Of a stretch of 64,000 bases of DNA, positions 1-64,000 are shown in pieces (positions within the stretch are counted from its first letter, which is position 1; the number at the start of each line of letters is the position of its first letter). Under the pieces are notes generated by a model, which saw only the letters and a list, made by a program, of their open reading frames with translations, ran no database searches and had not been told where the DNA came from. The DNA lies in assembly GCA_963842085.1 (NCBI GenBank), contig CAWJET010000001.1, positions 2,304,001 through 2,368,000 of the forward strand. Reading direction: 5' to 3'. Position numbers and translations under genes: made by a program. Origin of the DNA: an uncultured delta proteobacterium (GTDB lineage Bacteria > Desulfobacterota > Binatia > Binatales > Binataceae).

Positions 1-868
1 GATAGCGGCGCGTCAGGTCGGCGTAGGCGTCAATTCGGCGATCGCGCAGGAACGGCCAGTTGCGGCGGACTTGCTCGATCTTGGCAAGGTCGCATTCGGC
101 GAGCAGCGTCTCCTCGGCGGTGGCGCCGGCGCGCGCGATGATCTCACCGAACGGATCGGCGACGAATGAATCGCCCCAGAACTCGAGCTCGCCTTCGACG
201 CCGACGCGATTGACCGCCGCGACGAAGACGCCGTTGGCGATCGCGTGGCTGCGCTGAATCGTTTCCCAGGCGTTCACCTGCTTGGGGCGGACTTTCTGCG
301 GCTCGCCATGCCACCATCCGATGGCCGTGGGATAGAAGAGGATCTGCGCGCCGGCCATCGCGGTAAGGCGCGCAGCTTCGGGGAACCATTGATCCCAGCA
401 TACGAGCACGCCGACCGGGCCGCGCGAGGTGGGATGCGCGACGAAGTCGAGATCGCCGGGGGTGAAATAGAATTTTTCGTAGTAGCGGGGATCGTCGGGG
501 ATGTGCATCTTGCGGTAGCGGCCGACGATTTTGCCGGCCTCGTCGATGACGGCGGCGGTGTTGTGATAGACGCCGGCCGCACGGCGCTCGAAGATCGACG
601 CTATTATGATAATTTTCCGCGCCTTGGCGACGGCGCCGAGCGCTTCGGTGGTGGGTCCGGGAATCGGCTCGGCGAGATCGAAAAATTTCGGATCCTCGAC
701 CTGACACGGGTAGTGCGCGCCGAACAACTCCTGGGTGCAGACGATTTGCGCGCCGCGGCGGGCAGCCTCGTCGATTTTGGCGATCGCCTTGTCGAGGTTG
801 AGGCGCGGCTCGGCGGCGCAGCTCATCTGGATGAGGCCGATGACGACCTTGCCGGCGTGCGATGCCAT
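1..868 (-). CDS. Carbon-nitrogen hydrolase (nitrilase superfamily, N-carbamoylputrescine amidase-like); 3' end runs off the window
   Basis: Frame not in the ORF track; manual translation from ATG at 868 gives MASHAGKVVIGLIQMSC...CTQELF...YRKMHIPDDP...CWDQWFPE...WPFLRDRRIDAY, with the E-K-C catalytic motifs. Confidence 0.9.
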   Translation of the reverse strand, partial: MASHAGKVVIGLIQMSCAAEPRLNLDKAIAKIDEAARRGAQIVCTQELFGAHYPCQVEDPKFFDLAEPIPGPTTEALGAVAKARKIIIIASIFERRAAGVYHNTAAVIDEAGKIVGRYRKMHIPDDPRYYEKFYFTPGDLDFVAHPTSRGPVGVLVCWDQWFPEAARLTAMAGAQILFYPTAIGWWHGEPQKVRPKQVNAWETIQRSHAIANGVFVAAVNRVGVEGELEFWGDSFVADPFGEIIARAGATAEETLLAECDLAKIEQVRRNWPFLRDRRIDAYADLTRRY

Positions 869-1019
869 GACAATTGTGATAGCAACCGCGCAGGTCGCAC
901 GCCATCAGTCGGCACAATCGAGTTACCACGGGCACGAAACATTTTCGTCATCTGCGGTTGCATGAGCGGCGCTGTGATACTGTAATAGGGCGCGCCACGG
1001 AAGACGCGCTGGAGCATTC

Positions 1020-1158
1020 TCGGGACTGCCCGCCGCTGATAGCCGGGTCCTGCGCAAGGGAAGGCCGCGAACCCCGCCAGGTCCGGAAGGAAGCAACGGT
1101 ACCGGCTGCCACCCTGTGCCGCAGGGGTGCCTGGCTATCATTCGACGGGCAGTCCCGG
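1020..1158 (+). ncRNA. ffs: Signal recognition particle RNA (4.5S)
   Basis: Hallmark CAGGTCCGGAAGGAAGCAAC domain IV at about 1078-1097 inside a long hairpin (gggactgcccg/cgggcagtccc, gatagccggg/cctggctatc); classic position upstream of dnaX. Confidence 0.92.
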
Positions 1159-1174
1159 GCGAAAAGATTTCGCG

Positions 1175-3043
1175 ATGGCCGAAGCTCAAACTCCCCATCT
1201 GGTACTCGCGCGCAAATGGCGGCCGGAGCGCTTCTCGGAGCTGGTCGGCCAGGAGCATGTGACGCGCACGCTCGGCGAGGCGCTCAAGCGCGGCCGAATC
1301 GCGCACGCGTTCCTGTTCACCGGGATTCGCGGCGTCGGCAAAACGACGGCGGCGCGGATTCTTGCGCGCTGCCTGAACTGCGAGAAGGGTCCGACCGCGG
1401 AGCCGTGCGGCAAATGCGCGGCGTGCGTGGAGATTCGCGCCGGAAATTCGCTCGACGTCAACGAGATCGACGGCGCCACTTATCGCAAGATCGAGGACGC
1501 CCGCGCGATCATTGAAAACCTGAGCTACCGGCCGGCGCGCGACCGCTTCAAGATTTACATTATCGACGAGGCCCATCAGCTTACCGATTCGGCCTTCAAC
1601 GCGCTGCTGAAGACGCTCGAAGAGCCGCCGCCGCACGTCAAGTTTATTCTCGCGACGACCGAGCCGCAGAAGATGCCCGAGACGATCCTGTCGCGGCTGC
1701 AGCGCTACGACTTCCGGCGCATCCCGTACCTTAAGATTCTCGAGCGGCTGCAGGATCTCGCACGGCGCGAAGGGGTCGAGGCCGAGGAGAGCGCACTGCG
1801 GCTGCTTGCGCGCGAGGCCGGCGGCAGCATGCGCGACGCGGAGCGGATGCTCGAGACAGCGATCGCGACGGCGTCGGGCAAAGTCACCGAGGCCGCGGTG
1901 GCGGCGTCGCTCGGGGTCGCGAGCCGGACCACCGTTCTTAAGTTAGCTGACGCGATTTTGCAGAAGAACGCGGCCGCCGCGCTTACGCACGTGCGCGAGC
2001 TGGCCGGCCGCGGCGCCAACCTCGAATCGCTCGGGCGCGATTTGCTCGAGACGCTTCGAAATCTCGCGATCGCGAAACTTCCCGCCAGCGGCGCGGACAG
2101 TCCGCTCGACGATATTCCCGATCACGAAGTGGCGGAGCTCAAGCGGCTGGCGGCCGGCGCCAGCGCGCGCGACATCATGCGGCTGTTTCGGCTGATGGCC
2201 GATTCGCAGGAACAGATTCTCCGCTCGCCCTACCCCGATCTGCTGCTGGAGATGGCGGTGGTGCGGATGGCGTCGCTGGCGGCGGTGATCGACACCGACG
2301 AATTGCTGCGCGCGATCGGCGCGGCGGCGCCGCCGGCATCGGGCACTCCACCGTCCGGCGGTGGACCGAGCGGCCGCGGCAGGCCCGAGGCGGCATCGAA
2401 GGAGCAATCGAGCGGCGCGCGGCGGCTGCGGGTCGAGGGCGAAGTCAAAGCCGATGCGCCGCTGCGCAATCATGCTCAAGACGACAGCCCGCGCGAACTT
2501 CCGCAGTTGCGCGATTTTATTCGCGGCCGGCGCGCGGCGTTGGCCGGTTTCATGGAGCAGGGCGCGGGACTCGCGCTCGACGGCGACGTGCTGACGGTCA
2601 CCGCGCGCAACGACATTTACGTCCGCTATCTGAACGACAACAAGGCAGTGATCGCGGAGCTTGCGAGCGAGCATCTCGGCCGCGCAATTCGAGTCGAGCT
2701 TTCGGCCAACGGCGCGGCGAAACCCGCGGCCGCGCGCGCGACGATGCCGCTAGCCGATACGGGGCTCACGCGCGAATCGCGGTCTGCGCCGGGGTCGGAC
2801 ACAACTGGTTCGGTCGCCGCGGGGAACGGGCAAAAGCGGACGGTGTCGCCGGAGCCGTTTGGATCAAGCAAAGAAATTGCACCGTCGCCGCCGGCGATCG
2901 ATGCCGGGCGACGCGCCGCGACACCCGAGGAACGGCAGGCGGTGCTTGCGGATCCCGCGGTGCGAAGAGTGTTCGATACGCTCGACGCGCGCCTGGTGGA
3001 ATTAAAGGTGCCGAACGATGTCGCCGAGCCGAAGTCGAAATAG
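1175..3043 (+). CDS. dnaX: DNA polymerase III subunit gamma/tau
   Basis: LARKWRP, GIRGVGKTT Walker A, zinc-binding Cys cluster, IIDEAH, SRLQ; start placed at the ATG after the SRP RNA. Confidence 0.97.
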   Translation: MAEAQTPHLVLARKWRPERFSELVGQEHVTRTLGEALKRGRIAHAFLFTGIRGVGKTTAARILARCLNCEKGPTAEPCGKCAACVEIRAGNSLDVNEIDGATYRKIEDARAIIENLSYRPARDRFKIYIIDEAHQLTDSAFNALLKTLEEPPPHVKFILATTEPQKMPETILSRLQRYDFRRIPYLKILERLQDLARREGVEAEESALRLLAREAGGSMRDAERMLETAIATASGKVTEAAVAASLGVASRTTVLKLADAILQKNAAAALTHVRELAGRGANLESLGRDLLETLRNLAIAKLPASGADSPLDDIPDHEVAELKRLAAGASARDIMRLFRLMADSQEQILRSPYPDLLLEMAVVRMASLAAVIDTDELLRAIGAAAPPASGTPPSGGGPSGRGRPEAASKEQSSGARRLRVEGEVKADAPLRNHAQDDSPRELPQLRDFIRGRRAALAGFMEQGAGLALDGDVLTVTARNDIYVRYLNDNKAVIAELASEHLGRAIRVELSANGAAKPAAARATMPLADTGLTRESRSAPGSDTTGSVAAGNGQKRTVSPEPFGSSKEIAPSPPAIDAGRRAATPEERQAVLADPAVRRVFDTLDARLVELKVPNDVAEPKSK

Positions 3044-3082
3044 TACGTCGTCGCTGGAAGCCTGCGGCAAGGAGCAATTGGA

Positions 3083-3412
3083 GTGGCAGAAATAGACTTG
3101 TCAGCATTGATGCAGCAGGCGCAGGCGTTGCAATCCAAGATGCAGGAGATGCAGGACGCGGCGGCGGCCAAAACCGTCGAGGCGCAATCGGCCGGCGGGA
3201 TGGTGCGCGTGGTGGTCGACGGCACGCTGCGCGTGCGCAAGATCGAAATCGACGCCGCGCTGGTAGGCGCCAACGACAAGCCGATGCTCGAAGACCTGAT
3301 CCTGGTCGCCGTCAATGACGGGATGGCGCGCGCGCAGAAAATGCTCGCCGACGAGATGAGCAAGCTCGGCCCGCTGGGTGGCCTGAAGATTCCAGGATTC
3401 GGCGTCGAATGA
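3083..3412 (+). CDS. ybaB: YbaB/EbfC nucleoid-associated protein
   Basis: MQQAQALQ...AGGMVRVVVDG...LEDLILVAVND; dnaX-ybaB-recR synteny. Confidence 0.95.
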   Translation: MAEIDLSALMQQAQALQSKMQEMQDAAAAKTVEAQSAGGMVRVVVDGTLRVRKIEIDAALVGANDKPMLEDLILVAVNDGMARAQKMLADEMSKLGPLGGLKIPGFGVE

Positions 3413-3425
3413 CGGAGCGCGCTTG

Positions 3426-4049
3426 ATGGCCGAGAACCTGAAGCGCCAGGACGGACTGCCGCCCGCGATGACGCGGCTGGTCAAGGAATTGTCGCGGCTG
3501 CCGGGGATCGGCGAGAAGACGGCGTCGCGGCTCGCGTTCAACCTGCTCAATCGGCCGCGCGACCAGGTAATTGCGCTGGCGGAAGCCCTGCTCGAAATGA
3601 AAGAGCGCGTCGGCCTGTGCTCGGGATGCTTCGGCCTGTCGGACCATCCGCGCTGTCAGATATGCGACGACGAGGCGCGCGAGCGCGAAGTCATTTGCGT
3701 CGTCGAGGGGCCCGCCGATCTGATGGCAATCGAGCGGGCGCGCAGTTTCGGCGGCGTCTATCACGTGCTCAATGGCGCTCTCGCGCCGCTCGACGGCATC
3801 GGCCCCGACGACATCAAGATGAAGGAACTGATTGCGCGCGTGAGTCCGCCCGCGGTCGTGCGCGAGGTGATAATCGCGACCAATGCAACCGTCGAGGGCG
3901 AGGCGACCGCGCTCTACATCGCGCGCGCGTTGAAACCGCTCGGCGTGAAGACGACGCGGCTGGCGCGCGGACTGCCGGCCGGGGGCGACCTGGAATACAG
4001 CGACTCCGCCACGCTCACCAGCGCGCTCAGTGGCCGCCGCGAACTCTAG
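3426..4049 (+). CDS. recR: Recombination mediator RecR
   Basis: LPGIGEKTA HhH, C4 zinc finger, Toprim ATNATVEGEATA. Confidence 0.97.
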   Translation: MAENLKRQDGLPPAMTRLVKELSRLPGIGEKTASRLAFNLLNRPRDQVIALAEALLEMKERVGLCSGCFGLSDHPRCQICDDEAREREVICVVEGPADLMAIERARSFGGVYHVLNGALAPLDGIGPDDIKMKELIARVSPPAVVREVIIATNATVEGEATALYIARALKPLGVKTTRLARGLPAGGDLEYSDSATLTSALSGRREL

Positions 4050-4055
4050 CTCACA

Positions 4056-4409
4056 GTGAGAGCAGTCTTCGCGCGACGATTGCGGACGCGCGCGGTCGTC
4101 TCGATGCTCCCGATAGCAATGTTGGCTTGCGGTGCGCCGAAGCCGATGACCCCGGCAGAGCGCGGGCGAATCGTGTACATGACCAATTGCCTGGTTTGCC
4201 ATAACGCCGATCCCAACCTGCCCGGCAGCCAGGGGCCGCCAATCGCGGGCTCGTCGCGCGAGCTGGTCTACGATCGCGTGCTCTTTCTGAAGTATCCGCC
4301 CGGTTACAAACCCAAGCGCACCACGCACGCGATGCGCGCGCTGCCGCAGTTGGCCAATCGAATCGACGACCTGACAGCGTTCCTTGCAGGGGCGGCGAAG
4401 AAGAACTGA
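4056..4409 (+). CDS. Monoheme c-type cytochrome, probable lipoprotein
   Basis: CLVCH heme motif, distal Met (HAM), lipobox-like MLAC; start uncertain. Confidence 0.8.
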   Translation: MRAVFARRLRTRAVVSMLPIAMLACGAPKPMTPAERGRIVYMTNCLVCHNADPNLPGSQGPPIAGSSRELVYDRVLFLKYPPGYKPKRTTHAMRALPQLANRIDDLTAFLAGAAKKN

Positions 4410-4535
4410 AGCCGTTTGTCTAGAGCCATTCGTCAGGGGTAAAGTCGGATCACAGAGCCCAATCTCGGGACCTGCATTCACAATCAGCCGGGCGTACGAA
4501 TCTCGATTCCAGCCCGAAAGGACGGATTTTTCATC

Positions 4536-5117
4536 ATGGCATTCAAACTTCCCGAACTGCCGTACAGTATGGACGCGCTGAAACCCAATATCTCCGCCGA
4601 GACGCTTGAGTATCATCACGGCAAGCATCACAAGGCGTACGTCGACAAGCTGAACGAATTAGCCCCGGGCAGCAAATTCGCAAGCTCGTCGCTCGAAGAA
4701 ATCGTCAAGGGCGCCGAACCGGGGGGCCTCCTGAACAGCGCCGGGCAGCATTACAATCATTCCTTTTACTGGAAATCGTTGAGTCCCAAAGGCGGCGGCG
4801 GACCCAAGGGCCCGGCCGCGGACGCGATTAAGAAAGGCTTCGGCGATTTCGAGGCGTTCAAGAAAAAATTCAGCGAGATTGCGGTCGGCCACTTCGGCAG
4901 CGGCTGGGCGTGGCTGGTGCGAGCGAAAGACGGCTCGATCCAGGTCGTCGCGACGCATGACGCGGGATCGCCGATTCGCGAGGGCCAGACCCCGATCCTC
5001 ACCTGCGACGTGTGGGAGCACGCCTACTACATTGACTATCGCAACGCGCGCGCCAAGTACGTCGAGGCGTGGTGGAACCTGGTCAACTGGGATTTTGCCA
5101 ACGAAAATTTGAAATAG
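4536..5117 (+). CDS. sodB: Fe/Mn superoxide dismutase
   Basis: HHGKHH, NHSFYW, FGSGWAWL, DVWEHAYY. Confidence 0.95.
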   Translation: MAFKLPELPYSMDALKPNISAETLEYHHGKHHKAYVDKLNELAPGSKFASSSLEEIVKGAEPGGLLNSAGQHYNHSFYWKSLSPKGGGGPKGPAADAIKKGFGDFEAFKKKFSEIAVGHFGSGWAWLVRAKDGSIQVVATHDAGSPIREGQTPILTCDVWEHAYYIDYRNARAKYVEAWWNLVNWDFANENLK

Positions 5118-5147
5118 GCGGAACTCTGCTTTTAGTGCGCTTGGCGC

Positions 5148-6800
5148 CTACCTGGCTGCGATCGACGCGACGATCGCGCCGGCCGAGAGTGCGATCACTC
5201 TCCAGAACAGGTAGACGCCGGCGGACCCGGTCCGTTGTTCGACGGCTGCAGGCCGAGGAGCGGCCTCTTTCGGGCGCATCGATGCCGCAATCGGGGCAAG
5301 CACCTTGGCAAGGGCCTCGACTCGCTGCGCTTCCTCGGCTATCGACTCGGGCTGGCTGATGCCCTTGCCGCTCGGCGGATCGGCGTCCAACGCTGATGGC
5401 AGATCGCCGGTGACTACGGATGCGAGGGCGGAAGCGTAGCGTAAAGGATCTTGCGCGGCGGTGCGCGAACGCTGCAAATCGCCGGTGGATGCCAGGTTGG
5501 CCTCGTAAAGCTTTTGCTCGAGCGAAGCGGGCGAAGTCGAATCCGGGTCATTTTGCGTTGCGCCGATCTTTTCCTCGAGCAACGTTCTTCCTGCTGGCAG
5601 GGCCAGCAATGCCGACGCCATTATCCTGGCCATGACCTCGGGATCGGTGTTTGCGAGGTTGCGGACGAACGTGGCGCTCTCTGAGAATTTCGCGCGCAGC
5701 TCCTCGTCGGTTAAGCTGGAAGCTGCGGCGGCGCCGGGCTTCGCATGAATCAACGCCTGCAGGCGCTCGATGCGCTCGCCAAGCGGCGGATGGTTCGATA
5801 GCTTTCCCACAAGCATGTTACGCGGGTATTCGCTTACCGCGAATTTCCTGGCGTCCTCATCGCGCTCCTCCTGTGTTTTGCCGGGCTGCAAGCGGAGCCG
5901 GGTTATCTCATTGATGTATTGCTTGTAGCTCGTGGCTCCGCCCGCGCGCTCGAAGGGGTCCACGATGAAAAGCTGGGCCATACCTGGCGTGGCGCATCTC
6001 AGCGGCGACTCGGTCTTCGCGATCTGTTCAAGCGCGCGGATCAGCGCTGTCGGATTGCGCGTAAATTCAACGGCGGACGCGTCGGCCAGGTACTCGCGAT
6101 CGCGGGAGAGAATTGTTGAAATGATGCGCGAAACGATGCCGTCCGACGCCGAACGGGCCTTCCAGATGACGGGCATACCGGAGATGAAGCGCAACACGCC
6201 GAAGCCACGGAACATCGCCGTGACCATCGTCGTCAACCGGGTATCGCAATTGCGGATATGCGCCATCTCATGGCCGATCACGCCTTGTAGTTCCTCGCGA
6301 TCCATCTGGTCCAGCAGCCCCTGGGTGACACAAATCGCCGAGTGTTCGGGATCGCGCCCCACCGCGAACGCGTTAGGCGAGGGATCGTCGATGACCTCGA
6401 CGCGCGGCTCGGGTATTCGCGCCGCGAGCGCCATCTCGCGCACCACGTCGATGACCGTCTGATTCTTTGGCTGGTCGGAAGAGATCGGATGCGCATCCAA
6501 CGCGTCCAGCACCAGGTCTGCCCCGGCAAAATTCGCGCGCAACGCTTGCATTATGGCCAAGATCATTGCGATCGCCGTGAACCAGGGGATGCCGGAAAGC
6601 CGTCCGTCGCTGAAGCGCAAGTTGTGAGACCGGAAATCGAGGCCGAGGCCGAATGCAGCGAACGCCAGGATCACCTTCACCACTAGCGCAGCAGTACGGC
6701 GCCGATTGACCCGCTCGAGTTGCCAAAAGCTGCCGGATTCCCCCGCCATTGCCCGGTCCGCCTCAAATGAAAGCTTATGCCGCCGCAAGATCTGTGTCAT
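5148..6800 (-). CDS. M48 family (HtpX-like) zinc metalloprotease with long C-terminal extension
   Basis: PNAFAVG, GHEMAH, SRDREYLADA, HPPLGERI; N-terminal TM segments. Confidence 0.88.
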   Translation of the reverse strand: MTQILRRHKLSFEADRAMAGESGSFWQLERVNRRRTAALVVKVILAFAAFGLGLDFRSHNLRFSDGRLSGIPWFTAIAMILAIMQALRANFAGADLVLDALDAHPISSDQPKNQTVIDVVREMALAARIPEPRVEVIDDPSPNAFAVGRDPEHSAICVTQGLLDQMDREELQGVIGHEMAHIRNCDTRLTTMVTAMFRGFGVLRFISGMPVIWKARSASDGIVSRIISTILSRDREYLADASAVEFTRNPTALIRALEQIAKTESPLRCATPGMAQLFIVDPFERAGGATSYKQYINEITRLRLQPGKTQEERDEDARKFAVSEYPRNMLVGKLSNHPPLGERIERLQALIHAKPGAAAASSLTDEELRAKFSESATFVRNLANTDPEVMARIMASALLALPAGRTLLEEKIGATQNDPDSTSPASLEQKLYEANLASTGDLQRSRTAAQDPLRYASALASVVTGDLPSALDADPPSGKGISQPESIAEEAQRVEALAKVLAPIAASMRPKEAAPRPAAVEQRTGSAGVYLFWRVIALSAGAIVASIAAR

Positions 6801-6884
6801 CCACTACCCGCAGGAGAGAGTCGTCAGGCATTTGCGATACCCGGCGTCCGCAGTAGAATCACATCCGGGCTCCAGGATGTCTCA

Positions 6885-7607
6885 ATGCAAATCCTCGAAA
6901 ATCGAGTTGCGATAGTCACCGGCGGGACCGGCGCGCTCGGCTGCGCGGTGGTCGAGAATTTCCTGATCGCGGGCGCTAAGGTCGCGGTTCCTTACGTCGT
7001 CGATGCGGAAGTGCCATTGCTGCAAAAGCAACTCGGCAACCGTTTCCCGGCGTCCGAAATCTTTCTCAAAAAAGCGGACGTCAGCGACGAGGCGCAAGTC
7101 GCGAAGTTTGTGGCGGACGTCGCGTCGAAGTGGAGCAAGGTCGATATCCTGGTGAATCTCGTCGGTGGATTCTGGGGCGGCAAGCCGATCGCGGAAACCA
7201 CGCTCGCCGAGTGGCAGGCGATGTTCGATCTCAACGTGAAGCCGACGTTCCTCTGCTGCCGCGCGGTCGTGCCGGTAATGCAGCGCAACAAGTGGGGACG
7301 CATCGTGTCGGTCGCATCGCGCAGCGGTCTGCAGGGCGCGGGCGACTACGCCGCGTACGCGGTGGCCAAGGGCGCAATCGCAACTTTCACCGCGTCGCTC
7401 GCACAGGAAGTGCTCGACGACGGCGTGATGGTCAACGCGATCGCGCCGAGCACCATCGACACGGAAGCGAACCGCGCCGCGATGCCCAAGGCGAAGCACG
7501 AAAATTGGGTAAAGCCTGCGGATATAGCGAGGACGATCGCTTACCTGTGCTCGGACGATTGCCGCGTCACGTCAGCCGCAGTCGTGCCGGTGTACGGACG
7601 CGCCTGA
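6885..7607 (+). CDS. Short-chain dehydrogenase/reductase
   Basis: TGGTGALG, YAVAK, VNAIAP. Confidence 0.92.
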   Translation: MQILENRVAIVTGGTGALGCAVVENFLIAGAKVAVPYVVDAEVPLLQKQLGNRFPASEIFLKKADVSDEAQVAKFVADVASKWSKVDILVNLVGGFWGGKPIAETTLAEWQAMFDLNVKPTFLCCRAVVPVMQRNKWGRIVSVASRSGLQGAGDYAAYAVAKGAIATFTASLAQEVLDDGVMVNAIAPSTIDTEANRAAMPKAKHENWVKPADIARTIAYLCSDDCRVTSAAVVPVYGRA

Positions 7608-7621
7608 GAGCGAGCGCGAAC

Positions 7622-8437
7622 TCAACTCTGAGCGGCGGCGGCGTGGGAATCGACGGAACGGAGCCGCGATCTATGTGGCATCGCGAGCCTATCCGCGACG
7701 ATTCGGTACACGTCGACGTTCAAGCCCATCCCGACGTGACTGCCCATGACCTCGACGTTTTCCACCGTCGGGGTGCCGCTCAAATCCACGCAGCTCTCCC
7801 AGTGGACGACGCCGTCGGTGCGCGAGTAGATGTGCGTGGCCGGAACGTCGGCGGGCGATTCGTCGCTCAAGATCACTCCGCACTGGCACTCCTCGCTGAG
7901 GCATCCTTGCGCCCTGCCACGAAGTGCGGCGACCGATTTGGCCACAACCTCGACGGCGAGGCTGGCGTGGCGCCGCGGCTGCCGGATTGGCGAGCCGAGT
8001 GAAATTACGCGCTCGACCATTTCGGGCTGCTCGCGTGCAAGCTCACGCGCGTAAACCCCGCCGAGGCTTTGGCCAACCACTACTATCGGCTGCTCGAATT
8101 TCTCATGAGCGAGCGCGAGCCGCGCGTTCAACTTGCGCATCGTCTCGCGCGGACAGTCCGAGTTCGACAGAATTCCGGCATAGACCGCGCGATGGCCGAG
8201 CCATCGGCAGAAGTTCGCCAGCGGCGCGAGCGTCAAGTCGCCGGCCATGAAACCCGGGATGAGCATGACGACTTTGGCGTTGTGGGACCGCACATGCGGC
8301 CAGGGATGTACGATTGCTCCGATCCAGTAGATGCTGGCCTCAAGCGGAACACGGAACTCGCCCAACGTGTCCAGCATCGAAGGACGCTTTGGCTGGCTCG
8401 CTTTTCGTGAACTATTTTGCGCGCTACTTGGAGTCAT
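7622..8437 (-). CDS. Alpha/beta hydrolase (esterase/lipase)
   Basis: PGFM oxyanion motif, GQSLGG nucleophile elbow, DGVV, SHVG; AAGGAG RBS before ATG 8437. Confidence 0.88.
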   Translation of the reverse strand: MTPSSAQNSSRKASQPKRPSMLDTLGEFRVPLEASIYWIGAIVHPWPHVRSHNAKVVMLIPGFMAGDLTLAPLANFCRWLGHRAVYAGILSNSDCPRETMRKLNARLALAHEKFEQPIVVVGQSLGGVYARELAREQPEMVERVISLGSPIRQPRRHASLAVEVVAKSVAALRGRAQGCLSEECQCGVILSDESPADVPATHIYSRTDGVVHWESCVDLSGTPTVENVEVMGSHVGMGLNVDVYRIVADRLAMPHRSRLRSVDSHAAAAQS

Positions 8438-8532
8438 AGATCTCCTTTTTGGGCAGTTCGCGCGGGCATCGTCAGGCAAATGCAGGGCGAAACCGCATCC
8501 TCATCAACCCTTCATCCTCTGAATCCTACATA

Positions 8533-8560
8533 ATCATTTTTTAACAATTTGTTCAATGAT
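8533..8560. promoter_or_regulatory. AT-rich imperfect palindrome, possible repressor operator upstream of the hydrolase
   Basis: atcatt-tttt-AACAA-t-TTGTT-c-aatgat dyad symmetry. Confidence 0.35.
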
Positions 8561-9001
8561 TTCTAATGCAGATTTTGATGATTTCGCGGGCATCGGGACT
8601 TTACAGCACCAAATGAATTGCACATTGATGCGGCAACGATATGCGTAAAGACGAAAAGAGTTATCGAAGCGCGCGAAGGCTCTGTTCTAATTTCTGGCAG
8701 CGTCAATGGGCGTGTTCGCGGCGCGCGGGAGAATGTGCCGAGATATTAATCAAGGCCGGTCGAGTCCGTGCGCAGGAAATTAGTTCCAACGAAGAGCGGA
8801 TATTCCCAGGCTGGCCCAAAGATCGGACACGTTGCGCGTTTAGGTTTATACGGGTTCAGGTCCAGAGTCGCCGCAGAGGGTCGCGAATCGAAACTTCGCC
8901 GAATACGTGTTAATTTTACATTTGCAAAGATCTAAAAGTTCAAATCTGATTTAGAATTCAAGTCCTGACCTGCGAAATGTCGCGACGCTGAATTCCGGGT
9001 A

Positions 9002-9418
9002 ATGAAAAGATCACGGTTAGGCGAAGTGATAAGGGCGAGCCGCGAGGCCATAGGGTTATCGCAACGCGAATTGGGTCGTAGGTTGGGGGTAACAGCTTCG
9101 CACGTTGCTTATATCGAGTCTGGCAGACGGCGTCCTTCGCATTTCCTCCTGTTTCGGTTGGCGCGTTGTCTACAGCTGAACCGGCAGGAACTATTCCTGG
9201 TCGCTTACCCCGAGTTGGCGCCGCCCCTTACACTGCCCCTATCGCCAACCGAAGATCGCGAGGCCGCGTGGCGCCGGTTCCTTGCTGTCTCGGGGCGATA
9301 TTCGGTAACTCCAGGGGAACTGGCAGTGCTGCGGAAAATATCTCGGCTGGGCAAGATTTCTCCCAATTCGTATTTCGGGATTCTGAATTCGATCAGACAG
9401 TCCTTGGAAACAGACTGA
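9002..9418 (+). CDS. XRE/Cro-C1 HTH transcriptional regulator
   Basis: LGEVIRASREAIGLSQRELGRRLGVTASHVAYIESGRRRPS. Confidence 0.88.
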   Translation: MKRSRLGEVIRASREAIGLSQRELGRRLGVTASHVAYIESGRRRPSHFLLFRLARCLQLNRQELFLVAYPELAPPLTLPLSPTEDREAAWRRFLAVSGRYSVTPGELAVLRKISRLGKISPNSYFGILNSIRQSLETD

Positions 9419-9434
9419 CCTCGACGCGACACCG

Positions 9435-9740
9435 TTAGCCGGCCTTCCTCGCGTCAGCGACGAGGCTCGAACGCCCGGCCGCGCTAATTTCCCGCCTCGG
9501 GAGGCGCGCGCGGGCGACCGCAAGTCGCAGGTCTTTGAGTCCCCGTACCATCCGGTACATCGCGCGAGCCTCGCGCGTGAGGACCTTTGATACTTGCTCG
9601 TCGAACACGTTCTCGGCGGCGATCATCGCCATTTCGCTTGCGCCATCTTCGATCGCGTTCCCCACAGCCTTCAGTTGCCGGACGAGGGCGCGGCGGTCCG
9701 CTTCAAAGCAGGTTTGTTCGCTGTATAACGCTGAGCTCAT
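9435..9740 (-). CDS. Hypothetical helical protein, paralog of 10903-11166
   Basis: Shares CFExDRxxL...MIAAENVFD...ARA with the downstream ORF. Confidence 0.7.
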   Translation of the reverse strand: MSSALYSEQTCFEADRRALVRQLKAVGNAIEDGASEMAMIAAENVFDEQVSKVLTREARAMYRMVRGLKDLRLAVARARLPRREISAAGRSSLVADARKAG

Positions 9741-9864
9741 TCGCTCTGTAGCAAGCATTCCCACCCCTACGCAGTTAACTGGAAGTTAGCTAAAATCGCT
9801 GCTCAGGGTCTGACAATTGGGGACATTTTTTGACATTTGGAGACGCTAGTCGTAAGAATTGAAG

Positions 9865-10884
9865 ATGCCGAAGCTAGTCCGTAGCGCCAGCTTGACCGAC
9901 TACCTCGAAGTCGCTCGTTCCGTAGGCCTCGATCCATCCAGTATGCTTGGCAGCGTCGGCTTGTCCACAGGTTGTTTGCAAAATCCGGACTTCAAAATTC
10001 CGGAGGATGCAGTTCGCCAGCTTTTGGAAGCGTCGGCGACGGCAGCGGGGATCGAGGACTTCGGCCTGCGGCTGGCAGAGAGGCGTACGCTTTCAAATCT
10101 CGGCGCGCTGGGGTTACTCGTCCGCGATCAACCGACCGTTCGCCAGGGGCTCGAAGCCTGGAATCAATATAGAAAGTTGCACACTGACTCGGTGTCGCTG
10201 CGAATTGAAGAGCGCGACGGTATCGCGACCGTGAGCCTTTCCCGCTTGGTCGAAACGCCCCTGCCTCAGCGTCAAGCTGTCGAGATGGCGGTTGGTGTTC
10301 TCTATCGCACACTGCGCGTGTTTCTCGGTGACGGGTGGAGGCCGCGTGTCTGCTTTGCGCACAGCGCGCCACGCAATCGCGATACCCACCGACGAGTGTT
10401 CGGCAGCGAGGCCGAGTTCAACCGCGATTTCAACGGAATAATCTGCCGCTCGAGCGATCTCGACGCGCGTATTCCGGCGGCCGATCCGGTAATGGCGCGG
10501 TACGCGCAACATTATGTTGATTCGATCGCACACACGGATGGGACCTTCAGCGAAAAAGTGCGGGAGCTCGTCAGCATGATGCTCTCCTCGGGAGATTGCC
10601 GGATGGAGCGGATCGCGCAGTACTTGGGCGTCGATCGCAAGACGGTGCATCGGCGCCTGGCGGACGAAAGAACGAGTTTCTCCGCTATCGTTGACGGGGT
10701 CCGAACCGAGCTGGTGAACCGTTACCTCGAGAACCGCGAACGGCCCTTATGTGTCGTCGCCGAGATGGTCGGATTCTCTGACTTGAGCGCGTTTTCGCGC
10801 TGGTTCAAGAGACGCTTCGGGCGCAGTGTTTCAGCGTGGCGGGCGATCAATCAGCCGCGCGGCAAGTCCCAATCCGTGGATTAG
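9865..10884 (+). CDS. AraC family regulator (OruR-type N-terminal domain)
   Basis: DFGLRLAE..., C-terminal double HTH VAEMVGFSDLSAFSRWFKRRFG. Confidence 0.92.
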   Translation: MPKLVRSASLTDYLEVARSVGLDPSSMLGSVGLSTGCLQNPDFKIPEDAVRQLLEASATAAGIEDFGLRLAERRTLSNLGALGLLVRDQPTVRQGLEAWNQYRKLHTDSVSLRIEERDGIATVSLSRLVETPLPQRQAVEMAVGVLYRTLRVFLGDGWRPRVCFAHSAPRNRDTHRRVFGSEAEFNRDFNGIICRSSDLDARIPAADPVMARYAQHYVDSIAHTDGTFSEKVRELVSMMLSSGDCRMERIAQYLGVDRKTVHRRLADERTSFSAIVDGVRTELVNRYLENRERPLCVVAEMVGFSDLSAFSRWFKRRFGRSVSAWRAINQPRGKSQSVD

Positions 10885-10902
10885 CTTGCTTGTACCGTCG
10901 CG

Positions 10903-11166
10903 CTATTTTTTCACGCCGGGGAATTTTGCGCGGGTCAGCACGTTGCCCAGGACATCCAGCCTCTGGGCCATGCGGTTCAGGGCGCGGGCCTTGCGTTTGA
11001 GTTTTGCTGAGAGAGGCTTGTCGAACACGTTCTCGGCTGCGATCATCTCAATTTCGGTCAAGGCGTTTCGGATAGTGAGCTTCAGAGCTTTCACTTGACC
11101 GATGAGGACGCTGCGGTCGATTTCAAAGCAGTCTCGTTCGCTATCTATTTTGGATCCCGGTCTCAT
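10903..11166 (-). CDS. Hypothetical helical protein, paralog of 9435-9740
   Basis: CFEIDRSVL...MIAAENVFD...KARALNRM. Confidence 0.7.
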   Translation of the reverse strand: MRPGSKIDSERDCFEIDRSVLIGQVKALKLTIRNALTEIEMIAAENVFDKPLSAKLKRKARALNRMAQRLDVLGNVLTRAKFPGVKK

Positions 11167-11508
11167 TCACGACCCGACTCCTGGCGACATTCGAATCGCC
11201 GAACGGACGTGCCAATTGACCAAGGCTCCTTGAGCCGGCACAGCAAACCTGCTGCTTGCGGGCCGGCTCTTCACGTTAAAAGACTAGCAGAACCATGGCA
11301 GGTTCGCGGTGATCGCGGAAGCAGGGAAAATCGGCACAAAGATGAGAATGAGAATCGTATCTCCACAAAATGTGCATACGGTTCATGGGGAACGTGTCGC
11401 GTTGCCATTCGCGAATCGGGACGGTTGCCGATCGGACCCTGGATGTTCTCAGCTCCGGCCGGTTTGCTAAGGTAGCCAACTCAAATCCCGGTCTTTTGCG
11501 AGGTACAA

Positions 11509-12495
11509 ATGGAATTCGGAGTTCAACTTGGCAATTTGGAACCCGCCCAGTATAAAGCACACGCGCAAGCGGCTGAGGCGCTCGGCTACGACCTGATCGT
11601 CTTCCCCGACCATCTCGTGAACGAAGGTCCGGAGCGGCAATTCGATCCGAAGTCGAACGCCTACGACCATATCGTGATGGCCGCCGCCGTAATGGAGGCG
11701 ACGAAGAAGATCCGCGTCGGCCATCTCGTGCTATGCAACCTGTTTCGTCATCCCGCGATCACCGCGCAGAGCCTGATGACGCTGGACCGGCTGAGCGGCG
11801 GCCGGCTGGTCGCAGGTCTCGGCACAGGATGGACCGAGACGGAATTCAAGATGAGCGGGATTCCGTTTCCGCCGATCGCCGAGCGGCTGCGGATGCTTGA
11901 CGAAGCGATGACCTGCATCCTGTCGCTGTGGCAGAACGAGCGCACGACTTTCGACGGCGAGTTCTACCATTTCAAGGATGCGATCCTGTGGCCGAAGCCC
12001 GTTCAGCAGCCCCATCCGCCGATAATCGTTGGTGGCGGCGGTAAGGGTCTGCTGCGGATCGCGGCGAAATACGCGGACTACGTCAATATCATTCCGGACG
12101 CGGGCAAGCGCGGACACATCTCGATGGAGGTCGTGAAGCGCACGAACGACGCATCGTTTCGCGAGAAGGCGAGCTTCGTTCGCAACGAAGCGAAGCGCCT
12201 AGGCCGCCAGCCTGACGCGGTTCGGATCAGCAACTTCCTTTTCTCGACGATCATTTCGGACTCCCGCGAAGCGACCCGCAAGACCGCCGAGATGATGGCG
12301 CCGATGTTCGGCCAGACCGCGGACGACCTGCTGGCGTCGCCGATGATTCTGATTGGGACGCCGGAGGAATGCATCGCCGAGCTGATGCGGCGCGCGAAGG
12401 ACTGGGGCACGTCGCAGATGATCTTTACCGGCGAAGTCGGGCAGAACGAAAAGCTGATGCGCGACCTGCGCGAGAAAGTCCTCGCGCACGTGTGA
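11509..12495 (+). CDS. LLM-class flavin/F420-dependent oxidoreductase
   Basis: FPDHL, RHPAITA, LSGGRLVAGLGTGW, PKPVQQPHPPIIVGG. Confidence 0.9.
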   Translation: MEFGVQLGNLEPAQYKAHAQAAEALGYDLIVFPDHLVNEGPERQFDPKSNAYDHIVMAAAVMEATKKIRVGHLVLCNLFRHPAITAQSLMTLDRLSGGRLVAGLGTGWTETEFKMSGIPFPPIAERLRMLDEAMTCILSLWQNERTTFDGEFYHFKDAILWPKPVQQPHPPIIVGGGGKGLLRIAAKYADYVNIIPDAGKRGHISMEVVKRTNDASFREKASFVRNEAKRLGRQPDAVRISNFLFSTIISDSREATRKTAEMMAPMFGQTADDLLASPMILIGTPEECIAELMRRAKDWGTSQMIFTGEVGQNEKLMRDLREKVLAHV

Positions 12496-12555
12496 GCGAT
12501 CGCGCACTGAGGTGACGCCTGGCGCGGAGTAGGGAAGGGTAAATCACTCTATTGA

Positions 12556-12622
12556 ATGTGAAACCCACCGTGGGTTTCACGCTTCCCTGGGCACGGGTGA
12601 CCCCTGCACCCAATGTTAAGAA
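12556..12622 (+). repeat. Intergenic two-hairpin repeat, copy A
   Basis: atGTGAAACCCaccgtGGGTTTCACgcttccctgggcacgggtgacccctgcacccaatgttaagaa; matches copies at 37633, 39892, 45521 and 45629. Confidence 0.85.
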
Positions 12623-13068
12623 AGCTGCGCGCCTAGCTGAAGCACCAGCACGACCGTCATCGCCGCGAGGCAGTAGCGATGATCTTTGTAGATCGCGCGC
12701 GCGAGACGGCTTTGCTCCTCGGGTGAGTCTGACGCTTTACCCAGCCGCGCTGCGTTCGGAATGGTGCGCACGCGAGCGAGTCCGATCGCGCTGGCGGCGG
12801 CAGCGAGCGATATCCATTCGATCCACCAATGATACGCGCCGAGCACAATCTCAATGACTATGACGAGCAGCGTCAGCAGCATCACGAGCGCGATCAGCCG
12901 ATTCATCGGCCACGCTTCCCGCGTGACGCGCCGGTAATATCCCGAGATCGACGCCAGCGCATTTGCGGGAACTTCGCCGTCGTGGCCGCGCACCTGCACG
13001 TCGAACATCAGATCGAACCACAGTACGCAGATCAGGAATGCGGCCCCGGCCGCGGCGAATGCGTGCAT
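12616..13068 (-). CDS. Hypothetical integral membrane protein (about 4 TM)
   Basis: MHAFAAAGAAFLICVLWFDLMFDVQV...; ATG lies 2 nt after the stop codon of the displaced Rrf2 3' end. Confidence 0.75.
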   Translation of the reverse strand: MHAFAAAGAAFLICVLWFDLMFDVQVRGHDGEVPANALASISGYYRRVTREAWPMNRLIALVMLLTLLVIVIEIVLGAYHWWIEWISLAAAASAIGLARVRTIPNAARLGKASDSPEEQSRLARAIYKDHRYCLAAMTVVLVLQLGAQLS

Positions 13069-13070
13069 GT

Positions 13071-13153
13071 CTAGATGCTGTAGTTGATCGCCTGCCTGCG
13101 CTTCTCCGACAACGCCTGCAACGTGACGCCGCGCAGGATGCCGTTGACCGAAT
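13071..13153 (-). repeat. Displaced copy of the Rrf2 gene 3' end (att-like direct repeat)
   Basis: 83 bp, 78/83 identical to 14638-14720; encodes the same ...SVNGILRGVTLQALSEKRRQAINYSI*. Confidence 0.92.
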
Positions 13154-13190
13154 GAACGACACGACGGTCGACCTGAGGCGCTAGGTGTTC

Positions 13191-13358
13191 CTATTTGAGC
13201 CAATAGCCGACGACGACGCCGATGAGAGCGCTAGCCCATTTCACGTAGTCGTCGGGGTACTGTTTAGATATCATCACGTAGGAGCAGACACTGAGAATCG
13301 TCGCGCTCACACCCAGTTGGGCGAACAACACGATCGTTTTTCGCCAGTCCGCCCCCAT
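13191..13358 (-). CDS. 55-aa two-TM membrane protein (not in the ORF track)
   Basis: MGADWRKTIVLFAQLGVSATILSVCSYVMISKQYPDDYVKWASALIGVVVGYWLK*; starts 13 nt after the upstream stop. Confidence 0.75.
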   Translation of the reverse strand: MGADWRKTIVLFAQLGVSATILSVCSYVMISKQYPDDYVKWASALIGVVVGYWLK

Positions 13359-13371
13359 TGCCTGCTACAGG

Positions 13372-13620
13372 CTAGCGGCTGATTAACTCTTTGACGGTTC
13401 TGACAGCTTCGCGGATGTGAGTACCAAAGGGGGCTTCTTCATCGTCTTCGACAGCAGTGGTAGCGGTCTGCTGCGCCGCCGTCTTCTCATTTCCGGCAAC
13501 AGTGAATGTTGCAGATGAATCGTCACCAAGAGGAAAACCTGATGGCTCGTAGTTTTTGATGGTCCACTGATTTAGCCACCCTGCCATGCATTGCGTTGTC
13601 TGGGTAAATATCGTGCTCAT
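13372..13620 (-). CDS. 82-aa hypothetical acidic, Thr-rich protein
   Basis: GGAGAGGG RBS-like sequence before the ATG; co-oriented between the islet genes. Confidence 0.65.
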   Translation of the reverse strand: MSTIFTQTTQCMAGWLNQWTIKNYEPSGFPLGDDSSATFTVAGNEKTAAQQTATTAVEDDEEAPFGTHIREAVRTVKELISR

Positions 13621-13655
13621 TAGTTCGCCCTCTCCGCTCTCTCGCGACAGGAAAT

Positions 13656-14462
13656 TCAGTTTTCGCCGCTCAGATCTTTTCGCTGAATTATGCGCAACCC
13701 CTCGCGCCGGGTTATTACGGCTACATCAATCGCGCCACCCACGCCGCGAATCCCGATGCTAAGCTTTTGCGCCGTTACTGTGGCACGGATCAAAAAAACC
13801 GCCAAGTCTATGGAATCTTGCAGCGGAAGGACCGCAAACGGTATAGCCAACGAAAGTAGTCGCAAGTTCTGAACCAGCGTAGCCACCTGCGAGTCCTGTA
13901 AATTAAGAATTCGCTGAACGATCTGGGGAAGTTTTACGTCGTAACCCTGAAGCAGTCGAATCGCCGCTTCTGATTGGCCTCCGATGGTAATTCCAAAGTC
14001 ATTCGGCGACTGCTCTGCAGGGGTCGGTTGGCCAGGGATCGTAAGAACGTAGACCGAGCCGTACGCTGCATCAGGATCATACCCTCCGATACAAAATGTC
14101 ATCCCAGGCCCCTTATAGTCTGGGGGCATTCTCTCCCTCCAACGCGCCAAGTAGAAGTCGCTAAGTCGTTGAGCGAAGTCGCGCACATTTTCCTTGTCTT
14201 GTGGCAACTGGGTTTCAAACTCAGGAAGGAAACTATGAGCCGTTCGGAGGTCGGTCGGCTTGGTTCCCATTACCGCATCGCCATAAGTGACTGCCGCAAC
14301 TCTACGGGGATTGTCTCGGTCACCAAAAGTCAAAAGCTTCGTTGCGTTGTCGAAGTTCACGTTTATGGGCATTTGACCTGGAGCCGCCGCTGTGAGGGTC
14401 ACTCGACTGTCCGCGGCCAAGACCACTCCCTCAGGCCCCTTGATGACAATCCCTAAAGACAA
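13656..14462 (-). CDS. Proteasome-beta-like Ntn hydrolase with Ser1 nucleophile candidate
   Basis: (M)SLGIVIKGPEGVVLAADSRVT...NATKL...GGYD...GGQ...VGGAIDVAVIT matches the 20S beta/HslV-type pattern (nucleophile at residue 1, D17, downstream K); TTG start. Confidence 0.8.
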   Translation of the reverse strand: MSLGIVIKGPEGVVLAADSRVTLTAAAPGQMPINVNFDNATKLLTFGDRDNPRRVAAVTYGDAVMGTKPTDLRTAHSFLPEFETQLPQDKENVRDFAQRLSDFYLARWRERMPPDYKGPGMTFCIGGYDPDAAYGSVYVLTIPGQPTPAEQSPNDFGITIGGQSEAAIRLLQGYDVKLPQIVQRILNLQDSQVATLVQNLRLLSLAIPFAVLPLQDSIDLAVFLIRATVTAQKLSIGIRGVGGAIDVAVITRREGLRIIQRKDLSGEN

Positions 14463-14637
14463 CTTGCCCCCCGTTTCTGCAGAATTGCGCGTCCGCCGAG
14501 GTTGTTCACTACGCTCCGTCGCCAGAGCGATTTTTTACCATAGTATTTGGCCGCGCTTGGCTCAAACGGAAAACCCCTCGTCTACTGCGATTTCCTGCAA
14601 GAATACCATCCCATAAAAAATGAAACGACCTCTCCGG

Positions 14638-15072
14638 CTAAATGCTGTAGTTGATCGCTTGCCTGCGCTTCTCCGACAACGCCTGCAACGTCACTCCGCG
14701 CAGGATGCCGTTGACGGAATCGCGCACTTCGCGCCATACGTCGCGCATCGCGCACGGTTGCTCGCGCGGGCAGGTCGACGAGCTTTCCTCCAGGCATTCC
14801 ACGGGCGTGTAGTCGCCCTCGATTATCTCCACCACGTCGGCCATCGTGATTCGCGCCGGCGGCCGGGCCAGCATGTACCCGCCGCTCGGCCCCTTCTGAC
14901 TGGCGACCAAACCTCCACGCTTGAGCTCGATCAGCAGCCGGCGCAGGTAGTTCTCGGGGATATCCTGGGTCTCCGCTATTTCCTCGACGCGCACCGGCAA
15001 GTTGGCAGGATAACGATCCGCCAACAGCAGCAGGGCCTTCAGTGAGTAGTCAACGCCGACGCCAAACTTCAT
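14638..15072 (-). CDS. Rrf2 family regulator (CymR/IscR-like)
   Basis: IAETQDIPENYLRRLL...SQKGPSGGYML; three Cys (CLEESSSTCPREQPC); divergent from the sulfite reductase. Confidence 0.92.
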   Translation of the reverse strand: MKFGVGVDYSLKALLLLADRYPANLPVRVEEIAETQDIPENYLRRLLIELKRGGLVASQKGPSGGYMLARPPARITMADVVEIIEGDYTPVECLEESSSTCPREQPCAMRDVWREVRDSVNGILRGVTLQALSEKRRQAINYSI

Positions 15073-15137
15073 CTTTTTTCAGAACTTTCCCCTCCTGAAT
15101 CTACCATTATCTGCCAATAGAAGGAATAGGCGACTCG

Positions 15138-15180
15138 CTTAGTCATCTACTTAATTGACTAAGTAGGTAACCTAAGTTAC
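15138..15180. promoter_or_regulatory. Overlapping palindromes, probable Rrf2 operator(s) in the divergent promoter
   Basis: CTTAGTCA-N10-TGACTAAG, CTACTTA-N6-TAAGTAG and GTAAC-N4-GTTAC. Confidence 0.6.
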
Positions 15181-15207
15181 TTTTTATCCTCGCAGGAGAA
15201 TCGATCA

Positions 15208-16833
15208 GTGCCCAAGAGGGAACCGCAATCGTGGGAAATGGTGCTGAAGCGCAACTCGGTCGAGCGCCTCAAGCACGAGCTGTTTCCCACCGAGCTGGCG
15301 GGTCAATGGGACCGGCTGGCAGAGACCTCATACGAGAAACTCCCCGAGGAAGATATCGTGCGGCTCCAGTGGTTCGGCATGTACCACGACAAGCCGAAGA
15401 TCGGCACGTTCATGATGCGGATCAAAATTCCCAGCGGCATCCTGAGCGCCGAGGGGCTCCGCGCAATCGGTGAAATCTCCGAGAACTACGGGCGCGACCA
15501 GGGCGAGCTGACCACGCGCCAGAATATCCAGCTTCACTACATCACGCTCGACAAGTTCCCCGAGATTCTCGACAAACTCAAAGGCGTCGGGCTGACGACG
15601 ATGGGCGGATGCGGCGACGTCGTGCGCAACATCACGGGATGCCCGGTGGCGGGCGTGGACCCCGACGAAGTTTTCGACGTGACGCCGCTGATTGCCGAGG
15701 CCGCGGGATTTTTCTACGGCAATCGCGAGTACTCGGACCTGCCGCGCAAGCACAAAATCTCGATCGCCGCATGCCCGCATCAGTGCAACGCGCCCGAGAT
15801 CAACTGCGTCTCGCTGATCGCGATGCTCAAGGACGGACGCGAGGGCTTTGCGGTGCGCGTCGGCGGCGGACAGTCGTCGACGCCGCGGCTGTCGCGGCAC
15901 CTGGGCGTGTTCATCACGCGCGAACAGGCGATGCCGGTGATGCGCACGATCATCGACGTGTGGCAGGGCACCACCGAGTACCGCATGTCGCGGGTCAAGG
16001 CGAGGCTCAAGTTCATGATCGACGATTACGGGCCGGAGGAATTTCGCAAGCTGGTCGAAGCGAAGCTCGGCTTCGCGCTCGAAAATCTCGACGAGATGCC
16101 GATTCCCCAGACCGAGAGCGATCACATGGGCATCCACGAGCAGCGGCAGCCCGGGCTCAACTATGTCGGCTTCCCGGTTTACCTCGGGCTGATGAGCGGG
16201 CGGCAAATGCGCGAGATTGCGGCGCTGACGGCGTCATTCGGCGGGGACGTCCGACTCACGCGGCGGCAGAATTTCATCCTCACCGGCATCCCGACCGCGC
16301 AGCTCGACGACGTGATCGCGCAGGTCGGGGCGATCGGGTTTCCGCTCGATGCGAACGGCCTTTACGCGTCGTCGATCGGATGCATCGGCGATCCGCATTG
16401 CAACTATGCCGTGACCCCGACCAAGACCAAGCTCGCGACGATTATCGAGCGGCTGGTGAATCAGTTTGGCGAGCAGGTTGGCGGTCTCAAGCTGAATCTC
16501 GACGGATGCCCGCATGCGTGCGCGCAGCACTGGACCGGCGACGTCGGGTTGCAGGGCACGACCAGGCGCGGAGCCGCGGGCGAGCCGCTCGAGGCCTTCG
16601 ACATTATCCTGCGCGGCGGGTTGGGCAAGGATGCAGCGATCGGCAAGCCGATCATCCGCCGCGTGCCGTCCGCGCTGGTTGAGGATTCCGTGGCGCGGCT
16701 GTTCGGGACTTACCTCGAACGGCGCGATGCCAACGAGACGTTCTCGCACTTTTGCGTGCGCACGCCTGACGCCGACCTGATTTCGATCGCAAGTAGAAAC
16801 GCAACCGGCGCTGACGCCCACGCCGCCGCCTGA
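15208..16833 (+). CDS. sir: Ferredoxin-dependent sulfite/nitrite reductase (siroheme)
   Basis: TTRQNIQ, LPRKHKISI, CIGDPHC and GCPHAC ligands; adjacent to cysH. Confidence 0.9.
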   Translation: MPKREPQSWEMVLKRNSVERLKHELFPTELAGQWDRLAETSYEKLPEEDIVRLQWFGMYHDKPKIGTFMMRIKIPSGILSAEGLRAIGEISENYGRDQGELTTRQNIQLHYITLDKFPEILDKLKGVGLTTMGGCGDVVRNITGCPVAGVDPDEVFDVTPLIAEAAGFFYGNREYSDLPRKHKISIAACPHQCNAPEINCVSLIAMLKDGREGFAVRVGGGQSSTPRLSRHLGVFITREQAMPVMRTIIDVWQGTTEYRMSRVKARLKFMIDDYGPEEFRKLVEAKLGFALENLDEMPIPQTESDHMGIHEQRQPGLNYVGFPVYLGLMSGRQMREIAALTASFGGDVRLTRRQNFILTGIPTAQLDDVIAQVGAIGFPLDANGLYASSIGCIGDPHCNYAVTPTKTKLATIIERLVNQFGEQVGGLKLNLDGCPHACAQHWTGDVGLQGTTRRGAAGEPLEAFDIILRGGLGKDAAIGKPIIRRVPSALVEDSVARLFGTYLERRDANETFSHFCVRTPDADLISIASRNATGADAHAAA

Positions 16834-16862
16834 ACCGGGTATCGCGCCCCAAGGATTTCGTC

Positions 16863-17702
16863 ATGGCTGCAGGACCGCAATTTGAAGAAGAGCTCGAAAC
16901 GCCCGATCTGAGTCTCAGCATGGACGAACTCGAGGCGGGCGAGGCCGCCGTCGAGCTCGACGACAAGGAGCCGCAGGAGGTCCTGGCCTGGGCGATAGAC
17001 AGGTTCGGCAGGGAGCTGGCGATTTGTTGCAGCTTCCAGGCCGACGGCTGCGCGCTGATCGACATGGCGCACAAGATCGATCCCCGCATCCGCGTCTTCA
17101 CGATCGACACCGGCCGCATGCCGCAGGAGACCTACGACGTAATCGACAAGTATCGCGAGCGCTACGGAATCCACGTTGAGGTCTTCATGGCCGATACCGC
17201 GATCGTGCAGCAGATGGTCACCAGGCACGGCAACAATCTTTTCTACAACGACGTCAACCTGCGCCTGCTCTGCTGCCAGGTGCGCAAGGTGCTGCCGCTG
17301 CGCCGAGCGCTGATGAACTACAGCGCGTGGGTGACGGGACTGCGCCGCGACCAATGGGCGACGCGCTCGAACATCCGCAAGATTGAAATCGATCACGACC
17401 ACGGCGGGATCGTAAAGCTCGCGCCGCTGGCCGACTGGACCGAAGGCGAGGTCTGGGATTACATCCGCGCCAACGACGTGCCCTACAACGCGCTCTATGA
17501 CAAGGGCTACAAGTCGATCGGCTGCGCGCCATGCACGCGCGCGGTGGGCGAGGGCCAGGATCCTCGCGCCGGCAGATGGTGGTGGGAGACGGGCGCGCCC
17601 AAGGAATGCGGGATGCACTGCGCGATCGAGACGGGCGGCTTCGAGCACGAGCTGGCATCGCTGCTTGGTCATAACAACGGCGACGGCCACACTAAGTCCT
17701 AG
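16863..17702 (+). CDS. cysH: APS/PAPS reductase ([4Fe-4S] APS-reductase type)
   Basis: IDTG, CCQVRK, TGLRRDQ, SIGCAPCT, GRWWWE, KECGMH. Confidence 0.93.
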   Translation: MAAGPQFEEELETPDLSLSMDELEAGEAAVELDDKEPQEVLAWAIDRFGRELAICCSFQADGCALIDMAHKIDPRIRVFTIDTGRMPQETYDVIDKYRERYGIHVEVFMADTAIVQQMVTRHGNNLFYNDVNLRLLCCQVRKVLPLRRALMNYSAWVTGLRRDQWATRSNIRKIEIDHDHGGIVKLAPLADWTEGEVWDYIRANDVPYNALYDKGYKSIGCAPCTRAVGEGQDPRAGRWWWETGAPKECGMHCAIETGGFEHELASLLGHNNGDGHTKS

Positions 17703-17711
17703 GGACAGGCG

Positions 17712-18206
17712 ATGGCGAGCGACGACCAGCCCAAGGCGGGCGAATCGATCACGCTCGATAGTCTGCAGCGCGACATCCTGATTCCGCAAATCCAGGCGTT
17801 TCTCGACGCCACGAAGGAACCTCAGGCGCGCGAGACCTATCTAAGTCTCAAGTCCGCGATCGAAGCGCTCGAAGTACCAGCAGACCTGCAGCCGAGACTA
17901 GGCGCGATCGTCGAAGTAGCACTAACCAGCGGCCGGATAAGACGCCTATTCGGCCCCGGCGCAGAGCTATCGCTCAACGCCCTGTTCATGAAAACTCCGC
18001 GCGGCCGTGAAGTGGCCCAGTCGCTAGCCGAACTCAACAAGGCGCTAGCGACGCTCAAGGGCCAGACGGTCGAGCAGATTACGGCCACGCAGCGAAGTCC
18101 CGGTGCTTACGCGCTCACGCTCAAGACCAGCGGTTGCCAAATAGTAGTTCGCTTCGAACAAGCAGGCGTCCGCGTAGAAAGCCTGGAGGTAGACCTCGAC
18201 CGCTAG
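17712..18206 (+). CDS. Hypothetical protein in the sir-cysH operon
   Basis: 164-aa ORF starting 9 nt after cysH. Confidence 0.7.
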   Translation: MASDDQPKAGESITLDSLQRDILIPQIQAFLDATKEPQARETYLSLKSAIEALEVPADLQPRLGAIVEVALTSGRIRRLFGPGAELSLNALFMKTPRGREVAQSLAELNKALATLKGQTVEQITATQRSPGAYALTLKTSGCQIVVRFEQAGVRVESLEVDLDR

Positions 18207-18343
18207 CTCTAGCTCATCCAGAAAGTATGTTGCGGTCCGACTACTGCCTCGCCCGTTACTTTACGATGGGATAGAGAGTGGCCGGAGGTGCCGATCTTTG
18301 GCTAGATTGGGATCGGCGAAATCGCCACGAGACTGCGGCCACG

Positions 18344-19069
18344 ATGCTCGACGAAATCGAACGCAACATCTGGATCGCGAACGGGGCAAGCGTCCCGTTC
18401 TTCGGCTTCCCGTATCCGACACGCATGGTCGTCGTGCGGCTCGCGGACGGAAGCCTGTGGGTGTGGTCACCCATCGCGTTGAGCCTGCCGCTGGCCGACG
18501 CGGTCAACGCGCTGGGCCCCGTCCGTCATCTGGTGTCGCCGAACAAGATCCATCACCTTTTCCTGGGCGATTGGGCGCGGGCATGGCCCGACGCCAGGCT
18601 CTACGCCGCGCCCGGTCTGGTGCGCCGGCGCCGCGATTTAACCTTTGCTCGCGAGTTGGGTGATGTGCCCGATCCCGCGTGGGCGGCGGACATCGACCAG
18701 GTGATCTTCCACGGCAGCTTCATTATGGACGAGGTCGTCTTCTTTCACCGCAGCTCGCGCTCGGTCATTGTCGCCGACCTGGTGCAGAAGTTCGATCCGG
18801 CGACCGTGCACGGCTGGCGCGGCGCGGTCATGAGATTGGACGGGCTGGTCGGCCCGGACGGCAGCACTCCGCGGGAGTGGCGGCTGTCGTTCTGGAACCG
18901 CCGAGCCGCGCGAGCGGCGCTCGGCAAGGCGATTGCCTGGAACCCAGAGCGGATGATCATCGCCCACGGCGAGTGGGTACGCCACAACGGCCGCACGGCG
19001 CTGGCGCACTCCCTGCACTGGCTAGCCGATGACCACGACTACGCTCAGCATTCGATGCATCAGGGATAG
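18344..19069 (+). CDS. DUF4336 family (MBL-like fold) protein
   Basis: YPTRMVVVRLADGSLWVWSP, VSPNKIHHLFL, EVVFFH, IIAHG. Confidence 0.82.
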   Translation: MLDEIERNIWIANGASVPFFGFPYPTRMVVVRLADGSLWVWSPIALSLPLADAVNALGPVRHLVSPNKIHHLFLGDWARAWPDARLYAAPGLVRRRRDLTFARELGDVPDPAWAADIDQVIFHGSFIMDEVVFFHRSSRSVIVADLVQKFDPATVHGWRGAVMRLDGLVGPDGSTPREWRLSFWNRRAARAALGKAIAWNPERMIIAHGEWVRHNGRTALAHSLHWLADDHDYAQHSMHQG

Positions 19070-19106
19070 TGACACTCAGCCGCAAATCCGCACGCTCGAC
19101 GTTCAG

Positions 19107-20405
19107 CTAAGGTTCCAGCCGCTCCATCATCCGCGGGAACGGCACCGTCTCGCGAATGTGGTGGATGCCGCATAGCCAACCGGTCATGCGCTCGATGCCC
19201 ATGCCGAAGCCGGCGTGTGGGACTGAGCCGTAGCGGCGGAGGTCCAAGTACCATTCGAAGGGCGCCAGCGGCAGGCCGTGCGACATGATCTTTGTGCGCA
19301 GGGTTTCGTAGTCGTCCTCGCGCTGGCCGCCTCCGATGATTTCGCCGTGACCCTCGGGCGCGAGCATGTCGACGCATAGCGCGACGTCGGGACGCGCCGG
19401 GTCCTGCTTCATGTAGAACGCCTTGCACGCGGTGGGGTAGCGATGCACCATCACGGGGCGATCGAATTCCTCAGACAGTGCGGTTTCCTCGTCGCCGCCG
19501 AAGTCGTCGCCCCAGTTGACCGCGACGCCTTTGCGTTTCAGCCGTTCGATCGCCTCGTCGTAGCTGATGCGTGGATACGGGAGCTGCGCCGCGGATTGCA
19601 ACCTGGTCGTATCGCGCTCGAGCGTCTTGAGCTCGGCGCCGCGGCGCTCGAGCACGCGGCCGACGATATAAGACACGAACTGTTCGGCCAGTTCCATGTC
19701 GCCGTTGAGGTCGCAGTACGCGACTTCCGGCTCGACCATCCAGAACTCCGTCAGATGACGCCGCGTTTTGGATTTCTCGGCGCGAAAGGTCGGGCCGAAG
19801 CAGTAGACCTTGCCGAATGCGAGCGCGCCCGCCTCCGCGTAGAGCTGTCCGCTCTGCGTCAGGTACGCCTTGCGCTCGCCAAAGTAGTCGAGCTCGAACA
19901 GGTTGGTGGTTCCCTCGCATGAGGTCGGCGTCAGGATCGGCGCGTCGAACAGGACGAAGCCGCGCTCGTGGAAAAAATCGCGGCACGCCGCTTCCACTTC
20001 GCTGCGGATGCGGAGAATCGCGTGCTGGCGCGAGGAGCGGATCCACAGATGACGGTTGTCGAGCAGAAACGCGACGCCGTGATCCTTGGGCGTGATCGGA
20101 TAATCGCTCGCCGGCGACACGATCTCGAATGACTTCAGCGTGAGCTCGAATCCGCCCGGCGCGCGCTGGTCTTCGCGCACGATACCGGTCACTTCGAGCG
20201 AGGTTTCCTGCCCCATGTGATCGGCCGTCGCGAAACGGTCCGCGCCTAGATCGGCGAGCGACGCCACGCACTGGCAAACGCCGGTGCCGTCGCGCACCTG
20301 CAGAAAATGTATCTTGCCACTCGAGCGCTTGCCCGCGAGCCAGCCCTTGAGCGTGACTTCGTTTCCCGCATGATGCGACAGTTGTTCGATATAAACTCGC
20401 GCCAT
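19107..20405 (-). CDS. asnS: Asparagine--tRNA ligase
   Basis: [55 protein letters not shown]. Confidence 0.96.
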
Positions 20406-20501
20406 GTGCCCATTTAAGCATATCGCCGCGCAACTACAGGAGCGCGGACGCGTCGCGCGCGGTGCGTTCATCAGCTAGGCTCGTGAGTGGGAGAGGCGGG
20501 G

Positions 20502-21098
20502 ATGAACGGGCTGAACGGGCTCGACTACGCAGCGATCGCGCTGTTCGCGATTGGGGCAATCTACGGACTGCAAAGGGGCGCACTCAGGATGGTGACGTCG
20601 GTGGTGTCGCTGGCCGCGGCGGTCTACTTCGCGTCGCTTTACTACACCAGGGCCGGGGAGTTGGCGGAGACGCAGCTCGGATCCTCGCACACAGTCGGCG
20701 CGGTAGTCGGTTACATCGCGGTCTTTGCCTTGATCTTCACGGCCGTGGAAATTATCGGCTCTTCGGCGATCCGCCTGATGCATATCGTTCACCTGGGTCC
20801 GCTGGATCGATTAGCCGGCGGTCTGCTGGGCGCGGGAATCGCGGGGGTATTCGCGGGGCTGGCCGTGATGCTGCTGGCGGCCGCTTTACCGCCCAACGCC
20901 GCTCTGTTGCGCAACTCGCAACTGGTGCCGATGCTGCTCGGCTACAACGAGATGCTGGTGGGATACATCCCGGGCGACGCGAAACTCGAGTACGAGCGCA
21001 ATCGCGACGACCTGATGAAGTACTGGGTCCAGAATGCGGTTAAGAGCGCGAGCGCTCAGCCGTCGCCGGCAGCGCTGCCCTCGCCTTCAACGAAATGA
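20502..21098 (+). CDS. cvpA: CvpA family membrane protein
   Basis: LDY...GLQRG..., LDRLAGGLLG, SQLVP. Confidence 0.8.
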   Translation: MNGLNGLDYAAIALFAIGAIYGLQRGALRMVTSVVSLAAAVYFASLYYTRAGELAETQLGSSHTVGAVVGYIAVFALIFTAVEIIGSSAIRLMHIVHLGPLDRLAGGLLGAGIAGVFAGLAVMLLAAALPPNAALLRNSQLVPMLLGYNEMLVGYIPGDAKLEYERNRDDLMKYWVQNAVKSASAQPSPAALPSPSTK

Positions 21099-21127
21099 TC
21101 GGAAAATTTTGTGTTGGGCGATCGGGT

Positions 21128-21460
21128 TTACGCGATCGCGCTGTCCACGGCCTGTACCAGCCGGCCCTTGGGCACCGCGCCGATTATCTGTTCCTTGACC
21201 TGGCCGCCCTTGATGATGAGCAGGTTGGGGATGCCTCTGACGCCGTAACGTCCGGGAGTCTGCGGATTGTCGTCAACGTTGATCTTCGCAATTTTGAGCC
21301 GCCCGTCGTACTCGCCCGCAAGATCGTCGAGAATCGGCGCGATCGCACGGCATGGTCCGCACCACGGCGCCCAGAAATCGACCAAGACCGGAGTCGGTGA
21401 CTTGAGAACTTCCTGCTCGAAGCTCGCGTCGGTAACGTGAACGATTTTATCGCTGGACAT
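21128..21460 (-). CDS. trxA: Thioredoxin
   Basis: DFWAPWCGPC, GVRGIP. Confidence 0.96.
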   Translation of the reverse strand: MSSDKIVHVTDASFEQEVLKSPTPVLVDFWAPWCGPCRAIAPILDDLAGEYDGRLKIAKINVDDNPQTPGRYGVRGIPNLLIIKGGQVKEQIIGAVPKGRLVQAVDSAIA

Positions 21461-21581
21461 CGGAACTTAATCTCCTGTGCGCTCGGTCGCACTTGGAAAC
21501 ATAAGTACGGCCGGGTACCCAGTCAAGGCAGCGTGATTTGCACTTGATCCGCCTGTCGAATCCACTACGCTTGGGAACGCC

Positions 21582-21902
21582 ATGCCTGCGCCGATGATGA
21601 ACGACGTGTTGCCCGATCTGCTCGAGGAGATGGTTTACCTGCTCAAGCAGCAGGGCGCCGATCCGCTCGAATCCAAGCTGCGCGCGCTCCGGATCGAATC
21701 GGTCTGCGATTGCGGCGACGAGAATTGCGCGAGCTTCGCCACCGCCGCCGAAGTGAAGGTCGCCAACTACGTCGAGCTCCAATCGATGGAGGGTCAGGTC
21801 ATCATCGATCTCAATGCGAACGACGAGATCTGCTTCATCGAGGTGCTCGGCCGTCCCGATGTGAAGTACCTGCTCGAGGAATTTTACGACGCGCAGAGCT
21901 GA
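21582..21902 (+). CDS. Hypothetical acidic protein with CxCxxxxC motif
   Basis: VCDCGDENCASF; host-like codon usage. Confidence 0.7.
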   Translation: MPAPMMNDVLPDLLEEMVYLLKQQGADPLESKLRALRIESVCDCGDENCASFATAAEVKVANYVELQSMEGQVIIDLNANDEICFIEVLGRPDVKYLLEEFYDAQS

Positions 21903-21929
21903 CCCCCGAGCGGCGCGCGCCGCGCAACT

Positions 21930-22763
21930 CTAGCCCGCCGCGCGCTTCTGCGGCGCGATGCGAAACCGCTCGACGAATTCCGCAACCTCGCCCACGACGC
22001 GCTCTTTCTCGCTGTCGACGGTGATCACGTGGTAGCTCTCGTCGAGCTCGATCGCGCGCTTCTCGGCACTGCCAAGGTGCTTCATCACGTAGTCGACGTT
22101 TTTCCGCATCGGGCAGGTGTGATCGCGCCTGGCATGCATCACCAGCGCGGGCTGCGTGATCCGCGCCAGCATCGGCTTCACCAGCGCCGACAAATCCAGC
22201 AGCTTCATCGGCGCCGACAAGGGCATCAGGCGGCAGTTGGGATGCACCGAGCGCGCGGCCGCGTCGTGGATATCCGACCCGCCCGAGTTGAGCAGATAGA
22301 TCTTTTCAACGATCGAGCCGAGCACCCCGCGCAGTCCCCGCAGCGCGACGGTTGTTGCCCTCGGCAGAAAAAACGCCGGCGCCAGCATCGCGAGTCCCGC
22401 GACCGACTCGCCCTGGTCGGCCGCCAGCCGCGCCGCCAGCACCGCTCCCGTCGACAACCCGATCACCACGTTGGGCTCGCCGTATTGCCGCAACTCCTCC
22501 AGGCCGTTGACGACGCTTTCGTACCAGTTGTCGTAGCCGGCCTCGCCCAATTCCTCGGGCGTTCCCGCGTGACCCGCCAGCCTGACGCCGCGCACGCGCA
22601 CGCCGCGGGCAGCCAGCCGCTCGCCGAGGTAGCGCATCTCGTACGGAGTTCCAGTCAGGCCGTGTATCAGCAGCGCGCTCACGCCTGCGCCTGGAACGAA
22701 GAACTCGTTGGTGTCCACGCCGGCTGAGTGGCCGGATGGAGGTTCGTCGGAATCGGAATTCAT
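21930..22763 (-). CDS. Carboxylesterase/monoacylglycerol lipase (alpha/beta hydrolase)
   Basis: IHGLTG, GLSTG, DHT, SYHVIT. Confidence 0.87.
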   Translation of the reverse strand: MNSDSDEPPSGHSAGVDTNEFFVPGAGVSALLIHGLTGTPYEMRYLGERLAARGVRVRGVRLAGHAGTPEELGEAGYDNWYESVVNGLEELRQYGEPNVVIGLSTGAVLAARLAADQGESVAGLAMLAPAFFLPRATTVALRGLRGVLGSIVEKIYLLNSGGSDIHDAAARSVHPNCRLMPLSAPMKLLDLSALVKPMLARITQPALVMHARRDHTCPMRKNVDYVMKHLGSAEKRAIELDESYHVITVDSEKERVVGEVAEFVERFRIAPQKRAAG

Positions 22764-22796
22764 TCTTGCGGTGCCGCGCGCGTCGGGCACGCTCCT

Positions 22797-24713
22797 CTAG
22801 GTTGACGACTCGCTCGCCGCGAGCTGGTCGCTGTCGATTTGTATTTTTGCCCGATCCTTGAGTTGATCGAGGAACTGCGTCCATGCCTGCGCGCGGCGCT
22901 GCTCGACGTATTCTTGCATGAACGATTTCTGCGCGCTCTTCCATTCGTCGTCGGTCGGCTCGGTGCGCGAAGTGACTTCGAACAAGTACGAATTGCCGCC
23001 GTTCTCCATCACGCGATCGATCACACCTGGAATTACGGGCACCACCGCGGCGGCGTCGGTCACCTCGGGAAACTCGCCGATGCCGGGAACTCGATGATCC
23101 GCGCGCAGGAACGGATCGACATTCTGGATTGCGAGCTTGTTCGCCGCGGCCGCTTTGTCAAAATCGGCCGGGCTCTTGATCGTGGCGAGTATCTTATCCG
23201 CCTGCCGGCTCGCATCGGCTTCGGCCGTGGCGCGAATCAGGGCCTCGCGCACCTGCGGTTCGATTTCCTTTAGCGCGGGGATTCGCGACGGCTGGCGCAC
23301 CAGCAGCTTGATCACGTACGGCGCGCCCTTCTCCGGCACCAGCGCCACCTGGCCCACGTCGAGCTTGAATGCCGCCTGCATCAGATCGCGGTCCTGCTCG
23401 GCACCGCCGGCGGGTTCGCCCTGCGCGAACAGCGGCGTCTCGACCGCGTCGATTCCGCGCTTCTTCGCCAGGTCCTCCAGCTTGGCGCCACCCAGCGCCG
23501 CCGCCAGGTCCTCTTGCGCCGCCGCGCGCCCGAGCTTCGCGCCCGCCTGCGTGCGCAGCTCCTCGATTATCTTGGGCTTCGCCTCGGCCAGGGTGTCGGT
23601 ATGCGCGGGCTTGATCTGCTCGAGCTTGACGATATGAAAGCCGAAGCGCGTCTCGACCATCGCGATCTGCCCCGGCTTCATCGCAAACACCGCGTCCTCG
23701 AACGGCTTGATCATCTGGCCGCGCCCAAACGTGCCGAGGTCGCCGCCTTCGAGCTTGTTGGAGGGATCGTCCGAATACTTCGCCGCCAGCTTGGCGAAGT
23801 CGCCCCCCGCTTGCGCCTGCTTGAGTACCTCGAGCGCCCTGGCTTTGGCCGCCGCCTTCTCCTTGTCGGTCGCGCCGGCGGGCACCGCGATCAGGATGTG
23901 CCGCGCGTGAACCTCGTCGGGATGGGTGAAGCGCTCCTTGACGTTGCGCTTATAGTAGTCCTCGACTTCCTTGTCGGTCGGCGTGTAATTCGCGGCCAGC
24001 ACCAGCGGTTCGTAGTGGACGTAGGCCAGTTTGATCCGCTCGGGCTCGCGGAACTGCTCCGTGTTCTTCTTGTAATAGTCTGCGATCTGACTCTCGGTCG
24101 GCGAGATCTTTGCGGTGAAGTCGCTGTAGGCCAGCTCGACGTAGCGCAATCCGATCTTTTCGTTGGCCAGGTTGTAGGCGTGGCGCGCCTCGTCGTCGCT
24201 CACCTGCACGCCGGTGTCGATCATGTTGCGCAGCGTGTCGGCGATCATCTGATCGCGCTCGGCGGTTTCGTACTCGGCCGGCAACAGGTTGTTGTCGCGC
24301 AGCACGTCCTGATAGGTCTGTAAATCGAACTGGCCGTCGCGCTGAAAGACCGGCTCCTTGGCGATTTTATCCTGCAGCGCTGCGTCGCTGATGCTGATGC
24401 CGAGATGGCGTGCTTCTTCGCCGATCAGTTGCTGCTCGATCAGCCGCTCGACGGCTTCCTGGCGAATATTGATGGACTTGAGCACGGAGGGCGCCGCGGC
24501 GCCGTACATCTGTTGCACGGCCTGACGGAGGTTGGTGGCTTCGCGATCGACCTGATCGCCGAGTATCTGCCGGCCATCGACGGTCGCGACGGGATGAACG
24601 GTGCTGAACAGGCCACCGCCCCCGAAACCCCAGAACGCCATGGTAATCGCCAGGAAGGCAAAGGTAACTTGTACTTGCCACGAGTACTGGTAACGGCGGA
24701 TTCCTTCCAGCAT
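22797..24713 (-). CDS. ppiD: PpiD/SurA-like peptidyl-prolyl isomerase
   Basis: N-terminal TM, SurA_N domain, parvulin HARHILI...GGDLG..FEDAVF..ETRFGFHIVK. Confidence 0.88.
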   Translation of the reverse strand: MLEGIRRYQYSWQVQVTFAFLAITMAFWGFGGGGLFSTVHPVATVDGRQILGDQVDREATNLRQAVQQMYGAAAPSVLKSINIRQEAVERLIEQQLIGEEARHLGISISDAALQDKIAKEPVFQRDGQFDLQTYQDVLRDNNLLPAEYETAERDQMIADTLRNMIDTGVQVSDDEARHAYNLANEKIGLRYVELAYSDFTAKISPTESQIADYYKKNTEQFREPERIKLAYVHYEPLVLAANYTPTDKEVEDYYKRNVKERFTHPDEVHARHILIAVPAGATDKEKAAAKARALEVLKQAQAGGDFAKLAAKYSDDPSNKLEGGDLGTFGRGQMIKPFEDAVFAMKPGQIAMVETRFGFHIVKLEQIKPAHTDTLAEAKPKIIEELRTQAGAKLGRAAAQEDLAAALGGAKLEDLAKKRGIDAVETPLFAQGEPAGGAEQDRDLMQAAFKLDVGQVALVPEKGAPYVIKLLVRQPSRIPALKEIEPQVREALIRATAEADASRQADKILATIKSPADFDKAAAANKLAIQNVDPFLRADHRVPGIGEFPEVTDAAAVVPVIPGVIDRVMENGGNSYLFEVTSRTEPTDDEWKSAQKSFMQEYVEQRRAQAWTQFLDQLKDRAKIQIDSDQLAASESST

Positions 24714-24913
24714 TGAATCCTCATCATACTTTACCGCCTTTTCCGTGCGCAATTGCGCCCGGTTGCTTGCCTGCGCCGCCGGTCCTTGTTAGCGTGTCGC
24801 GCAGCGGTTAAGTTTGACGGACCCAAACGTCTCCGCCGAAGAATTCTTCAACATTTGGGCCGCGTCTTGGGGTGGTATTCGGGCCGGGGCTTGGCACCGG
24901 CATCCAGGCCTGA

Positions 24914-25978
<1,065 letters not shown>

Positions 25979-26032
25979 GCGACGCGCGGCATATCTGCTG
26001 AAGCTTGAGCCCGCGCGTCGGGCTGTGTTGAC

Positions 26033-26881
26033 GTGAGAAGCAGCTTTCTCTGGCGCAACCGCGTGCTGCTGACCAGCGGCGCGCTGCTTATTCTGTCGCT
26101 TCATCTGATCTCGACCGGAGTCCATCCCGGCGACCTCGCCGCCGGTCCCGAGTCCGCATTCCTGGAAGTCATCAGCCCGGTCGATGCCGCATTCACACGC
26201 CTGGGCGACGGCGCTTCATCGATCGTGAGCGACTACCTGGACCTGCTGCGCGTGCGCGAGGAGAACGGCCACCTGCGTGACGAGCTGGCGCGGGTCAAGA
26301 GCGATCAGGCGCGCCTGGCCGAGCTCGAAGCTGAAAATCAGCACCTCGGCGAGTTGCTCGAACTCAAGGACGCGCTCGGCGCCAAGGCGGTGGCAGCCAA
26401 CGTGATCGGCAGCGACGCCACCGGGCTTTCACGCACCCTGATTCTGGCTTCGGGCACCAGCGACGGACTTCGTCCCGGCATGGCCGTGCTCGCCAATCAG
26501 GGCGTGGTCGGCAAGATCATCGCCGTCAGTCTGCACGCCTCGCGCGTGCTGTTGATCGACGACCACAACTCCGCGCTCGACGGTTTCGATCAACGCACCC
26601 GTGCGCGCGGAATCGTCGCCGGGCTGGTCGATGACGGATTGATCCTGAAGTACGCGGATCGCTCGCAGGACATCCGCGCCGGCGACACGGTGGTGACCTC
26701 GGGGCTCGACGGAATTTTTCCGCGCGGGCTGCTGGTCGGAACCGTCCAGAGCGTGCGCCGCGAAGGGCCGGGCCTGTTCCTCGGCGTCAGGATCACGCCG
26801 GCGGTTGATTTTCGCGAACTCGAGCAGGTGCTGATCTTGACCCAGCCGCCGCCTCACCTCGACGACCAGGCCAGGGACTGA
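26033..26881 (+). CDS. mreC: Rod shape-determining protein MreC
   Basis: TM plus coiled coil, TSGLDGIFPRG; synteny. Confidence 0.94.
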   Translation: MRSSFLWRNRVLLTSGALLILSLHLISTGVHPGDLAAGPESAFLEVISPVDAAFTRLGDGASSIVSDYLDLLRVREENGHLRDELARVKSDQARLAELEAENQHLGELLELKDALGAKAVAANVIGSDATGLSRTLILASGTSDGLRPGMAVLANQGVVGKIIAVSLHASRVLLIDDHNSALDGFDQRTRARGIVAGLVDDGLILKYADRSQDIRAGDTVVTSGLDGIFPRGLLVGTVQSVRREGPGLFLGVRITPAVDFRELEQVLILTQPPPHLDDQARD

Positions 26882-26886
26882 CCCGG

Positions 26887-27402
26887 TTGCGCCTCATCCT
26901 GCTGTTTGCGGCGTTCGCGGTGCTGGGATTGGCGTTTGAATCCGCGGTCCCGCACCTGGTCACGTTTCGCGCGCTCATTCCGAACCTGATCATTATACTG
27001 GCGGTCGATCTCGGCTTGCGTCATCACGGCGTCCTGCCCGCGATTCTGGCGTTCGCGATGGGCTACGCGACCGACGCCCTGGCCGGCTCGCATCCCGGCC
27101 TCAACGCCTTCATGATGACAACGGTTTTCCTGGTGAGCTACGAGATTTCGACGCGCCTGATGGTGACCAACGCGTTCGTCGGCGCGACGGTGGTGTTCTT
27201 GAGCGTGATCGCGACGGCGCTCGCCACGGTTGCCATCGCCAACGGATTCAAAGCACTTTCCGACACCGGCGCGATGCTCCCGGGACTGGCGCTCCAGGCA
27301 CTCATCTCAGCAATCGTGGCGCCGTTCATCTTCGCGATGCTGGCGGCGAGCAAGCGGCTGACGGGATTGCCTGACCGCGCCGCCCGCGACAGCCGCGCCT
27401 GA
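26887..27402 (+). CDS. mreD: Rod shape-determining protein MreD
   Basis: Hydrophobic multi-TM protein following mreC. Confidence 0.88.
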   Translation: MRLILLFAAFAVLGLAFESAVPHLVTFRALIPNLIIILAVDLGLRHHGVLPAILAFAMGYATDALAGSHPGLNAFMMTTVFLVSYEISTRLMVTNAFVGATVVFLSVIATALATVAIANGFKALSDTGAMLPGLALQALISAIVAPFIFAMLAASKRLTGLPDRAARDSRA

Positions 27403-27504
27403 GAGGTGATTGATTCTGCTCAGTAGCTCACGGGAAGGGAATGCTCAATCGCGCGCAGGAAAAGTCCTACACTCTATACGATTCTCACTTTAGTCTTCGC
27501 TATC

Positions 27505-27778
27505 ATGCTTACTGAACAGTATACGAATCAGCTTATTGGACCATCGAAAAAGCAGCGCGAGAGAGATTCCTACGAAAAGGCAATCTCAATTTAGCTTGAC
27601 CTTCAATCTACGGAGCAATTCATACGAATCGATATACGGTACTTTGAACTGGTCGCATACGTTTGGGACTTTAGCGACCAGAGAATTCGCAGCGACCTTA
27701 ACCTCCTGAGTAACTACCGTTCCTTCGTCCACTAGCTATTTCTCCACGACCCTCAGGCAAGGTTCGACCAGCTAATGT
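27505..27778 (+). pseudogene. Possible degraded low-GC ORF
   Basis: Frame from ATG 27505 interrupted by TAG at 27592 and 27733. Confidence 0.3.
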
Positions 27779-29074
27779 CTAGTAGCACATCCAGAAACAA
27801 TGTGTCCCGCAGCAGTTCTTGCCGGAGGCTACTCCACTGTCTTTAAAGCATGGAGCTTCACTGGATCGAATTGCTTTGAGACTGGTCAAGGTAGCCTCAG
27901 TCAAAGCGGTGCTGCCCAGATCCGCATATGCCCAATTGACATCCGCCAAAGTAGCCCCGTTCAATTGCACCCGCACTAAGTTCGTAGCGCACAACTTAGC
28001 ATTCGTCAGATTTGTGTTGGTGAGATCTGCGCCGCTCAGGTCGGCCCCTTGCAGTTGGGCTCCTTTAGCGGACGCTGATTTCACTGTGGCGCCGCTGAGG
28101 ATCGATGACACCAGGTAAGCACCGTCGAGATTTGAATTGCTGAGGTTCGCGCCTTCCAAATTAGCATTCCACAGCATCGCACCCGATAGATCGAGGGAGG
28201 ACAGGTTGTGAGAGTGCAAATCAGCATTAGTTAGATTTAATGAGAACTTCGGCAAAAGGCCCGGAAAGAGTAATGCGATTGCTGCAACAATAAATGCGCT
28301 TAATGTTACAACTACGAAGCTGCATCGATAGGTCACCTCCGTCCACTTCCACTCGTGTGCGTGCGGTTCAACCACGCGCCGTCCGATAAGAACGTCAAAG
28401 AGAATAGTCGCAGCCATGCTTATTGGAATGACGCATGAAGCGGGCGAAAGGGAATGCCGAGGCCCCTTGATCAGCGACGAAGCGAAACCGACCAGGCCGT
28501 AGCGTAGCGAAGGCGTCTGCGGTACCTTTAAGGCTTCGTAACAGAAAAACAAGAGGGTCAAGGGACCTATCAGATAGAGGACGAACACGCTCGTCACCGA
28601 GGCCAGTCTTGTGGGAAGATTGAAGATCAACGGCGGTTTCGACATTGGCGGCACCTCGATTCTCGCGCGAACGGCTTGCTGGGTCTCAACTCTGAGCAAA
28701 TGCCACCAGTGTCCAACGTATATGTGTACGTATAACAGCAAGACTGCAAGTGTGAGGGGTGCAATTATGAGAAAAACCTGAAAGGATACGAGACCTTGAA
28801 GGAAGGGTAGCTGGATCGATGGGTCTGCGGACAGCAGCTTGGTGTCAGGTGCCGATAAGGCTAAGGCACAAAAGAGACAGAAGCTAACGAGCACCAATAC
28901 CGTACTGTTGATTATATCAGACGTCTTTTCAAATTGGTCCTTCAGGTCTTCGCGAGAGAGGGTTAGAACCTCTTGTGGGAGCGGCTCCGGTTGCAGAACC
29001 TGACTGAATTTCGAACTAAGACGATTCAGTGTGAGCATTGTGCGACCGGAGACCACTGTGGCCTTGTCACTCAT
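27779..29074 (-). CDS. Membrane protein with C-terminal pentapeptide repeats
   Basis: Several TM segments, then A(D/N)Lxx repeats (ANLEGANLSNSNLDGAYL...), Cys-rich tail; lower GC. Confidence 0.85.
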   Translation of the reverse strand: MSDKATVVSGRTMLTLNRLSSKFSQVLQPEPLPQEVLTLSREDLKDQFEKTSDIINSTVLVLVSFCLFCALALSAPDTKLLSADPSIQLPFLQGLVSFQVFLIIAPLTLAVLLLYVHIYVGHWWHLLRVETQQAVRARIEVPPMSKPPLIFNLPTRLASVTSVFVLYLIGPLTLLFFCYEALKVPQTPSLRYGLVGFASSLIKGPRHSLSPASCVIPISMAATILFDVLIGRRVVEPHAHEWKWTEVTYRCSFVVVTLSAFIVAAIALLFPGLLPKFSLNLTNADLHSHNLSSLDLSGAMLWNANLEGANLSNSNLDGAYLVSSILSGATVKSASAKGAQLQGADLSGADLTNTNLTNAKLCATNLVRVQLNGATLADVNWAYADLGSTALTEATLTSLKAIRSSEAPCFKDSGVASGKNCCGTHCFWMCY

Positions 29075-29189
29075 TTTCTATCAGACTGCAGTGCGACCGA
29101 CAAATGGCGCTGGACCGACGCGATTGCGCGCGGCCTCGCTACCCGGGCACGATTGGCGTGATGCCGCGCTTCGGGGAGCGCCGCGGGCG

Positions 29190-29369
29190 CTATTCGTGCT
29201 TACGATCGCAAATCTCAAGCGCGCGAGAATGCTCGCGCTCGATGACGATATGGCGGTGCTGCGCGCACAATTCGATCTGCCGAACGTGTCGGCCAGCGGC
29301 GTCCATCTTCTCGGCGATCAGGCTGGCGCACTCACTCAGTAGATGACGCACACTTCGTCGCTAGAGCAT
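29190..29369 (-). pseudogene. Possible remnant of a small gene
   Basis: ML*RRSVRHLLSECASLIAEKMDAAGRHVRQIELCAQH...CDRKHE*, with an in-frame TAG at codon 3. Confidence 0.3.
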
Positions 29370-29789
29370 GAGCTGTAACCCACGGGTCAGCCTTAGCAAG
29401 AAAAATGTCTGCCCGAGGTTTTGGGTATTTCCTCAGAACATAGTCACTGCTTTCGGCGACCGCCGCCTGTTCCTTTTTTTCGTACTTCTATGAATAAAAG
29501 CGGAGATACGGCCAAGTCGTTGCAAGGCCAGTGTGCTGGGTTCGAGTAAACCGAGAAGTGCTCCCCAGGCGCCCTTTCCGAGGAACCCAACCCCGGCCTT
29601 TTCCCGCGCGTGAACGGGAGCAAAAATTCCTCCCGCGGCGGCCCTTGCGCAGGGAGAGGCTGAAGCAGCCGGGATTCTCCGTCAGGAGCGATGGCGCTGC
29701 GCCACTCGCATCGGGGCATCGCCGCGACTACACTGATTCCATACAAAATGGATATCCCTGATAAGTCGTAGGGTCGGGAACCCATTTAA

Positions 29790-31679
29790 GTGGCGAAGTT
29801 CCACATCCCAAAAAGTAACCGGCCGGTGCCGCTCCTTGAGCCCCGGATCGCGGCGTTGACCGCCCTGATGTTCGCGATTCTCGGCCTGGTCTCGGTGCGC
29901 CTGTACTACCTGCAGGTTCTGCATCACAAGGAAAATGTCGAGCTGGCTGATCGCAACCGGATTCGCCTCCAGCGCGTGCCCGCGCCGCGCGGGCTGGTCT
30001 TCGACCGCAATCACCGTCCGCTGGTCGATACGAAACCGTCGTTCGACGCGCAAATCGTGCCCGAGGATTCCGACAATCTTTCGCTCACCATCGAAAGGCT
30101 CGAACGCTATACCGGCGCTGATGACATCGCAGACAAGATTTCCGACGCCGATGAGGAAGGCCGCCCGCCTTACGAACCCGTCACCGTCGCTGAGCGCCTG
30201 GGATGGCAACAGGTGGTGGCGCTCGAGGCGCATCAGCTCGAGCTGCCCGGCGTCAGCCTGCAAATCACCCCCGCGCGGCATTACCTCTACGGCGAGCTCG
30301 CCGCGCATCTGCTCGGTTACGTCGGCGAGGTGACCAAGAACGATCTTCAGGCGCACGACGATTACCACATGGGCGACGAGATCGGAAAATTCGGCCTCGA
30401 ACGCGTGTGGGAGGGCTTTCTGCGCGGCGACGCCGGCGGACAGGAGATCGAGGTTGACGCCGTCGGGCGCCGGCTCCGCGTGCTCAAGGAAATTCCCGAC
30501 CAGCCCGGCGAAAGCATCGTCATGACCATCGACCTCAATCTCCAGCAGGCCGCGGAGCAGGCGATGGCCGGCCGGAACGGCGCCTTCGTCGCGCTCGATC
30601 CCCGCAACGGCGACGTGCTTGCAATGGTCTCGCACCCGGCCTTCGACCCCGACATCTTTGGCGGTGGCATCAAAGCCTCGGCGTGGCGCGAACTGACCAC
30701 CGACCCGAACCATCCGCTGGAGAATCGCGCCATCCAGGGAATCTATCCGCCCGGCTCGACCTTCAAAATTGTCGATTCGATCGCGGGACTCGAGGAAGGC
30801 ACCCTGACTCCCGAAACGGCCTACAACTGCCCCGGTGGGATGTGGTTCGGCGGACGCGAGTACCATTGCTGGCGCAAGCAGGGTCACGGCACCATCGAGC
30901 TGCACGATGCGATCGTGCGCTCATGCGACGTTTACTTTTACAACGTCGGAGAAAAACTCGGCGTCGATCAGATTGCGAAATGGTCCAATCAGCTCGGCCT
31001 CGGCCTCAAGACCGGCATCGATCTCGATCACGAGAATCCCGGCACCATCCCGTCGTCGGCGTGGAAGCAGAAGCGCTTTCACGAGCGATGGTATCCCGCG
31101 GAGACGCTCTCGGTCGCCATCGGCCAGGGTTACGTCGCCACCACCCCGCTCCAGATGGCGCAGGTCGCCGCCCAGGTCGCTAACGGCGGCATCCGTTATA
31201 AGCCCCAATTCGTCAAGGATGTCGAGGGACTCGACGGCAATATCGCGAAATCGTATCCGCCGGTAATCGAGAACCGGATAAAGATCGATCCGGACGCGCT
31301 TGAAGTCGTCAAGGACGCGATGGCCGACGTCGTCAACGGTCCCGGCGGCACAGCGCATAAGGCCCACCTCGACGACGTCGTTGTATGCGGCAAAACCGGC
31401 ACGGCCCAGGTCGTCGGCGACAAGGGTCCTGCCGGCGAAGGCGAGGAGGAGGAAAAGAATACGCCCGAGCAGTTCAAGGATCACGCATGGTTCATCGCGT
31501 TCGCGCCCAAAGATCATCCGACCATCGCCGCGGCCTGCATCATCGAGCACGGCGGTCACGGCGGCAGCGCGGCGGCGCCCGTAATTCACGACGTTTTCCA
31601 GCGCTACTTCCAGCTCAATCCGCCCCCGCCCAAACCAGAAATAGCGCGCGTGCTCGAAGACAGCTCGCCATCCCAATGA
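29790..31679 (+). CDS. mrdA: Penicillin-binding protein 2
   Basis: APRG, PGSTFK (SxxK), SCD, GKTGTAQ. Confidence 0.96.
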   Translation: MAKFHIPKSNRPVPLLEPRIAALTALMFAILGLVSVRLYYLQVLHHKENVELADRNRIRLQRVPAPRGLVFDRNHRPLVDTKPSFDAQIVPEDSDNLSLTIERLERYTGADDIADKISDADEEGRPPYEPVTVAERLGWQQVVALEAHQLELPGVSLQITPARHYLYGELAAHLLGYVGEVTKNDLQAHDDYHMGDEIGKFGLERVWEGFLRGDAGGQEIEVDAVGRRLRVLKEIPDQPGESIVMTIDLNLQQAAEQAMAGRNGAFVALDPRNGDVLAMVSHPAFDPDIFGGGIKASAWRELTTDPNHPLENRAIQGIYPPGSTFKIVDSIAGLEEGTLTPETAYNCPGGMWFGGREYHCWRKQGHGTIELHDAIVRSCDVYFYNVGEKLGVDQIAKWSNQLGLGLKTGIDLDHENPGTIPSSAWKQKRFHERWYPAETLSVAIGQGYVATTPLQMAQVAAQVANGGIRYKPQFVKDVEGLDGNIAKSYPPVIENRIKIDPDALEVVKDAMADVVNGPGGTAHKAHLDDVVVCGKTGTAQVVGDKGPAGEGEEEEKNTPEQFKDHAWFIAFAPKDHPTIAAACIIEHGGHGGSAAAPVIHDVFQRYFQLNPPPPKPEIARVLEDSSPSQ

Positions 31680-31695
31680 CCGGAGTGCAGCCCTG

Positions 31696-32799
31696 ATGGC
31701 GGCTGGCGATCGCAGGTTCATACTTCATTTCGACTGGACGTTGTTCGTCCTGGTGCTCGCGCTGTCGGGAATCGGGCTGGTCAGCGTCATCAGCGCGACA
31801 TACGCCGGGCACCAGACGTTGGACCCGCTGGTGATTCGCCAGTTGATTTGGATCGCGGCTGGAACCGCCGCGCTGCTTATCGCGGTGCTCGTCGATTATC
31901 GGGCGCTGCAGGCCTACGCCTACCCGTTTTACGTGCTGGTGATCGGACTTCTGATCGCCGTGATGGTGGCCGGGCATGCTACCGGCGGCTCGCGCCGATG
32001 GATCAACCTTGGCGTGTTTCATCTCGAACCGTCCGAGCTCGCCAAGCTCGCGGTCGTGCTTGTGATGGTGCGTTACCTGCGCGAGGAGCCGCCGAAAGGC
32101 GGCTGGGGCCTGCGCCATATGATCGTCCCATTTATCCTGCTCGGCGTTCCCGCCGCACTCGTGCTCAAGCAGCCCGACCTCGGCACCGGGCTGGTCCTCG
32201 TTCTGATCACGATCACGCTGGTTTTCGTGGCCGGCCTGAACTGGCGCACGATGCTGGTGCTGGCGATGGCGGGGATGCTCGCGGCGCCCCTGAGCTGGCA
32301 TTATCTCAAGCCTTATCAACGCCAGCGCCTGGTCAGCTTCATCAATCCGCAGGCCGATCCGCTCGGCTCCGGCTACCACATCATCCAGTCCGAAATCGCG
32401 ATCGGCGCCGGCGGCCCGTTCGGCAAGGGATTTCTCAAAGGCACGCAGGCGCGGTTGAATTTCCTGCCCGAGCAGAGCACCGATTTTATTTTCGCGGTTT
32501 TTGCCGAAGAGTTCGGCCTGGCCGGCTCGATTCTCTTGTTGGGGTTGTACGCGGGCGTGATTGCGCGCGGAGCATATATTGCGCGTCATGCGCGCGACCG
32601 CTTCGGCGCGTTACTCGCGGTTGGAGTGACGGCGATCGTCTTCTGGCAGGTGGCGGTCAACATCGGAATGGCGATCGGGATGCTGCCGGTGGTGGGAATC
32701 ACGCTGCCGCTGGTGAGTTACGGCGGTTCGTCGGTGATCGCGATGATGGCGGCGATGGGTATTCTCATCAGCATCAATACCCGCCGCTACCTGTTCTGA
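31696..32799 (+). CDS. rodA: Rod shape-determining protein RodA
   Basis: EPSELAK, QPDLGT, PEQSTDFIF, PLVSYGGSS. Confidence 0.96.
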   Translation: MAAGDRRFILHFDWTLFVLVLALSGIGLVSVISATYAGHQTLDPLVIRQLIWIAAGTAALLIAVLVDYRALQAYAYPFYVLVIGLLIAVMVAGHATGGSRRWINLGVFHLEPSELAKLAVVLVMVRYLREEPPKGGWGLRHMIVPFILLGVPAALVLKQPDLGTGLVLVLITITLVFVAGLNWRTMLVLAMAGMLAAPLSWHYLKPYQRQRLVSFINPQADPLGSGYHIIQSEIAIGAGGPFGKGFLKGTQARLNFLPEQSTDFIFAVFAEEFGLAGSILLLGLYAGVIARGAYIARHARDRFGALLAVGVTAIVFWQVAVNIGMAIGMLPVVGITLPLVSYGGSSVIAMMAAMGILISINTRRYLF

Positions 32800-32815
32800 T
32801 TTCCTCGACGAGGTA

Positions 32816-33067
32816 ATGCAGATGGCTCACAAAAAAAAGTTCACTAACCCAACCGACATCGAAATCGTGGAGATTCATGCCCGCTTCGTCGAGGTGATGG
32901 AGACCGTCAGGCTCGAAACGATCAGCCCCGAGATGAAGCAGCGCTACCTCGCAGTCATGAAGACGCTCACCGAAAAGCTCGCCGTGCCGAGCAAGCCGCT
33001 GCACGAAATCCTGGGCGAGATGATGGCCGAAGCCGGCCCGCTGATCTTCCAGGCCATGCAGCGCTAG
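32816..33067 (+). CDS. Hypothetical small helical protein
   Basis: GAGG RBS, host-like codon usage. Confidence 0.7.
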   Translation: MQMAHKKKFTNPTDIEIVEIHARFVEVMETVRLETISPEMKQRYLAVMKTLTEKLAVPSKPLHEILGEMMAEAGPLIFQAMQR

Positions 33068-33076
33068 CGAGCGGGG

Positions 33077-34417
33077 TCACGCCTCGAAAGCGTACGCCGC
33101 TTCTTCGTGCTCGCTGAGATCGAGCCCGACCTGTTCCGATTCGTCCCTCACGCGCAGCCCGACCAGCGCGTCGGTCACCTTGAGGAGAATCGTGCTGCCG
33201 ATGAACGAAAACGCGATGCTCGCGACGACCGCCGTCGCCTGGATGAATAGCTGGCGCGGATTCCCGTAGAAGAGTCCGTTGGCGCCGGCGGCGTTGACCA
33301 GCACGCTCGCAAACAACCCGGTCGCCAGCGCGCCCCATATTCCGCCGACTGCGTGCACGCCGACTACGTCGAGCGCGTCGTCGTAGCCGAACCGCGATTT
33401 CATACGCACCGCGCTGTAGCAGAGCGCGCCTGCAACCCCTCCAATAACTATCGCCGCGCCGGGTCCGACGTAACCCGACGCCGGAGTTATCGCGACCAGT
33501 CCTGCGACCGCGCCGCTCGCCGCGCCCAACACGGTCGGCTTGCCTCCGATCCACCATTCCGCGGCGACCCAGGTGAGCGTCGCGGCGGAGGCGCCGAGGT
33601 GCGTCGCGACGAATGCGGACACCGCGAGGCCGTCGGCGGCGAGCGAACTTCCGGCGTTGAAGCCGAACCATCCAACCCACAGCAAGCCCGCGCCGGTGAC
33701 AGTCATCGTCAAGTTGTGCGGCGGCATCGGCTCGCGCCCGTAGTTGCGACGCGGACCGACCATCAGCGCGGCCGCGAGTGCGGCGACGCCCGACGAGATA
33801 TGCACCACCGTGCCGCCGGCAAAGTCGAGCGCACCCATCTCGTGAATCCATCCGCCGACGCCCCACACCCAATGCGCCAGCGGATCGTAAATCAGCGTGA
33901 TCCACATGACGCTGAAAACCAGGAAGCCTTTGAACGACATTCGCTCCGCGATCGCGCCGGTGATGAGGGCGGGCGTGATCACGGCAAACATGCACTGGTA
34001 AATCATGTACGCCTGATGCGGCACCGTCGCCGAATAAGCGGCATACGGCTGCGAGGCACTGACGCCGCTTAGGCCGGCCCACGTGAGCGCGCCGATGAAC
34101 GAGCTGCCGGGCGAGAACGCGAGGCTGTAGCCGAACAGCACCCATTGGATCGACACGATCGCGACCAGGATAAAACTCTGCATCAGCGTCGAGAGCACGT
34201 TCTTGCGCCGCACCATGCCGCCGTAGAAAAGGGCGAGCCCCGGAATCGTCATCATCAGGACGAGCGCCGACGACAGCAGCAGCCATGCGGTATCGGCGCC
34301 GTCGAACTTCTGCATGCCGGGAACCGCAGCGGCCGCAGGCGTCGCGATTGTCAGGCAGAGTGCCGTTGTCAGAACGAAAGGACCGCACACGAGCGAGCGG
34401 ATCGATTTCCGAACCAT
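33077..34417 (-). CDS. amtB: Ammonium transporter
   Basis: PGLALFYGGMVR, DFAGGTVVH, WFGFNAGS, DDALDVVGVH. Confidence 0.96.
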   Translation of the reverse strand: MVRKSIRSLVCGPFVLTTALCLTIATPAAAAVPGMQKFDGADTAWLLLSSALVLMMTIPGLALFYGGMVRRKNVLSTLMQSFILVAIVSIQWVLFGYSLAFSPGSSFIGALTWAGLSGVSASQPYAAYSATVPHQAYMIYQCMFAVITPALITGAIAERMSFKGFLVFSVMWITLIYDPLAHWVWGVGGWIHEMGALDFAGGTVVHISSGVAALAAALMVGPRRNYGREPMPPHNLTMTVTGAGLLWVGWFGFNAGSSLAADGLAVSAFVATHLGASAATLTWVAAEWWIGGKPTVLGAASGAVAGLVAITPASGYVGPGAAIVIGGVAGALCYSAVRMKSRFGYDDALDVVGVHAVGGIWGALATGLFASVLVNAAGANGLFYGNPRQLFIQATAVVASIAFSFIGSTILLKVTDALVGLRVRDESEQVGLDLSEHEEAAYAFEA

Positions 34418-34435
34418 CTTCGATGCCTCCAGTCG

Positions 34436-34466
34436 AAAAAAAGGCGGCTCAGATGAACCGCCTCTT
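34436..34466 (-). terminator. Intrinsic terminator between the acyl-CoA dehydrogenase and amtB
   Basis: Minus strand AGGCGGTTC-atct-GAGCCGCC-TTTTTTT. Confidence 0.75.
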
Positions 34467-34490
34467 CGCGTACTTGAGATTGCGAGATTA

Positions 34491-35678
34491 TCAGCCCTTC
34501 GGCAGTTGCAGGATGCGCTCGCCGATCATGTTCTTCTGCACCGGCGAGGTGCCGCCCGCGATCGTCATCGATTCCGAGGCGAGGATGCGGCGCATCCAGT
34601 CGCCCTCGGGCGCGAACGGAGTGTGGCGCTCGAGCAGCGCATACTCGCCGAGGAGTCGCGTGATGAACTTGGTCATCCGCTGGCCGAGATCGGTCGAGAG
34701 CAGCTTTGAGATCGACGCTTCGGGTCCGGGCTGCTGACCCTTGAGGCGCTTCGACAGGCTGCGCAGGCCGTTGTACTTTTTGGCGGTCGCTTCGATCGCG
34801 AACTGCGCGATTTGCTGGCGGATATCGTTGTCCTCGATCGCGGGCCGGCCGTTTATCTGCACCGCTTTGGCGACCTGTACCAGCTGATGCAGCATCTGTT
34901 CGGTGCCGCCGAGCGTCTCGCCGATTCCGAACCGCTCGTGCATCAGGGTCGAGACCAGCACCTGCCATCCCATGTTCATCGGGCCGAGCAGGTTTTCCTT
35001 GGGCACGCGCACGTCTTCAAAAAAAATCTCGTTGAACTCGCTGTCTCCGGTGATTTGCTTGAGCGGACGGACGCTGACGCCCGGCGACTTCATATCGACC
35101 AGCAGTGCGCTCATCCCCTTGTGCTTGGGCACGTCGGGATCGGTGCGCACGAAAAGCTGCACGAAGTCGGCGCGATGCGCGATCGTGGTCCAGACCTTCT
35201 GGCCGTTGAGGACAAACTCGTCGCCCTTGAGTTCCGCGCGGCACTGGATCGACGCCAGATCAGAGCCCGCGCCCGGCTCCGACATTCCCTCGCACCAGAT
35301 CTCGTCGCCGGCGAGGATCGGATTCAGGTAGCGCTTTTTCTGCTCGTCGGTGCCCCACTGCATCAGCGCCGGGCCGGTCATGATCACGCCCAGCACGTTG
35401 CATCCCATTGGCAGGTTGAGCCGCCCGAGTTCCTGCTGGAAGATCACCTGCTCGATAAAGGTGGCGCCGCGGCCGCCGTATTCCTTGGGCCACGTCAGCC
35501 CGGCCCAGCCAGCGTGGTAGAGCTTTTTGTGCCAGGCCTTCAGCCGCTGCCATGCGGCGTCGTCGCCGCCGACTTCGGGGTCGTCGCCCCGCGCAAGAGA
35601 CTGCGGGCGGTTCTCTTCGAGCCATCGCCGCACGTCCAGCCGATAAGCGTCCTGTTCAGGCGTCCAGGTAAAATCCAT
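34491..35678 (-). CDS. Acyl-CoA dehydrogenase
   Basis: WCEGMSEPGAGSDLA, NGQKVWT, FNEIFFEDV, TIAGGT. Confidence 0.93.
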   Translation of the reverse strand: MDFTWTPEQDAYRLDVRRWLEENRPQSLARGDDPEVGGDDAAWQRLKAWHKKLYHAGWAGLTWPKEYGGRGATFIEQVIFQQELGRLNLPMGCNVLGVIMTGPALMQWGTDEQKKRYLNPILAGDEIWCEGMSEPGAGSDLASIQCRAELKGDEFVLNGQKVWTTIAHRADFVQLFVRTDPDVPKHKGMSALLVDMKSPGVSVRPLKQITGDSEFNEIFFEDVRVPKENLLGPMNMGWQVLVSTLMHERFGIGETLGGTEQMLHQLVQVAKAVQINGRPAIEDNDIRQQIAQFAIEATAKKYNGLRSLSKRLKGQQPGPEASISKLLSTDLGQRMTKFITRLLGEYALLERHTPFAPEGDWMRRILASESMTIAGGTSPVQKNMIGERILQLPKG

Positions 35679-35803
35679 GGTCTTAGAAATTCTCCCGTTC
35701 CGAAATTCGGATCGATGCTACGCGGCATGCTCAGGCCAGCCGACTAAAGTAGCACCTCTTGAGTACCGCCCATCAGGATAGCGGAGCAAGAGCCGATACC
35801 GCG

Positions 35804-36253
35804 TCAGTTGCCGCGCTCCGGCGGCGAGCCCTCGGGCGCGAACTGCACTTTCTGACCTGCGAAGATTGCATCGAACGATAGCTGCGCAGTCGAGGAACCG
35901 GCGGTCACGATGATTCCGTAGGTGCCCGGATGCGGAATCGACATGTTGATATTGATCGCGACCGGGATTTTCACTGACGCCGTTTTGGGGACGTCCGGCG
36001 CGGGCTGACCGGTCTCAACCTGGCCTTTCATTTCCGGGACGACCGGGACCCCGGCCTCGTCGGCAATCACCACGTTCAACGGGTACTTGACGCCGACCTC
36101 GTTGGACGTGAAACCAAGGCCTATCGCAATCGCAAGCTGAACCGGCGCCGGGTAATTGGCCGCTCGAAACAGGTTCCATCCTCCGCCCAGCACAAAGACT
36201 TTGCCGCCAACCGCCTGGGCCGCATCAGCCAACAAAGCATATTCGATCTTCAT
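35804..36253 (-). CDS. DUF6941-like beta-sandwich protein
   Basis: MKIEYALLADAAQAVGGKVFVLGGGW pattern; GGAGG RBS. Confidence 0.7.
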   Translation of the reverse strand: MKIEYALLADAAQAVGGKVFVLGGGWNLFRAANYPAPVQLAIAIGLGFTSNEVGVKYPLNVVIADEAGVPVVPEMKGQVETGQPAPDVPKTASVKIPVAININMSIPHPGTYGIIVTAGSSTAQLSFDAIFAGQKVQFAPEGSPPERGN

Positions 36254-36306
36254 TTTTGAGACCTCCCACGCGCGCGCTTCATAGCAATACGCGGATATAG
36301 GCGCTG

Positions 36307-37617
36307 TCAACTTGCGGCGCGAGTCAGTTCGGATTCGGCGGCCGACAGCGCCTTGAGGACGCGCACGATATTTTGCGCCATGAAGCTGCCGAGCAGGTTC
36401 GCGCGCGCCGCGGGTTCGAGCTTGCGCGCCCGGCGGCTGACCTCGGCGCAGCGCTCGAGCATCGCAGCCTCGAGCGGCCGGAAATGCTTCCATGCGATCG
36501 GCGCCAGTCGCTCCGGTGCGCGCGCGACGATATCCTGGAGCTTCCTGAAGCGCCACCATGGCGAATCGGCTGACGGTTTTTCACCGCCTGCGGCCAACAA
36601 TGGCGGCAGCGTCCCGGCCACGAACAGCGGAAACGCGATCGACGTGCACGGCGCCGCAAGCGACGCCCATAGCACGGGGATCGTATCCGCGCTCGGTGCC
36701 GCAAGCTCGGCGACCATGCTCGCCGTGGTGCCGGCGGCCGAGCCGTGCATGCATAGCGTCGGCGAATCGTCGCGCGCTGCAGGCTCGCCCGCTGGGGGCA
36801 TTTCGCCGCGCGAACCGTGGTCGCGGAGTATCGCGAGCATCTCGCGTATCGTGCGCCGGCCGTTGCGCGACACCAGTTCGCGGCTGCGCGCCAGCCGTCC
36901 GCGCGCGTGCAGCGGATCGTCCTTGTCCTTGCCCGCATTGCCGCTCGAATAGGCGGCGGCAAAGTCGAACGACGCTTCGCCGTCGCACCATCCGCGTGCG
37001 CGCGCATAGCTTTCCACGTCGGGCGAGCCGAGGCTGCCGATGTCGATTGTCAATCGATTGGAGATGCACGCGCGCTCGTCGACGCGGCGCGCAATCCATT
37101 GTTGGCCCGAGCTCTCGAGCACGTAAGCGTCGGCGTGATCGGCAATGATGAATCCGCTGCAGTAGCGGAAATCGACGTCGTACTGCGCGGACCCGCCCTG
37201 CCCGTAGCGTTCGATCAGCGCGCCGATAATTTCAGTCGCTTCGCGCGCGGTCTTCGACCGCTCGAGCCCGAGCCTGACCAGATCCATCCCGAGCAGGCCC
37301 GTCGAAGGGAGCATCTCGCGCGTGAGCACCGCTTCGTTGCCGATCGCGACCCCATGCTCGTTGAGGCCGTGCTCGAAACCCCACAGCCAGAAGGGGCGCG
37401 AGCCGATCACCGCCGCCGTCTCGGCAACTTGCGGAATCTCGAGATACTGGCAATGCACGGTAGCGCCTTCGGGATAGACGCGGTGCATCGACTGCGACAA
37501 CGGCTGGCATTCGTACGCCGAGCGGTCGGAGTTCTTCGCGAGGAGAGTGGCGCCGGCCCGCGTAAGCGGCGCCAGCACTACGATCGTATCGCAGGAAGGA
37601 ATCGAGGACACAGCCAT
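36307..37617 (-). CDS. C69 dipeptidase/secernin family Ntn hydrolase
   Basis: SCDT nucleophile, AKNSDR, WGFEHGLNEHGVAIGNE, GMDLVRLGLER. Confidence 0.9.
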   Translation of the reverse strand: MAVSSIPSCDTIVVLAPLTRAGATLLAKNSDRSAYECQPLSQSMHRVYPEGATVHCQYLEIPQVAETAAVIGSRPFWLWGFEHGLNEHGVAIGNEAVLTREMLPSTGLLGMDLVRLGLERSKTAREATEIIGALIERYGQGGSAQYDVDFRYCSGFIIADHADAYVLESSGQQWIARRVDERACISNRLTIDIGSLGSPDVESYARARGWCDGEASFDFAAAYSSGNAGKDKDDPLHARGRLARSRELVSRNGRRTIREMLAILRDHGSRGEMPPAGEPAARDDSPTLCMHGSAAGTTASMVAELAAPSADTIPVLWASLAAPCTSIAFPLFVAGTLPPLLAAGGEKPSADSPWWRFRKLQDIVARAPERLAPIAWKHFRPLEAAMLERCAEVSRRARKLEPAARANLLGSFMAQNIVRVLKALSAAESELTRAAS

Positions 37618-37632
37618 GAGCAATTTGATTGT

Positions 37633-37724
37633 ATGTGAAACCCGCGGTGGGTTTCACGCTTCCTTCGGCAGGAGCCAGCCCCTGCACCCGGTGTTAAGAA
37701 ATAGACGCGGGCTTCACCCTCTGG
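37633..37724 (+). repeat. Intergenic two-hairpin repeat, copy B
   Basis: GTGAAACCCgcggtGGGTTTCACgcttcc..GCAGG..CCTGCACCC..ttaagaa..gcgggcttc. Confidence 0.85.
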
Positions 37725-37726
37725 TT

Positions 37727-37762
37727 CCCTCGCCCGTTATCGGGAGAGGGTTAGGGTGAGGG
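37727..37762. repeat. REP-like CCCTCTCCC/GGGAGAGGG palindrome
   Basis: ccctcgcccgttatcgggagagggttagggtgaggg. Confidence 0.65.
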
Positions 37763-37950
37763 ACATTGGTGCGGCGCGATTGTCTGGTGCGCCGCACATC
37801 CGAGCCGCTGCATTGCCCAGAACAACTGCAACGACCCCCAATGCTCGCGCGAAAGATTGCACCATAGTCTTTGGCGCTGGAATGAGTATTAGCGGCACCC
37901 GGACGCTTACTTTCTGAGGTAGTCAATGGCTACACTCGAATATCGGAGTA

Positions 37951-38229
37951 TTGCAGGCGTTCCAGGCATTGTTTACCGGCCTGATGGCGCAAAATGGCTA
38001 CTTGAAGATTCCCGTCGCGGACATAAATCGCGGGCTCGTCCAGTATATTATCCAGTGGGGCGTGGTGATGGTGAGCGCCGGCCGGCTACTTCCCAACCAC
38101 CCCACAGTTTCTTGGTCTGGAACAACAATCCTGGTCCCGACTCGACTGATGCCTCGCAAGGCTTTTACTGAGTTGCGATGGGATTCTGAGGCGATCGACG
38201 AAAGCCGGTGTATGAGGTCCGCGCGATGA
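37951..38229 (+). CDS. Hypothetical ORF or gene remnant coupled to hicA
   Basis: Its TGA overlaps the hicA ATG (ATGA); an alternative overlapping ORF 37926-38171 has the better RBS. Confidence 0.35.
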   Translation: MQAFQALFTGLMAQNGYLKIPVADINRGLVQYIIQWGVVMVSAGRLLPNHPTVSWSGTTILVPTRLMPRKAFTELRWDSEAIDESRCMRSAR

Positions 38230-38449
38230 GGAAGCTCAGCCCCGTCCACTGGAAGCGCCTGAGGTGCGTGTTCGAACACGACGGTTTCGTCTTCAAACCC
38301 GGCAAAGGCGACCACTGGAAGGGCGAAAAAGCGGGCGTCGCGAGACCGATTGTCATTCCGGCCTATGACGAAGTAGGTCTCGACATAATTCGATCATGCA
38401 TGCGGGAATGACGCGTGAACGTTACCTGCAACTGTTGGAGAAGTGCTAA
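38226..38449 (+). pseudogene. hicA: HicA family mRNA interferase, frameshifted near the 3' end
   Basis: MRKLSPVHWKRLRCVFEHDGF..KGDH..RPIVIPAY..DIIRSCMRE*; the expected tail GMTRERYLQLLEKC* continues in another frame to 38449. Confidence 0.75.
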
Positions 38450-38455
38450 GTGCGA

Positions 38456-38779
38456 TCAGGCGGAGGCGGCGGTAGGGTGCACGCGCTCGATCGAGAATGG
38501 CAGCGGAACAATCACTTCCTTCTGGCCGCGCGCGGCGGTTCTCAATTTCGGATGGCGGCCGACGGCCGGCACAAATCCTGCCTCGCGCAAAACGATTTCC
38601 AGCGTGCCACGCTCGTAGCAACTGAGCAGAAAAGTTGCGAGCGCGTCCTTCAAATTGCGCTCTGCTTGTTCGCGCGTGTGGCCCTGCGAATGGACATCGA
38701 GCAATTTACACGAGGAGATGAACCACTTCCCCTTTTTTCTTACTTGCGCGGGCAGCTTGAATTCCATCGAGGCTTGCAT
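38456..38779 (-). CDS. hicB: HicB family antitoxin
   Basis: WFISSCKLLDVHSQGHTREQAERNLKDAL. Confidence 0.82.
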   Translation of the reverse strand: MQASMEFKLPAQVRKKGKWFISSCKLLDVHSQGHTREQAERNLKDALATFLLSCYERGTLEIVLREAGFVPAVGRHPKLRTAARGQKEVIVPLPFSIERVHPTAASA

Positions 38780-38821
38780 ATCGGCGACCTGCTGATGGTC
38801 GTATCATAGCTGCTCACGCCG

Positions 38822-39535
38822 GTGAATCGTAAGAGCCAATTCTCGTACCTGTGCAACGCCTGCGGGCGATGCTGCCACGACAAGGTGATCACGCTGTCGC
38901 CGTACGACGTGCTCTGCCTCGCGCGCGCCGCCAACGTCACCACGCGCGAGGCGCTCGCTCGCTACACGATCCGGCGCGGCTCGATTCTGAAATTCCGCGA
39001 CGTCGGCGCCTGCGTGGCGCTCGAAGGCGCACGATGCGGCGTTTATGCCGGGCGCCCGCTCGCCTGCCGGCTCTATCCGCTGGGAATCGAACGCATCAAC
39101 GACGCTGACGGCGAGAAATTCGTGATGCTCGAACCGGCGGCGGGCTCGCCGGGCGTTTATGGCATCGACGGCACCGTGAATGACTTCCTCGACGCACAAG
39201 GCGTCGCACCGTATCTCCGGGCGAACGTGCGCTATGCGTCGTTGCTCGCCGTCTTTCGCGAGCGCATCGCGGCCACGGTCGATTTCGATCGCGTCGAGCC
39301 GCGCGAGTTCTGGCGGCGCGCCGCTCGCGAAGCGCTCGCGGAGTCGAACTACGACGCCAATCCGCTGATCGACGCGATATTCGGCGGAGCCGGCGCTGCT
39401 CGCATCGACGATACGGCAATGATCGACGCGCATCTCGAACGCCTTGCCGGGATGATCAGGCACGAGACCGATGCGGCGCTGCTCGCGGCGGCGGCGGTGA
39501 TGCTCGCGGTGAGCCTGGGGCGGGAGCCAGGCTAG
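38822..39535 (+). CDS. YkgJ family cysteine-cluster protein
   Basis: CNACGRCC...CVAL...CGVYAGRPLACRLYP. Confidence 0.88.
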   Translation: MNRKSQFSYLCNACGRCCHDKVITLSPYDVLCLARAANVTTREALARYTIRRGSILKFRDVGACVALEGARCGVYAGRPLACRLYPLGIERINDADGEKFVMLEPAAGSPGVYGIDGTVNDFLDAQGVAPYLRANVRYASLLAVFRERIAATVDFDRVEPREFWRRAAREALAESNYDANPLIDAIFGGAGAARIDDTAMIDAHLERLAGMIRHETDAALLAAAAVMLAVSLGREPG

Positions 39536-39558
39536 GCGAGACTCTTTCTCCCCTTTCG

Positions 39559-39825
39559 CTACTGCGCCTTCAGCCGCGGATCGTTGGCCGGCACGCAAAT
39601 CGAGTACGAATACCGCTTGACGTAAATGTTGGCGCTATCGTTCTTCTCCGCGGCGATAACGATCGCCCGATAGTTTTCGCAGTTCTCCTGCGAGCTGAAG
39701 CTGTCGACCCGTTCCCACTCCGAAATCGGCGTCTCGCGCTGCAATCCCCGCCGCGCACAATCGATCGACGGCGCCATCAGGATCCAACCACTGAAAACAA
39801 CCGCCGCGAAATGCCCGAATCTCAT
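39559..39825 (-). CDS. Small secreted Cys-containing hypothetical protein
   Basis: Hydrophobic N-terminus, WERVDSFSSQENCE...CVPANDPRLK. Confidence 0.65.
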   Translation of the reverse strand: MRFGHFAAVVFSGWILMAPSIDCARRGLQRETPISEWERVDSFSSQENCENYRAIVIAAEKNDSANIYVKRYSYSICVPANDPRLKAQ

Positions 39826-39891
39826 AAGGTCGCTTATCGCGATAATCCCGCCCGCCCGCAAGCAGCGCTGCTCTTCACCTAACGGTTCTAA

Positions 39892-40008
39892 CAGAGACGA
39901 AGTCCCGCATCTTGTTTTTTCACCGGGTGCAGAGCCTGTCCTGAGCGAAGCCGAAGGAGGCCATCCCTGCCCGCGGAAGCGTGAAACCCACGGCGCGTTT
40001 CACATACA
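39892..40008 (-). repeat. Intergenic two-hairpin repeat, copy C, with a nested CCTGTCCTGAGCGAAGCCGAAGG element
   Basis: Reverse-complement match to copies A and B, with about 25 nt inserted in hairpin 2. Confidence 0.82.
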
Positions 40009-40022
40009 ATTACCTTCCTCCG

Positions 40023-41417
40023 ATGTACGCCGCCGACACGATCGTCGCGCCTGCCACCGCGCCGGGAATCGGCGCCGTCGCGATCGTGCGCCTGTCCGGC
40101 CCGCGCGCTTTCGAAATCCTCGACTCGATCTTTTGCTCCGCGCATTCTGCCGAAATGACGCCCAGGATGCTGCGTCTTGGCGACGTTATGGATCCCGCGA
40201 CGGGCGCGCGCATCGATCGCGCGCTTGCCGTCGTGATGCCGCAACCCGCGAGCCTCACCGGCGAGGATGTCGCCGAAATCCAATGCCACGGCGGTCCGTT
40301 CGTTGTCCGCCGCATCATTGCACTCGCGCTCGAAGCGGGTGCGCGCCTTGCCGAGCCGGGCGAATTCACCCGCCGCGCGTTCCTGAACGGGCGCATCGAT
40401 CTCGCCGAGGCCGAGGCGGTTGCCGATATCGTCGCCGCGCGCAGCGACTCCGCACTTGCGATCGCGCTGGAGCAACTCTCAGGCGCACTCTCCGCGCGCG
40501 TCGCCGAGCTTCGCGCCCAGATTGTCGCAATTCGCGCGCATCTCGAGGTCGAAATCGATTTCTCCGACGAAGACATCCGTCTGCCGTCGCGGCGCGAAGT
40601 CGCCGCCGAAATCGAGCGCCTGATCGCCGACGTTGCGGTCCTGCACAACAGTTTTGCGCTCGGCCTCCTGATGCGCGACGGCGTGCGCGCGACCATCGTC
40701 GGCAAGCCCAACGCCGGCAAGTCGAGCCTGATGAATTTGCTGCTGGGCGCCGACCGCGCCATCGTCACGGAGATCGCAGGCACCACCCGCGACGTGGTCG
40801 AAGACTCGGTCCAGCTTGGCCCCTACGCGCTGGTCCTCAACGACACCGCCGGCGTCCGCGACTCGGCCGATGACGTCGAGCGAATCGGAATCGAGCGCAC
40901 ACTACGTTCGGCGCGCGACGCCGACCTGCTGATCGCGATGTTCGATTCGGCGCGCCCACTCGACTCCGCCGATTTCGACGTGATTCGCCTCACGGCCGGC
41001 CGCGCGGGACTCGCTATTCTCAACAAGCGCGATCTGCCTGCCGCAATTGCCACCGCCGATCTCCGCGAACACGGCCTGGACCTGCCGATTCTGCCGTTGT
41101 CCGCAATCAACCTCGACGAAGCAGCCCCGCTGCGCGCCGAGCTGACAAAAGTAATCGCCGCGCTCACGGCGCCATCTCCGTCGGCGCCTTCGTCCAGCAA
41201 TCAAATCGCAATCTCCCGCGAGCGCCATCGCGATGCGCTAGCGATAGCTCTGGGAGCGCTCAAGAACGCCCACGGCGCTGCGCTCTCCCTGATGCCGCCG
41301 GAAATCGTCGCCGTCGACATAATGGCCGCCGCCACCGCACTTGGCTCGATCACCGGCGAAGTCAGCGGCGAGGACATCCTCGACGCCATCTTCCGCGACT
41401 TCTGCATCGGCAAGTGA
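40023..41417 (+). CDS. mnmE: tRNA modification GTPase MnmE
   Basis: DTIVAPAT, TGEDVAEIQCHGG, GKPNAGKSS, GTTRD, DTAG, FCIGK. Confidence 0.97.
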   Translation: MYAADTIVAPATAPGIGAVAIVRLSGPRAFEILDSIFCSAHSAEMTPRMLRLGDVMDPATGARIDRALAVVMPQPASLTGEDVAEIQCHGGPFVVRRIIALALEAGARLAEPGEFTRRAFLNGRIDLAEAEAVADIVAARSDSALAIALEQLSGALSARVAELRAQIVAIRAHLEVEIDFSDEDIRLPSRREVAAEIERLIADVAVLHNSFALGLLMRDGVRATIVGKPNAGKSSLMNLLLGADRAIVTEIAGTTRDVVEDSVQLGPYALVLNDTAGVRDSADDVERIGIERTLRSARDADLLIAMFDSARPLDSADFDVIRLTAGRAGLAILNKRDLPAAIATADLREHGLDLPILPLSAINLDEAAPLRAELTKVIAALTAPSPSAPSSSNQIAISRERHRDALAIALGALKNAHGAALSLMPPEIVAVDIMAAATALGSITGEVSGEDILDAIFRDFCIGK

Positions 41418-41548
41418 CAGGGCGGATCCTGAATGAGTCTGGTCCTGTTCGACCAGGACAGAGGCAGGAGCTACGCGCTTAAATGGAGATCGTGCTATGC
41501 GAAGATGATTGCGCAAGCCGGCATGCGCGCAATCGCGGGAGATCGAAA

Positions 41549-42265
41549 ATGGATTTGGCAGAGCGATTCGTCGATGTGGGAATTTTCACCAACCGGCTGG
41601 ACGAGATGCGCGCGTTCTACGGCGAACGAATCCGCCTGCCCTACGAGGAGCTACTGCCGGTCGGCGGCGGCGTGCGGCAATATCGTTACGGATTGCTCGG
41701 CTCGGTGCTCAAGATAAATCACGCGCGCGATCCTCTGCCGCCCCGAATCGCTGGCGGCTATCGAAAACTTTCGATCTCCGATGCGCGCACTCCGATGCCG
41801 CTTCCGATGCAGGATCCCGACGGCAATGACCTCGAGCTGGTGCCCACCGGCCAGCGTGGAATCAATCAGATCGAAATCCAAATCGGCGTCACCGACGAGG
41901 CCGCCTTCGAGCATTTCTATGGCGATGCGCTTCAGGCTGAGCGGCTTGGCGCCGGCCGCTTCAAGCTTGGCGAGACGATTTTCAGCTTCCACCAGGATCC
42001 CGCGGCCGTGAGCGCGCGGAAGTCGCCGTCAGGCAGCGCGATGGACGCGCTGGCATCGATGCGCGCGATCGGGATGCGCTACATCACGGTGCAGGTGCGC
42101 GACTGCGATGCGGAGCATCGACGCTTTATGTCGATGGGCGTATGGGAGGGCGCGGCGCCGGTCTCGCTGGGTGCGGTCGCGCGGATTTCGTTCATTCGCG
42201 ATCCCGACGGCAACTTCATTGAGATTTCGCAGCGGGCGTCGTTGACCGGTCCGCTCCCGGCTTGA
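41549..42265 (+). CDS. VOC/glyoxalase family protein
   Basis: Two DPDGNxxE motifs. Confidence 0.82.
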   Translation: MDLAERFVDVGIFTNRLDEMRAFYGERIRLPYEELLPVGGGVRQYRYGLLGSVLKINHARDPLPPRIAGGYRKLSISDARTPMPLPMQDPDGNDLELVPTGQRGINQIEIQIGVTDEAAFEHFYGDALQAERLGAGRFKLGETIFSFHQDPAAVSARKSPSGSAMDALASMRAIGMRYITVQVRDCDAEHRRFMSMGVWEGAAPVSLGAVARISFIRDPDGNFIEISQRASLTGPLPA

Positions 42266-43964
42266 CCGGCGGCACGGCGGATGCGGCCGGGGGTTGGGAA
42301 GCGAGCAGCGCAAGGACTATCGGCACCAGGTCGAGTTGTGATGGTTCGGCGCCTCCAATCTGCTCGACGATCTGCTTGAGCTTGGCGCCGGGATAGTCTT
42401 TGCGTGCGACGATCAGCGGTATGTGACTGTCCTGCAGCGACGCGCTGCCATGCCACGAGTGGTAGGGGGCCGAGAAGTAGTAGCGGTCCTGGATAGGCCG
42501 CTTCAATCCTGACCTCGATAGCAGCAGGATGTCGCCGGCGCGATTACCATACGGCCCCGCGCTCAGCCATCGCATCCGCCGATTGAGCTGGACCAGATCG
42601 GGCCGCGGATGCGTCAGCAGATATTCCCAAATCGGCACCAGCCCATGGCCGTCGAAGATTTCGTACTCGTTCGTATTTTTTCCCGGCGGAGTCGGAACGC
42701 GCGCGAATACCAGGTCGAGCGTGTCCTTCATCGACGGCACCGGCCTCCCGTTCTTGTTCGAGTAGTAAAACGCGCGCGCAGCCGGCAGCACGTCCTCCTT
42801 GTAGCGCGGTGGACGCTTCCAATCGCAAGTCATGCCGGGATTGGGACAGGTCGAGCGGTCGGCCAGGTACACGTAAGCGATCGCACCCTGGTACGCGAAG
42901 GCGGATTGGTAGTCCTGTTCGTTCTTGCCGGGATTCAGGACAAGTTTTCGCGGCCGGAATCCGGCTGCTTTGACGACTGCTTCGGGGGCGCCGCTGTCGT
43001 CGGCGCCAAGCGCGTGCCGCGGGTCCTTCAGCACGGGAGTATGCCCATGATCGGCAATCACCACGATGTAGGTCTGATCGAGAATGCCGTATCCGCGGTA
43101 GGCGTCGAGAATTTTTGCAACGAGCGGATCGGTCACATTCTCGAGATAGTCGGTCTCCATCGGCAACGGATCGGGCGCCAGATGCGTGTACAAATCGATT
43201 CCCGGGAAATACACGACCTGAATATTCGGAACGCCGTGAGTCTTCATCGAGTCGAGCAGCTTCGGCACCGAGTCCTCATCCATCTGCTGGTAGATGTCGC
43301 GCTTGCCGGACGAATTCAGGTCCTTGCCGGCGACGAACTCCGTGAACAGCGTGACCATATCGGTGGGATCGATGATCGTGAAGTAATCGGCACCGCGATA
43401 AACCATGTTCATCGAGACGGCCGATCTCACGCCCGCCTGCTGAAAGAGGGTCGGGACCTTGAGCTGCCTGCCGACCAGGTTGTCGGTGATCATCGCGCGG
43501 TTGTCGTCCATCTCTTCGACCGAGACCGGCACTGGCGCGTAGAATTTCATATCCTCGCGCACGAACCATTCGTTGCCTGTCACTCCGTTGCGCGCCGGCG
43601 GCGCACCGGTGAAAATTGCCGACCACGCGGCGACTGTCGTCGAGGGCAGGATGCTGACGGCGTTGGGCACGGAGTAGGCGTGTTCGTGCAATCCGCCGCC
43701 CTCGTCCTTGCCGAGCATCTCGGCCATCGCGGGCGCCTTGCCCGAGTTAATCGCGGCCATCAACTGATCGTAACCGGCGCCGTCAAAGGCGAAGATCAAT
43801 ACGTAGGGACCCGGCTCGACTGGCCGAGGCTCGCGTTTGACCTGCTTCTCGCCGCCGTTGAGGAAGAGTCTGACCGAGCTGCAAGACATCAGCGTCACAA
43901 GGGCGACGCAGGTCGAAAGCAGCGCGCAGCGGATGAAGATTGAGACCGGTCGATGCTTCAGCAT
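42216..43964 (-). CDS. Alkaline phosphatase superfamily nucleotide pyrophosphatase/phosphodiesterase, probable lipoprotein
   Basis: FAFDG, PSTT, DLYTH, ADHGH, SWHG; lipobox-like LMSC. Confidence 0.85.
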   Translation of the reverse strand: MLKHRPVSIFIRCALLSTCVALVTLMSCSSVRLFLNGGEKQVKREPRPVEPGPYVLIFAFDGAGYDQLMAAINSGKAPAMAEMLGKDEGGGLHEHAYSVPNAVSILPSTTVAAWSAIFTGAPPARNGVTGNEWFVREDMKFYAPVPVSVEEMDDNRAMITDNLVGRQLKVPTLFQQAGVRSAVSMNMVYRGADYFTIIDPTDMVTLFTEFVAGKDLNSSGKRDIYQQMDEDSVPKLLDSMKTHGVPNIQVVYFPGIDLYTHLAPDPLPMETDYLENVTDPLVAKILDAYRGYGILDQTYIVVIADHGHTPVLKDPRHALGADDSGAPEAVVKAAGFRPRKLVLNPGKNEQDYQSAFAYQGAIAYVYLADRSTCPNPGMTCDWKRPPRYKEDVLPAARAFYYSNKNGRPVPSMKDTLDLVFARVPTPPGKNTNEYEIFDGHGLVPIWEYLLTHPRPDLVQLNRRMRWLSAGPYGNRAGDILLLSRSGLKRPIQDRYYFSAPYHSWHGSASLQDSHIPLIVARKDYPGAKLKQIVEQIGGAEPSQLDLVPIVLALLASQPPAASAVPPVKPGADRSTTPAAKSQ

Positions 43965-44142
43965 CAAACCCTTCTAACTCAATGCGACTCGCGAAAGACA
44001 GAGGCGCGCATCACGGCAGACACTTTCGTACTGGCGCGGGATGAAGCGGCAGGTAGATTCAGCGAGCAAACCGTAGATCCACCGCGCCGATCGTAGTTGC
44101 GATCGGCACGGCAGCAGGACTCACTGGGCGAAGTTGCGGCGG

Positions 44143-45360
44143 TTACGCCCAGCGCGAGCGCGGGCGGTTGCGCGTCGAACGATTGCGCGCGCCCGACGAG
44201 CGGAACACGGTCACGGGCTTCGGCGCGTGAATTTCGATTTTCTCGAAACCCTCGACGTGCTCGCGATCGAGCGAGTTGCCGAGCGTGCGTTCCAGCCGCG
44301 CCAGATTGACGCGTTCCTCCTGCGTGACCAGGCTGATCGCTTCGCCCGCCTTGCCCATCCGTGCCGTGCGGCCGATGCGATGGATGTAGCCCTCGGTCTC
44401 GTCGGGCAGATCGAAATTGATCACGTGCGAAACGTCGGGGATGTCGAGTCCGCGGGCGGCCACGTCGGTCGCAACCATCACGCGAAACTTGTGCGCGCGG
44501 AAGCCCGCCAACGCCGCATTACGCTGGCTCTGGGAGCGGTCGCCGTGGATCTGCACCGCCTTGAGGTTGGCCCGTTGCAGCATCCTGGCAACCCGGTCAG
44601 CGCGGCTCTTGGTGCGCGTGAAGACGATCGCGCTCTCAACTTCGGGCCTTTTCAGAATCTCGAGCAGCACGGGCCCCTTGTTTTCGAGCGTGACCGGATA
44701 GATCGACTGGCGAATCTGCGACGGCGGTGCGGCCTTGCTGCCGCCGACCGTGACGCGCTCGGGGTTAGTCAGAAATTCGCGCGCGATCATTTCGGGACCG
44801 GACGCCATCGTCGCCGAGAACATCATGGTCTGGCGATGCTTCGGCACCATCCGCATGATGCGGCGCAGTTGCGGCAGGAAGCCCATGTCGAGCAGCCGGT
44901 CGGCCTCGTCGATAATCACGACTTCAACCTTGTCGAGCTTGACGATGCCGCGCTCGATGAAGTCGATGAGCCTGCCGGGACACGCGACGAGCACCTGCGC
45001 GCCCTTGCGAATCTGTTCGATCTGGTGCCGCTCGGATTCGCCGCCCACGACGGTCGCGCAGCGGATGTGGGTGTGGCGTGCGATAAGATCGAACTCGCGC
45101 GCTGCCTGCGCCGCCAGCTCGCGCGTCGGCATGATCACCAGCGCAGCAAGGTGCCGCGTGTGCTTGCGATGCAGGCGGTCGATGGTCGGGATCAGAAAGG
45201 CCGCGGTCTTGCCGCTGCCGGTTTCAGCCGTGGCCACCACGTCGCGCCCGCTGAGCGCAACCGGGATAGCTCCGGCCTGGACCGGGGTCGCTGTGTGATG
45301 ACCGCGGTCTTTGATTGAACGATGGATCTCGGGTGATACGGGAAATTCAGAAAACGACAA
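44143..45360 (-). CDS. DEAD-box RNA helicase (RhlE-like)
   Basis: AETGSGKT, PTRELA, DEAD, SAT, ARGLD, HRIGRTAR. Confidence 0.95.
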   Translation of the reverse strand: MSFSEFPVSPEIHRSIKDRGHHTATPVQAGAIPVALSGRDVVATAETGSGKTAAFLIPTIDRLHRKHTRHLAALVIMPTRELAAQAAREFDLIARHTHIRCATVVGGESERHQIEQIRKGAQVLVACPGRLIDFIERGIVKLDKVEVVIIDEADRLLDMGFLPQLRRIMRMVPKHRQTMMFSATMASGPEMIAREFLTNPERVTVGGSKAAPPSQIRQSIYPVTLENKGPVLLEILKRPEVESAIVFTRTKSRADRVARMLQRANLKAVQIHGDRSQSQRNAALAGFRAHKFRVMVATDVAARGLDIPDVSHVINFDLPDETEGYIHRIGRTARMGKAGEAISLVTQEERVNLARLERTLGNSLDREHVEGFEKIEIHAPKPVTVFRSSGARNRSTRNRPRSRWA

Positions 45361-45520
45361 ACAGTATCCTATGGTTCAGAGCCCCGGATTCCAGTTCAGA
45401 GAAAAATGCCGAACTTGTGGGTCTGATGGGTTGAGAGGGTGGCGTCACGGAATCCGACGCGCGCATAAAGTCACGATTGACTTGGCCCTAAGCGTACAGG
45501 AAGCATCGCAGCGATACAAT

Positions 45521-45700
45521 GGGCAGGGGTGACCCCTGCACCCAGTATTAAGAAGAGGTGCGGGACTTCGTCTCTGGTAGGAAGTGCTTTTGTGTCATTC
45601 CAGAGCGAAGCGAAGAATCCCGGCTCCTTTTCTTAATTCCAAGGTGCAGGGTTTAATCCTGCCCAAGGAAGTGAAACCCACGGCGGGTTTCACATTAAAT
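45521..45700. repeat. Composite element: repeat copy D (+) and copy E (-) flanking a TGTCATTCCAGAGCGAAGCGAAGAATC REP-like unit
   Basis: 45521-45577 gggcaggggtgacccctgcaccc..ttaagaa..gcgggacttcgtctctg; 45629-45700 reverse copy containing GTGAAACCC..GGGTTTCAC. Confidence 0.82.
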
Positions 45701-45713
45701 AAAGTTCCTCTTC

Positions 45714-46478
45714 CTAAAACTTCCCGTGCCTCCCCACTCCCGACGCGAAGCGCTCGGCGCCGGCGCGCGTCTCGCCTGAATTGACCGTTGCGATGCCGTA
45801 GCGATATTCGTTCTTGAGCGCGTCGGCGAGCGGTAGCGTCCACGCCTCGTACGCGGACATCCGATCCCCGCGCATGCATCGCTGTGGGAAACTTGCGATC
45901 TGTTTGGCGAGCTCGCGCGCATGCGCCAGCGCCGTGCCCGGCTCGACGACGCGATTCGCCAGGCCCATCGTGAACGCCTCTTCGCCAGAGACGCCGCGCC
46001 CGGTCAGGATCATGTCCATCGCGCGGCTCATCCCGATCAAGCGCGGCAGCCGGATCGTGCCTCCATCGCAGAGCGGCACACCGAAGCGGCGGCAATACAC
46101 GCCGAAGGTCGCGTCTCGCGCAGCCACGCGCAGGTCGCACCACAGCGCCAACTCGATTCCACCCGCTACTGCGAAGCCCTCGACCGCGGCGATCACCGGC
46201 TTGCCGAGAATCATCCGCGTGCATCCGAGCGGCCCGTCGCCATTCTCGGTCACGCGATTGCCGCGACTTGTCGCGACCGCCTTCAGGTCAGCGCCTGCGC
46301 AAAACGTCCTGCCTGTGCCGGTCAGGATCGCGACCGCGAGCGCGTCGTCAGCGTCGAAGCGGCGGAACGCGTCGGCCAGCGCCGCGGCGGTGGGCTGATC
46401 GACCGCGTTGCGCGCCTCGGGCCGGTTGATTGTTACGATTGCGATTTCGTTCTCGACTGCGAACTCGACCAGGCTCAT
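45714..46478 (-). CDS. Enoyl-CoA hydratase/crotonase
   Basis: INRPEARNA, FCAGADL, AVAGGIELAL. Confidence 0.93.
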   Translation of the reverse strand: MSLVEFAVENEIAIVTINRPEARNAVDQPTAAALADAFRRFDADDALAVAILTGTGRTFCAGADLKAVATSRGNRVTENGDGPLGCTRMILGKPVIAAVEGFAVAGGIELALWCDLRVAARDATFGVYCRRFGVPLCDGGTIRLPRLIGMSRAMDMILTGRGVSGEEAFTMGLANRVVEPGTALAHARELAKQIASFPQRCMRGDRMSAYEAWTLPLADALKNEYRYGIATVNSGETRAGAERFASGVGRHGKF

Positions 46479-46515
46479 CGAATGCCTCCCGCGCTGACCT
46501 GCGAATGCCAGGAAT

Positions 46516-47073
46516 TTACCTTTTCAACATTTTGCTTGTCGAGTAATGAAGACGCACGACGCCCGAGTCCAGAGAGCGATGACTCTCGAAGCCGCTGTGC
46601 GCGAACACCTCCAGCATCTGGCGGTTCTCGCCGAGCACGTCGGCCTCGAACTCCGTGACTCCGTTTGCATCGGCGATGAGGCCCAGATGTTCGAGCAGCA
46701 GCGTGCCGATGCCGCGGCCCTGGAACCCGTCGAGAATTGCGAACGCTACCTCGGCGCGATGCGGAGCGGCGCCGCAAATGTAGCGGCCGACGCCGATAAA
46801 GCGTTCGCGCCCGTTCTCGGTCAGCGTCGCGGCGAGGCCGACGTGACTCTTGAAGTCGAGCTCGGTCAGGCGCTTCAGATCTTGCGGCGACAGATCGCGC
46901 CTTATCCCCATGAAACGAAAATACACGGACTTCTCGCTGAGGCCCCTGAAATGCTCGTGCAGACGCTCCTGGTCGTCAGGGCGAATCGCGCGGATTCGTA
47001 TCGCGGTGCCGTCGAGCATCGTGGCATCGACGCAATAATTCCGCGCATCGCTGAGCATGTCGTCGTTCCCCAT
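46516..47073 (-). CDS. GNAT family N-acetyltransferase (stand-alone Pat-type GNAT domain)
   Basis: DGTAIRIRAIRPDD, YFRF, AEVAF, FQGRGIG, ENRQML. Confidence 0.87.
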   Translation of the reverse strand: MGNDDMLSDARNYCVDATMLDGTAIRIRAIRPDDQERLHEHFRGLSEKSVYFRFMGIRRDLSPQDLKRLTELDFKSHVGLAATLTENGRERFIGVGRYICGAAPHRAEVAFAILDGFQGRGIGTLLLEHLGLIADANGVTEFEADVLGENRQMLEVFAHSGFESHRSLDSGVVRLHYSTSKMLKR

Positions 47074-47149
47074 ATCGGCAGTCGAGTATAGCGGCGATTC
47101 CGCTTGGAATCTCGCGCGCATTTCGCTAAGGCGATCGGAGCGGCGCACG

Positions 47150-48319
47150 ATGAGCGAATTTACAATCAAGGACAAGGTCGCGATCGCCGGGCTCGGCGAG
47201 ACCAGGTACTACAAGCGCGGCGCCGCGCCGGTCAGCGAATTCCGGCTGGCGCTCGAAGCGATTCAGCGCGCCGCCGACGACGCCGGGCTGCCCGTGACCG
47301 CGATCGACGGCATCGCGTCCTACAGCAATGATCGCAACGACTCGGTCCGCGTCGCGACCGCGCTGGGACTGCCGGAGCTGCGCTTCACCAACATGTTCTG
47401 GGGCGGCGGCGGCGGGGGCGGCTCGGGCGCGATCGGCAACGCCGCGGCCGCGATCGTCGCCGGCTTCGCAACGTGCGTCGTCGTGTATCGAGCGCTGGCG
47501 CAAGGCCAGTTCGGCCGGTTCGGCGCGACGCCGGCGGTGCGCACGATTTCGGGTCCTCCCGCCTATACCTGGCCGTACGGGATGTCCACGCCGGCGCAAT
47601 GGATCGCGCTGCGCACGCGCCGCTTCATGCACGATCACCACGTCACGCAGGACGCGCTCGCGGCGATCGCGATGGCCTGCTATCACCATGCGCAGTTCAA
47701 CCCGCGCGCGATCATGTACGGCCGCCCGCTGACGCGCCAGGCCTACGACGAGTCGCGATGGATCGTCGAGCCGTTTCATCTTTATGACTGCTGCCTCGAG
47801 AACGACGGCGCCGCCGCCGTGATTCTCACCAGCGCCGAGCGTGCGCGCGACCTCAAGCAGAAGCCCGCGTACGTCATGGCCTCGGCGCAGGGCTCCGACT
47901 ATCGCCAGGGCGCCGCGGCGGAGAATGGTCCCGACTACGCGACCTCGAACTTCAAGACGCTCGCGCCGCGCCTGTACGCGATGGCGGGAATCGAGCCCAA
48001 GGACGTCGACGTCGCGCAGGTGTACGAGAATTTCACCGGCGCCGTCATGACCAGCATCGTCGAGCACGGGTTCTGCCATCCCGACGAAGTTATGGACTTC
48101 TGCACGTTCGAAAATCTGACCGCGCCCAACGGCAAGCTGCCGCTCAACACGAGCGGCGGAAATCTTGCCGAGTGTTACATGCACGGGCTCGAACTGATTA
48201 TCGAGGCCGCGCGCCAGGTGCGCGGCACTTCGACCTGCCAGGTGAAGGACGCCGAGATTTCGATGGTTGTGTCGGGACCGATGGTTGCGCCGGTCAGCGA
48301 TCTGATCCTGCACGGGTAA
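47150..48319 (+). CDS. SCP2-type thiolase-like protein (Ltp2-like aldolase)
   Basis: AIAGLGET, DCCLENDG, YENFT, NTSGGNLAECYMHG; no nucleophilic Cys (WGGGGGGSG). Confidence 0.85.
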   Translation: MSEFTIKDKVAIAGLGETRYYKRGAAPVSEFRLALEAIQRAADDAGLPVTAIDGIASYSNDRNDSVRVATALGLPELRFTNMFWGGGGGGGSGAIGNAAAAIVAGFATCVVVYRALAQGQFGRFGATPAVRTISGPPAYTWPYGMSTPAQWIALRTRRFMHDHHVTQDALAAIAMACYHHAQFNPRAIMYGRPLTRQAYDESRWIVEPFHLYDCCLENDGAAAVILTSAERARDLKQKPAYVMASAQGSDYRQGAAAENGPDYATSNFKTLAPRLYAMAGIEPKDVDVAQVYENFTGAVMTSIVEHGFCHPDEVMDFCTFENLTAPNGKLPLNTSGGNLAECYMHGLELIIEAARQVRGTSTCQVKDAEISMVVSGPMVAPVSDLILHG

Positions 48320-48324
48320 GCGTG

Positions 48325-48777
48325 ATGGCGGACAATGAAAAATCGAAAACGTACCTGCCCGCCGAAATGCCTGTGCCCGAGGCAATGCGCGACGGACTGG
48401 ATCGCGAATTCTGGGAAGCGGCGCGGCGTCACGAGCTGGTCGTACAGAAGTGCAATTCGTGCGGCACGTTTCAGTTCGGCCCCGAATGGATTTGTCACAA
48501 GTGCCACACGCTCGACGTCGGATGGCATCGCGTGTCGGGCCGCGGCCGCGTCTACAGCTGGGAGCGCGTATGGCATCCCGCGCATCCCGCGCTCAAGTCT
48601 GCGTGCCCCTACATCGTAGTGGTGGTGGAACTGCCCGACGCCGGTAACGTGAGGATGGTCGGCAACCTGCTAGGCGACCCGCTGCGCGAAGTGCCCTTCG
48701 ACGCGGATGTCGAAGCCGTCTTCGAAGATCACCCCGAAGGCTTCACGCTGATTCAGTGGAAGTTAGCGAATCGCTGA
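48325..48777 (+). CDS. DUF35 zinc-ribbon/OB-fold protein
   Basis: FWEAA...QKCNSCG...CHKC...SGRGRVYSW; partner of the thiolase-like gene. Confidence 0.88.
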   Translation: MADNEKSKTYLPAEMPVPEAMRDGLDREFWEAARRHELVVQKCNSCGTFQFGPEWICHKCHTLDVGWHRVSGRGRVYSWERVWHPAHPALKSACPYIVVVVELPDAGNVRMVGNLLGDPLREVPFDADVEAVFEDHPEGFTLIQWKLANR

Positions 48778-48813
48778 AGTTCGGAGCTCGCATCGAAACG
48801 ACACTGCGCTGAT

Positions 48814-49959
48814 TCAAGACTCATCCGCTGCTACCGCAACATCGAAATCCCGCGCCTGATAGAGGAGGCGCTCAGGGACCGAGCGCCGGAAAAGCCGGCT
48901 TATGAGGCTCCCTTGCGGTCGCCCCAGGATGACCTTGGGGACGTGGTTTTCGTGCGCGAAGTCTGCGATGGCCGCGACCGGGTCTTCTGCCTTCAGCCAG
49001 ACGAATTCGGCGCCGAGGTCACCGGCCAAATTCACGTTATCGAGCAACGCGCGGAAATCCGCCGGGCTGATCTTGCGGACCGCTTCTTCCGGAACCTCCA
49101 CGTGAACCGCGTACCACCTGGCATAGAGGTTGCCGGCTTCGCGCCATCCTTTGCACAACAGTCGTTCGGCCTCTCGCTGATCCGAAGGCAGACAAACCAG
49201 CATCCGCTCCGTGGCGATCAGGTGGCGCGTCTGCTGCCGTTTCAACGCGCCCTCGTCCTCGCGCTGCCGGCCGATATCTCGGGCGACCTCGCGCAGCGTC
49301 AGCTCGCGCAGGACAGTCAGGTTATCCGGCTTGAAGAAGTTGCGCAGCGCCAGACTGACTTGCTCGATCGGAAAGATTTTTCCTTCCTGCAGACGCTGCA
49401 ACAGTTCTTCGGCCGATATATCCACGTCCACAATCTCATCGGCCTGAGCAAGGAAGGAGTCGGGGATGGTTTCGGTCACGGTTATTCCCGTCAGCCGCTT
49501 CACGATCGGGGTCATACTCTGAATATGCTGAAGGTTGACCGCTGTAATGACGCTGATGCCGGCGCCAAGGAGTTCCTCCACGTCCTCGCAGCGCGTTCGA
49601 TGGCGGCTGCCCGGAGTGTTGGTGTGCGCAAGCTCATCGACGACGGCGAATTCGGGTTTCCGGGCGAGTATCGCCTCGACATCCATCTCTCTCACAATCG
49701 CGCCGCGATAGCTGATCTCACGCAGCGGGGTCGTCTCGAGACCTTCAATCATCGCCGCAGTCTCGCGACGACCGTGAGTTTCAATATAGCCGAGGACTAC
49801 ATCGTGTCCCTCGGCGCGCAATTGATGCGCCTCCTGGAGCATTCGGTAGGTCTTGCCGACTCCGACCGCCGCGCCCAGGTAAACCTTCAGCCTTCCCCTC
49901 TTTGCGTCCGCAGACGCGCCCGGAGATCCTTCAGAGCCTGGATTTCGTTCGTTGCGCAT
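48814..49959 (-). CDS. KdpD N-terminal sensor plus Usp domain protein, without TM or kinase domains
   Basis: GRLKVYLGAAVGVGKTYRML, ETHGR, VDELAHTN, LRELTLR, then a Usp domain. Confidence 0.88.
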   Translation of the reverse strand: MRNERNPGSEGSPGASADAKRGRLKVYLGAAVGVGKTYRMLQEAHQLRAEGHDVVLGYIETHGRRETAAMIEGLETTPLREISYRGAIVREMDVEAILARKPEFAVVDELAHTNTPGSRHRTRCEDVEELLGAGISVITAVNLQHIQSMTPIVKRLTGITVTETIPDSFLAQADEIVDVDISAEELLQRLQEGKIFPIEQVSLALRNFFKPDNLTVLRELTLREVARDIGRQREDEGALKRQQTRHLIATERMLVCLPSDQREAERLLCKGWREAGNLYARWYAVHVEVPEEAVRKISPADFRALLDNVNLAGDLGAEFVWLKAEDPVAAIADFAHENHVPKVILGRPQGSLISRLFRRSVPERLLYQARDFDVAVAADES

Positions 49960-50290
49960 CCTGGCGACGTGACTCCGTCTGTCGCTGCGCGCATCGATTC
50001 GTATTCGTCGCGCAACGGGCAGCGACGCCATTAGTTCTCTCACGAAGGTATGCCTCACCGCGATGGGCGCAAAGCTCGAAGCAAGCTTCGAGGATCATCC
50101 CGAAGCCTTCACCTTGATCCAGCGGCAGCTTCGCGCCGCTCTGGCGAAGGTCGGAACCGTCTCCTCGCCCGCGAAACGACGCCACGCTTGACCCCCTTGC
50201 AAACCGGAAATCGTGCATTAATTTTCCGATCGGAAGGCCTGAGATAATCGAGGGCCAGCGCAGATGCTGAACAAAGGAGGTGAATTGGCA

Positions 50291-50779
50291 ATGCTGCGTG
50301 AACTTCGACCCTGGCTTTTCGGATGGACGTCGTCAACGGAGCGCTTCCGGGACGACATCGACGAGCTCTTCGACCGCTTCTTTGGTGAGCTCGGCGAGAA
50401 CGGTAACGCGATGCCGATCTGGCCGGCGATGGAGTCCTTCGTTAAGGACGGCAACCTGGTGATGCGGGTTGATTTGCCGGGCGTGAATCCCAAAGACATC
50501 GACGTCGCGGTCGCCGACAACCTGCTGACGATTCGGGCGTCGCGCGAACGGCAGGGCAAGGAGCATCGTAAGGGTTTGCGCCGCCGAGAGGTCAGCTACG
50601 GAACTTTCCAGCGCTCGATGACGCTGCCGCCCGGCGTCAAGACCGATCAGATCAAGGCGAACTATCGCAACGGCGTGCTGGAGCTGAGCATGCCGGCTCC
50701 GGAGCTCGAGGGTCGCAAGATCCCGATCGAGATCGGTGCTGACGACAAGAAGCAGCTCGAGCATCAAGCCGCCGCGTAG
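50291..50779 (+). CDS. Hsp20/alpha-crystallin small heat shock protein
   Basis: DLPGV, YGTFQRSMTLP, ANYRNGVLEL; strong AAAGGAGGTG RBS. Confidence 0.93.
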   Translation: MLRELRPWLFGWTSSTERFRDDIDELFDRFFGELGENGNAMPIWPAMESFVKDGNLVMRVDLPGVNPKDIDVAVADNLLTIRASRERQGKEHRKGLRRREVSYGTFQRSMTLPPGVKTDQIKANYRNGVLELSMPAPELEGRKIPIEIGADDKKQLEHQAAA

Positions 50780-50920
50780 CACCGGACTGACTTCGGGCGA
50801 ACAGATGATGGCGGCTACTGACCGTCATCGGATGCTCCGCCAGGACTGATTGGAGAGCCGCTCCGCGCGGCTCTCCGAGCGTTCGCGTAGAACTAAGTCC
50901 TGAAGCGCGGGAACAGCGGC

Positions 50921-51583
50921 TCAGGTGTTTTCCGGCTCTTCAGCCTTGATGAACTTGAGCGACGCGGAATTCATGCAGTAGCGCAGTCCCGTCGGCCGGG
51001 GACCGTCGTCGAACACGTGGCCGAGATGCGCGTCGCATTTGGCGCACATCACCTCGGTCCGCTTCATGAAAAATGAACGGTCGGTCTTGGTCTCGATGTT
51101 CTCGGGCGCGATCGGCTGATAGAAGCTCGGCCATCCCGTGCCCGATTCGAACTTGGTGTCGGAGCTGAACAGCGCGTTGCCGCAGCAGATGCATCGATAG
51201 AGACCCTTATCGTGATTCTCGGCGTATAAGTTCGAGAACGGGCGCTCGGTGCCCTTTTTGCGCGCGACCTCGTACTGCTCCGGGGTCAGCTCCTTGCGCC
51301 ATTCCGTGTCGGTCTTAACGACTTTATCTACCATGACGAGTCCCTTTCTTTGGCCGGAATCGGTGAACTCAACAATCGATACTTTGACTATACCCGACGT
51401 GCCCGAATCCGGCGAATCGCCGGACGCATCGGCGGTGAGGCCTCTCTCGGCGTAACCGAATGCGATGATCGCGGGTATTGCGGCAATCGCGACGACAAAC
51501 GCACGCCGCCCGATGAGACGCGCGCTCTGACTATTCGAATGACTACTGCCTTCAGCCAATTTTCGATTCGATGTCTTGATCAT
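50921..51583 (-). CDS. msrB: Peptide methionine sulfoxide reductase MsrB with Tat-like signal
   Basis: [26 protein letters not shown]; GRRAFV in the N-terminus. Confidence 0.94.
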
Positions 51584-51642
51584 TGCACATTAGAAAACAG
51601 CTTCGAAGGCTGCGCGGTTCCCGATGTGAGCTGACCCGATAT

Positions 51643-52716
51643 CTAGATCTGATACACGAACAGCTTCTGTTCCTTTGGTCTCAGGAACACGTGCGCGCCG
51701 GTTTCCAGATGCAGCGCCTGAAAACGCTCGTGGCTGATCTCGACCTGCACCATGTCGCCCCATTCGGCGACCAGCTCGACCTTCACCTGCGGCCCGGCCG
51801 GGTTGATCGACTTGACGGTCGCGGGAAAGGTCTGCTTGCCGTTGGGCTTCGGCACGATTTCCAGCAGATGCGGCCGCACGTAGAGCACCGCCTTGCCGTT
51901 CTCCGCCGGATGCGCGTGCGCGTGCGTGTTCTCCAGTTCGACGGCGGTATCGCCGATAAACACGCGGCCGTTTTCGATTCGGCCGTGGAACAGGTTCACG
52001 TTGCCCAAAAAGTTGTAGACGAATGCGTTGGCGGGATGATGATAGACTTCCTCGGCCGATCCGATCTGCTCGATATGCCCCTGGTTCATCACGACTATCC
52101 GGTTGGCGAGCTCGAGCGCCTCTTCCTGGTCGTGCGTGACGAACACGCTGGTTATCTTGATCTCGTCGTGCAGTCGCCGCAGCCATCGGCGCAGTTCCTG
52201 GCGCACCTTGGCGTCGAGCGCGCCGAACGGCTCGTCGAGCAGCAGGACTTTCGGCTCGACGGCGAGCGTGCGTGCGAGTGCGACGCGCTGGCGCTGCCCG
52301 CCGGAGAGCTGCGAGGGGTAGCGGTCGGCGAGAAAGTCGAGCTGCACGAGTTTGAGCAGCTTATGCACGCGTCGCTCGATCTCGGACTCCGCAGGACGTT
52401 CGCGCCGCGGCAGCACGCGCATCCCGAAGGCGACATTTTCGAACACCGTCATGTGCCGAAACAGCGCGTAGTGCTGAAATACGAAACCGACCTTGCGCTT
52501 GCGGACGCTGACCTCGCTCGCGTCCTCGCCGTGGAACAGCACCTCGCCGGTGTCCGGCGTCTCCAGGCCGGCGATTATCCTGAGCAGCGTGGTCTTGCCC
52601 GAGCCCGACAGCCCCAGCAGCGCGACCAGCTCGCCGGTTTCGATGTGCAGGTTGATATTGTCAACTGCGACGAAGTCGCCGAACTTCTTGCTGATATTTC
52701 TGAGCTCGATACTCAT
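51643..52716 (-). CDS. cysA: Sulfate ABC transporter ATPase
   Basis: [33 protein letters not shown]. Confidence 0.95.
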
Positions 52717-53591
52717 GCTGCAATCTTGGCCATATCATCCTGTTCCTGCTTCACCGGCACCACGCGGCGCTCGAGGAAATACTTGGCGATTAGCGTCGCG
52801 ATAGCGAGCAGGGTAAGCAGCGACGCAACCGCGAACGCGGCCGCGAACTGGTAGTCATTGTACAGAATCTCGACGTACAGCGGCATCGTGTTGGTAAGCC
52901 CGCGGATATGGCCCGACACCACCGAAACGGCGCCGAACTCGCCCATCGCGCGCGAGTTGCACAGCACCATCCCATAAAGCAGGCCCCATTTGACGTTGGG
53001 AATCGTCACGCGGAAAAACATCTGCCAGCCGCCGGCGCCCAGCACGATCGCGGCTTCCTCTTCCTCGCTGCCGACTGCCTGCATGATCGGGATCAGTTCG
53101 CGCGCGGCGAACGGGAAGGTGACGAAGATCGTCGCCAGCACGATTCCCGGCTCGGCAAAGATGATCCGGATGCCGTGATCCGCGAGCCATCCGCCAAGCG
53201 GCGCGTGCACGCCGAGCAGCAGCACGAACAGCATCCCCGCGATGACCGGCGAGACCGAGAACGGGATGTCGATCAGCGTCAGCAAGGTCTGCTTGCCGAG
53301 AAAATCGAAGCGCGCGATCGCCCACGATGCGGCGATTCCGAAAGTGACGTTGAGCGGCACCGCGATCGCGGCGGTCATCAGCGTCAGGCGGATCGCGGCG
53401 AACGCCTCGGGATTCGCGATCGCCGCCAAGTATGCGCCGATTCCCTTCTTCAGCGCCTCGACAAAAACCGCAATCACCGGCAAGAACAGGAACAGCGCGA
53501 GGAACACCAGCGTCGTCGCGATCAACGCGCGCCTGACCCACGGCGGATCGGCGGTCCCCGGCCTCGGTGCGCCTGCAGACTGGCTCGCCAT
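52713..53591 (-). CDS. cysW: Sulfate ABC permease CysW
   Basis: [37 protein letters not shown]. Confidence 0.94.
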
Positions 53592-53599
53592 CGTCAGCC

Positions 53600-54433
53600 T
53601 CAAGCCATCAGCCGGCGGCTGCTCCACCTTTGCAGCACGTTAATCCCAAGCAGAATCACGAACGACGCCGTCAGCATCACCACCGCGATCGCGGTCGCGC
53701 CGGCGTAATCGAACTGCTCGAGCTTGCTCATGATCAACAGCGGCACCACCTCGGTATGCATCGGCATGTTGCCCGAGATAAAAACCACCGAGCCGTACTC
53801 GCCGAGTGCGCGCGCGAACGCGAGTGCGAATCCGGTCAGCAGCGCGGGAATCAGCGCGGGCGCGATCACCAAAATGAACGTCTGCAGCCGGCTCGCGCCG
53901 AGTGTCGCCGCCGCCTCCTCGTATTCCTCGTCGAGATCTTCGAGCACGGGCTGGATCGTGCGAACCACGAATGGCAGCCCGACGAAAGTAAGCGCGACCA
54001 CCACGCCCAGCGGAGCGTACGCGACCTTTATTCCAAGCGGCGCGACCAGCAGTCCAATCCATCCGTTGCTCGCGTAAATCGCGGTGAGCGTGATTCCGGC
54101 GACCGCGGTCGGCAGCGCGAACGGCAGATCGACCATCACGTCGATCAGCGTCTTGCCGGGAAATTCGTAACGAACCAGGCTCCACGCCACGATAAACCCG
54201 AACACCGAGTTGAGCGCGGCCCCAGCAATCGAGGCGCCGAAGCTCAGCTTGTAGGCCGCGATCGTGCGCGGGTTCGCGACCGCCGCCCAGAACTGGGCCC
54301 AGGTCAGCGTGAAAGTCTTGAAAAAGATCGTCGAGATCGGAATCAGCACGACGATTCCGAGGTAGGCGAGCGTGAAGCCGAGCGTCAGGCCGAATCCCGG
54401 CAGCACGTTGGTCCTTCTCGTTTTCGCCGCCAT
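53600..54433 (-). CDS. cysT: Sulfate ABC permease CysT
   Basis: LPGFGLTLG, DLPFALPTAVAG, ARALGEYGSV. Confidence 0.94.
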   Translation of the reverse strand: MAAKTRRTNVLPGFGLTLGFTLAYLGIVVLIPISTIFFKTFTLTWAQFWAAVANPRTIAAYKLSFGASIAGAALNSVFGFIVAWSLVRYEFPGKTLIDVMVDLPFALPTAVAGITLTAIYASNGWIGLLVAPLGIKVAYAPLGVVVALTFVGLPFVVRTIQPVLEDLDEEYEEAAATLGASRLQTFILVIAPALIPALLTGFALAFARALGEYGSVVFISGNMPMHTEVVPLLIMSKLEQFDYAGATAIAVVMLTASFVILLGINVLQRWSSRRLMA

Positions 54434-54456
54434 CGTGATCTTCTTACCCCGCTCCT

Positions 54457-55485
54457 TTAACTTCCCGGCTGATAGATCTTGTCGAAGACGCCGCCGTCGC
54501 CGAAAAACTTCGGCTGCGCAGTTTTCCATCCGCCGAAATCCTTGTCGATCGTGAACAGCGACAGGCTCGGGAACTGGCTTGCATACTTCGCCGCGACTGC
54601 CGGGTTGCGCGGCCGGTAAAAGTTCTGCGCGATAATTTCCTGCGCCTCGGGCGTGTACAGAAATTCCAGGTACGCCTTCGAGATCGCTGCCGTGCCGTGA
54701 AGGCGGTCGATCTTGTCCACCCACGCGACCGGCGGTTCCGCCAGGATGCTTATCGACGGATACACGATCTCGAACTTGTCGGCGCCAAACTGCTTGATCG
54801 CCATCCGCGCCTCGTTTTCCCATGCGATCAGCACGTCGCCGATGCCGCGCTCGACAAACGTAGTGGTCGAGCCGCGCGCACCGGAGTCGAGCACCGGCAC
54901 GTTTTTGTAAAGCGCGCTGACGAACGCCGCCGCCTTGGCCTCGTCGCCGCCGTTTTTCTTCAGCGCGTAGCCCCACGCCGCCAGGAAATTCCAGCGCGCG
55001 CCGCCGGAGGTCTTTGGATTCGGCGTGATCACCGAGATGCCGGGCTTCACCAGGTCATCCCAATCGTGGATATGCTTCGGATTCCCCTTGCGCACCAACA
55101 GCACGATAGTCGAGGTGTAGGGGCAACTGTTGTCGGGCAGGCGCGATTGCCAGTTCACCGGCAGCACGTGCGCCCTGGCGGCAATCGCATCGATGTCGCC
55201 GGCCAGCCCGAGCGTCACCACGTCGGCCTCGAGGCCGTCGATAACAGCGCGCGCCTGCTTGCCCGAGCCGCCGTGCGATTGGTTGATGGTGACATCGTCA
55301 CCGGTCTTCGCTTTCCAGTCCTTCGCGAACCGGGCGTTGATCGATTCGTACAGCTCGCGAGTCGGGTCGTACGATACGTTAAGGAGTGTGATCTGGGCTG
55401 CGCGCGCCGCGCCCACGCCGAGAGCAACGCTCGCCGCAACGACGATGAAGGCGAGCGCATGTGCCAGTTTCAATCTGCCAGACAT
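54457..55485 (-). CDS. sbp: Sulfate/thiosulfate-binding protein
   Basis: [38 protein letters not shown]. Confidence 0.94.
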
Positions 55486-55502
55486 TCCTGGTCCCGCTTT
55501 CC

Positions 55503-56972
55503 TCAGAACGAGATTTGAAGTTGCGACTCGAAGACGCTTTCGTTTGGCCGGTCCTTCACGTCGGTGGTCGTGCCGGCGCCACCGTTGAAGTAGGTGTTCG
55601 CGTAGTCGAACTGCCACTTGATGTTGCTGCTCAGGTACCAATTGAGGCCTGCCGCGAACTCGGTCGCAGTTTTCGCTGACACGTTGGGAGCAGCGAAGCC
55701 GAGCTGGAACTGGCGGCTTTGCGCGGCGAGGTTGCTGATTCTGCCCGCTACCTCCCATGCGCCCCACCATCCGTTGCGCGGATCGAATGGATGATACGGC
55801 TTAACCCAGCCGTAGGACGCCTCTTCCCCAGTCAGCAGGTAGGAAGCCTGCGCGAAATAGCCGGTATCCGTGAAGGTGTCGGTGCGGTTGATCTGCCTTA
55901 CGAATGGAGCCTTCCCGTAACTGGTGAACAGGTTCAGCGAATGCTCGTCCTGCGCGTATTCGGCCATCAAGCCCAGGCCACGCCAGTAGTAGTAGGCTTG
56001 CGGCTCAAGGCGCGCGCGCAAGCCCGAGGCCGTCACGCCCTTGTTGTAGGAGAACCAGGTACTCATGCCGTAGGTCTTGTAGACCGAGGTCGTGCTGCCG
56101 CGTTCATCGCCGTATGAGCCGGCGAAGCCGAAGCCCAGCCCCTTGAGCCATTCGCTTTCGCCGAGTTCGAACGGCGTCGTGAAGATGCGGCCGACGAAGT
56201 CCTTGCCGTCGTTGTTGTCTAGGTCTGTCGTATCTGATGCGGTGTTGTTCGGCACTCCATTCATCAGCGCGGCGTCATAGAAAAGGCGGCCGTCCAAAAG
56301 CCTGCCATGCAGACTGAAGCCAGTGTCGCGGTTCGGCACCAGATTCTGGATCTCCGAACGTTCGCTGAATTCGAGGTCGCGGTCCGACTGCAGGCGCTCG
56401 AGATCGAGCGGCGCTTTGAACTTCCCGGTCCTGAGGCTGGCAAGATCGAAATAGGTGATATTCAGGTAGGCGTCCTGCAGGGTGACTTTGCCCTGACCAA
56501 AGTCGGGCGTGATGTTGAAGTTGTAGTACTTGCCGACCGAGCCGGTCAGGATCGGCCGCACGCGGTTCAGGTAGAAGGTGCTGCCGACGTTCTTGTCCGC
56601 GCCGCTGGCGAAGAAGCGGCCGTCGCCCTGGATGATCCCGCCGAAGCCGATATTGTAATCGTGGTTGGGCGAAGACAGGGAGAATCCCTCGTCGCCCACT
56701 TTGACAATCGGCATCGCGAGCGACTTCTGATGTTCGGTCGCTTCCTGATCTTCGAGTTTGCGGTCGATCACTTTCACCTTTTGATTAAGCCCCTCCAGCG
56801 TGTCGACCCGCTGCTCGAGCTGCTTGACCTCTGTCTTCAGCAATTCGATTTCCTGATCTTTCGGATCGGTGGACAGCTTTGACTGCGCATGCGCCGGCCC
56901 GGCAGGAACAAACACCCCGGTGATTGCCGCCACCAGCAGAACCGGCAGGATCGGCAAAGTGCATTTTCTCAT
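55503..56972 (-). CDS. OprO/OprP family anion-selective porin
   Basis: Signal peptide, coiled coil, GKFKAP..LERLQS, C-terminal Phe. Confidence 0.85.
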
Positions 56973-57123
56973 CTCGGAAGCCCCTCATCGTATTGGGAAC
57001 TTCCGGATGTCCGGTCGGCTCGCAGTTAATGATTGACGGCTCTTTCATGTCGCGCCGGATCCTTCCCCGGTCCGGGCCCTCATAGCTCTTTTGTGGTCGG
57101 AGACAATTCATTCGGCGTCCGAG

Positions 57124-57321
57124 TTAGCCACGCCCGGTCTTGTCGAAGCGAAACTTCTCTTTGCGCTCGATTTGCACGACTCGCGAATCCTGGATCACGA
57201 TCTCGACCGAGCCAAAGCGCACGCCTCTGATCGCGTTGGCGATGCGCCGCAAGATGTGGTCGCCCGAGTCGGTCTCGGGTTGGACATCGCACTGACTGGT
57301 CGGAATCGTATGTGGTTTCAT
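57124..57321 (-). CDS. YezD/DUF2292 (OscA-like) small sulfur-starvation protein
   Basis: IRGVRFGSVEIVIQDSRVVQIERKEKFR. Confidence 0.88.
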   Translation of the reverse strand: MKPHTIPTSQCDVQPETDSGDHILRRIANAIRGVRFGSVEIVIQDSRVVQIERKEKFRFDKTGRG

Positions 57322-57325
57322 AATC

Positions 57326-57348
57326 TATCCTATTAGATGACTAGACTA
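57326..57348. promoter_or_regulatory. Putative Rrf2/CymR-type box upstream of yezD
   Basis: TATCCTATT-N5-ACTAGACTA pseudo-palindrome; 16/23 identical to the 57850 site. Confidence 0.62.
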
Positions 57349-57376
57349 ATGTTCCAAAAAAAGAGCAAATCTTCCT

Positions 57377-57835
57377 TCAGATCGCGAAACTCAACGATTC
57401 GTTGCCGGTAACCACTGCCTCGACGCGCTTGAGCATGTCCGCCAGCGATGTCGAATCCATTATCTTCGCGGTCGCGTCGCGGACTTCCTTCATCACGATC
57501 CTGATTCCGCAACTGCGTTCGTCGCGGCACTCGCGGCATCGCATGTACGCGGTCTTGCTGACGCACGGCAACGGCGCGATTGGCCCGTCCAGCACGCGTA
57601 TTATGTGACCGACGCTGATCAGATGAGGCTCGCGTCCAAGGAAGTATCCGCCGCCTTTTCCTTTCTTGCTTTGCAGCAGCCCCTGGTTCTTGAGTTCGAG
57701 TAGGATCAATTCCAGGAACTTGCGCGGGATACCTTCGCGCTGCGCCATATCAGATATGAGCACGGGTCCCTGGCCGTATTCCTTGGCCAGGACCATCATC
57801 GCCTTCAGGGCGTATTTGGATTTCTGCGAAAGCAT
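57377..57835 (-). CDS. Rrf2 family regulator of the sulfate uptake operon
   Basis: KSKYALKA, IPRKFLELIL, SKKGKGGGY, PCVS..CRECRDERSC. Confidence 0.93.
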   Translation of the reverse strand: MLSQKSKYALKAMMVLAKEYGQGPVLISDMAQREGIPRKFLELILLELKNQGLLQSKKGKGGGYFLGREPHLISVGHIIRVLDGPIAPLPCVSKTAYMRCRECRDERSCGIRIVMKEVRDATAKIMDSTSLADMLKRVEAVVTGNESLSFAI

Positions 57836-57849
57836 CGTTGGCTATAATT

Positions 57850-57872
57850 TAGCCGATAGGCGAACTAGACTA
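57850..57872. promoter_or_regulatory. Putative autoregulatory Rrf2 box
   Basis: TAGCCGATA-N5-ACTAGACTA. Confidence 0.6.
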
Positions 57873-57923
57873 AAGCCGTAAGCAGAGTCAGTCAAGAGCC
57901 GCGAAGCGCCGCGAAGACCGGGA

Positions 57924-58766
57924 TCAGCGCGACTTCGCCTTCAACTCGGCGTACTTATCCAGCAACGGCAACACGGTCTCTCTCGTCGCAGGCGGTAGCG
58001 CGAAGATCAACCGGTCGAGGCCGAGGTCGAGGAACTTTTTGACGTGTTCGGGGTTCTGACCGACGCCGAACATCGAGACTGGAAGTTTGCCGCGGCCAGC
58101 TCTCACCCCCGCTTCGGCCAGCGCTTTCAAGCCGGCGGCGAGATCGTACCGCGGAAAATTGATCGGCATCCATCCGTCGCAATACTCCGCGACGCGATCG
58201 AACGTCCTGGGCGATTGCGAACCCAGGAGAATCGGCGGTCCTCCCGCCTGCACCGGCTTGGGAAACGACCAGATCGGATCGAAGTTCACGAACTCACCAT
58301 GAAACTCGGCCGCCTCCCTGGTCCATATCTGGCGGATCGCGAGAATTTTTTCCTTGACGATTTTCCAGCGCCGCTTGAACACCGCACCATGATTCTGCAT
58401 CTCCTCGACGTTCCAGCCGGCGCCGATGCCGAAAATCACGTGGCCGCCCGAAATCATGTCGAGCGACGCGACTTCCTTGGCGAGCGTGATCGGATCGCGT
58501 TCGATCACCAGGCACACTCCTGTGGCGAGTTTGATCTTCTTGGTTACTGCCGCCGCCGCGCCGAGCGCGACGAACGGATCGTGCGTGTGCCAGTACTCCT
58601 TGGGCAACTCGGCGCCGCCGGGCCAGGGCGTTTTGCGCGACGCGGGGATGTGCGTGTGCTCGGGAAAGAACATCGACTCGAAGCCGCGTTCTTCAGCCGC
58701 GAGCGCAAGCTCGATCGGCTGGATTGCGTAATCGGTCGGGAACATCGAGATTCCGAATTCGGCCAT
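57924..58766 (-). CDS. LLM-class F420-dependent oxidoreductase
   Basis: FPEHTHIP, DPFVAL, ERDPITLAKEVASLD, GAGWN. Confidence 0.9.
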   Translation of the reverse strand: MAEFGISMFPTDYAIQPIELALAAEERGFESMFFPEHTHIPASRKTPWPGGAELPKEYWHTHDPFVALGAAAAVTKKIKLATGVCLVIERDPITLAKEVASLDMISGGHVIFGIGAGWNVEEMQNHGAVFKRRWKIVKEKILAIRQIWTREAAEFHGEFVNFDPIWSFPKPVQAGGPPILLGSQSPRTFDRVAEYCDGWMPINFPRYDLAAGLKALAEAGVRAGRGKLPVSMFGVGQNPEHVKKFLDLGLDRLIFALPPATRETVLPLLDKYAELKAKSR

Positions 58767-58860
58767 GGCGATTCCTCCTGGATCAAACGGGCGCGGGCGA
58801 CACGTCGTCTGCGCGCTGCACGAGTTTCATAGCACAACTGATTGGGGAAGCGTCTGCGCG

Positions 58861-60852
58861 CTAGTTCTGATGCGGCGATGAGCCGATCACACGGAGCTTT
58901 GCGGTCGAGCCGGGCATTCGATCGCCTTTCATCGGCTCGTAGCGTCCGCCGAGGTTGTCGGCGAGGAATTTTTCCATTCGCGCGGTGAAGTCGAGCCGGT
59001 TTTCGGGCCGCGCGAAGCCGTGGCCTTCGTCGGTGTATAAAACGTAAACGGCGCTCCCGCGATGCTTCTCGATTGCCTTGACGATCTGCTCCGCCTCGGT
59101 CTGCTTGACGCGCGGATCGTTGGCGCCCTGGCCTATCAGCATTGGGATTTTTATTTTGTCGGCGGAGAAGAGCGGCGACGCCGCGGTCAGCAGCTCCTTG
59201 TCTCTGGGATCGGCGGGATTTCCAACCCTGGTGAAAAAGACCGAGCGTATGACCTCCCAGTACGGTGGAAACGACGCCAGCAGCGTGAACAGGTTCGACG
59301 GGCCGCATTCGTCGACCGCGCATCGAAACAGGTCGGGCGTGAATGCCGCGCCGGCGAGCGCGGCGTAGCCGCCATACGAGCCGCCGAAGATCGCGACGCG
59401 CTTCGGATCGATGATACCCTGGTCGACAGCCCATTTGACGCCGTCGGTCAGGTCGCTTTGCATGGTGAGTCCCCACTCGCGGTCGCCGGCATGCAGATAC
59501 TTTTTGCCGAATCCGGTCGAGCCGCGAAAGTTTATCTGCAGCACGGCGTAGCCGCGGTTCGCCAGCAGTTGGCTATATGGAGCGAAGCCCCAATTGTCGC
59601 GCGCCCACGGTCCGCCATGCACCGCGAGCACCAGCGGCAAATTTTTCGCGGGCGCTCCGGCCGGCAGCGTGAGGTAGCCGTTGAGCTTCATTCCGTCGCG
59701 GGCGGTAAATTCAATCGGCTTCATCGGTACGAGCGGGGCGTCGTCGAGCTTGGGCTGAACACTGAAAAGGAAGGTCGCTTTTTTGGCGGCGCGGTCCCAC
59801 GAATAGTAACGCACCGGCGCGCGATCGCTCGAGAACGAGACCAGCCACGTCCTGTCGGCGAGGTCGCGGTCCGCGACGGAGAAATCGCCGTCGGTGATTT
59901 TCGCGATCGCGTCGAAATCGGCCTGAATTGAAGGATCGACGACCGTCCAATGCATCCGGCCGGGGTCGAACGCGGCTGCCTGCACGACGTGGCGCGTAGG
60001 ATGAATCATCACGTCGCTCAAGTCGGCCTTGTCGCTGTGCGCGATGTCGGTTTCCTTCCCTGACGCGAGGTCGTGGCGCACCAGCCGGGCGGTGTCCGTG
60101 CCGATCGAAGTGCTGAGCAGGAGCGATTGCCCGTCCTTGGTGAAGTCCAGCGCCGCCAGGTTGTCTTCCATCGAGGCTTTCATCAACGTGCGCCACACGC
60201 CCGACGCGCTGTCGCGAATCCTTATCTCTGTGCCACCGTCCGGCGTCGTAATCGAGGCCGCGCGCACGGCCAGGTCGTCGTCGGCCAGCCATCCCGCGAC
60301 GTCGCCGGGATTTTTCGTATCGAGTTCGACGGCGCCCGTACGGAGGTCGATTCGATAGACGTCCATCAACTTGCGATCGCGCAGATTCAGCGCGACCAGT
60401 ACCCGCTCGGGAAATTTCGGATTGGCGGCGATGAACTCGGCGCGCACACCTTGCCACGGCGTCAGGTCGCGGACGTTGTGCGAGTCGAGATCGACGGCGA
60501 ACAGGTGGAAGTTTTCGTCGCCGGCGGCGTCCTGCGCGTAGAGGATCGTTTTCGAATCGAACCCCCATCCGTAAGTCCGGATTCCGCGACTCTGGTCCGC
60601 GGTGACGACGCGCGCGTCGTGACCCCCAATTATCTGCACCCACACCTGCAGGACGCCGTGTTCGTCAGGCGCCAGCCATGCGAGCCGCTTGCCGTCCGGC
60701 GCGATATGCGGATTGGCTCGCTCAGGATTCCCGAGCAGCGTGTCGCGCGGAATCAGCGGCGGCAATTGAGCGGAGCCGGGTGGCGCCGAAATTGTCGAAG
60801 TCATAGTGAAAACCGCGACCGTCAGCCAGAACTTACGCGAGAATCCGAACAT
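58861..60852 (-). CDS. S9 family prolyl oligopeptidase/acylaminoacyl peptidase, secreted
   Basis: VHGGPW, GGSYGG, NDPRV, DEGHG. Confidence 0.93.
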   Translation of the reverse strand: MFGFSRKFWLTVAVFTMTSTISAPPGSAQLPPLIPRDTLLGNPERANPHIAPDGKRLAWLAPDEHGVLQVWVQIIGGHDARVVTADQSRGIRTYGWGFDSKTILYAQDAAGDENFHLFAVDLDSHNVRDLTPWQGVRAEFIAANPKFPERVLVALNLRDRKLMDVYRIDLRTGAVELDTKNPGDVAGWLADDDLAVRAASITTPDGGTEIRIRDSASGVWRTLMKASMEDNLAALDFTKDGQSLLLSTSIGTDTARLVRHDLASGKETDIAHSDKADLSDVMIHPTRHVVQAAAFDPGRMHWTVVDPSIQADFDAIAKITDGDFSVADRDLADRTWLVSFSSDRAPVRYYSWDRAAKKATFLFSVQPKLDDAPLVPMKPIEFTARDGMKLNGYLTLPAGAPAKNLPLVLAVHGGPWARDNWGFAPYSQLLANRGYAVLQINFRGSTGFGKKYLHAGDREWGLTMQSDLTDGVKWAVDQGIIDPKRVAIFGGSYGGYAALAGAAFTPDLFRCAVDECGPSNLFTLLASFPPYWEVIRSVFFTRVGNPADPRDKELLTAASPLFSADKIKIPMLIGQGANDPRVKQTEAEQIVKAIEKHRGSAVYVLYTDEGHGFARPENRLDFTARMEKFLADNLGGRYEPMKGDRMPGSTAKLRVIGSSPHQN

Positions 60853-60896
60853 CGATCGCAATGATGACAGAAAAAATAGCGAAGTGAAGGATGCGG

Positions 60897-61496
60897 TCAG
60901 CCCTTGTGCTTCTTGAGTTTGAACGGATGCTTCTGACCCTGATACACATCCGTTTCGCGAGCTCCGTAGCCTAGATTTTTCGTGAGTGTCTTGTCGAGTT
61001 TCAGAAATGATAACTGACAAGGACGGTCGATTAGGGGAGTCAGATCGATTTGGAGCGGTCCGCTATTTATGATCTCCAAGACGATAGGACCATTCCAGCC
61101 GGGCTGAATCCATGGCGCTGTCTGATGCATGCTGAGGCCGACACGCGCGTAAGTCGTACGACCTTCAACCAGTCCAATCAGATCCAACGGTATGCTTACA
61201 CTCTCGTAGGTCATTCCCAGAACGAGTTGCTGGGGTTCGAGGAGAAATGAGTTGCGCTGACCCATTTCATTTGTTTCTTTCAGAGTGATCGTTTTCCAGA
61301 AACCTAGTCGCCCGAGTTCACCCAACCCTCGCGCAACGGACACTCTGACGTCCTTCAGGGGCTGAAGGACCGTAAAGGTAAACCCAAGACGAAGGTCTAC
61401 CGATGCTTCGCCCCACTGATCTTCTTCGAGCGGTGGATCAAACTTAATCCGTTTGGCGACGACAGCCTTGCGTAGAGCAGGTTGAGATTGAACCAT
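60897..61496 (-). CDS. dcd: dCTP deaminase (trimeric dUTPase fold), divergent accessory copy
   Basis: ASVDLRLG, EGRTTYARVGL..H.TAPWIQPGWNG..VLEI.N, CQLSF, YQGQ; lower GC. Confidence 0.85.
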   Translation of the reverse strand: MVQSQPALRKAVVAKRIKFDPPLEEDQWGEASVDLRLGFTFTVLQPLKDVRVSVARGLGELGRLGFWKTITLKETNEMGQRNSFLLEPQQLVLGMTYESVSIPLDLIGLVEGRTTYARVGLSMHQTAPWIQPGWNGPIVLEIINSGPLQIDLTPLIDRPCQLSFLKLDKTLTKNLGYGARETDVYQGQKHPFKLKKHKG

Positions 61497-61517
61497 GAGG
61501 ATCGAATAACTCGAAAC

Positions 61518-61805
61518 TTACGCATGCTCCATGTTGGAATCGGCCCAAGGGCGCGGCAGCGATGCCACACCACGGGCGCTCGTGAAAAATGACCCTGGTA
61601 ACTGTATCTCGACTACTGCACCATCAGCTTTGACGACTCTGCCGAGAACAAATGCCTCGTCTCCACGCCTCTCGACCGCGTTTTGTTTGACAAAACCCGA
61701 AACGACGCCGGTATCTGTACTTATCGTAATCGCCACGTCATCAAGAGGACCGGGCTGCGCTTCGCATTTAATTCTGACTATATCGCCTGCTTTGAATGTC
61801 ATCAT
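61518..61805 (-). CDS. Small beta-rich hypothetical protein upstream of dcd
   Basis: GGGAG RBS; FKAGDIVRI (SH3/KOW-like start); 21 nt gap to dcd. Confidence 0.7.
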   Translation of the reverse strand: MMTFKAGDIVRIKCEAQPGPLDDVAITISTDTGVVSGFVKQNAVERRGDEAFVLGRVVKADGAVVEIQLPGSFFTSARGVASLPRPWADSNMEHA

Positions 61806-62119
61806 AGCCGTCTCCCGTCAGTCGACCATTTTCGCCCGATGTTCGCCTAGCACCTTCGGCTACCAATTGTCGTGAACAATTGCAAGTCTGTAGTGAAATG
61901 TCGGCGATACGACAATGATTTCAAAGAGAAACGGAGATGATCGGACCAACAGCGTGTTGTGTACAGTACCACGCTATGCACACCCTCCATCGACAAACGA
62001 CGCCGTTGCGCGTAGGGCGATTCGACTGGGGATAACGCGCTGTGGGCAAAACAAACCAACAATTTCCAAAACCGCCCAGTACATTGCCTCCATTGCGAGC
62101 CGCTTCAGACCGAAAGCGC

Positions 62120-63796
62120 CTAGTTCGTGCCGGACCGCAACACTTGTCCCGGCAGGTAGCCCGAATGATGCCCGTGCTCGTAGAGCACGTCGCCGTTGAC
62201 GATCGTGTACTCGACGCCCTCCGCCGGCATCACGAGCCGGCGCCCGCCGCCGGGCAGATCGTTCTGCATGCGCGCGCGCTTGGCCGAGCCGACTTTGCGC
62301 TCGTCGAAGATCGCGACGTCGGCGGGCAGCCCGACCTTGAGCCGTCCGCGGTCCTTGATTCCGAAGAAGTCCGCCGGCTCCGACGTGATCCGCTTGATTG
62401 CATTCTCCAGCGTCAGCGCCTGCCGCTCGCGCACCCAGGTGCCGAGCAGGTAGGTGCAGTAGCCCGCGTCGCACAGCATGTTCACGTGCGCGCCGCCGTC
62501 CGACAGCCCGATCATCGTGCGCGGGTCGGCAATCAGCCGCTGAATTCCTTCCTCGTGATACTGCTGCATCGTGTACTGGATATTCAGATCGTCCTCGAGC
62601 GCGAGGTCGAAGAACGCATCGAGCGGATCCTGATGGCGCTGGTCGGCGACTTCGGCCACCGTCTTGCGCTCATATTGTTTCAGCGCGGGACTCGCGACCT
62701 CGAGCACCTCGACGCGATTCCATCTGCCCTGGAACAGATGCGGCCGCTTGAGCTCCTCGCGAAAGGCGCCGCGAAAAGCCGGGTCGCGGTAGAACTGCTT
62801 CTGCTTGTCGAGCGGCTGGTTGAACACCGGCCCCCATAGCTCCATGTCGGCGAACGAAAATGGATTGCGCAAATCCATCTGCACCACGAACGGCTTGCAC
62901 AGCACCTGCGGCACGCCGCCGCGCTTGATCAGGGGCTCGAGCCGCCGCAGAGTATCGGCGCTGGCCTCGGGTTTGTCGGGACGGCTCGCCATCGCGAGCC
63001 ACGTGACCGGACGCCCGCTCTCGTCGAGCAGAAATTCCAGCAGTCCCTGCTCGTCCTCCGATACGCGGCCCGCGCGCCGCGTGAGGGCCACCTCGATCGC
63101 GCCGCGCCCCGCGTCTCGCAGCACATTGGCGTAGGCCTTCAGCTCGTCGGTTGATGCCAGCCGGCACGCCAGCGGACGCCCCTGGTAGCCGATATGCTGC
63201 GGCAACGTAGTCGTGGAAAATCCGAAGGCGCCCGCGTCGACCGCCTCGCGCAGCAGCGCCGCGACCCGCGCCGTCTCCTCGGGCGTGGCCTTACGCTCCA
63301 TCGACTCGTCGCCGAGCACGTAGTGCCGAAATGGAGTCAGCGGCGCCAGGAACGCGAGATTGATTCCGGCGCCGCGACGCTCCGCCGCCGCGATAAACTC
63401 CGGAAAGCTCTCCCACTCCCACGTAATTCCCTTCGACAGCGCCTCGAATGGAATCGCCTCAACGTTCACCAGGTCCCACGCCGCCACCTCGCGCGCCGCG
63501 GGCTTGCACGGCGCAATGCCCACGCCGCAATTTCCCATCACGACGGTCGTAACGCCGTGCCACGAAGTGCAACTGACCAATGGGTCCCAGCAGATCTGCG
63601 CATCGTAGTGAGTATGCGGATCGACGAAGCCCGGTGCGACGATCAGGTCCGAGGCGTCGATCGTCTCCGCGCCGCCCTCGGTGACTTTTCCAATCTCGGC
63701 GATCTTCCCGTCCTTGACCGCGACGTCGGCGCGGCGACGAAACGCGCCCGTGCCGTCGATAACCGTGCCGTGCTTGATGACCAGATCGTAAGCCAT
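62120..63796 (-). CDS. N-acyl-D-amino acid deacylase family amidohydrolase
   Basis: GTVIDGTG, PGFVDPHTHYD, GNCG, SDGGAH; GGAGG RBS. Confidence 0.92.
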   Translation of the reverse strand: MAYDLVIKHGTVIDGTGAFRRRADVAVKDGKIAEIGKVTEGGAETIDASDLIVAPGFVDPHTHYDAQICWDPLVSCTSWHGVTTVVMGNCGVGIAPCKPAAREVAAWDLVNVEAIPFEALSKGITWEWESFPEFIAAAERRGAGINLAFLAPLTPFRHYVLGDESMERKATPEETARVAALLREAVDAGAFGFSTTTLPQHIGYQGRPLACRLASTDELKAYANVLRDAGRGAIEVALTRRAGRVSEDEQGLLEFLLDESGRPVTWLAMASRPDKPEASADTLRRLEPLIKRGGVPQVLCKPFVVQMDLRNPFSFADMELWGPVFNQPLDKQKQFYRDPAFRGAFREELKRPHLFQGRWNRVEVLEVASPALKQYERKTVAEVADQRHQDPLDAFFDLALEDDLNIQYTMQQYHEEGIQRLIADPRTMIGLSDGGAHVNMLCDAGYCTYLLGTWVRERQALTLENAIKRITSEPADFFGIKDRGRLKVGLPADVAIFDERKVGSAKRARMQNDLPGGGRRLVMPAEGVEYTIVNGDVLYEHGHHSGYLPGQVLRSGTN

Positions 63797-64000
63797 TTTC
63801 ACATCCTCCGGGATGCGATTCGAGCAAAACGCCTTAGCTTCCGGTATCGCAGGAAAGACTGTCCGCGCGCAAGTATGGTCGTTAAGGCGCGTGTTCCGCA
63901 AAGCACCACGACAGCGCTAATTCGTTACCTTCTGCTAACTACCGGTCATGCTGAGTCGAACTATGTGATGCTTCATCTGTGCCGAATGCCGCCCAGTGCT

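Follow-up and report, generated by a model that had tools for sequence, protein, structure and literature searches.

A Duplicated Rrf2 Gene End Flanks a Foreign Islet in an Uncultured Binataceae Bacterium

Introduction

How foreign DNA can come to lie directly behind a conserved gene that remains intact is the question raised by a locus in a 64,000-nt stretch of DNA (the window, i.e., the whole stretch analysed) from an uncultured bacterium of the Binataceae, a Candidatus Binatus. An earlier note had described an islet here between two copies of the 3' end of an Rrf2 gene, had taken this gene end to be the attachment site (attB) of a site-specific integrative element from which the integrase has disappeared, and had suggested that relatives be searched for an empty site and for integrases. 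Here the locus is analysed in detail and compared with 80 related loci (L001-L080), 34 of which belong to close relatives, with the flanks covered up to 6 kb.

The Rrf2 Gene and Its Duplicated End

The gene encodes an intact Rrf2-family regulator of 144 aa (14638..15072, minus strand; Pfam Rrf2, 4.4e-39; NCBIfam rrf2_super, 1.7e-37). Its match to the NCBIfam CymR model (87 bits) is under the cut-off of 195, and the members of its protein cluster carry the JGI name 'Rrf2 family cysteine metabolism transcriptional repressor'; because it is divergent from the genes for a sulfite reductase (15208-16833) and a PAPS reductase (16863-17702), it can be considered CymR-like by context. The last 83 nt of the gene, comprising 26 codons and the TAG stop (the attached end; 14638..14720, minus strand), are found a second time at 13071..13153 on the same strand (the displaced end), with 94% identity and at a spacing of 1567 nt. 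This pair is the longest direct repeat of the 64-kb window and is far beyond chance. The sole other repeat family of at least 45 nt in the window is a REP-like palindromic element with four copies (none in 100 shuffles), one of which (12551..12604) is located between the membrane protein and monooxygenase genes discussed below.

When translated on the minus strand, both copies give the same peptide of 26 residues, SVNGILRGVTLQALSEKRRQAINYSI*, closed by TAG in each case, and their five mismatches (displaced/attached: TCG/TCC, GGC/GGA, GTC/GTG, CAG/CAA, and ATC/ATT) all fall on third positions and are all synonymous. The earlier description of 83-bp direct repeats with five synonymous-only mismatches is thus confirmed by both the repeat search and the translation. 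When five substitutions were placed at random in the 81 coding nt, all of them were synonymous in 0.07% of 200,000 trials, and the same outcome was obtained in 0.85% under a simulation model in which one copy is selected and the other is neutral. As an all-synonymous set would be this rare if the changes had arisen after insertion (P ~0.0007 to 0.0085), the five differences appear to be allelic differences between two functional genes. The attached copy ends in ATT as its last codon, and ATC is present in the displaced copy and in all 34 close relatives; the states common to both window copies occur in none of these relatives.

Between the two copies lies the islet of 1,484 nt (13154..14637, minus strand), which has no terminal inverted repeats and is low in GC (0.535 vs. 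0.617 for the window), with a GC3 of 0.56 in its 268-aa ORF compared with 0.83 in Rrf2. It was not encountered in any of the 80 related loci, which gave no nucleotide match to it. The 17 nt directly past the attached stop (14621..14637, minus strand) hold an unused ribosome-binding-like motif, GGAGAGG; no gene starts there, the next ORF beginning 158 nt further. This short segment resembles the native spacer between Rrf2 and the membrane gene in loci of type D (L030, L032, and L001), matching that of L032 at 13 of 17 positions as counted by eye. On the other side, the TAG of the displaced copy is followed by AC and then by the ATG of a gene for a membrane protein of 150 aa (type 1; 12616..13068, minus strand) without known family, for which 3198 homologues were found; among the 120 listed, all organism-bearing names were Candidatus Binatus and most proteins were called hypothetical.

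One way to obtain such a pair would be duplication of the 83 nt in place at the time of islet insertion, as a long target duplication or through repair synthesis, with the five differences arising later. The window copies are nearer to each other than to any relative, and the two copies in L032 are identical over 74 nt, both of which fit this possibility; however, an all-synonymous set has a probability of ~0.0085 even with one copy neutral, and the spacer of another locus type past the attached copy is unlike the sequence past the displaced copy. To our knowledge, no bacterial insertion mechanism makes target duplications of 70-120 nt, which also counts against in-place duplication, and we consider it very unlikely.

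The Locus in Related Genomes

The flanking genes of the 34 close relatives are 80-94% identical to those of the window. An empty arrangement, in which the membrane gene starts 1-2 nt past the Rrf2 stop, was present in seven of them, and the junction of L006 is identical to that of the window (TAG-AC-ATG). The empty site for which the earlier note had asked therefore exists, and its view of the displaced copy as the original gene end is supported, as this copy is still contiguous with the membrane gene in the manner of the empty-site relatives. The membrane gene, formerly the immediate downstream partner of Rrf2, is now 1.57 kb away from it, in agreement with the proposed uncoupling from the regulator, and the more general claim, that compositionally foreign DNA entered at the Rrf2 3' end and that a second copy of this end preserved the gene, is likewise supported.

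The interval past Rrf2 varies widely in this family. On its right it is bounded by a conserved gene for a luciferase-like monooxygenase (11509..12495, plus strand; Pfam Bac_luciferase, 2.5e-50). In the 32 close relatives with both ends placed, this gene is convergent with Rrf2 across a gap of 12 nt to 4.1 kb, and in 20 of the 34 the membrane gene is located between the two. In distant Binataceae, Rrf2 is followed instead by genes for a hydrolase, SDR, SodA, RecR, YbaB, and DnaX, and homologues of four of these neighbours (DnaX, SodA, SDR, and hydrolase) are found at 1127-8479 of the window. The wide range of gap lengths and the different neighbours in distant Binataceae suggest that a variable spot is present past Rrf2.

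A second Rrf2 3' fragment behind an inserted block was also detected, by blastn and local alignment, in two of the 80 related loci, L030 and L032. The fragment of L030 is 121 nt long, with five mismatches to the attached copy, and has lost its stop and acquired amino-acid changes (read by eye), while that of L032 is 89 nt long, its last 74 nt being identical to the attached copy. Comparison of the sequences clearly points to displaced ends in the window, L030, and L032, although L030 and L032 may represent one event and not two; L019 probably and L007 possibly contain such ends as well, and both are weak cases. The fragment in L019 is decayed (~42 nt, 32/42 identical to the L009 gene end) and is situated directly before the spacer and membrane gene, and the candidate in L007, also decayed, is only ~16 nt long. 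Apart from these, no further decayed Rrf2 fragment above background was found past the membrane gene, either in the window or in other loci. An exact match of 11 nt suggested by eye that a remnant of a 636-aa gene lies between the L032 membrane gene and the fragment; it was not significant by blastn and is not counted here.

The 5' limits of the five fragments (121, 89, 83, ~42, and ~16 nt) differ, and the last ~16 nt of Rrf2 are present in all of them. The inserts in front of them also differ between loci and are mostly native Binatus genes: a type-2 membrane gene in L030 and L032, catalase-like and cytochrome b561 genes in L007, and a 656-aa ORF in L019, whose relative in L002 has no Pfam match. 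Their GC content is 0.60-0.62, compared with 0.56 for the window interval. Attached and displaced copies are 94-100% identical within a genome, whereas identity over the 83 nt is 74-89% between species.

Variable fragment lengths and high identity of the copies within a genome could also result from an old tandem of two Rrf2 genes that was differentially deleted, with the 3' fragments kept similar by gene conversion, and the tight spacing of the Rrf2 stop and membrane gene start in seven relatives suggests an old operon. Yet two full tandem Rrf2 genes were found at this position in none of the 80 loci, the second Rrf2 of L080 being only 34% identical and on the opposite strand. The L019 fragment is nearer to the L009/L004 allele (51/63 aligned positions) than to its own intact copy (39/63), which argues against conversion, and the window insert is foreign in composition. 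A tandem origin is accordingly rather improbable.

It could also be asked whether two co-occurring strains were joined during assembly through a shared Rrf2 end, since the copies resemble alleles from a pair of close strains, and since the source is apparently metagenome-assembled, the relatives found being all MAGs. Such a join through shared sequence, however, cannot make the boundary between the far end of the islet and Rrf2 codon 117, which must be present in at least one strain. Moreover, four proteins, namely Rrf2, the membrane protein, p82, and p55 (the latter two being encoded in the islet), each occur in identical form on four contigs, the longest of 3.24 Mb, and the cluster of the islet protein p268 has five members with 99-100% identity on five contigs differing in size, although the assemblies behind both counts are perhaps not independent. 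With the same kind of structure in two other MAGs (L030 and L032), we see hardly any chance that the duplication is an artefact.

Search for Mobile-Element Machinery

A Pfam scan of 73 ORFs of the window (10, 28, and 25 of the 70 called ORFs, plus those of the islet) gave no integrase, recombinase, or transposase domain, consistent with the earlier statement that no integrase is left. The suggested search for integrases next to the Rrf2 3' end in relatives did not reveal any either: the ORFs past Rrf2 in L035-L080 were grouped into 82 clusters, and none was found among the 65 representatives scanned, the other 17 being mostly of 150-180 aa. With regard to the usual features of integrative elements, the flanking direct repeats and an empty site in relatives are both present, and a recombinase gene in or beside the islet was not found among the ORFs scanned.

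Several other types of element were considered and rejected. A tRNA-linked island does not apply, as neither a tRNA nor a tmRNA gene is present in the window, and a transposon or MITE is contradicted by islet ends without terminal inverted repeats and by the lack of a transposase. A diversity-generating retroelement is not supported, as the ORFs scanned in the window gave no reverse transcriptase domain and the mismatches (G/C, C/A, C/G, G/A, and C/T) are not adenine-specific. In addition, there were no Rfam matches in 12300-15300 at E<=0.1, and a promoter/terminator scan of 12400-15300 gave nothing exceeding the shuffled background.

The interpretation of the earlier note corresponds to a reduced site-specific (CIME-like) element with the Rrf2 3' end as attB, a replacement end in attP, and an integrase acting in trans. 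Foreign, low-GC DNA between direct repeats, exact restoration of the gene, and repeated use of the site would all be expected of such an element, and the last ~16 nt of Rrf2, retained in all displaced fragments, could hold its core; moreover, integrase-less elements with flanking att sites are a described class (see ICEberg 2.0 and the IME review, PMC5704250). What does not fit is, besides the lack of an integrase, be it among the scanned ORFs of the window or past Rrf2 in the relatives, and of the islet in every one of the 80 related loci, the variation in fragment length (121, 89, ~42, and ~16 nt beyond the 83 nt of the window) and the nature of the inserts elsewhere, which are different, ordinary Binatus genes and not one element family. 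A native-like 17-nt spacer past the replacement end, and lineage-specific states that this end has in common with the resident copy and that are absent from all 34 relatives, would also be unexpected for a stable attP. The use of the Rrf2 end as attB of a site-specific element is therefore not upheld, and we judge a reduced element to be unlikely.

A Proposed Model of 3'-End Displacement

We propose, and regard as moderately probable, that the place past Rrf2 is a long-standing variable spot in Binataceae and that the window represents a '3'-end displacement' caused by host homologous recombination. A donor segment from a Binatus strain very close to the resident one, containing its own Rrf2 end, 17 nt of native spacer, and the 1.5-kb foreign islet, would have recombined with the resident Rrf2 via shared sequence, either as a small circle through single-crossover integration (the model put forward for rhs loci) or in linear form, joined by homology at one end and illegitimately at codon 117. 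This would have shifted the resident end of the gene, together with the coupled membrane gene, by 1.57 kb downstream, the gene end being left as a silent fragment, and the regulator protein would have remained unchanged. Because the islet is flanked by 83-nt direct repeats, it could loop out and re-enter conspecifics by the same RecA-dependent path.

This displacement by homologous recombination is suggested by the recurrence of the pattern in other genomes with variable fragment length, by inserts that differ and are mostly native genes, by inserts that open with what natively lies past Rrf2 in another locus type (the 17 nt in the window), by copies that are closer within a genome than between species, and by the lack of integrase, recombinase, and transposase domains in the ORFs scanned. 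As the states shared by both copies occur in none of the 34 close relatives, the incoming copy probably came from the chromosome of a very close relative and not from an old element-borne attP. Since all 34 are just 80-94% identical in the flanking genes, the donor, the recipient, and the direction of transfer, like the recombination route, are what we infer from the pattern as a whole. Some aspects speak against the displacement model: single crossovers over 83 nt are inefficient and those over 16-42 nt are more so, short remnants require later decay, the spacer likeness rests on 13 of 17 positions, and the last ~16 nt of Rrf2, common to the five fragments, could hold a fixed site-specific core. 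The first entry of foreign DNA into a Binatus chromosome lies outside the model.

It is also conceivable, although we give this little credence, that the last codons of Rrf2 are a dedicated attachment site of Binatota, at which recombinase-less cassettes are stacked one before another by a chromosomal enzyme acting in trans. If true, the arrangement would be comparable to an integron platform or to Xer-exploiting elements, but placed within the coding end of a sulfur regulator, and both the proteasome-like islet and the membrane gene would be among its cassettes.

The Islet Cargo

The islet ORF p268 (268 aa; 13656..14462, minus strand) has a TTG start and a conserved N-terminus, MSLGIV, and its product is predicted to have a proteasome (Ntn-hydrolase-like) fold. 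Automatic annotation has cut off this N-terminus in this lineage. Homologues are numerous (1881 at E<=1e-3 among 3129 candidates; identity 55-66%). Ser2 and Lys42 are invariant in all 62 sequences compared, and an acidic residue (Asp or Glu) occupies position 18 in 14 of 14. According to the alignment and to the survey by Fuchs, Alva, and Lupas (2021; PMC8665760) of uncharacterised proteasome homologues, families of which occur in bacteria and archaea and also in some phages, Ser2, position 18, and Lys42 would be the equivalents of proteasome Thr1, Asp17, and Lys33. With the homologues covered by that survey, p268 appears to share the proteasome fold, a Ser that replaces Thr1 right after Met, and a conserved Lys; it has no match to the Pfam Proteasome model at E<=0.01, nor did it match any other entry of Pfam, NCBIfam, or PADLOC.

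The AlphaFold model of p268 has a pLDDT of 75, with residues 206-242 poorly modelled. When it was compared with the PDB by Foldseek, all proteins among the matches listed were 20S proteasome subunits (probability 1.0; TM by target 0.43-0.61), while a profile search against the PDB reached proteasome beta at E ~0.2 only. Judged from the model, p268 appears to belong to an uncharacterised proteasome-fold family that is predicted to be Ntn-hydrolase-like. A role in a defence system was rejected, as PADLOC gave no match even at E<=1; so was a plasmid origin (no plasmid match) and a phage origin (one weak phage match with 25% identity). Residues 177-263 alone are similar to PHROG 5990, a group of unknown function (1.3e-8).

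Two smaller ORFs complete the islet. The orphan p82 (13372..13620, minus strand) has no family match and no homologue besides itself in a set of 5.8 billion proteins, and its status as a gene is doubtful. The small, hydrophobic p55 (13191..13358, minus strand) matches NCBIfam gtrA_1 under its cut-off (E=0.0019; profile positions 68-117 of 126) and may be the C-terminal remnant of a GtrA-like gene, which should be taken as a lead only. As a member of a large proteasome-fold family with an invariant N-terminal Ser, p268 is of interest separately from the locus in which it is found.

Comparison with Known Systems and Implications

A close parallel is provided by rhs loci, for which Jackson et al. 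(2009; PMC2935791) described core fragments of variable length, near-identity of attached and dissociated cores within a genome, and an incoming part with a different GC content, and proposed homologous recombination through small circular intermediates among close relatives only. As in that account, the window has an intact gene with a detached piece of the same gene's 3' part downstream of it, and no integrase is involved; the Rrf2 loci also share with rhs the variable fragment length, the near-identical copies within a genome, and the incoming DNA of other GC, with the exception of L019, whose fragment is nearer to the allele of another species. Differences are evident as well: rhs genes encode polymorphic toxins followed by a string of fragments, and the incoming end supplies a new toxin tip so that the protein changes (PMC2935791), whereas the window has a small regulator, a single displaced fragment, a synonymous end, and a payload only past the stop codon. 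By analogy, the window pattern matches the rhs-type "C-terminal displacement", but with a protein that is left unchanged and not diversified.

A second parallel is the sequential displacement of effector-immunity modules in the T6SS of Vibrio cholerae, attributed to homology-facilitated illegitimate recombination by Kirchberger et al. (2017; PMC5361080). A conserved upstream homology anchor, new modules adjoining it, older genes shifted downstream, and the lack of a known integrase are common to this system and the window. The driver in V. cholerae is thought to be retention of immunity genes, whereas no selective logic for keeping the fragment is evident in the window. Integrative elements at gene 3' ends, such as the ssrA islands of Dehalococcoides (PMC3146451) and the integrase-less, cis-mobilizable elements and tandem accretion covered in the IME review (PMC5704250), resemble the window in having end repeats that flank foreign DNA, a restored gene, and a reused site. 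The repeats of such elements are fixed att cores that a dedicated recombinase makes, in contrast to the variable fragments and unrelated inserts of the Rrf2 loci, for which no recombinase was found.

These observations call for caution before any gene-end duplication is called an att site. A synonymous duplicate of a gene end may serve as a signature in genome-wide searches for integrase-free additions, and the Rrf2 locus would be an example, from an uncultured phylum, of how a foreign gene can be added beside a conserved gene without mobile machinery and without damage to that gene.

Duplication of the Rrf2 gene end

A repeat search of the window and minus-strand translation exactly reproduced a duplication described in an earlier note, including its coordinates and its five synonymous-only differences. 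The two 83-nt copies (13071-13153 and 14638-14720) form the longest direct repeat of the window, and on the minus strand both translate to the identical 26 residues followed by TAG. The attached copy (14638-14720) closes an intact 144-aa Rrf2 gene (14638-15072, minus strand; Pfam 4.4e-39), and the displaced copy (13071-13153) is followed by AC and then by the ATG of a 150-aa membrane ORF (12616-13068, minus strand). Had the differences arisen after one copy became a dead fragment, an all-synonymous outcome would have a probability of 0.85%; judged from their pattern, they resemble allelic variation between two functional genes.

The Rrf2 gene is divergent from sulfite reductase and PAPS reductase genes, and therefore the previously proposed label of a sulfur regulator is reasonable by context. 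JGI annotation also names close relatives as a regulator of this type ('Rrf2 family cysteine metabolism transcriptional repressor'), although the score against the CymR equivalog model was under its cut-off. The right flank of the locus is a luciferase-like monooxygenase gene (11509-12495, plus strand). The pairing of an Rrf2 gene with a luciferase-like monooxygenase gene recurs inside the window at 57377-58766 (second Rrf2 of 152 aa), where the pair adjoins genes for a sulfate ABC transporter and a porin (51643-56972).

The locus in related genomes

A scan for the Rrf2 protein, with one genome per species, yielded 80 loci (L001-L080), all of them in MAGs of Candidatus Binatus or Binataceae; protein identity to the window Rrf2 was 97% for the best match. 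No conspecific was present among them, and the flanking genes had 80-94% DNA identity to the 34 closest loci (L001-L034). Among these 34, the membrane gene lies 1-2 nt past the Rrf2 stop in seven (L003, L005, L006, L008, L010, L011, and L029), after a 15-19-nt spacer in 11, and behind other genes in two (L007 and L019); it is absent from 13, in which Rrf2 faces the monooxygenase or other genes, and in one the contig ends downstream of Rrf2. The first arrangement provides the empty site that the earlier note had sought, but in other species only; the junction of L006 (TAG-AC-ATG) is identical to that of the window's displaced copy.

In the 32 loci with both ends placeable, the Rrf2 and monooxygenase stops lie 12 nt to 4.1 kb apart. 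In more distant loci, hydrolase, SDR, SodA, RecR, YbaB, and DnaX genes were found downstream of Rrf2, and homologues of four of these (DnaX, SodA, SDR, and hydrolase) are held at window 1127-8479, which indicates that the region from ~8.5 to 14.6 kb is variable as a whole at family level. Further contents of the Rrf2-monooxygenase interval in relatives (L007 6432-7948, L002 3202-5112, and L004-L006) include a ~640-aa membrane ORF with no match in Pfam, as well as catalase-like, cytochrome b561, glyoxalase-like, SDR, SnoaL-like, and TPR genes. The order of the ~640-aa gene and the membrane gene varies (L008 vs. L019).

The window membrane protein has 150 aa, compared with 168-169 aa in most type-1 relatives, and its differing short C-terminus (12616-12700) adjoins a REP-like element, as is also the case in L010 (152 aa, 6865-7060); this element may have replaced the end of the membrane gene. 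The REP-like palindrome, whose flanks are conserved over about 70-80 nt, has four copies in the window (12558-12580, 37635-37657, 39981-40003, and 45671-45693), vs. none in 100 shuffles. By ORF calls they are mostly intergenic, one lying between the membrane and monooxygenase genes and the copy at 39981 overlapping the called start of an MnmE ORF. The palindrome was also detected in L018 (4292-4314, inverted relative to the flanking genes) and in L028 (2639-2661), and inspection by eye showed it 3' of the membrane gene in L010 and L007. An Rfam search of the copy at 12558 gave no match.

Displaced Rrf2 ends in other genomes

Each locus was searched for a second copy of its own Rrf2 end by blastn and local alignment, and strong matches were confined to three of them, namely the window (alignment score 146), L030 (222), and L032 (158); all other loci scored <=48. 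In L030 and L032, a 19-nt spacer and then a type-2 membrane gene, with 73-75% identity to the membrane gene of the window, separate the intact Rrf2 gene from the displaced fragment. In L030 this fragment spans 121 nt, 5 of them mismatched; in L032 it spans 89 nt, of which the last 74 are identical. Read by eye, and in contrast to the synonymous-only differences of the window, the L030 fragment has lost its stop and carries amino-acid changes, and the attached copy of L030 also has two amino-acid changes. On the 3' side, the L030 fragment is followed by a 636-aa gene, as directly after Rrf2 in L002, and the L032 fragment by the monooxygenase end, as directly after Rrf2 in L026 and L028. L030 and L032 may reflect either two events or a single one after which the right flank was exchanged.

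In L019, the intact Rrf2 is separated by a 656-aa gene from a decayed fragment (about 42 nt), which stands directly 5' of a spacer and the membrane gene and is identical to the L009 gene end at 32 of 42 positions. Fragment and spacer together match L004 at 51 of 63 aligned positions, compared with 39 of 63 for the locus's own intact copy. A possible remnant of 16 nt in L007 lies beyond the catalase-like and cytochrome b561 genes that follow Rrf2 there. On sequence comparison, 35 loci including the window thus comprise three clear cases of displaced ends (window, L030, and L032), one probable (L019), and one possible (L007).

Composition and cargo of the islet

The islet between the two copies (13154-14637; 1,484 nt) has a GC content of 0.535, compared with 0.617 for the window. 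It contains three minus-strand ORFs, p268 (13656-14462), p82 (13372-13620), and p55 (13191-13358), and GC3 is 0.56 in p268 vs. 0.83 in Rrf2. Neither tblastn of the three ORFs (E<=1e-5) nor nucleotide comparison of the islet gave a match in any of the 80 loci; the repeat search found no terminal inverted repeats at the islet ends, and no Rfam match was obtained at the locus. A second lower-GC stretch (8641-11500, about 0.54-0.61) contains an AraC-type regulator gene (9859-10884) that lies between two small ORFs of no family, paralogues with 45% identity (9435-9764 and 10903-11166), and also an XRE-type HTH gene (9002-9418).

The p268 protein (268 aa) has a TTG start codon. Of 3129 candidates, 1881 were homologues, with 55-66% identity and a conserved N-terminal MSLGIV, and Acidobacteria, Chloroflexi, Anaerolineae, and Candidatus Methanoperedens are among their source names. 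An alignment of 62 sequences showed Ser2 and Lys42 in all 62. Database entries include near-identical versions (99-100%) from contigs of five different lengths, and the next relative is 65-66% identical (65% by BLASTP, 66% by alignment). No match was obtained in Pfam, NCBIfam, or PADLOC, and Atlas placed p268 among unnamed clusters, in one of which PF00227 is partly present. Its AlphaFold model (pLDDT 75) had only 20S proteasome subunits among the PDB matches listed; Fuchs et al. (PMC8665760) surveyed many proteasome homologues of such kind. Database records of p268 are N-terminally short (254 and 238 aa; the Atlas record begins at residue 31) owing to its TTG start, and this truncation removes the invariant Ser2, the putative catalytic nucleophile.

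No homologue was found for p82 (82 aa), and p55 (55 aa) weakly matched the C-terminal part of GtrA. The p55 stop codon lies 13 codons 5' of the displaced Rrf2 fragment and shares its reading frame (13154-13193), which may be a coincidence (one chance in three).

Possible origin of the structure

Integrase, recombinase, and transposase domains were detected in none of the window ORFs scanned, in agreement with the earlier note that no integrase remains there, nor in 65 of the 82 sequences that represent clusters of ORFs lying <=6 kb 3' of Rrf2 in L035-L080 (the other 17 had mostly 150-180 aa). In addition, no tRNA gene was found in the window. That a site-specific element used the Rrf2 end as its attachment site appears unlikely, given that the displaced fragments are unequal in length across loci and each insert opens with native sequence of a different version of this locus. 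The 17 nt after the attached stop of the window (14621-14637) contain an unused GGAGAGG and match the L032 spacer 5' of the type-2 membrane gene at 13 of 17 positions by our own count. Such an element is still considered because every displaced fragment includes the last ~16 nt of the Rrf2 gene and a recombinase could act in trans from elsewhere. The Rrf2-end copies are 94-100% identical within a genome, compared with 74-89% between species, and several states common to both window copies occur in none of the 34 relatives, suggesting that a very close relative's chromosome, rather than an old, independently evolving attP arm, was the source of the incoming copy.

We somewhat favor formation of the structure by rhs-type homologous recombination or by homology-facilitated illegitimate recombination. 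Jackson et al. (PMC2935791) explained displacement of rhs C-termini by homologous recombination through a small circular intermediate, between close relatives only. The rhs loci share with the Rrf2 locus an intact gene with dissociated, variable-length fragments of the conserved part, attached and dissociated parts that are almost the same in any one genome, and incoming DNA that differs in GC content; unlike in rhs, the Rrf2 protein is unchanged and new DNA lies only after the stop codon. For stacked T6SS immunity genes, homology-facilitated illegitimate recombination, a one-sided variant, has been proposed (PMC5361080). By the first of these recombination routes, a small circular intermediate from a close relative would enter at Rrf2 by homologous recombination; by the second, entry would be one-sided. 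Once inserted, the islet could loop out through its flanking 83-nt repeats and, in the same way, enter conspecifics.
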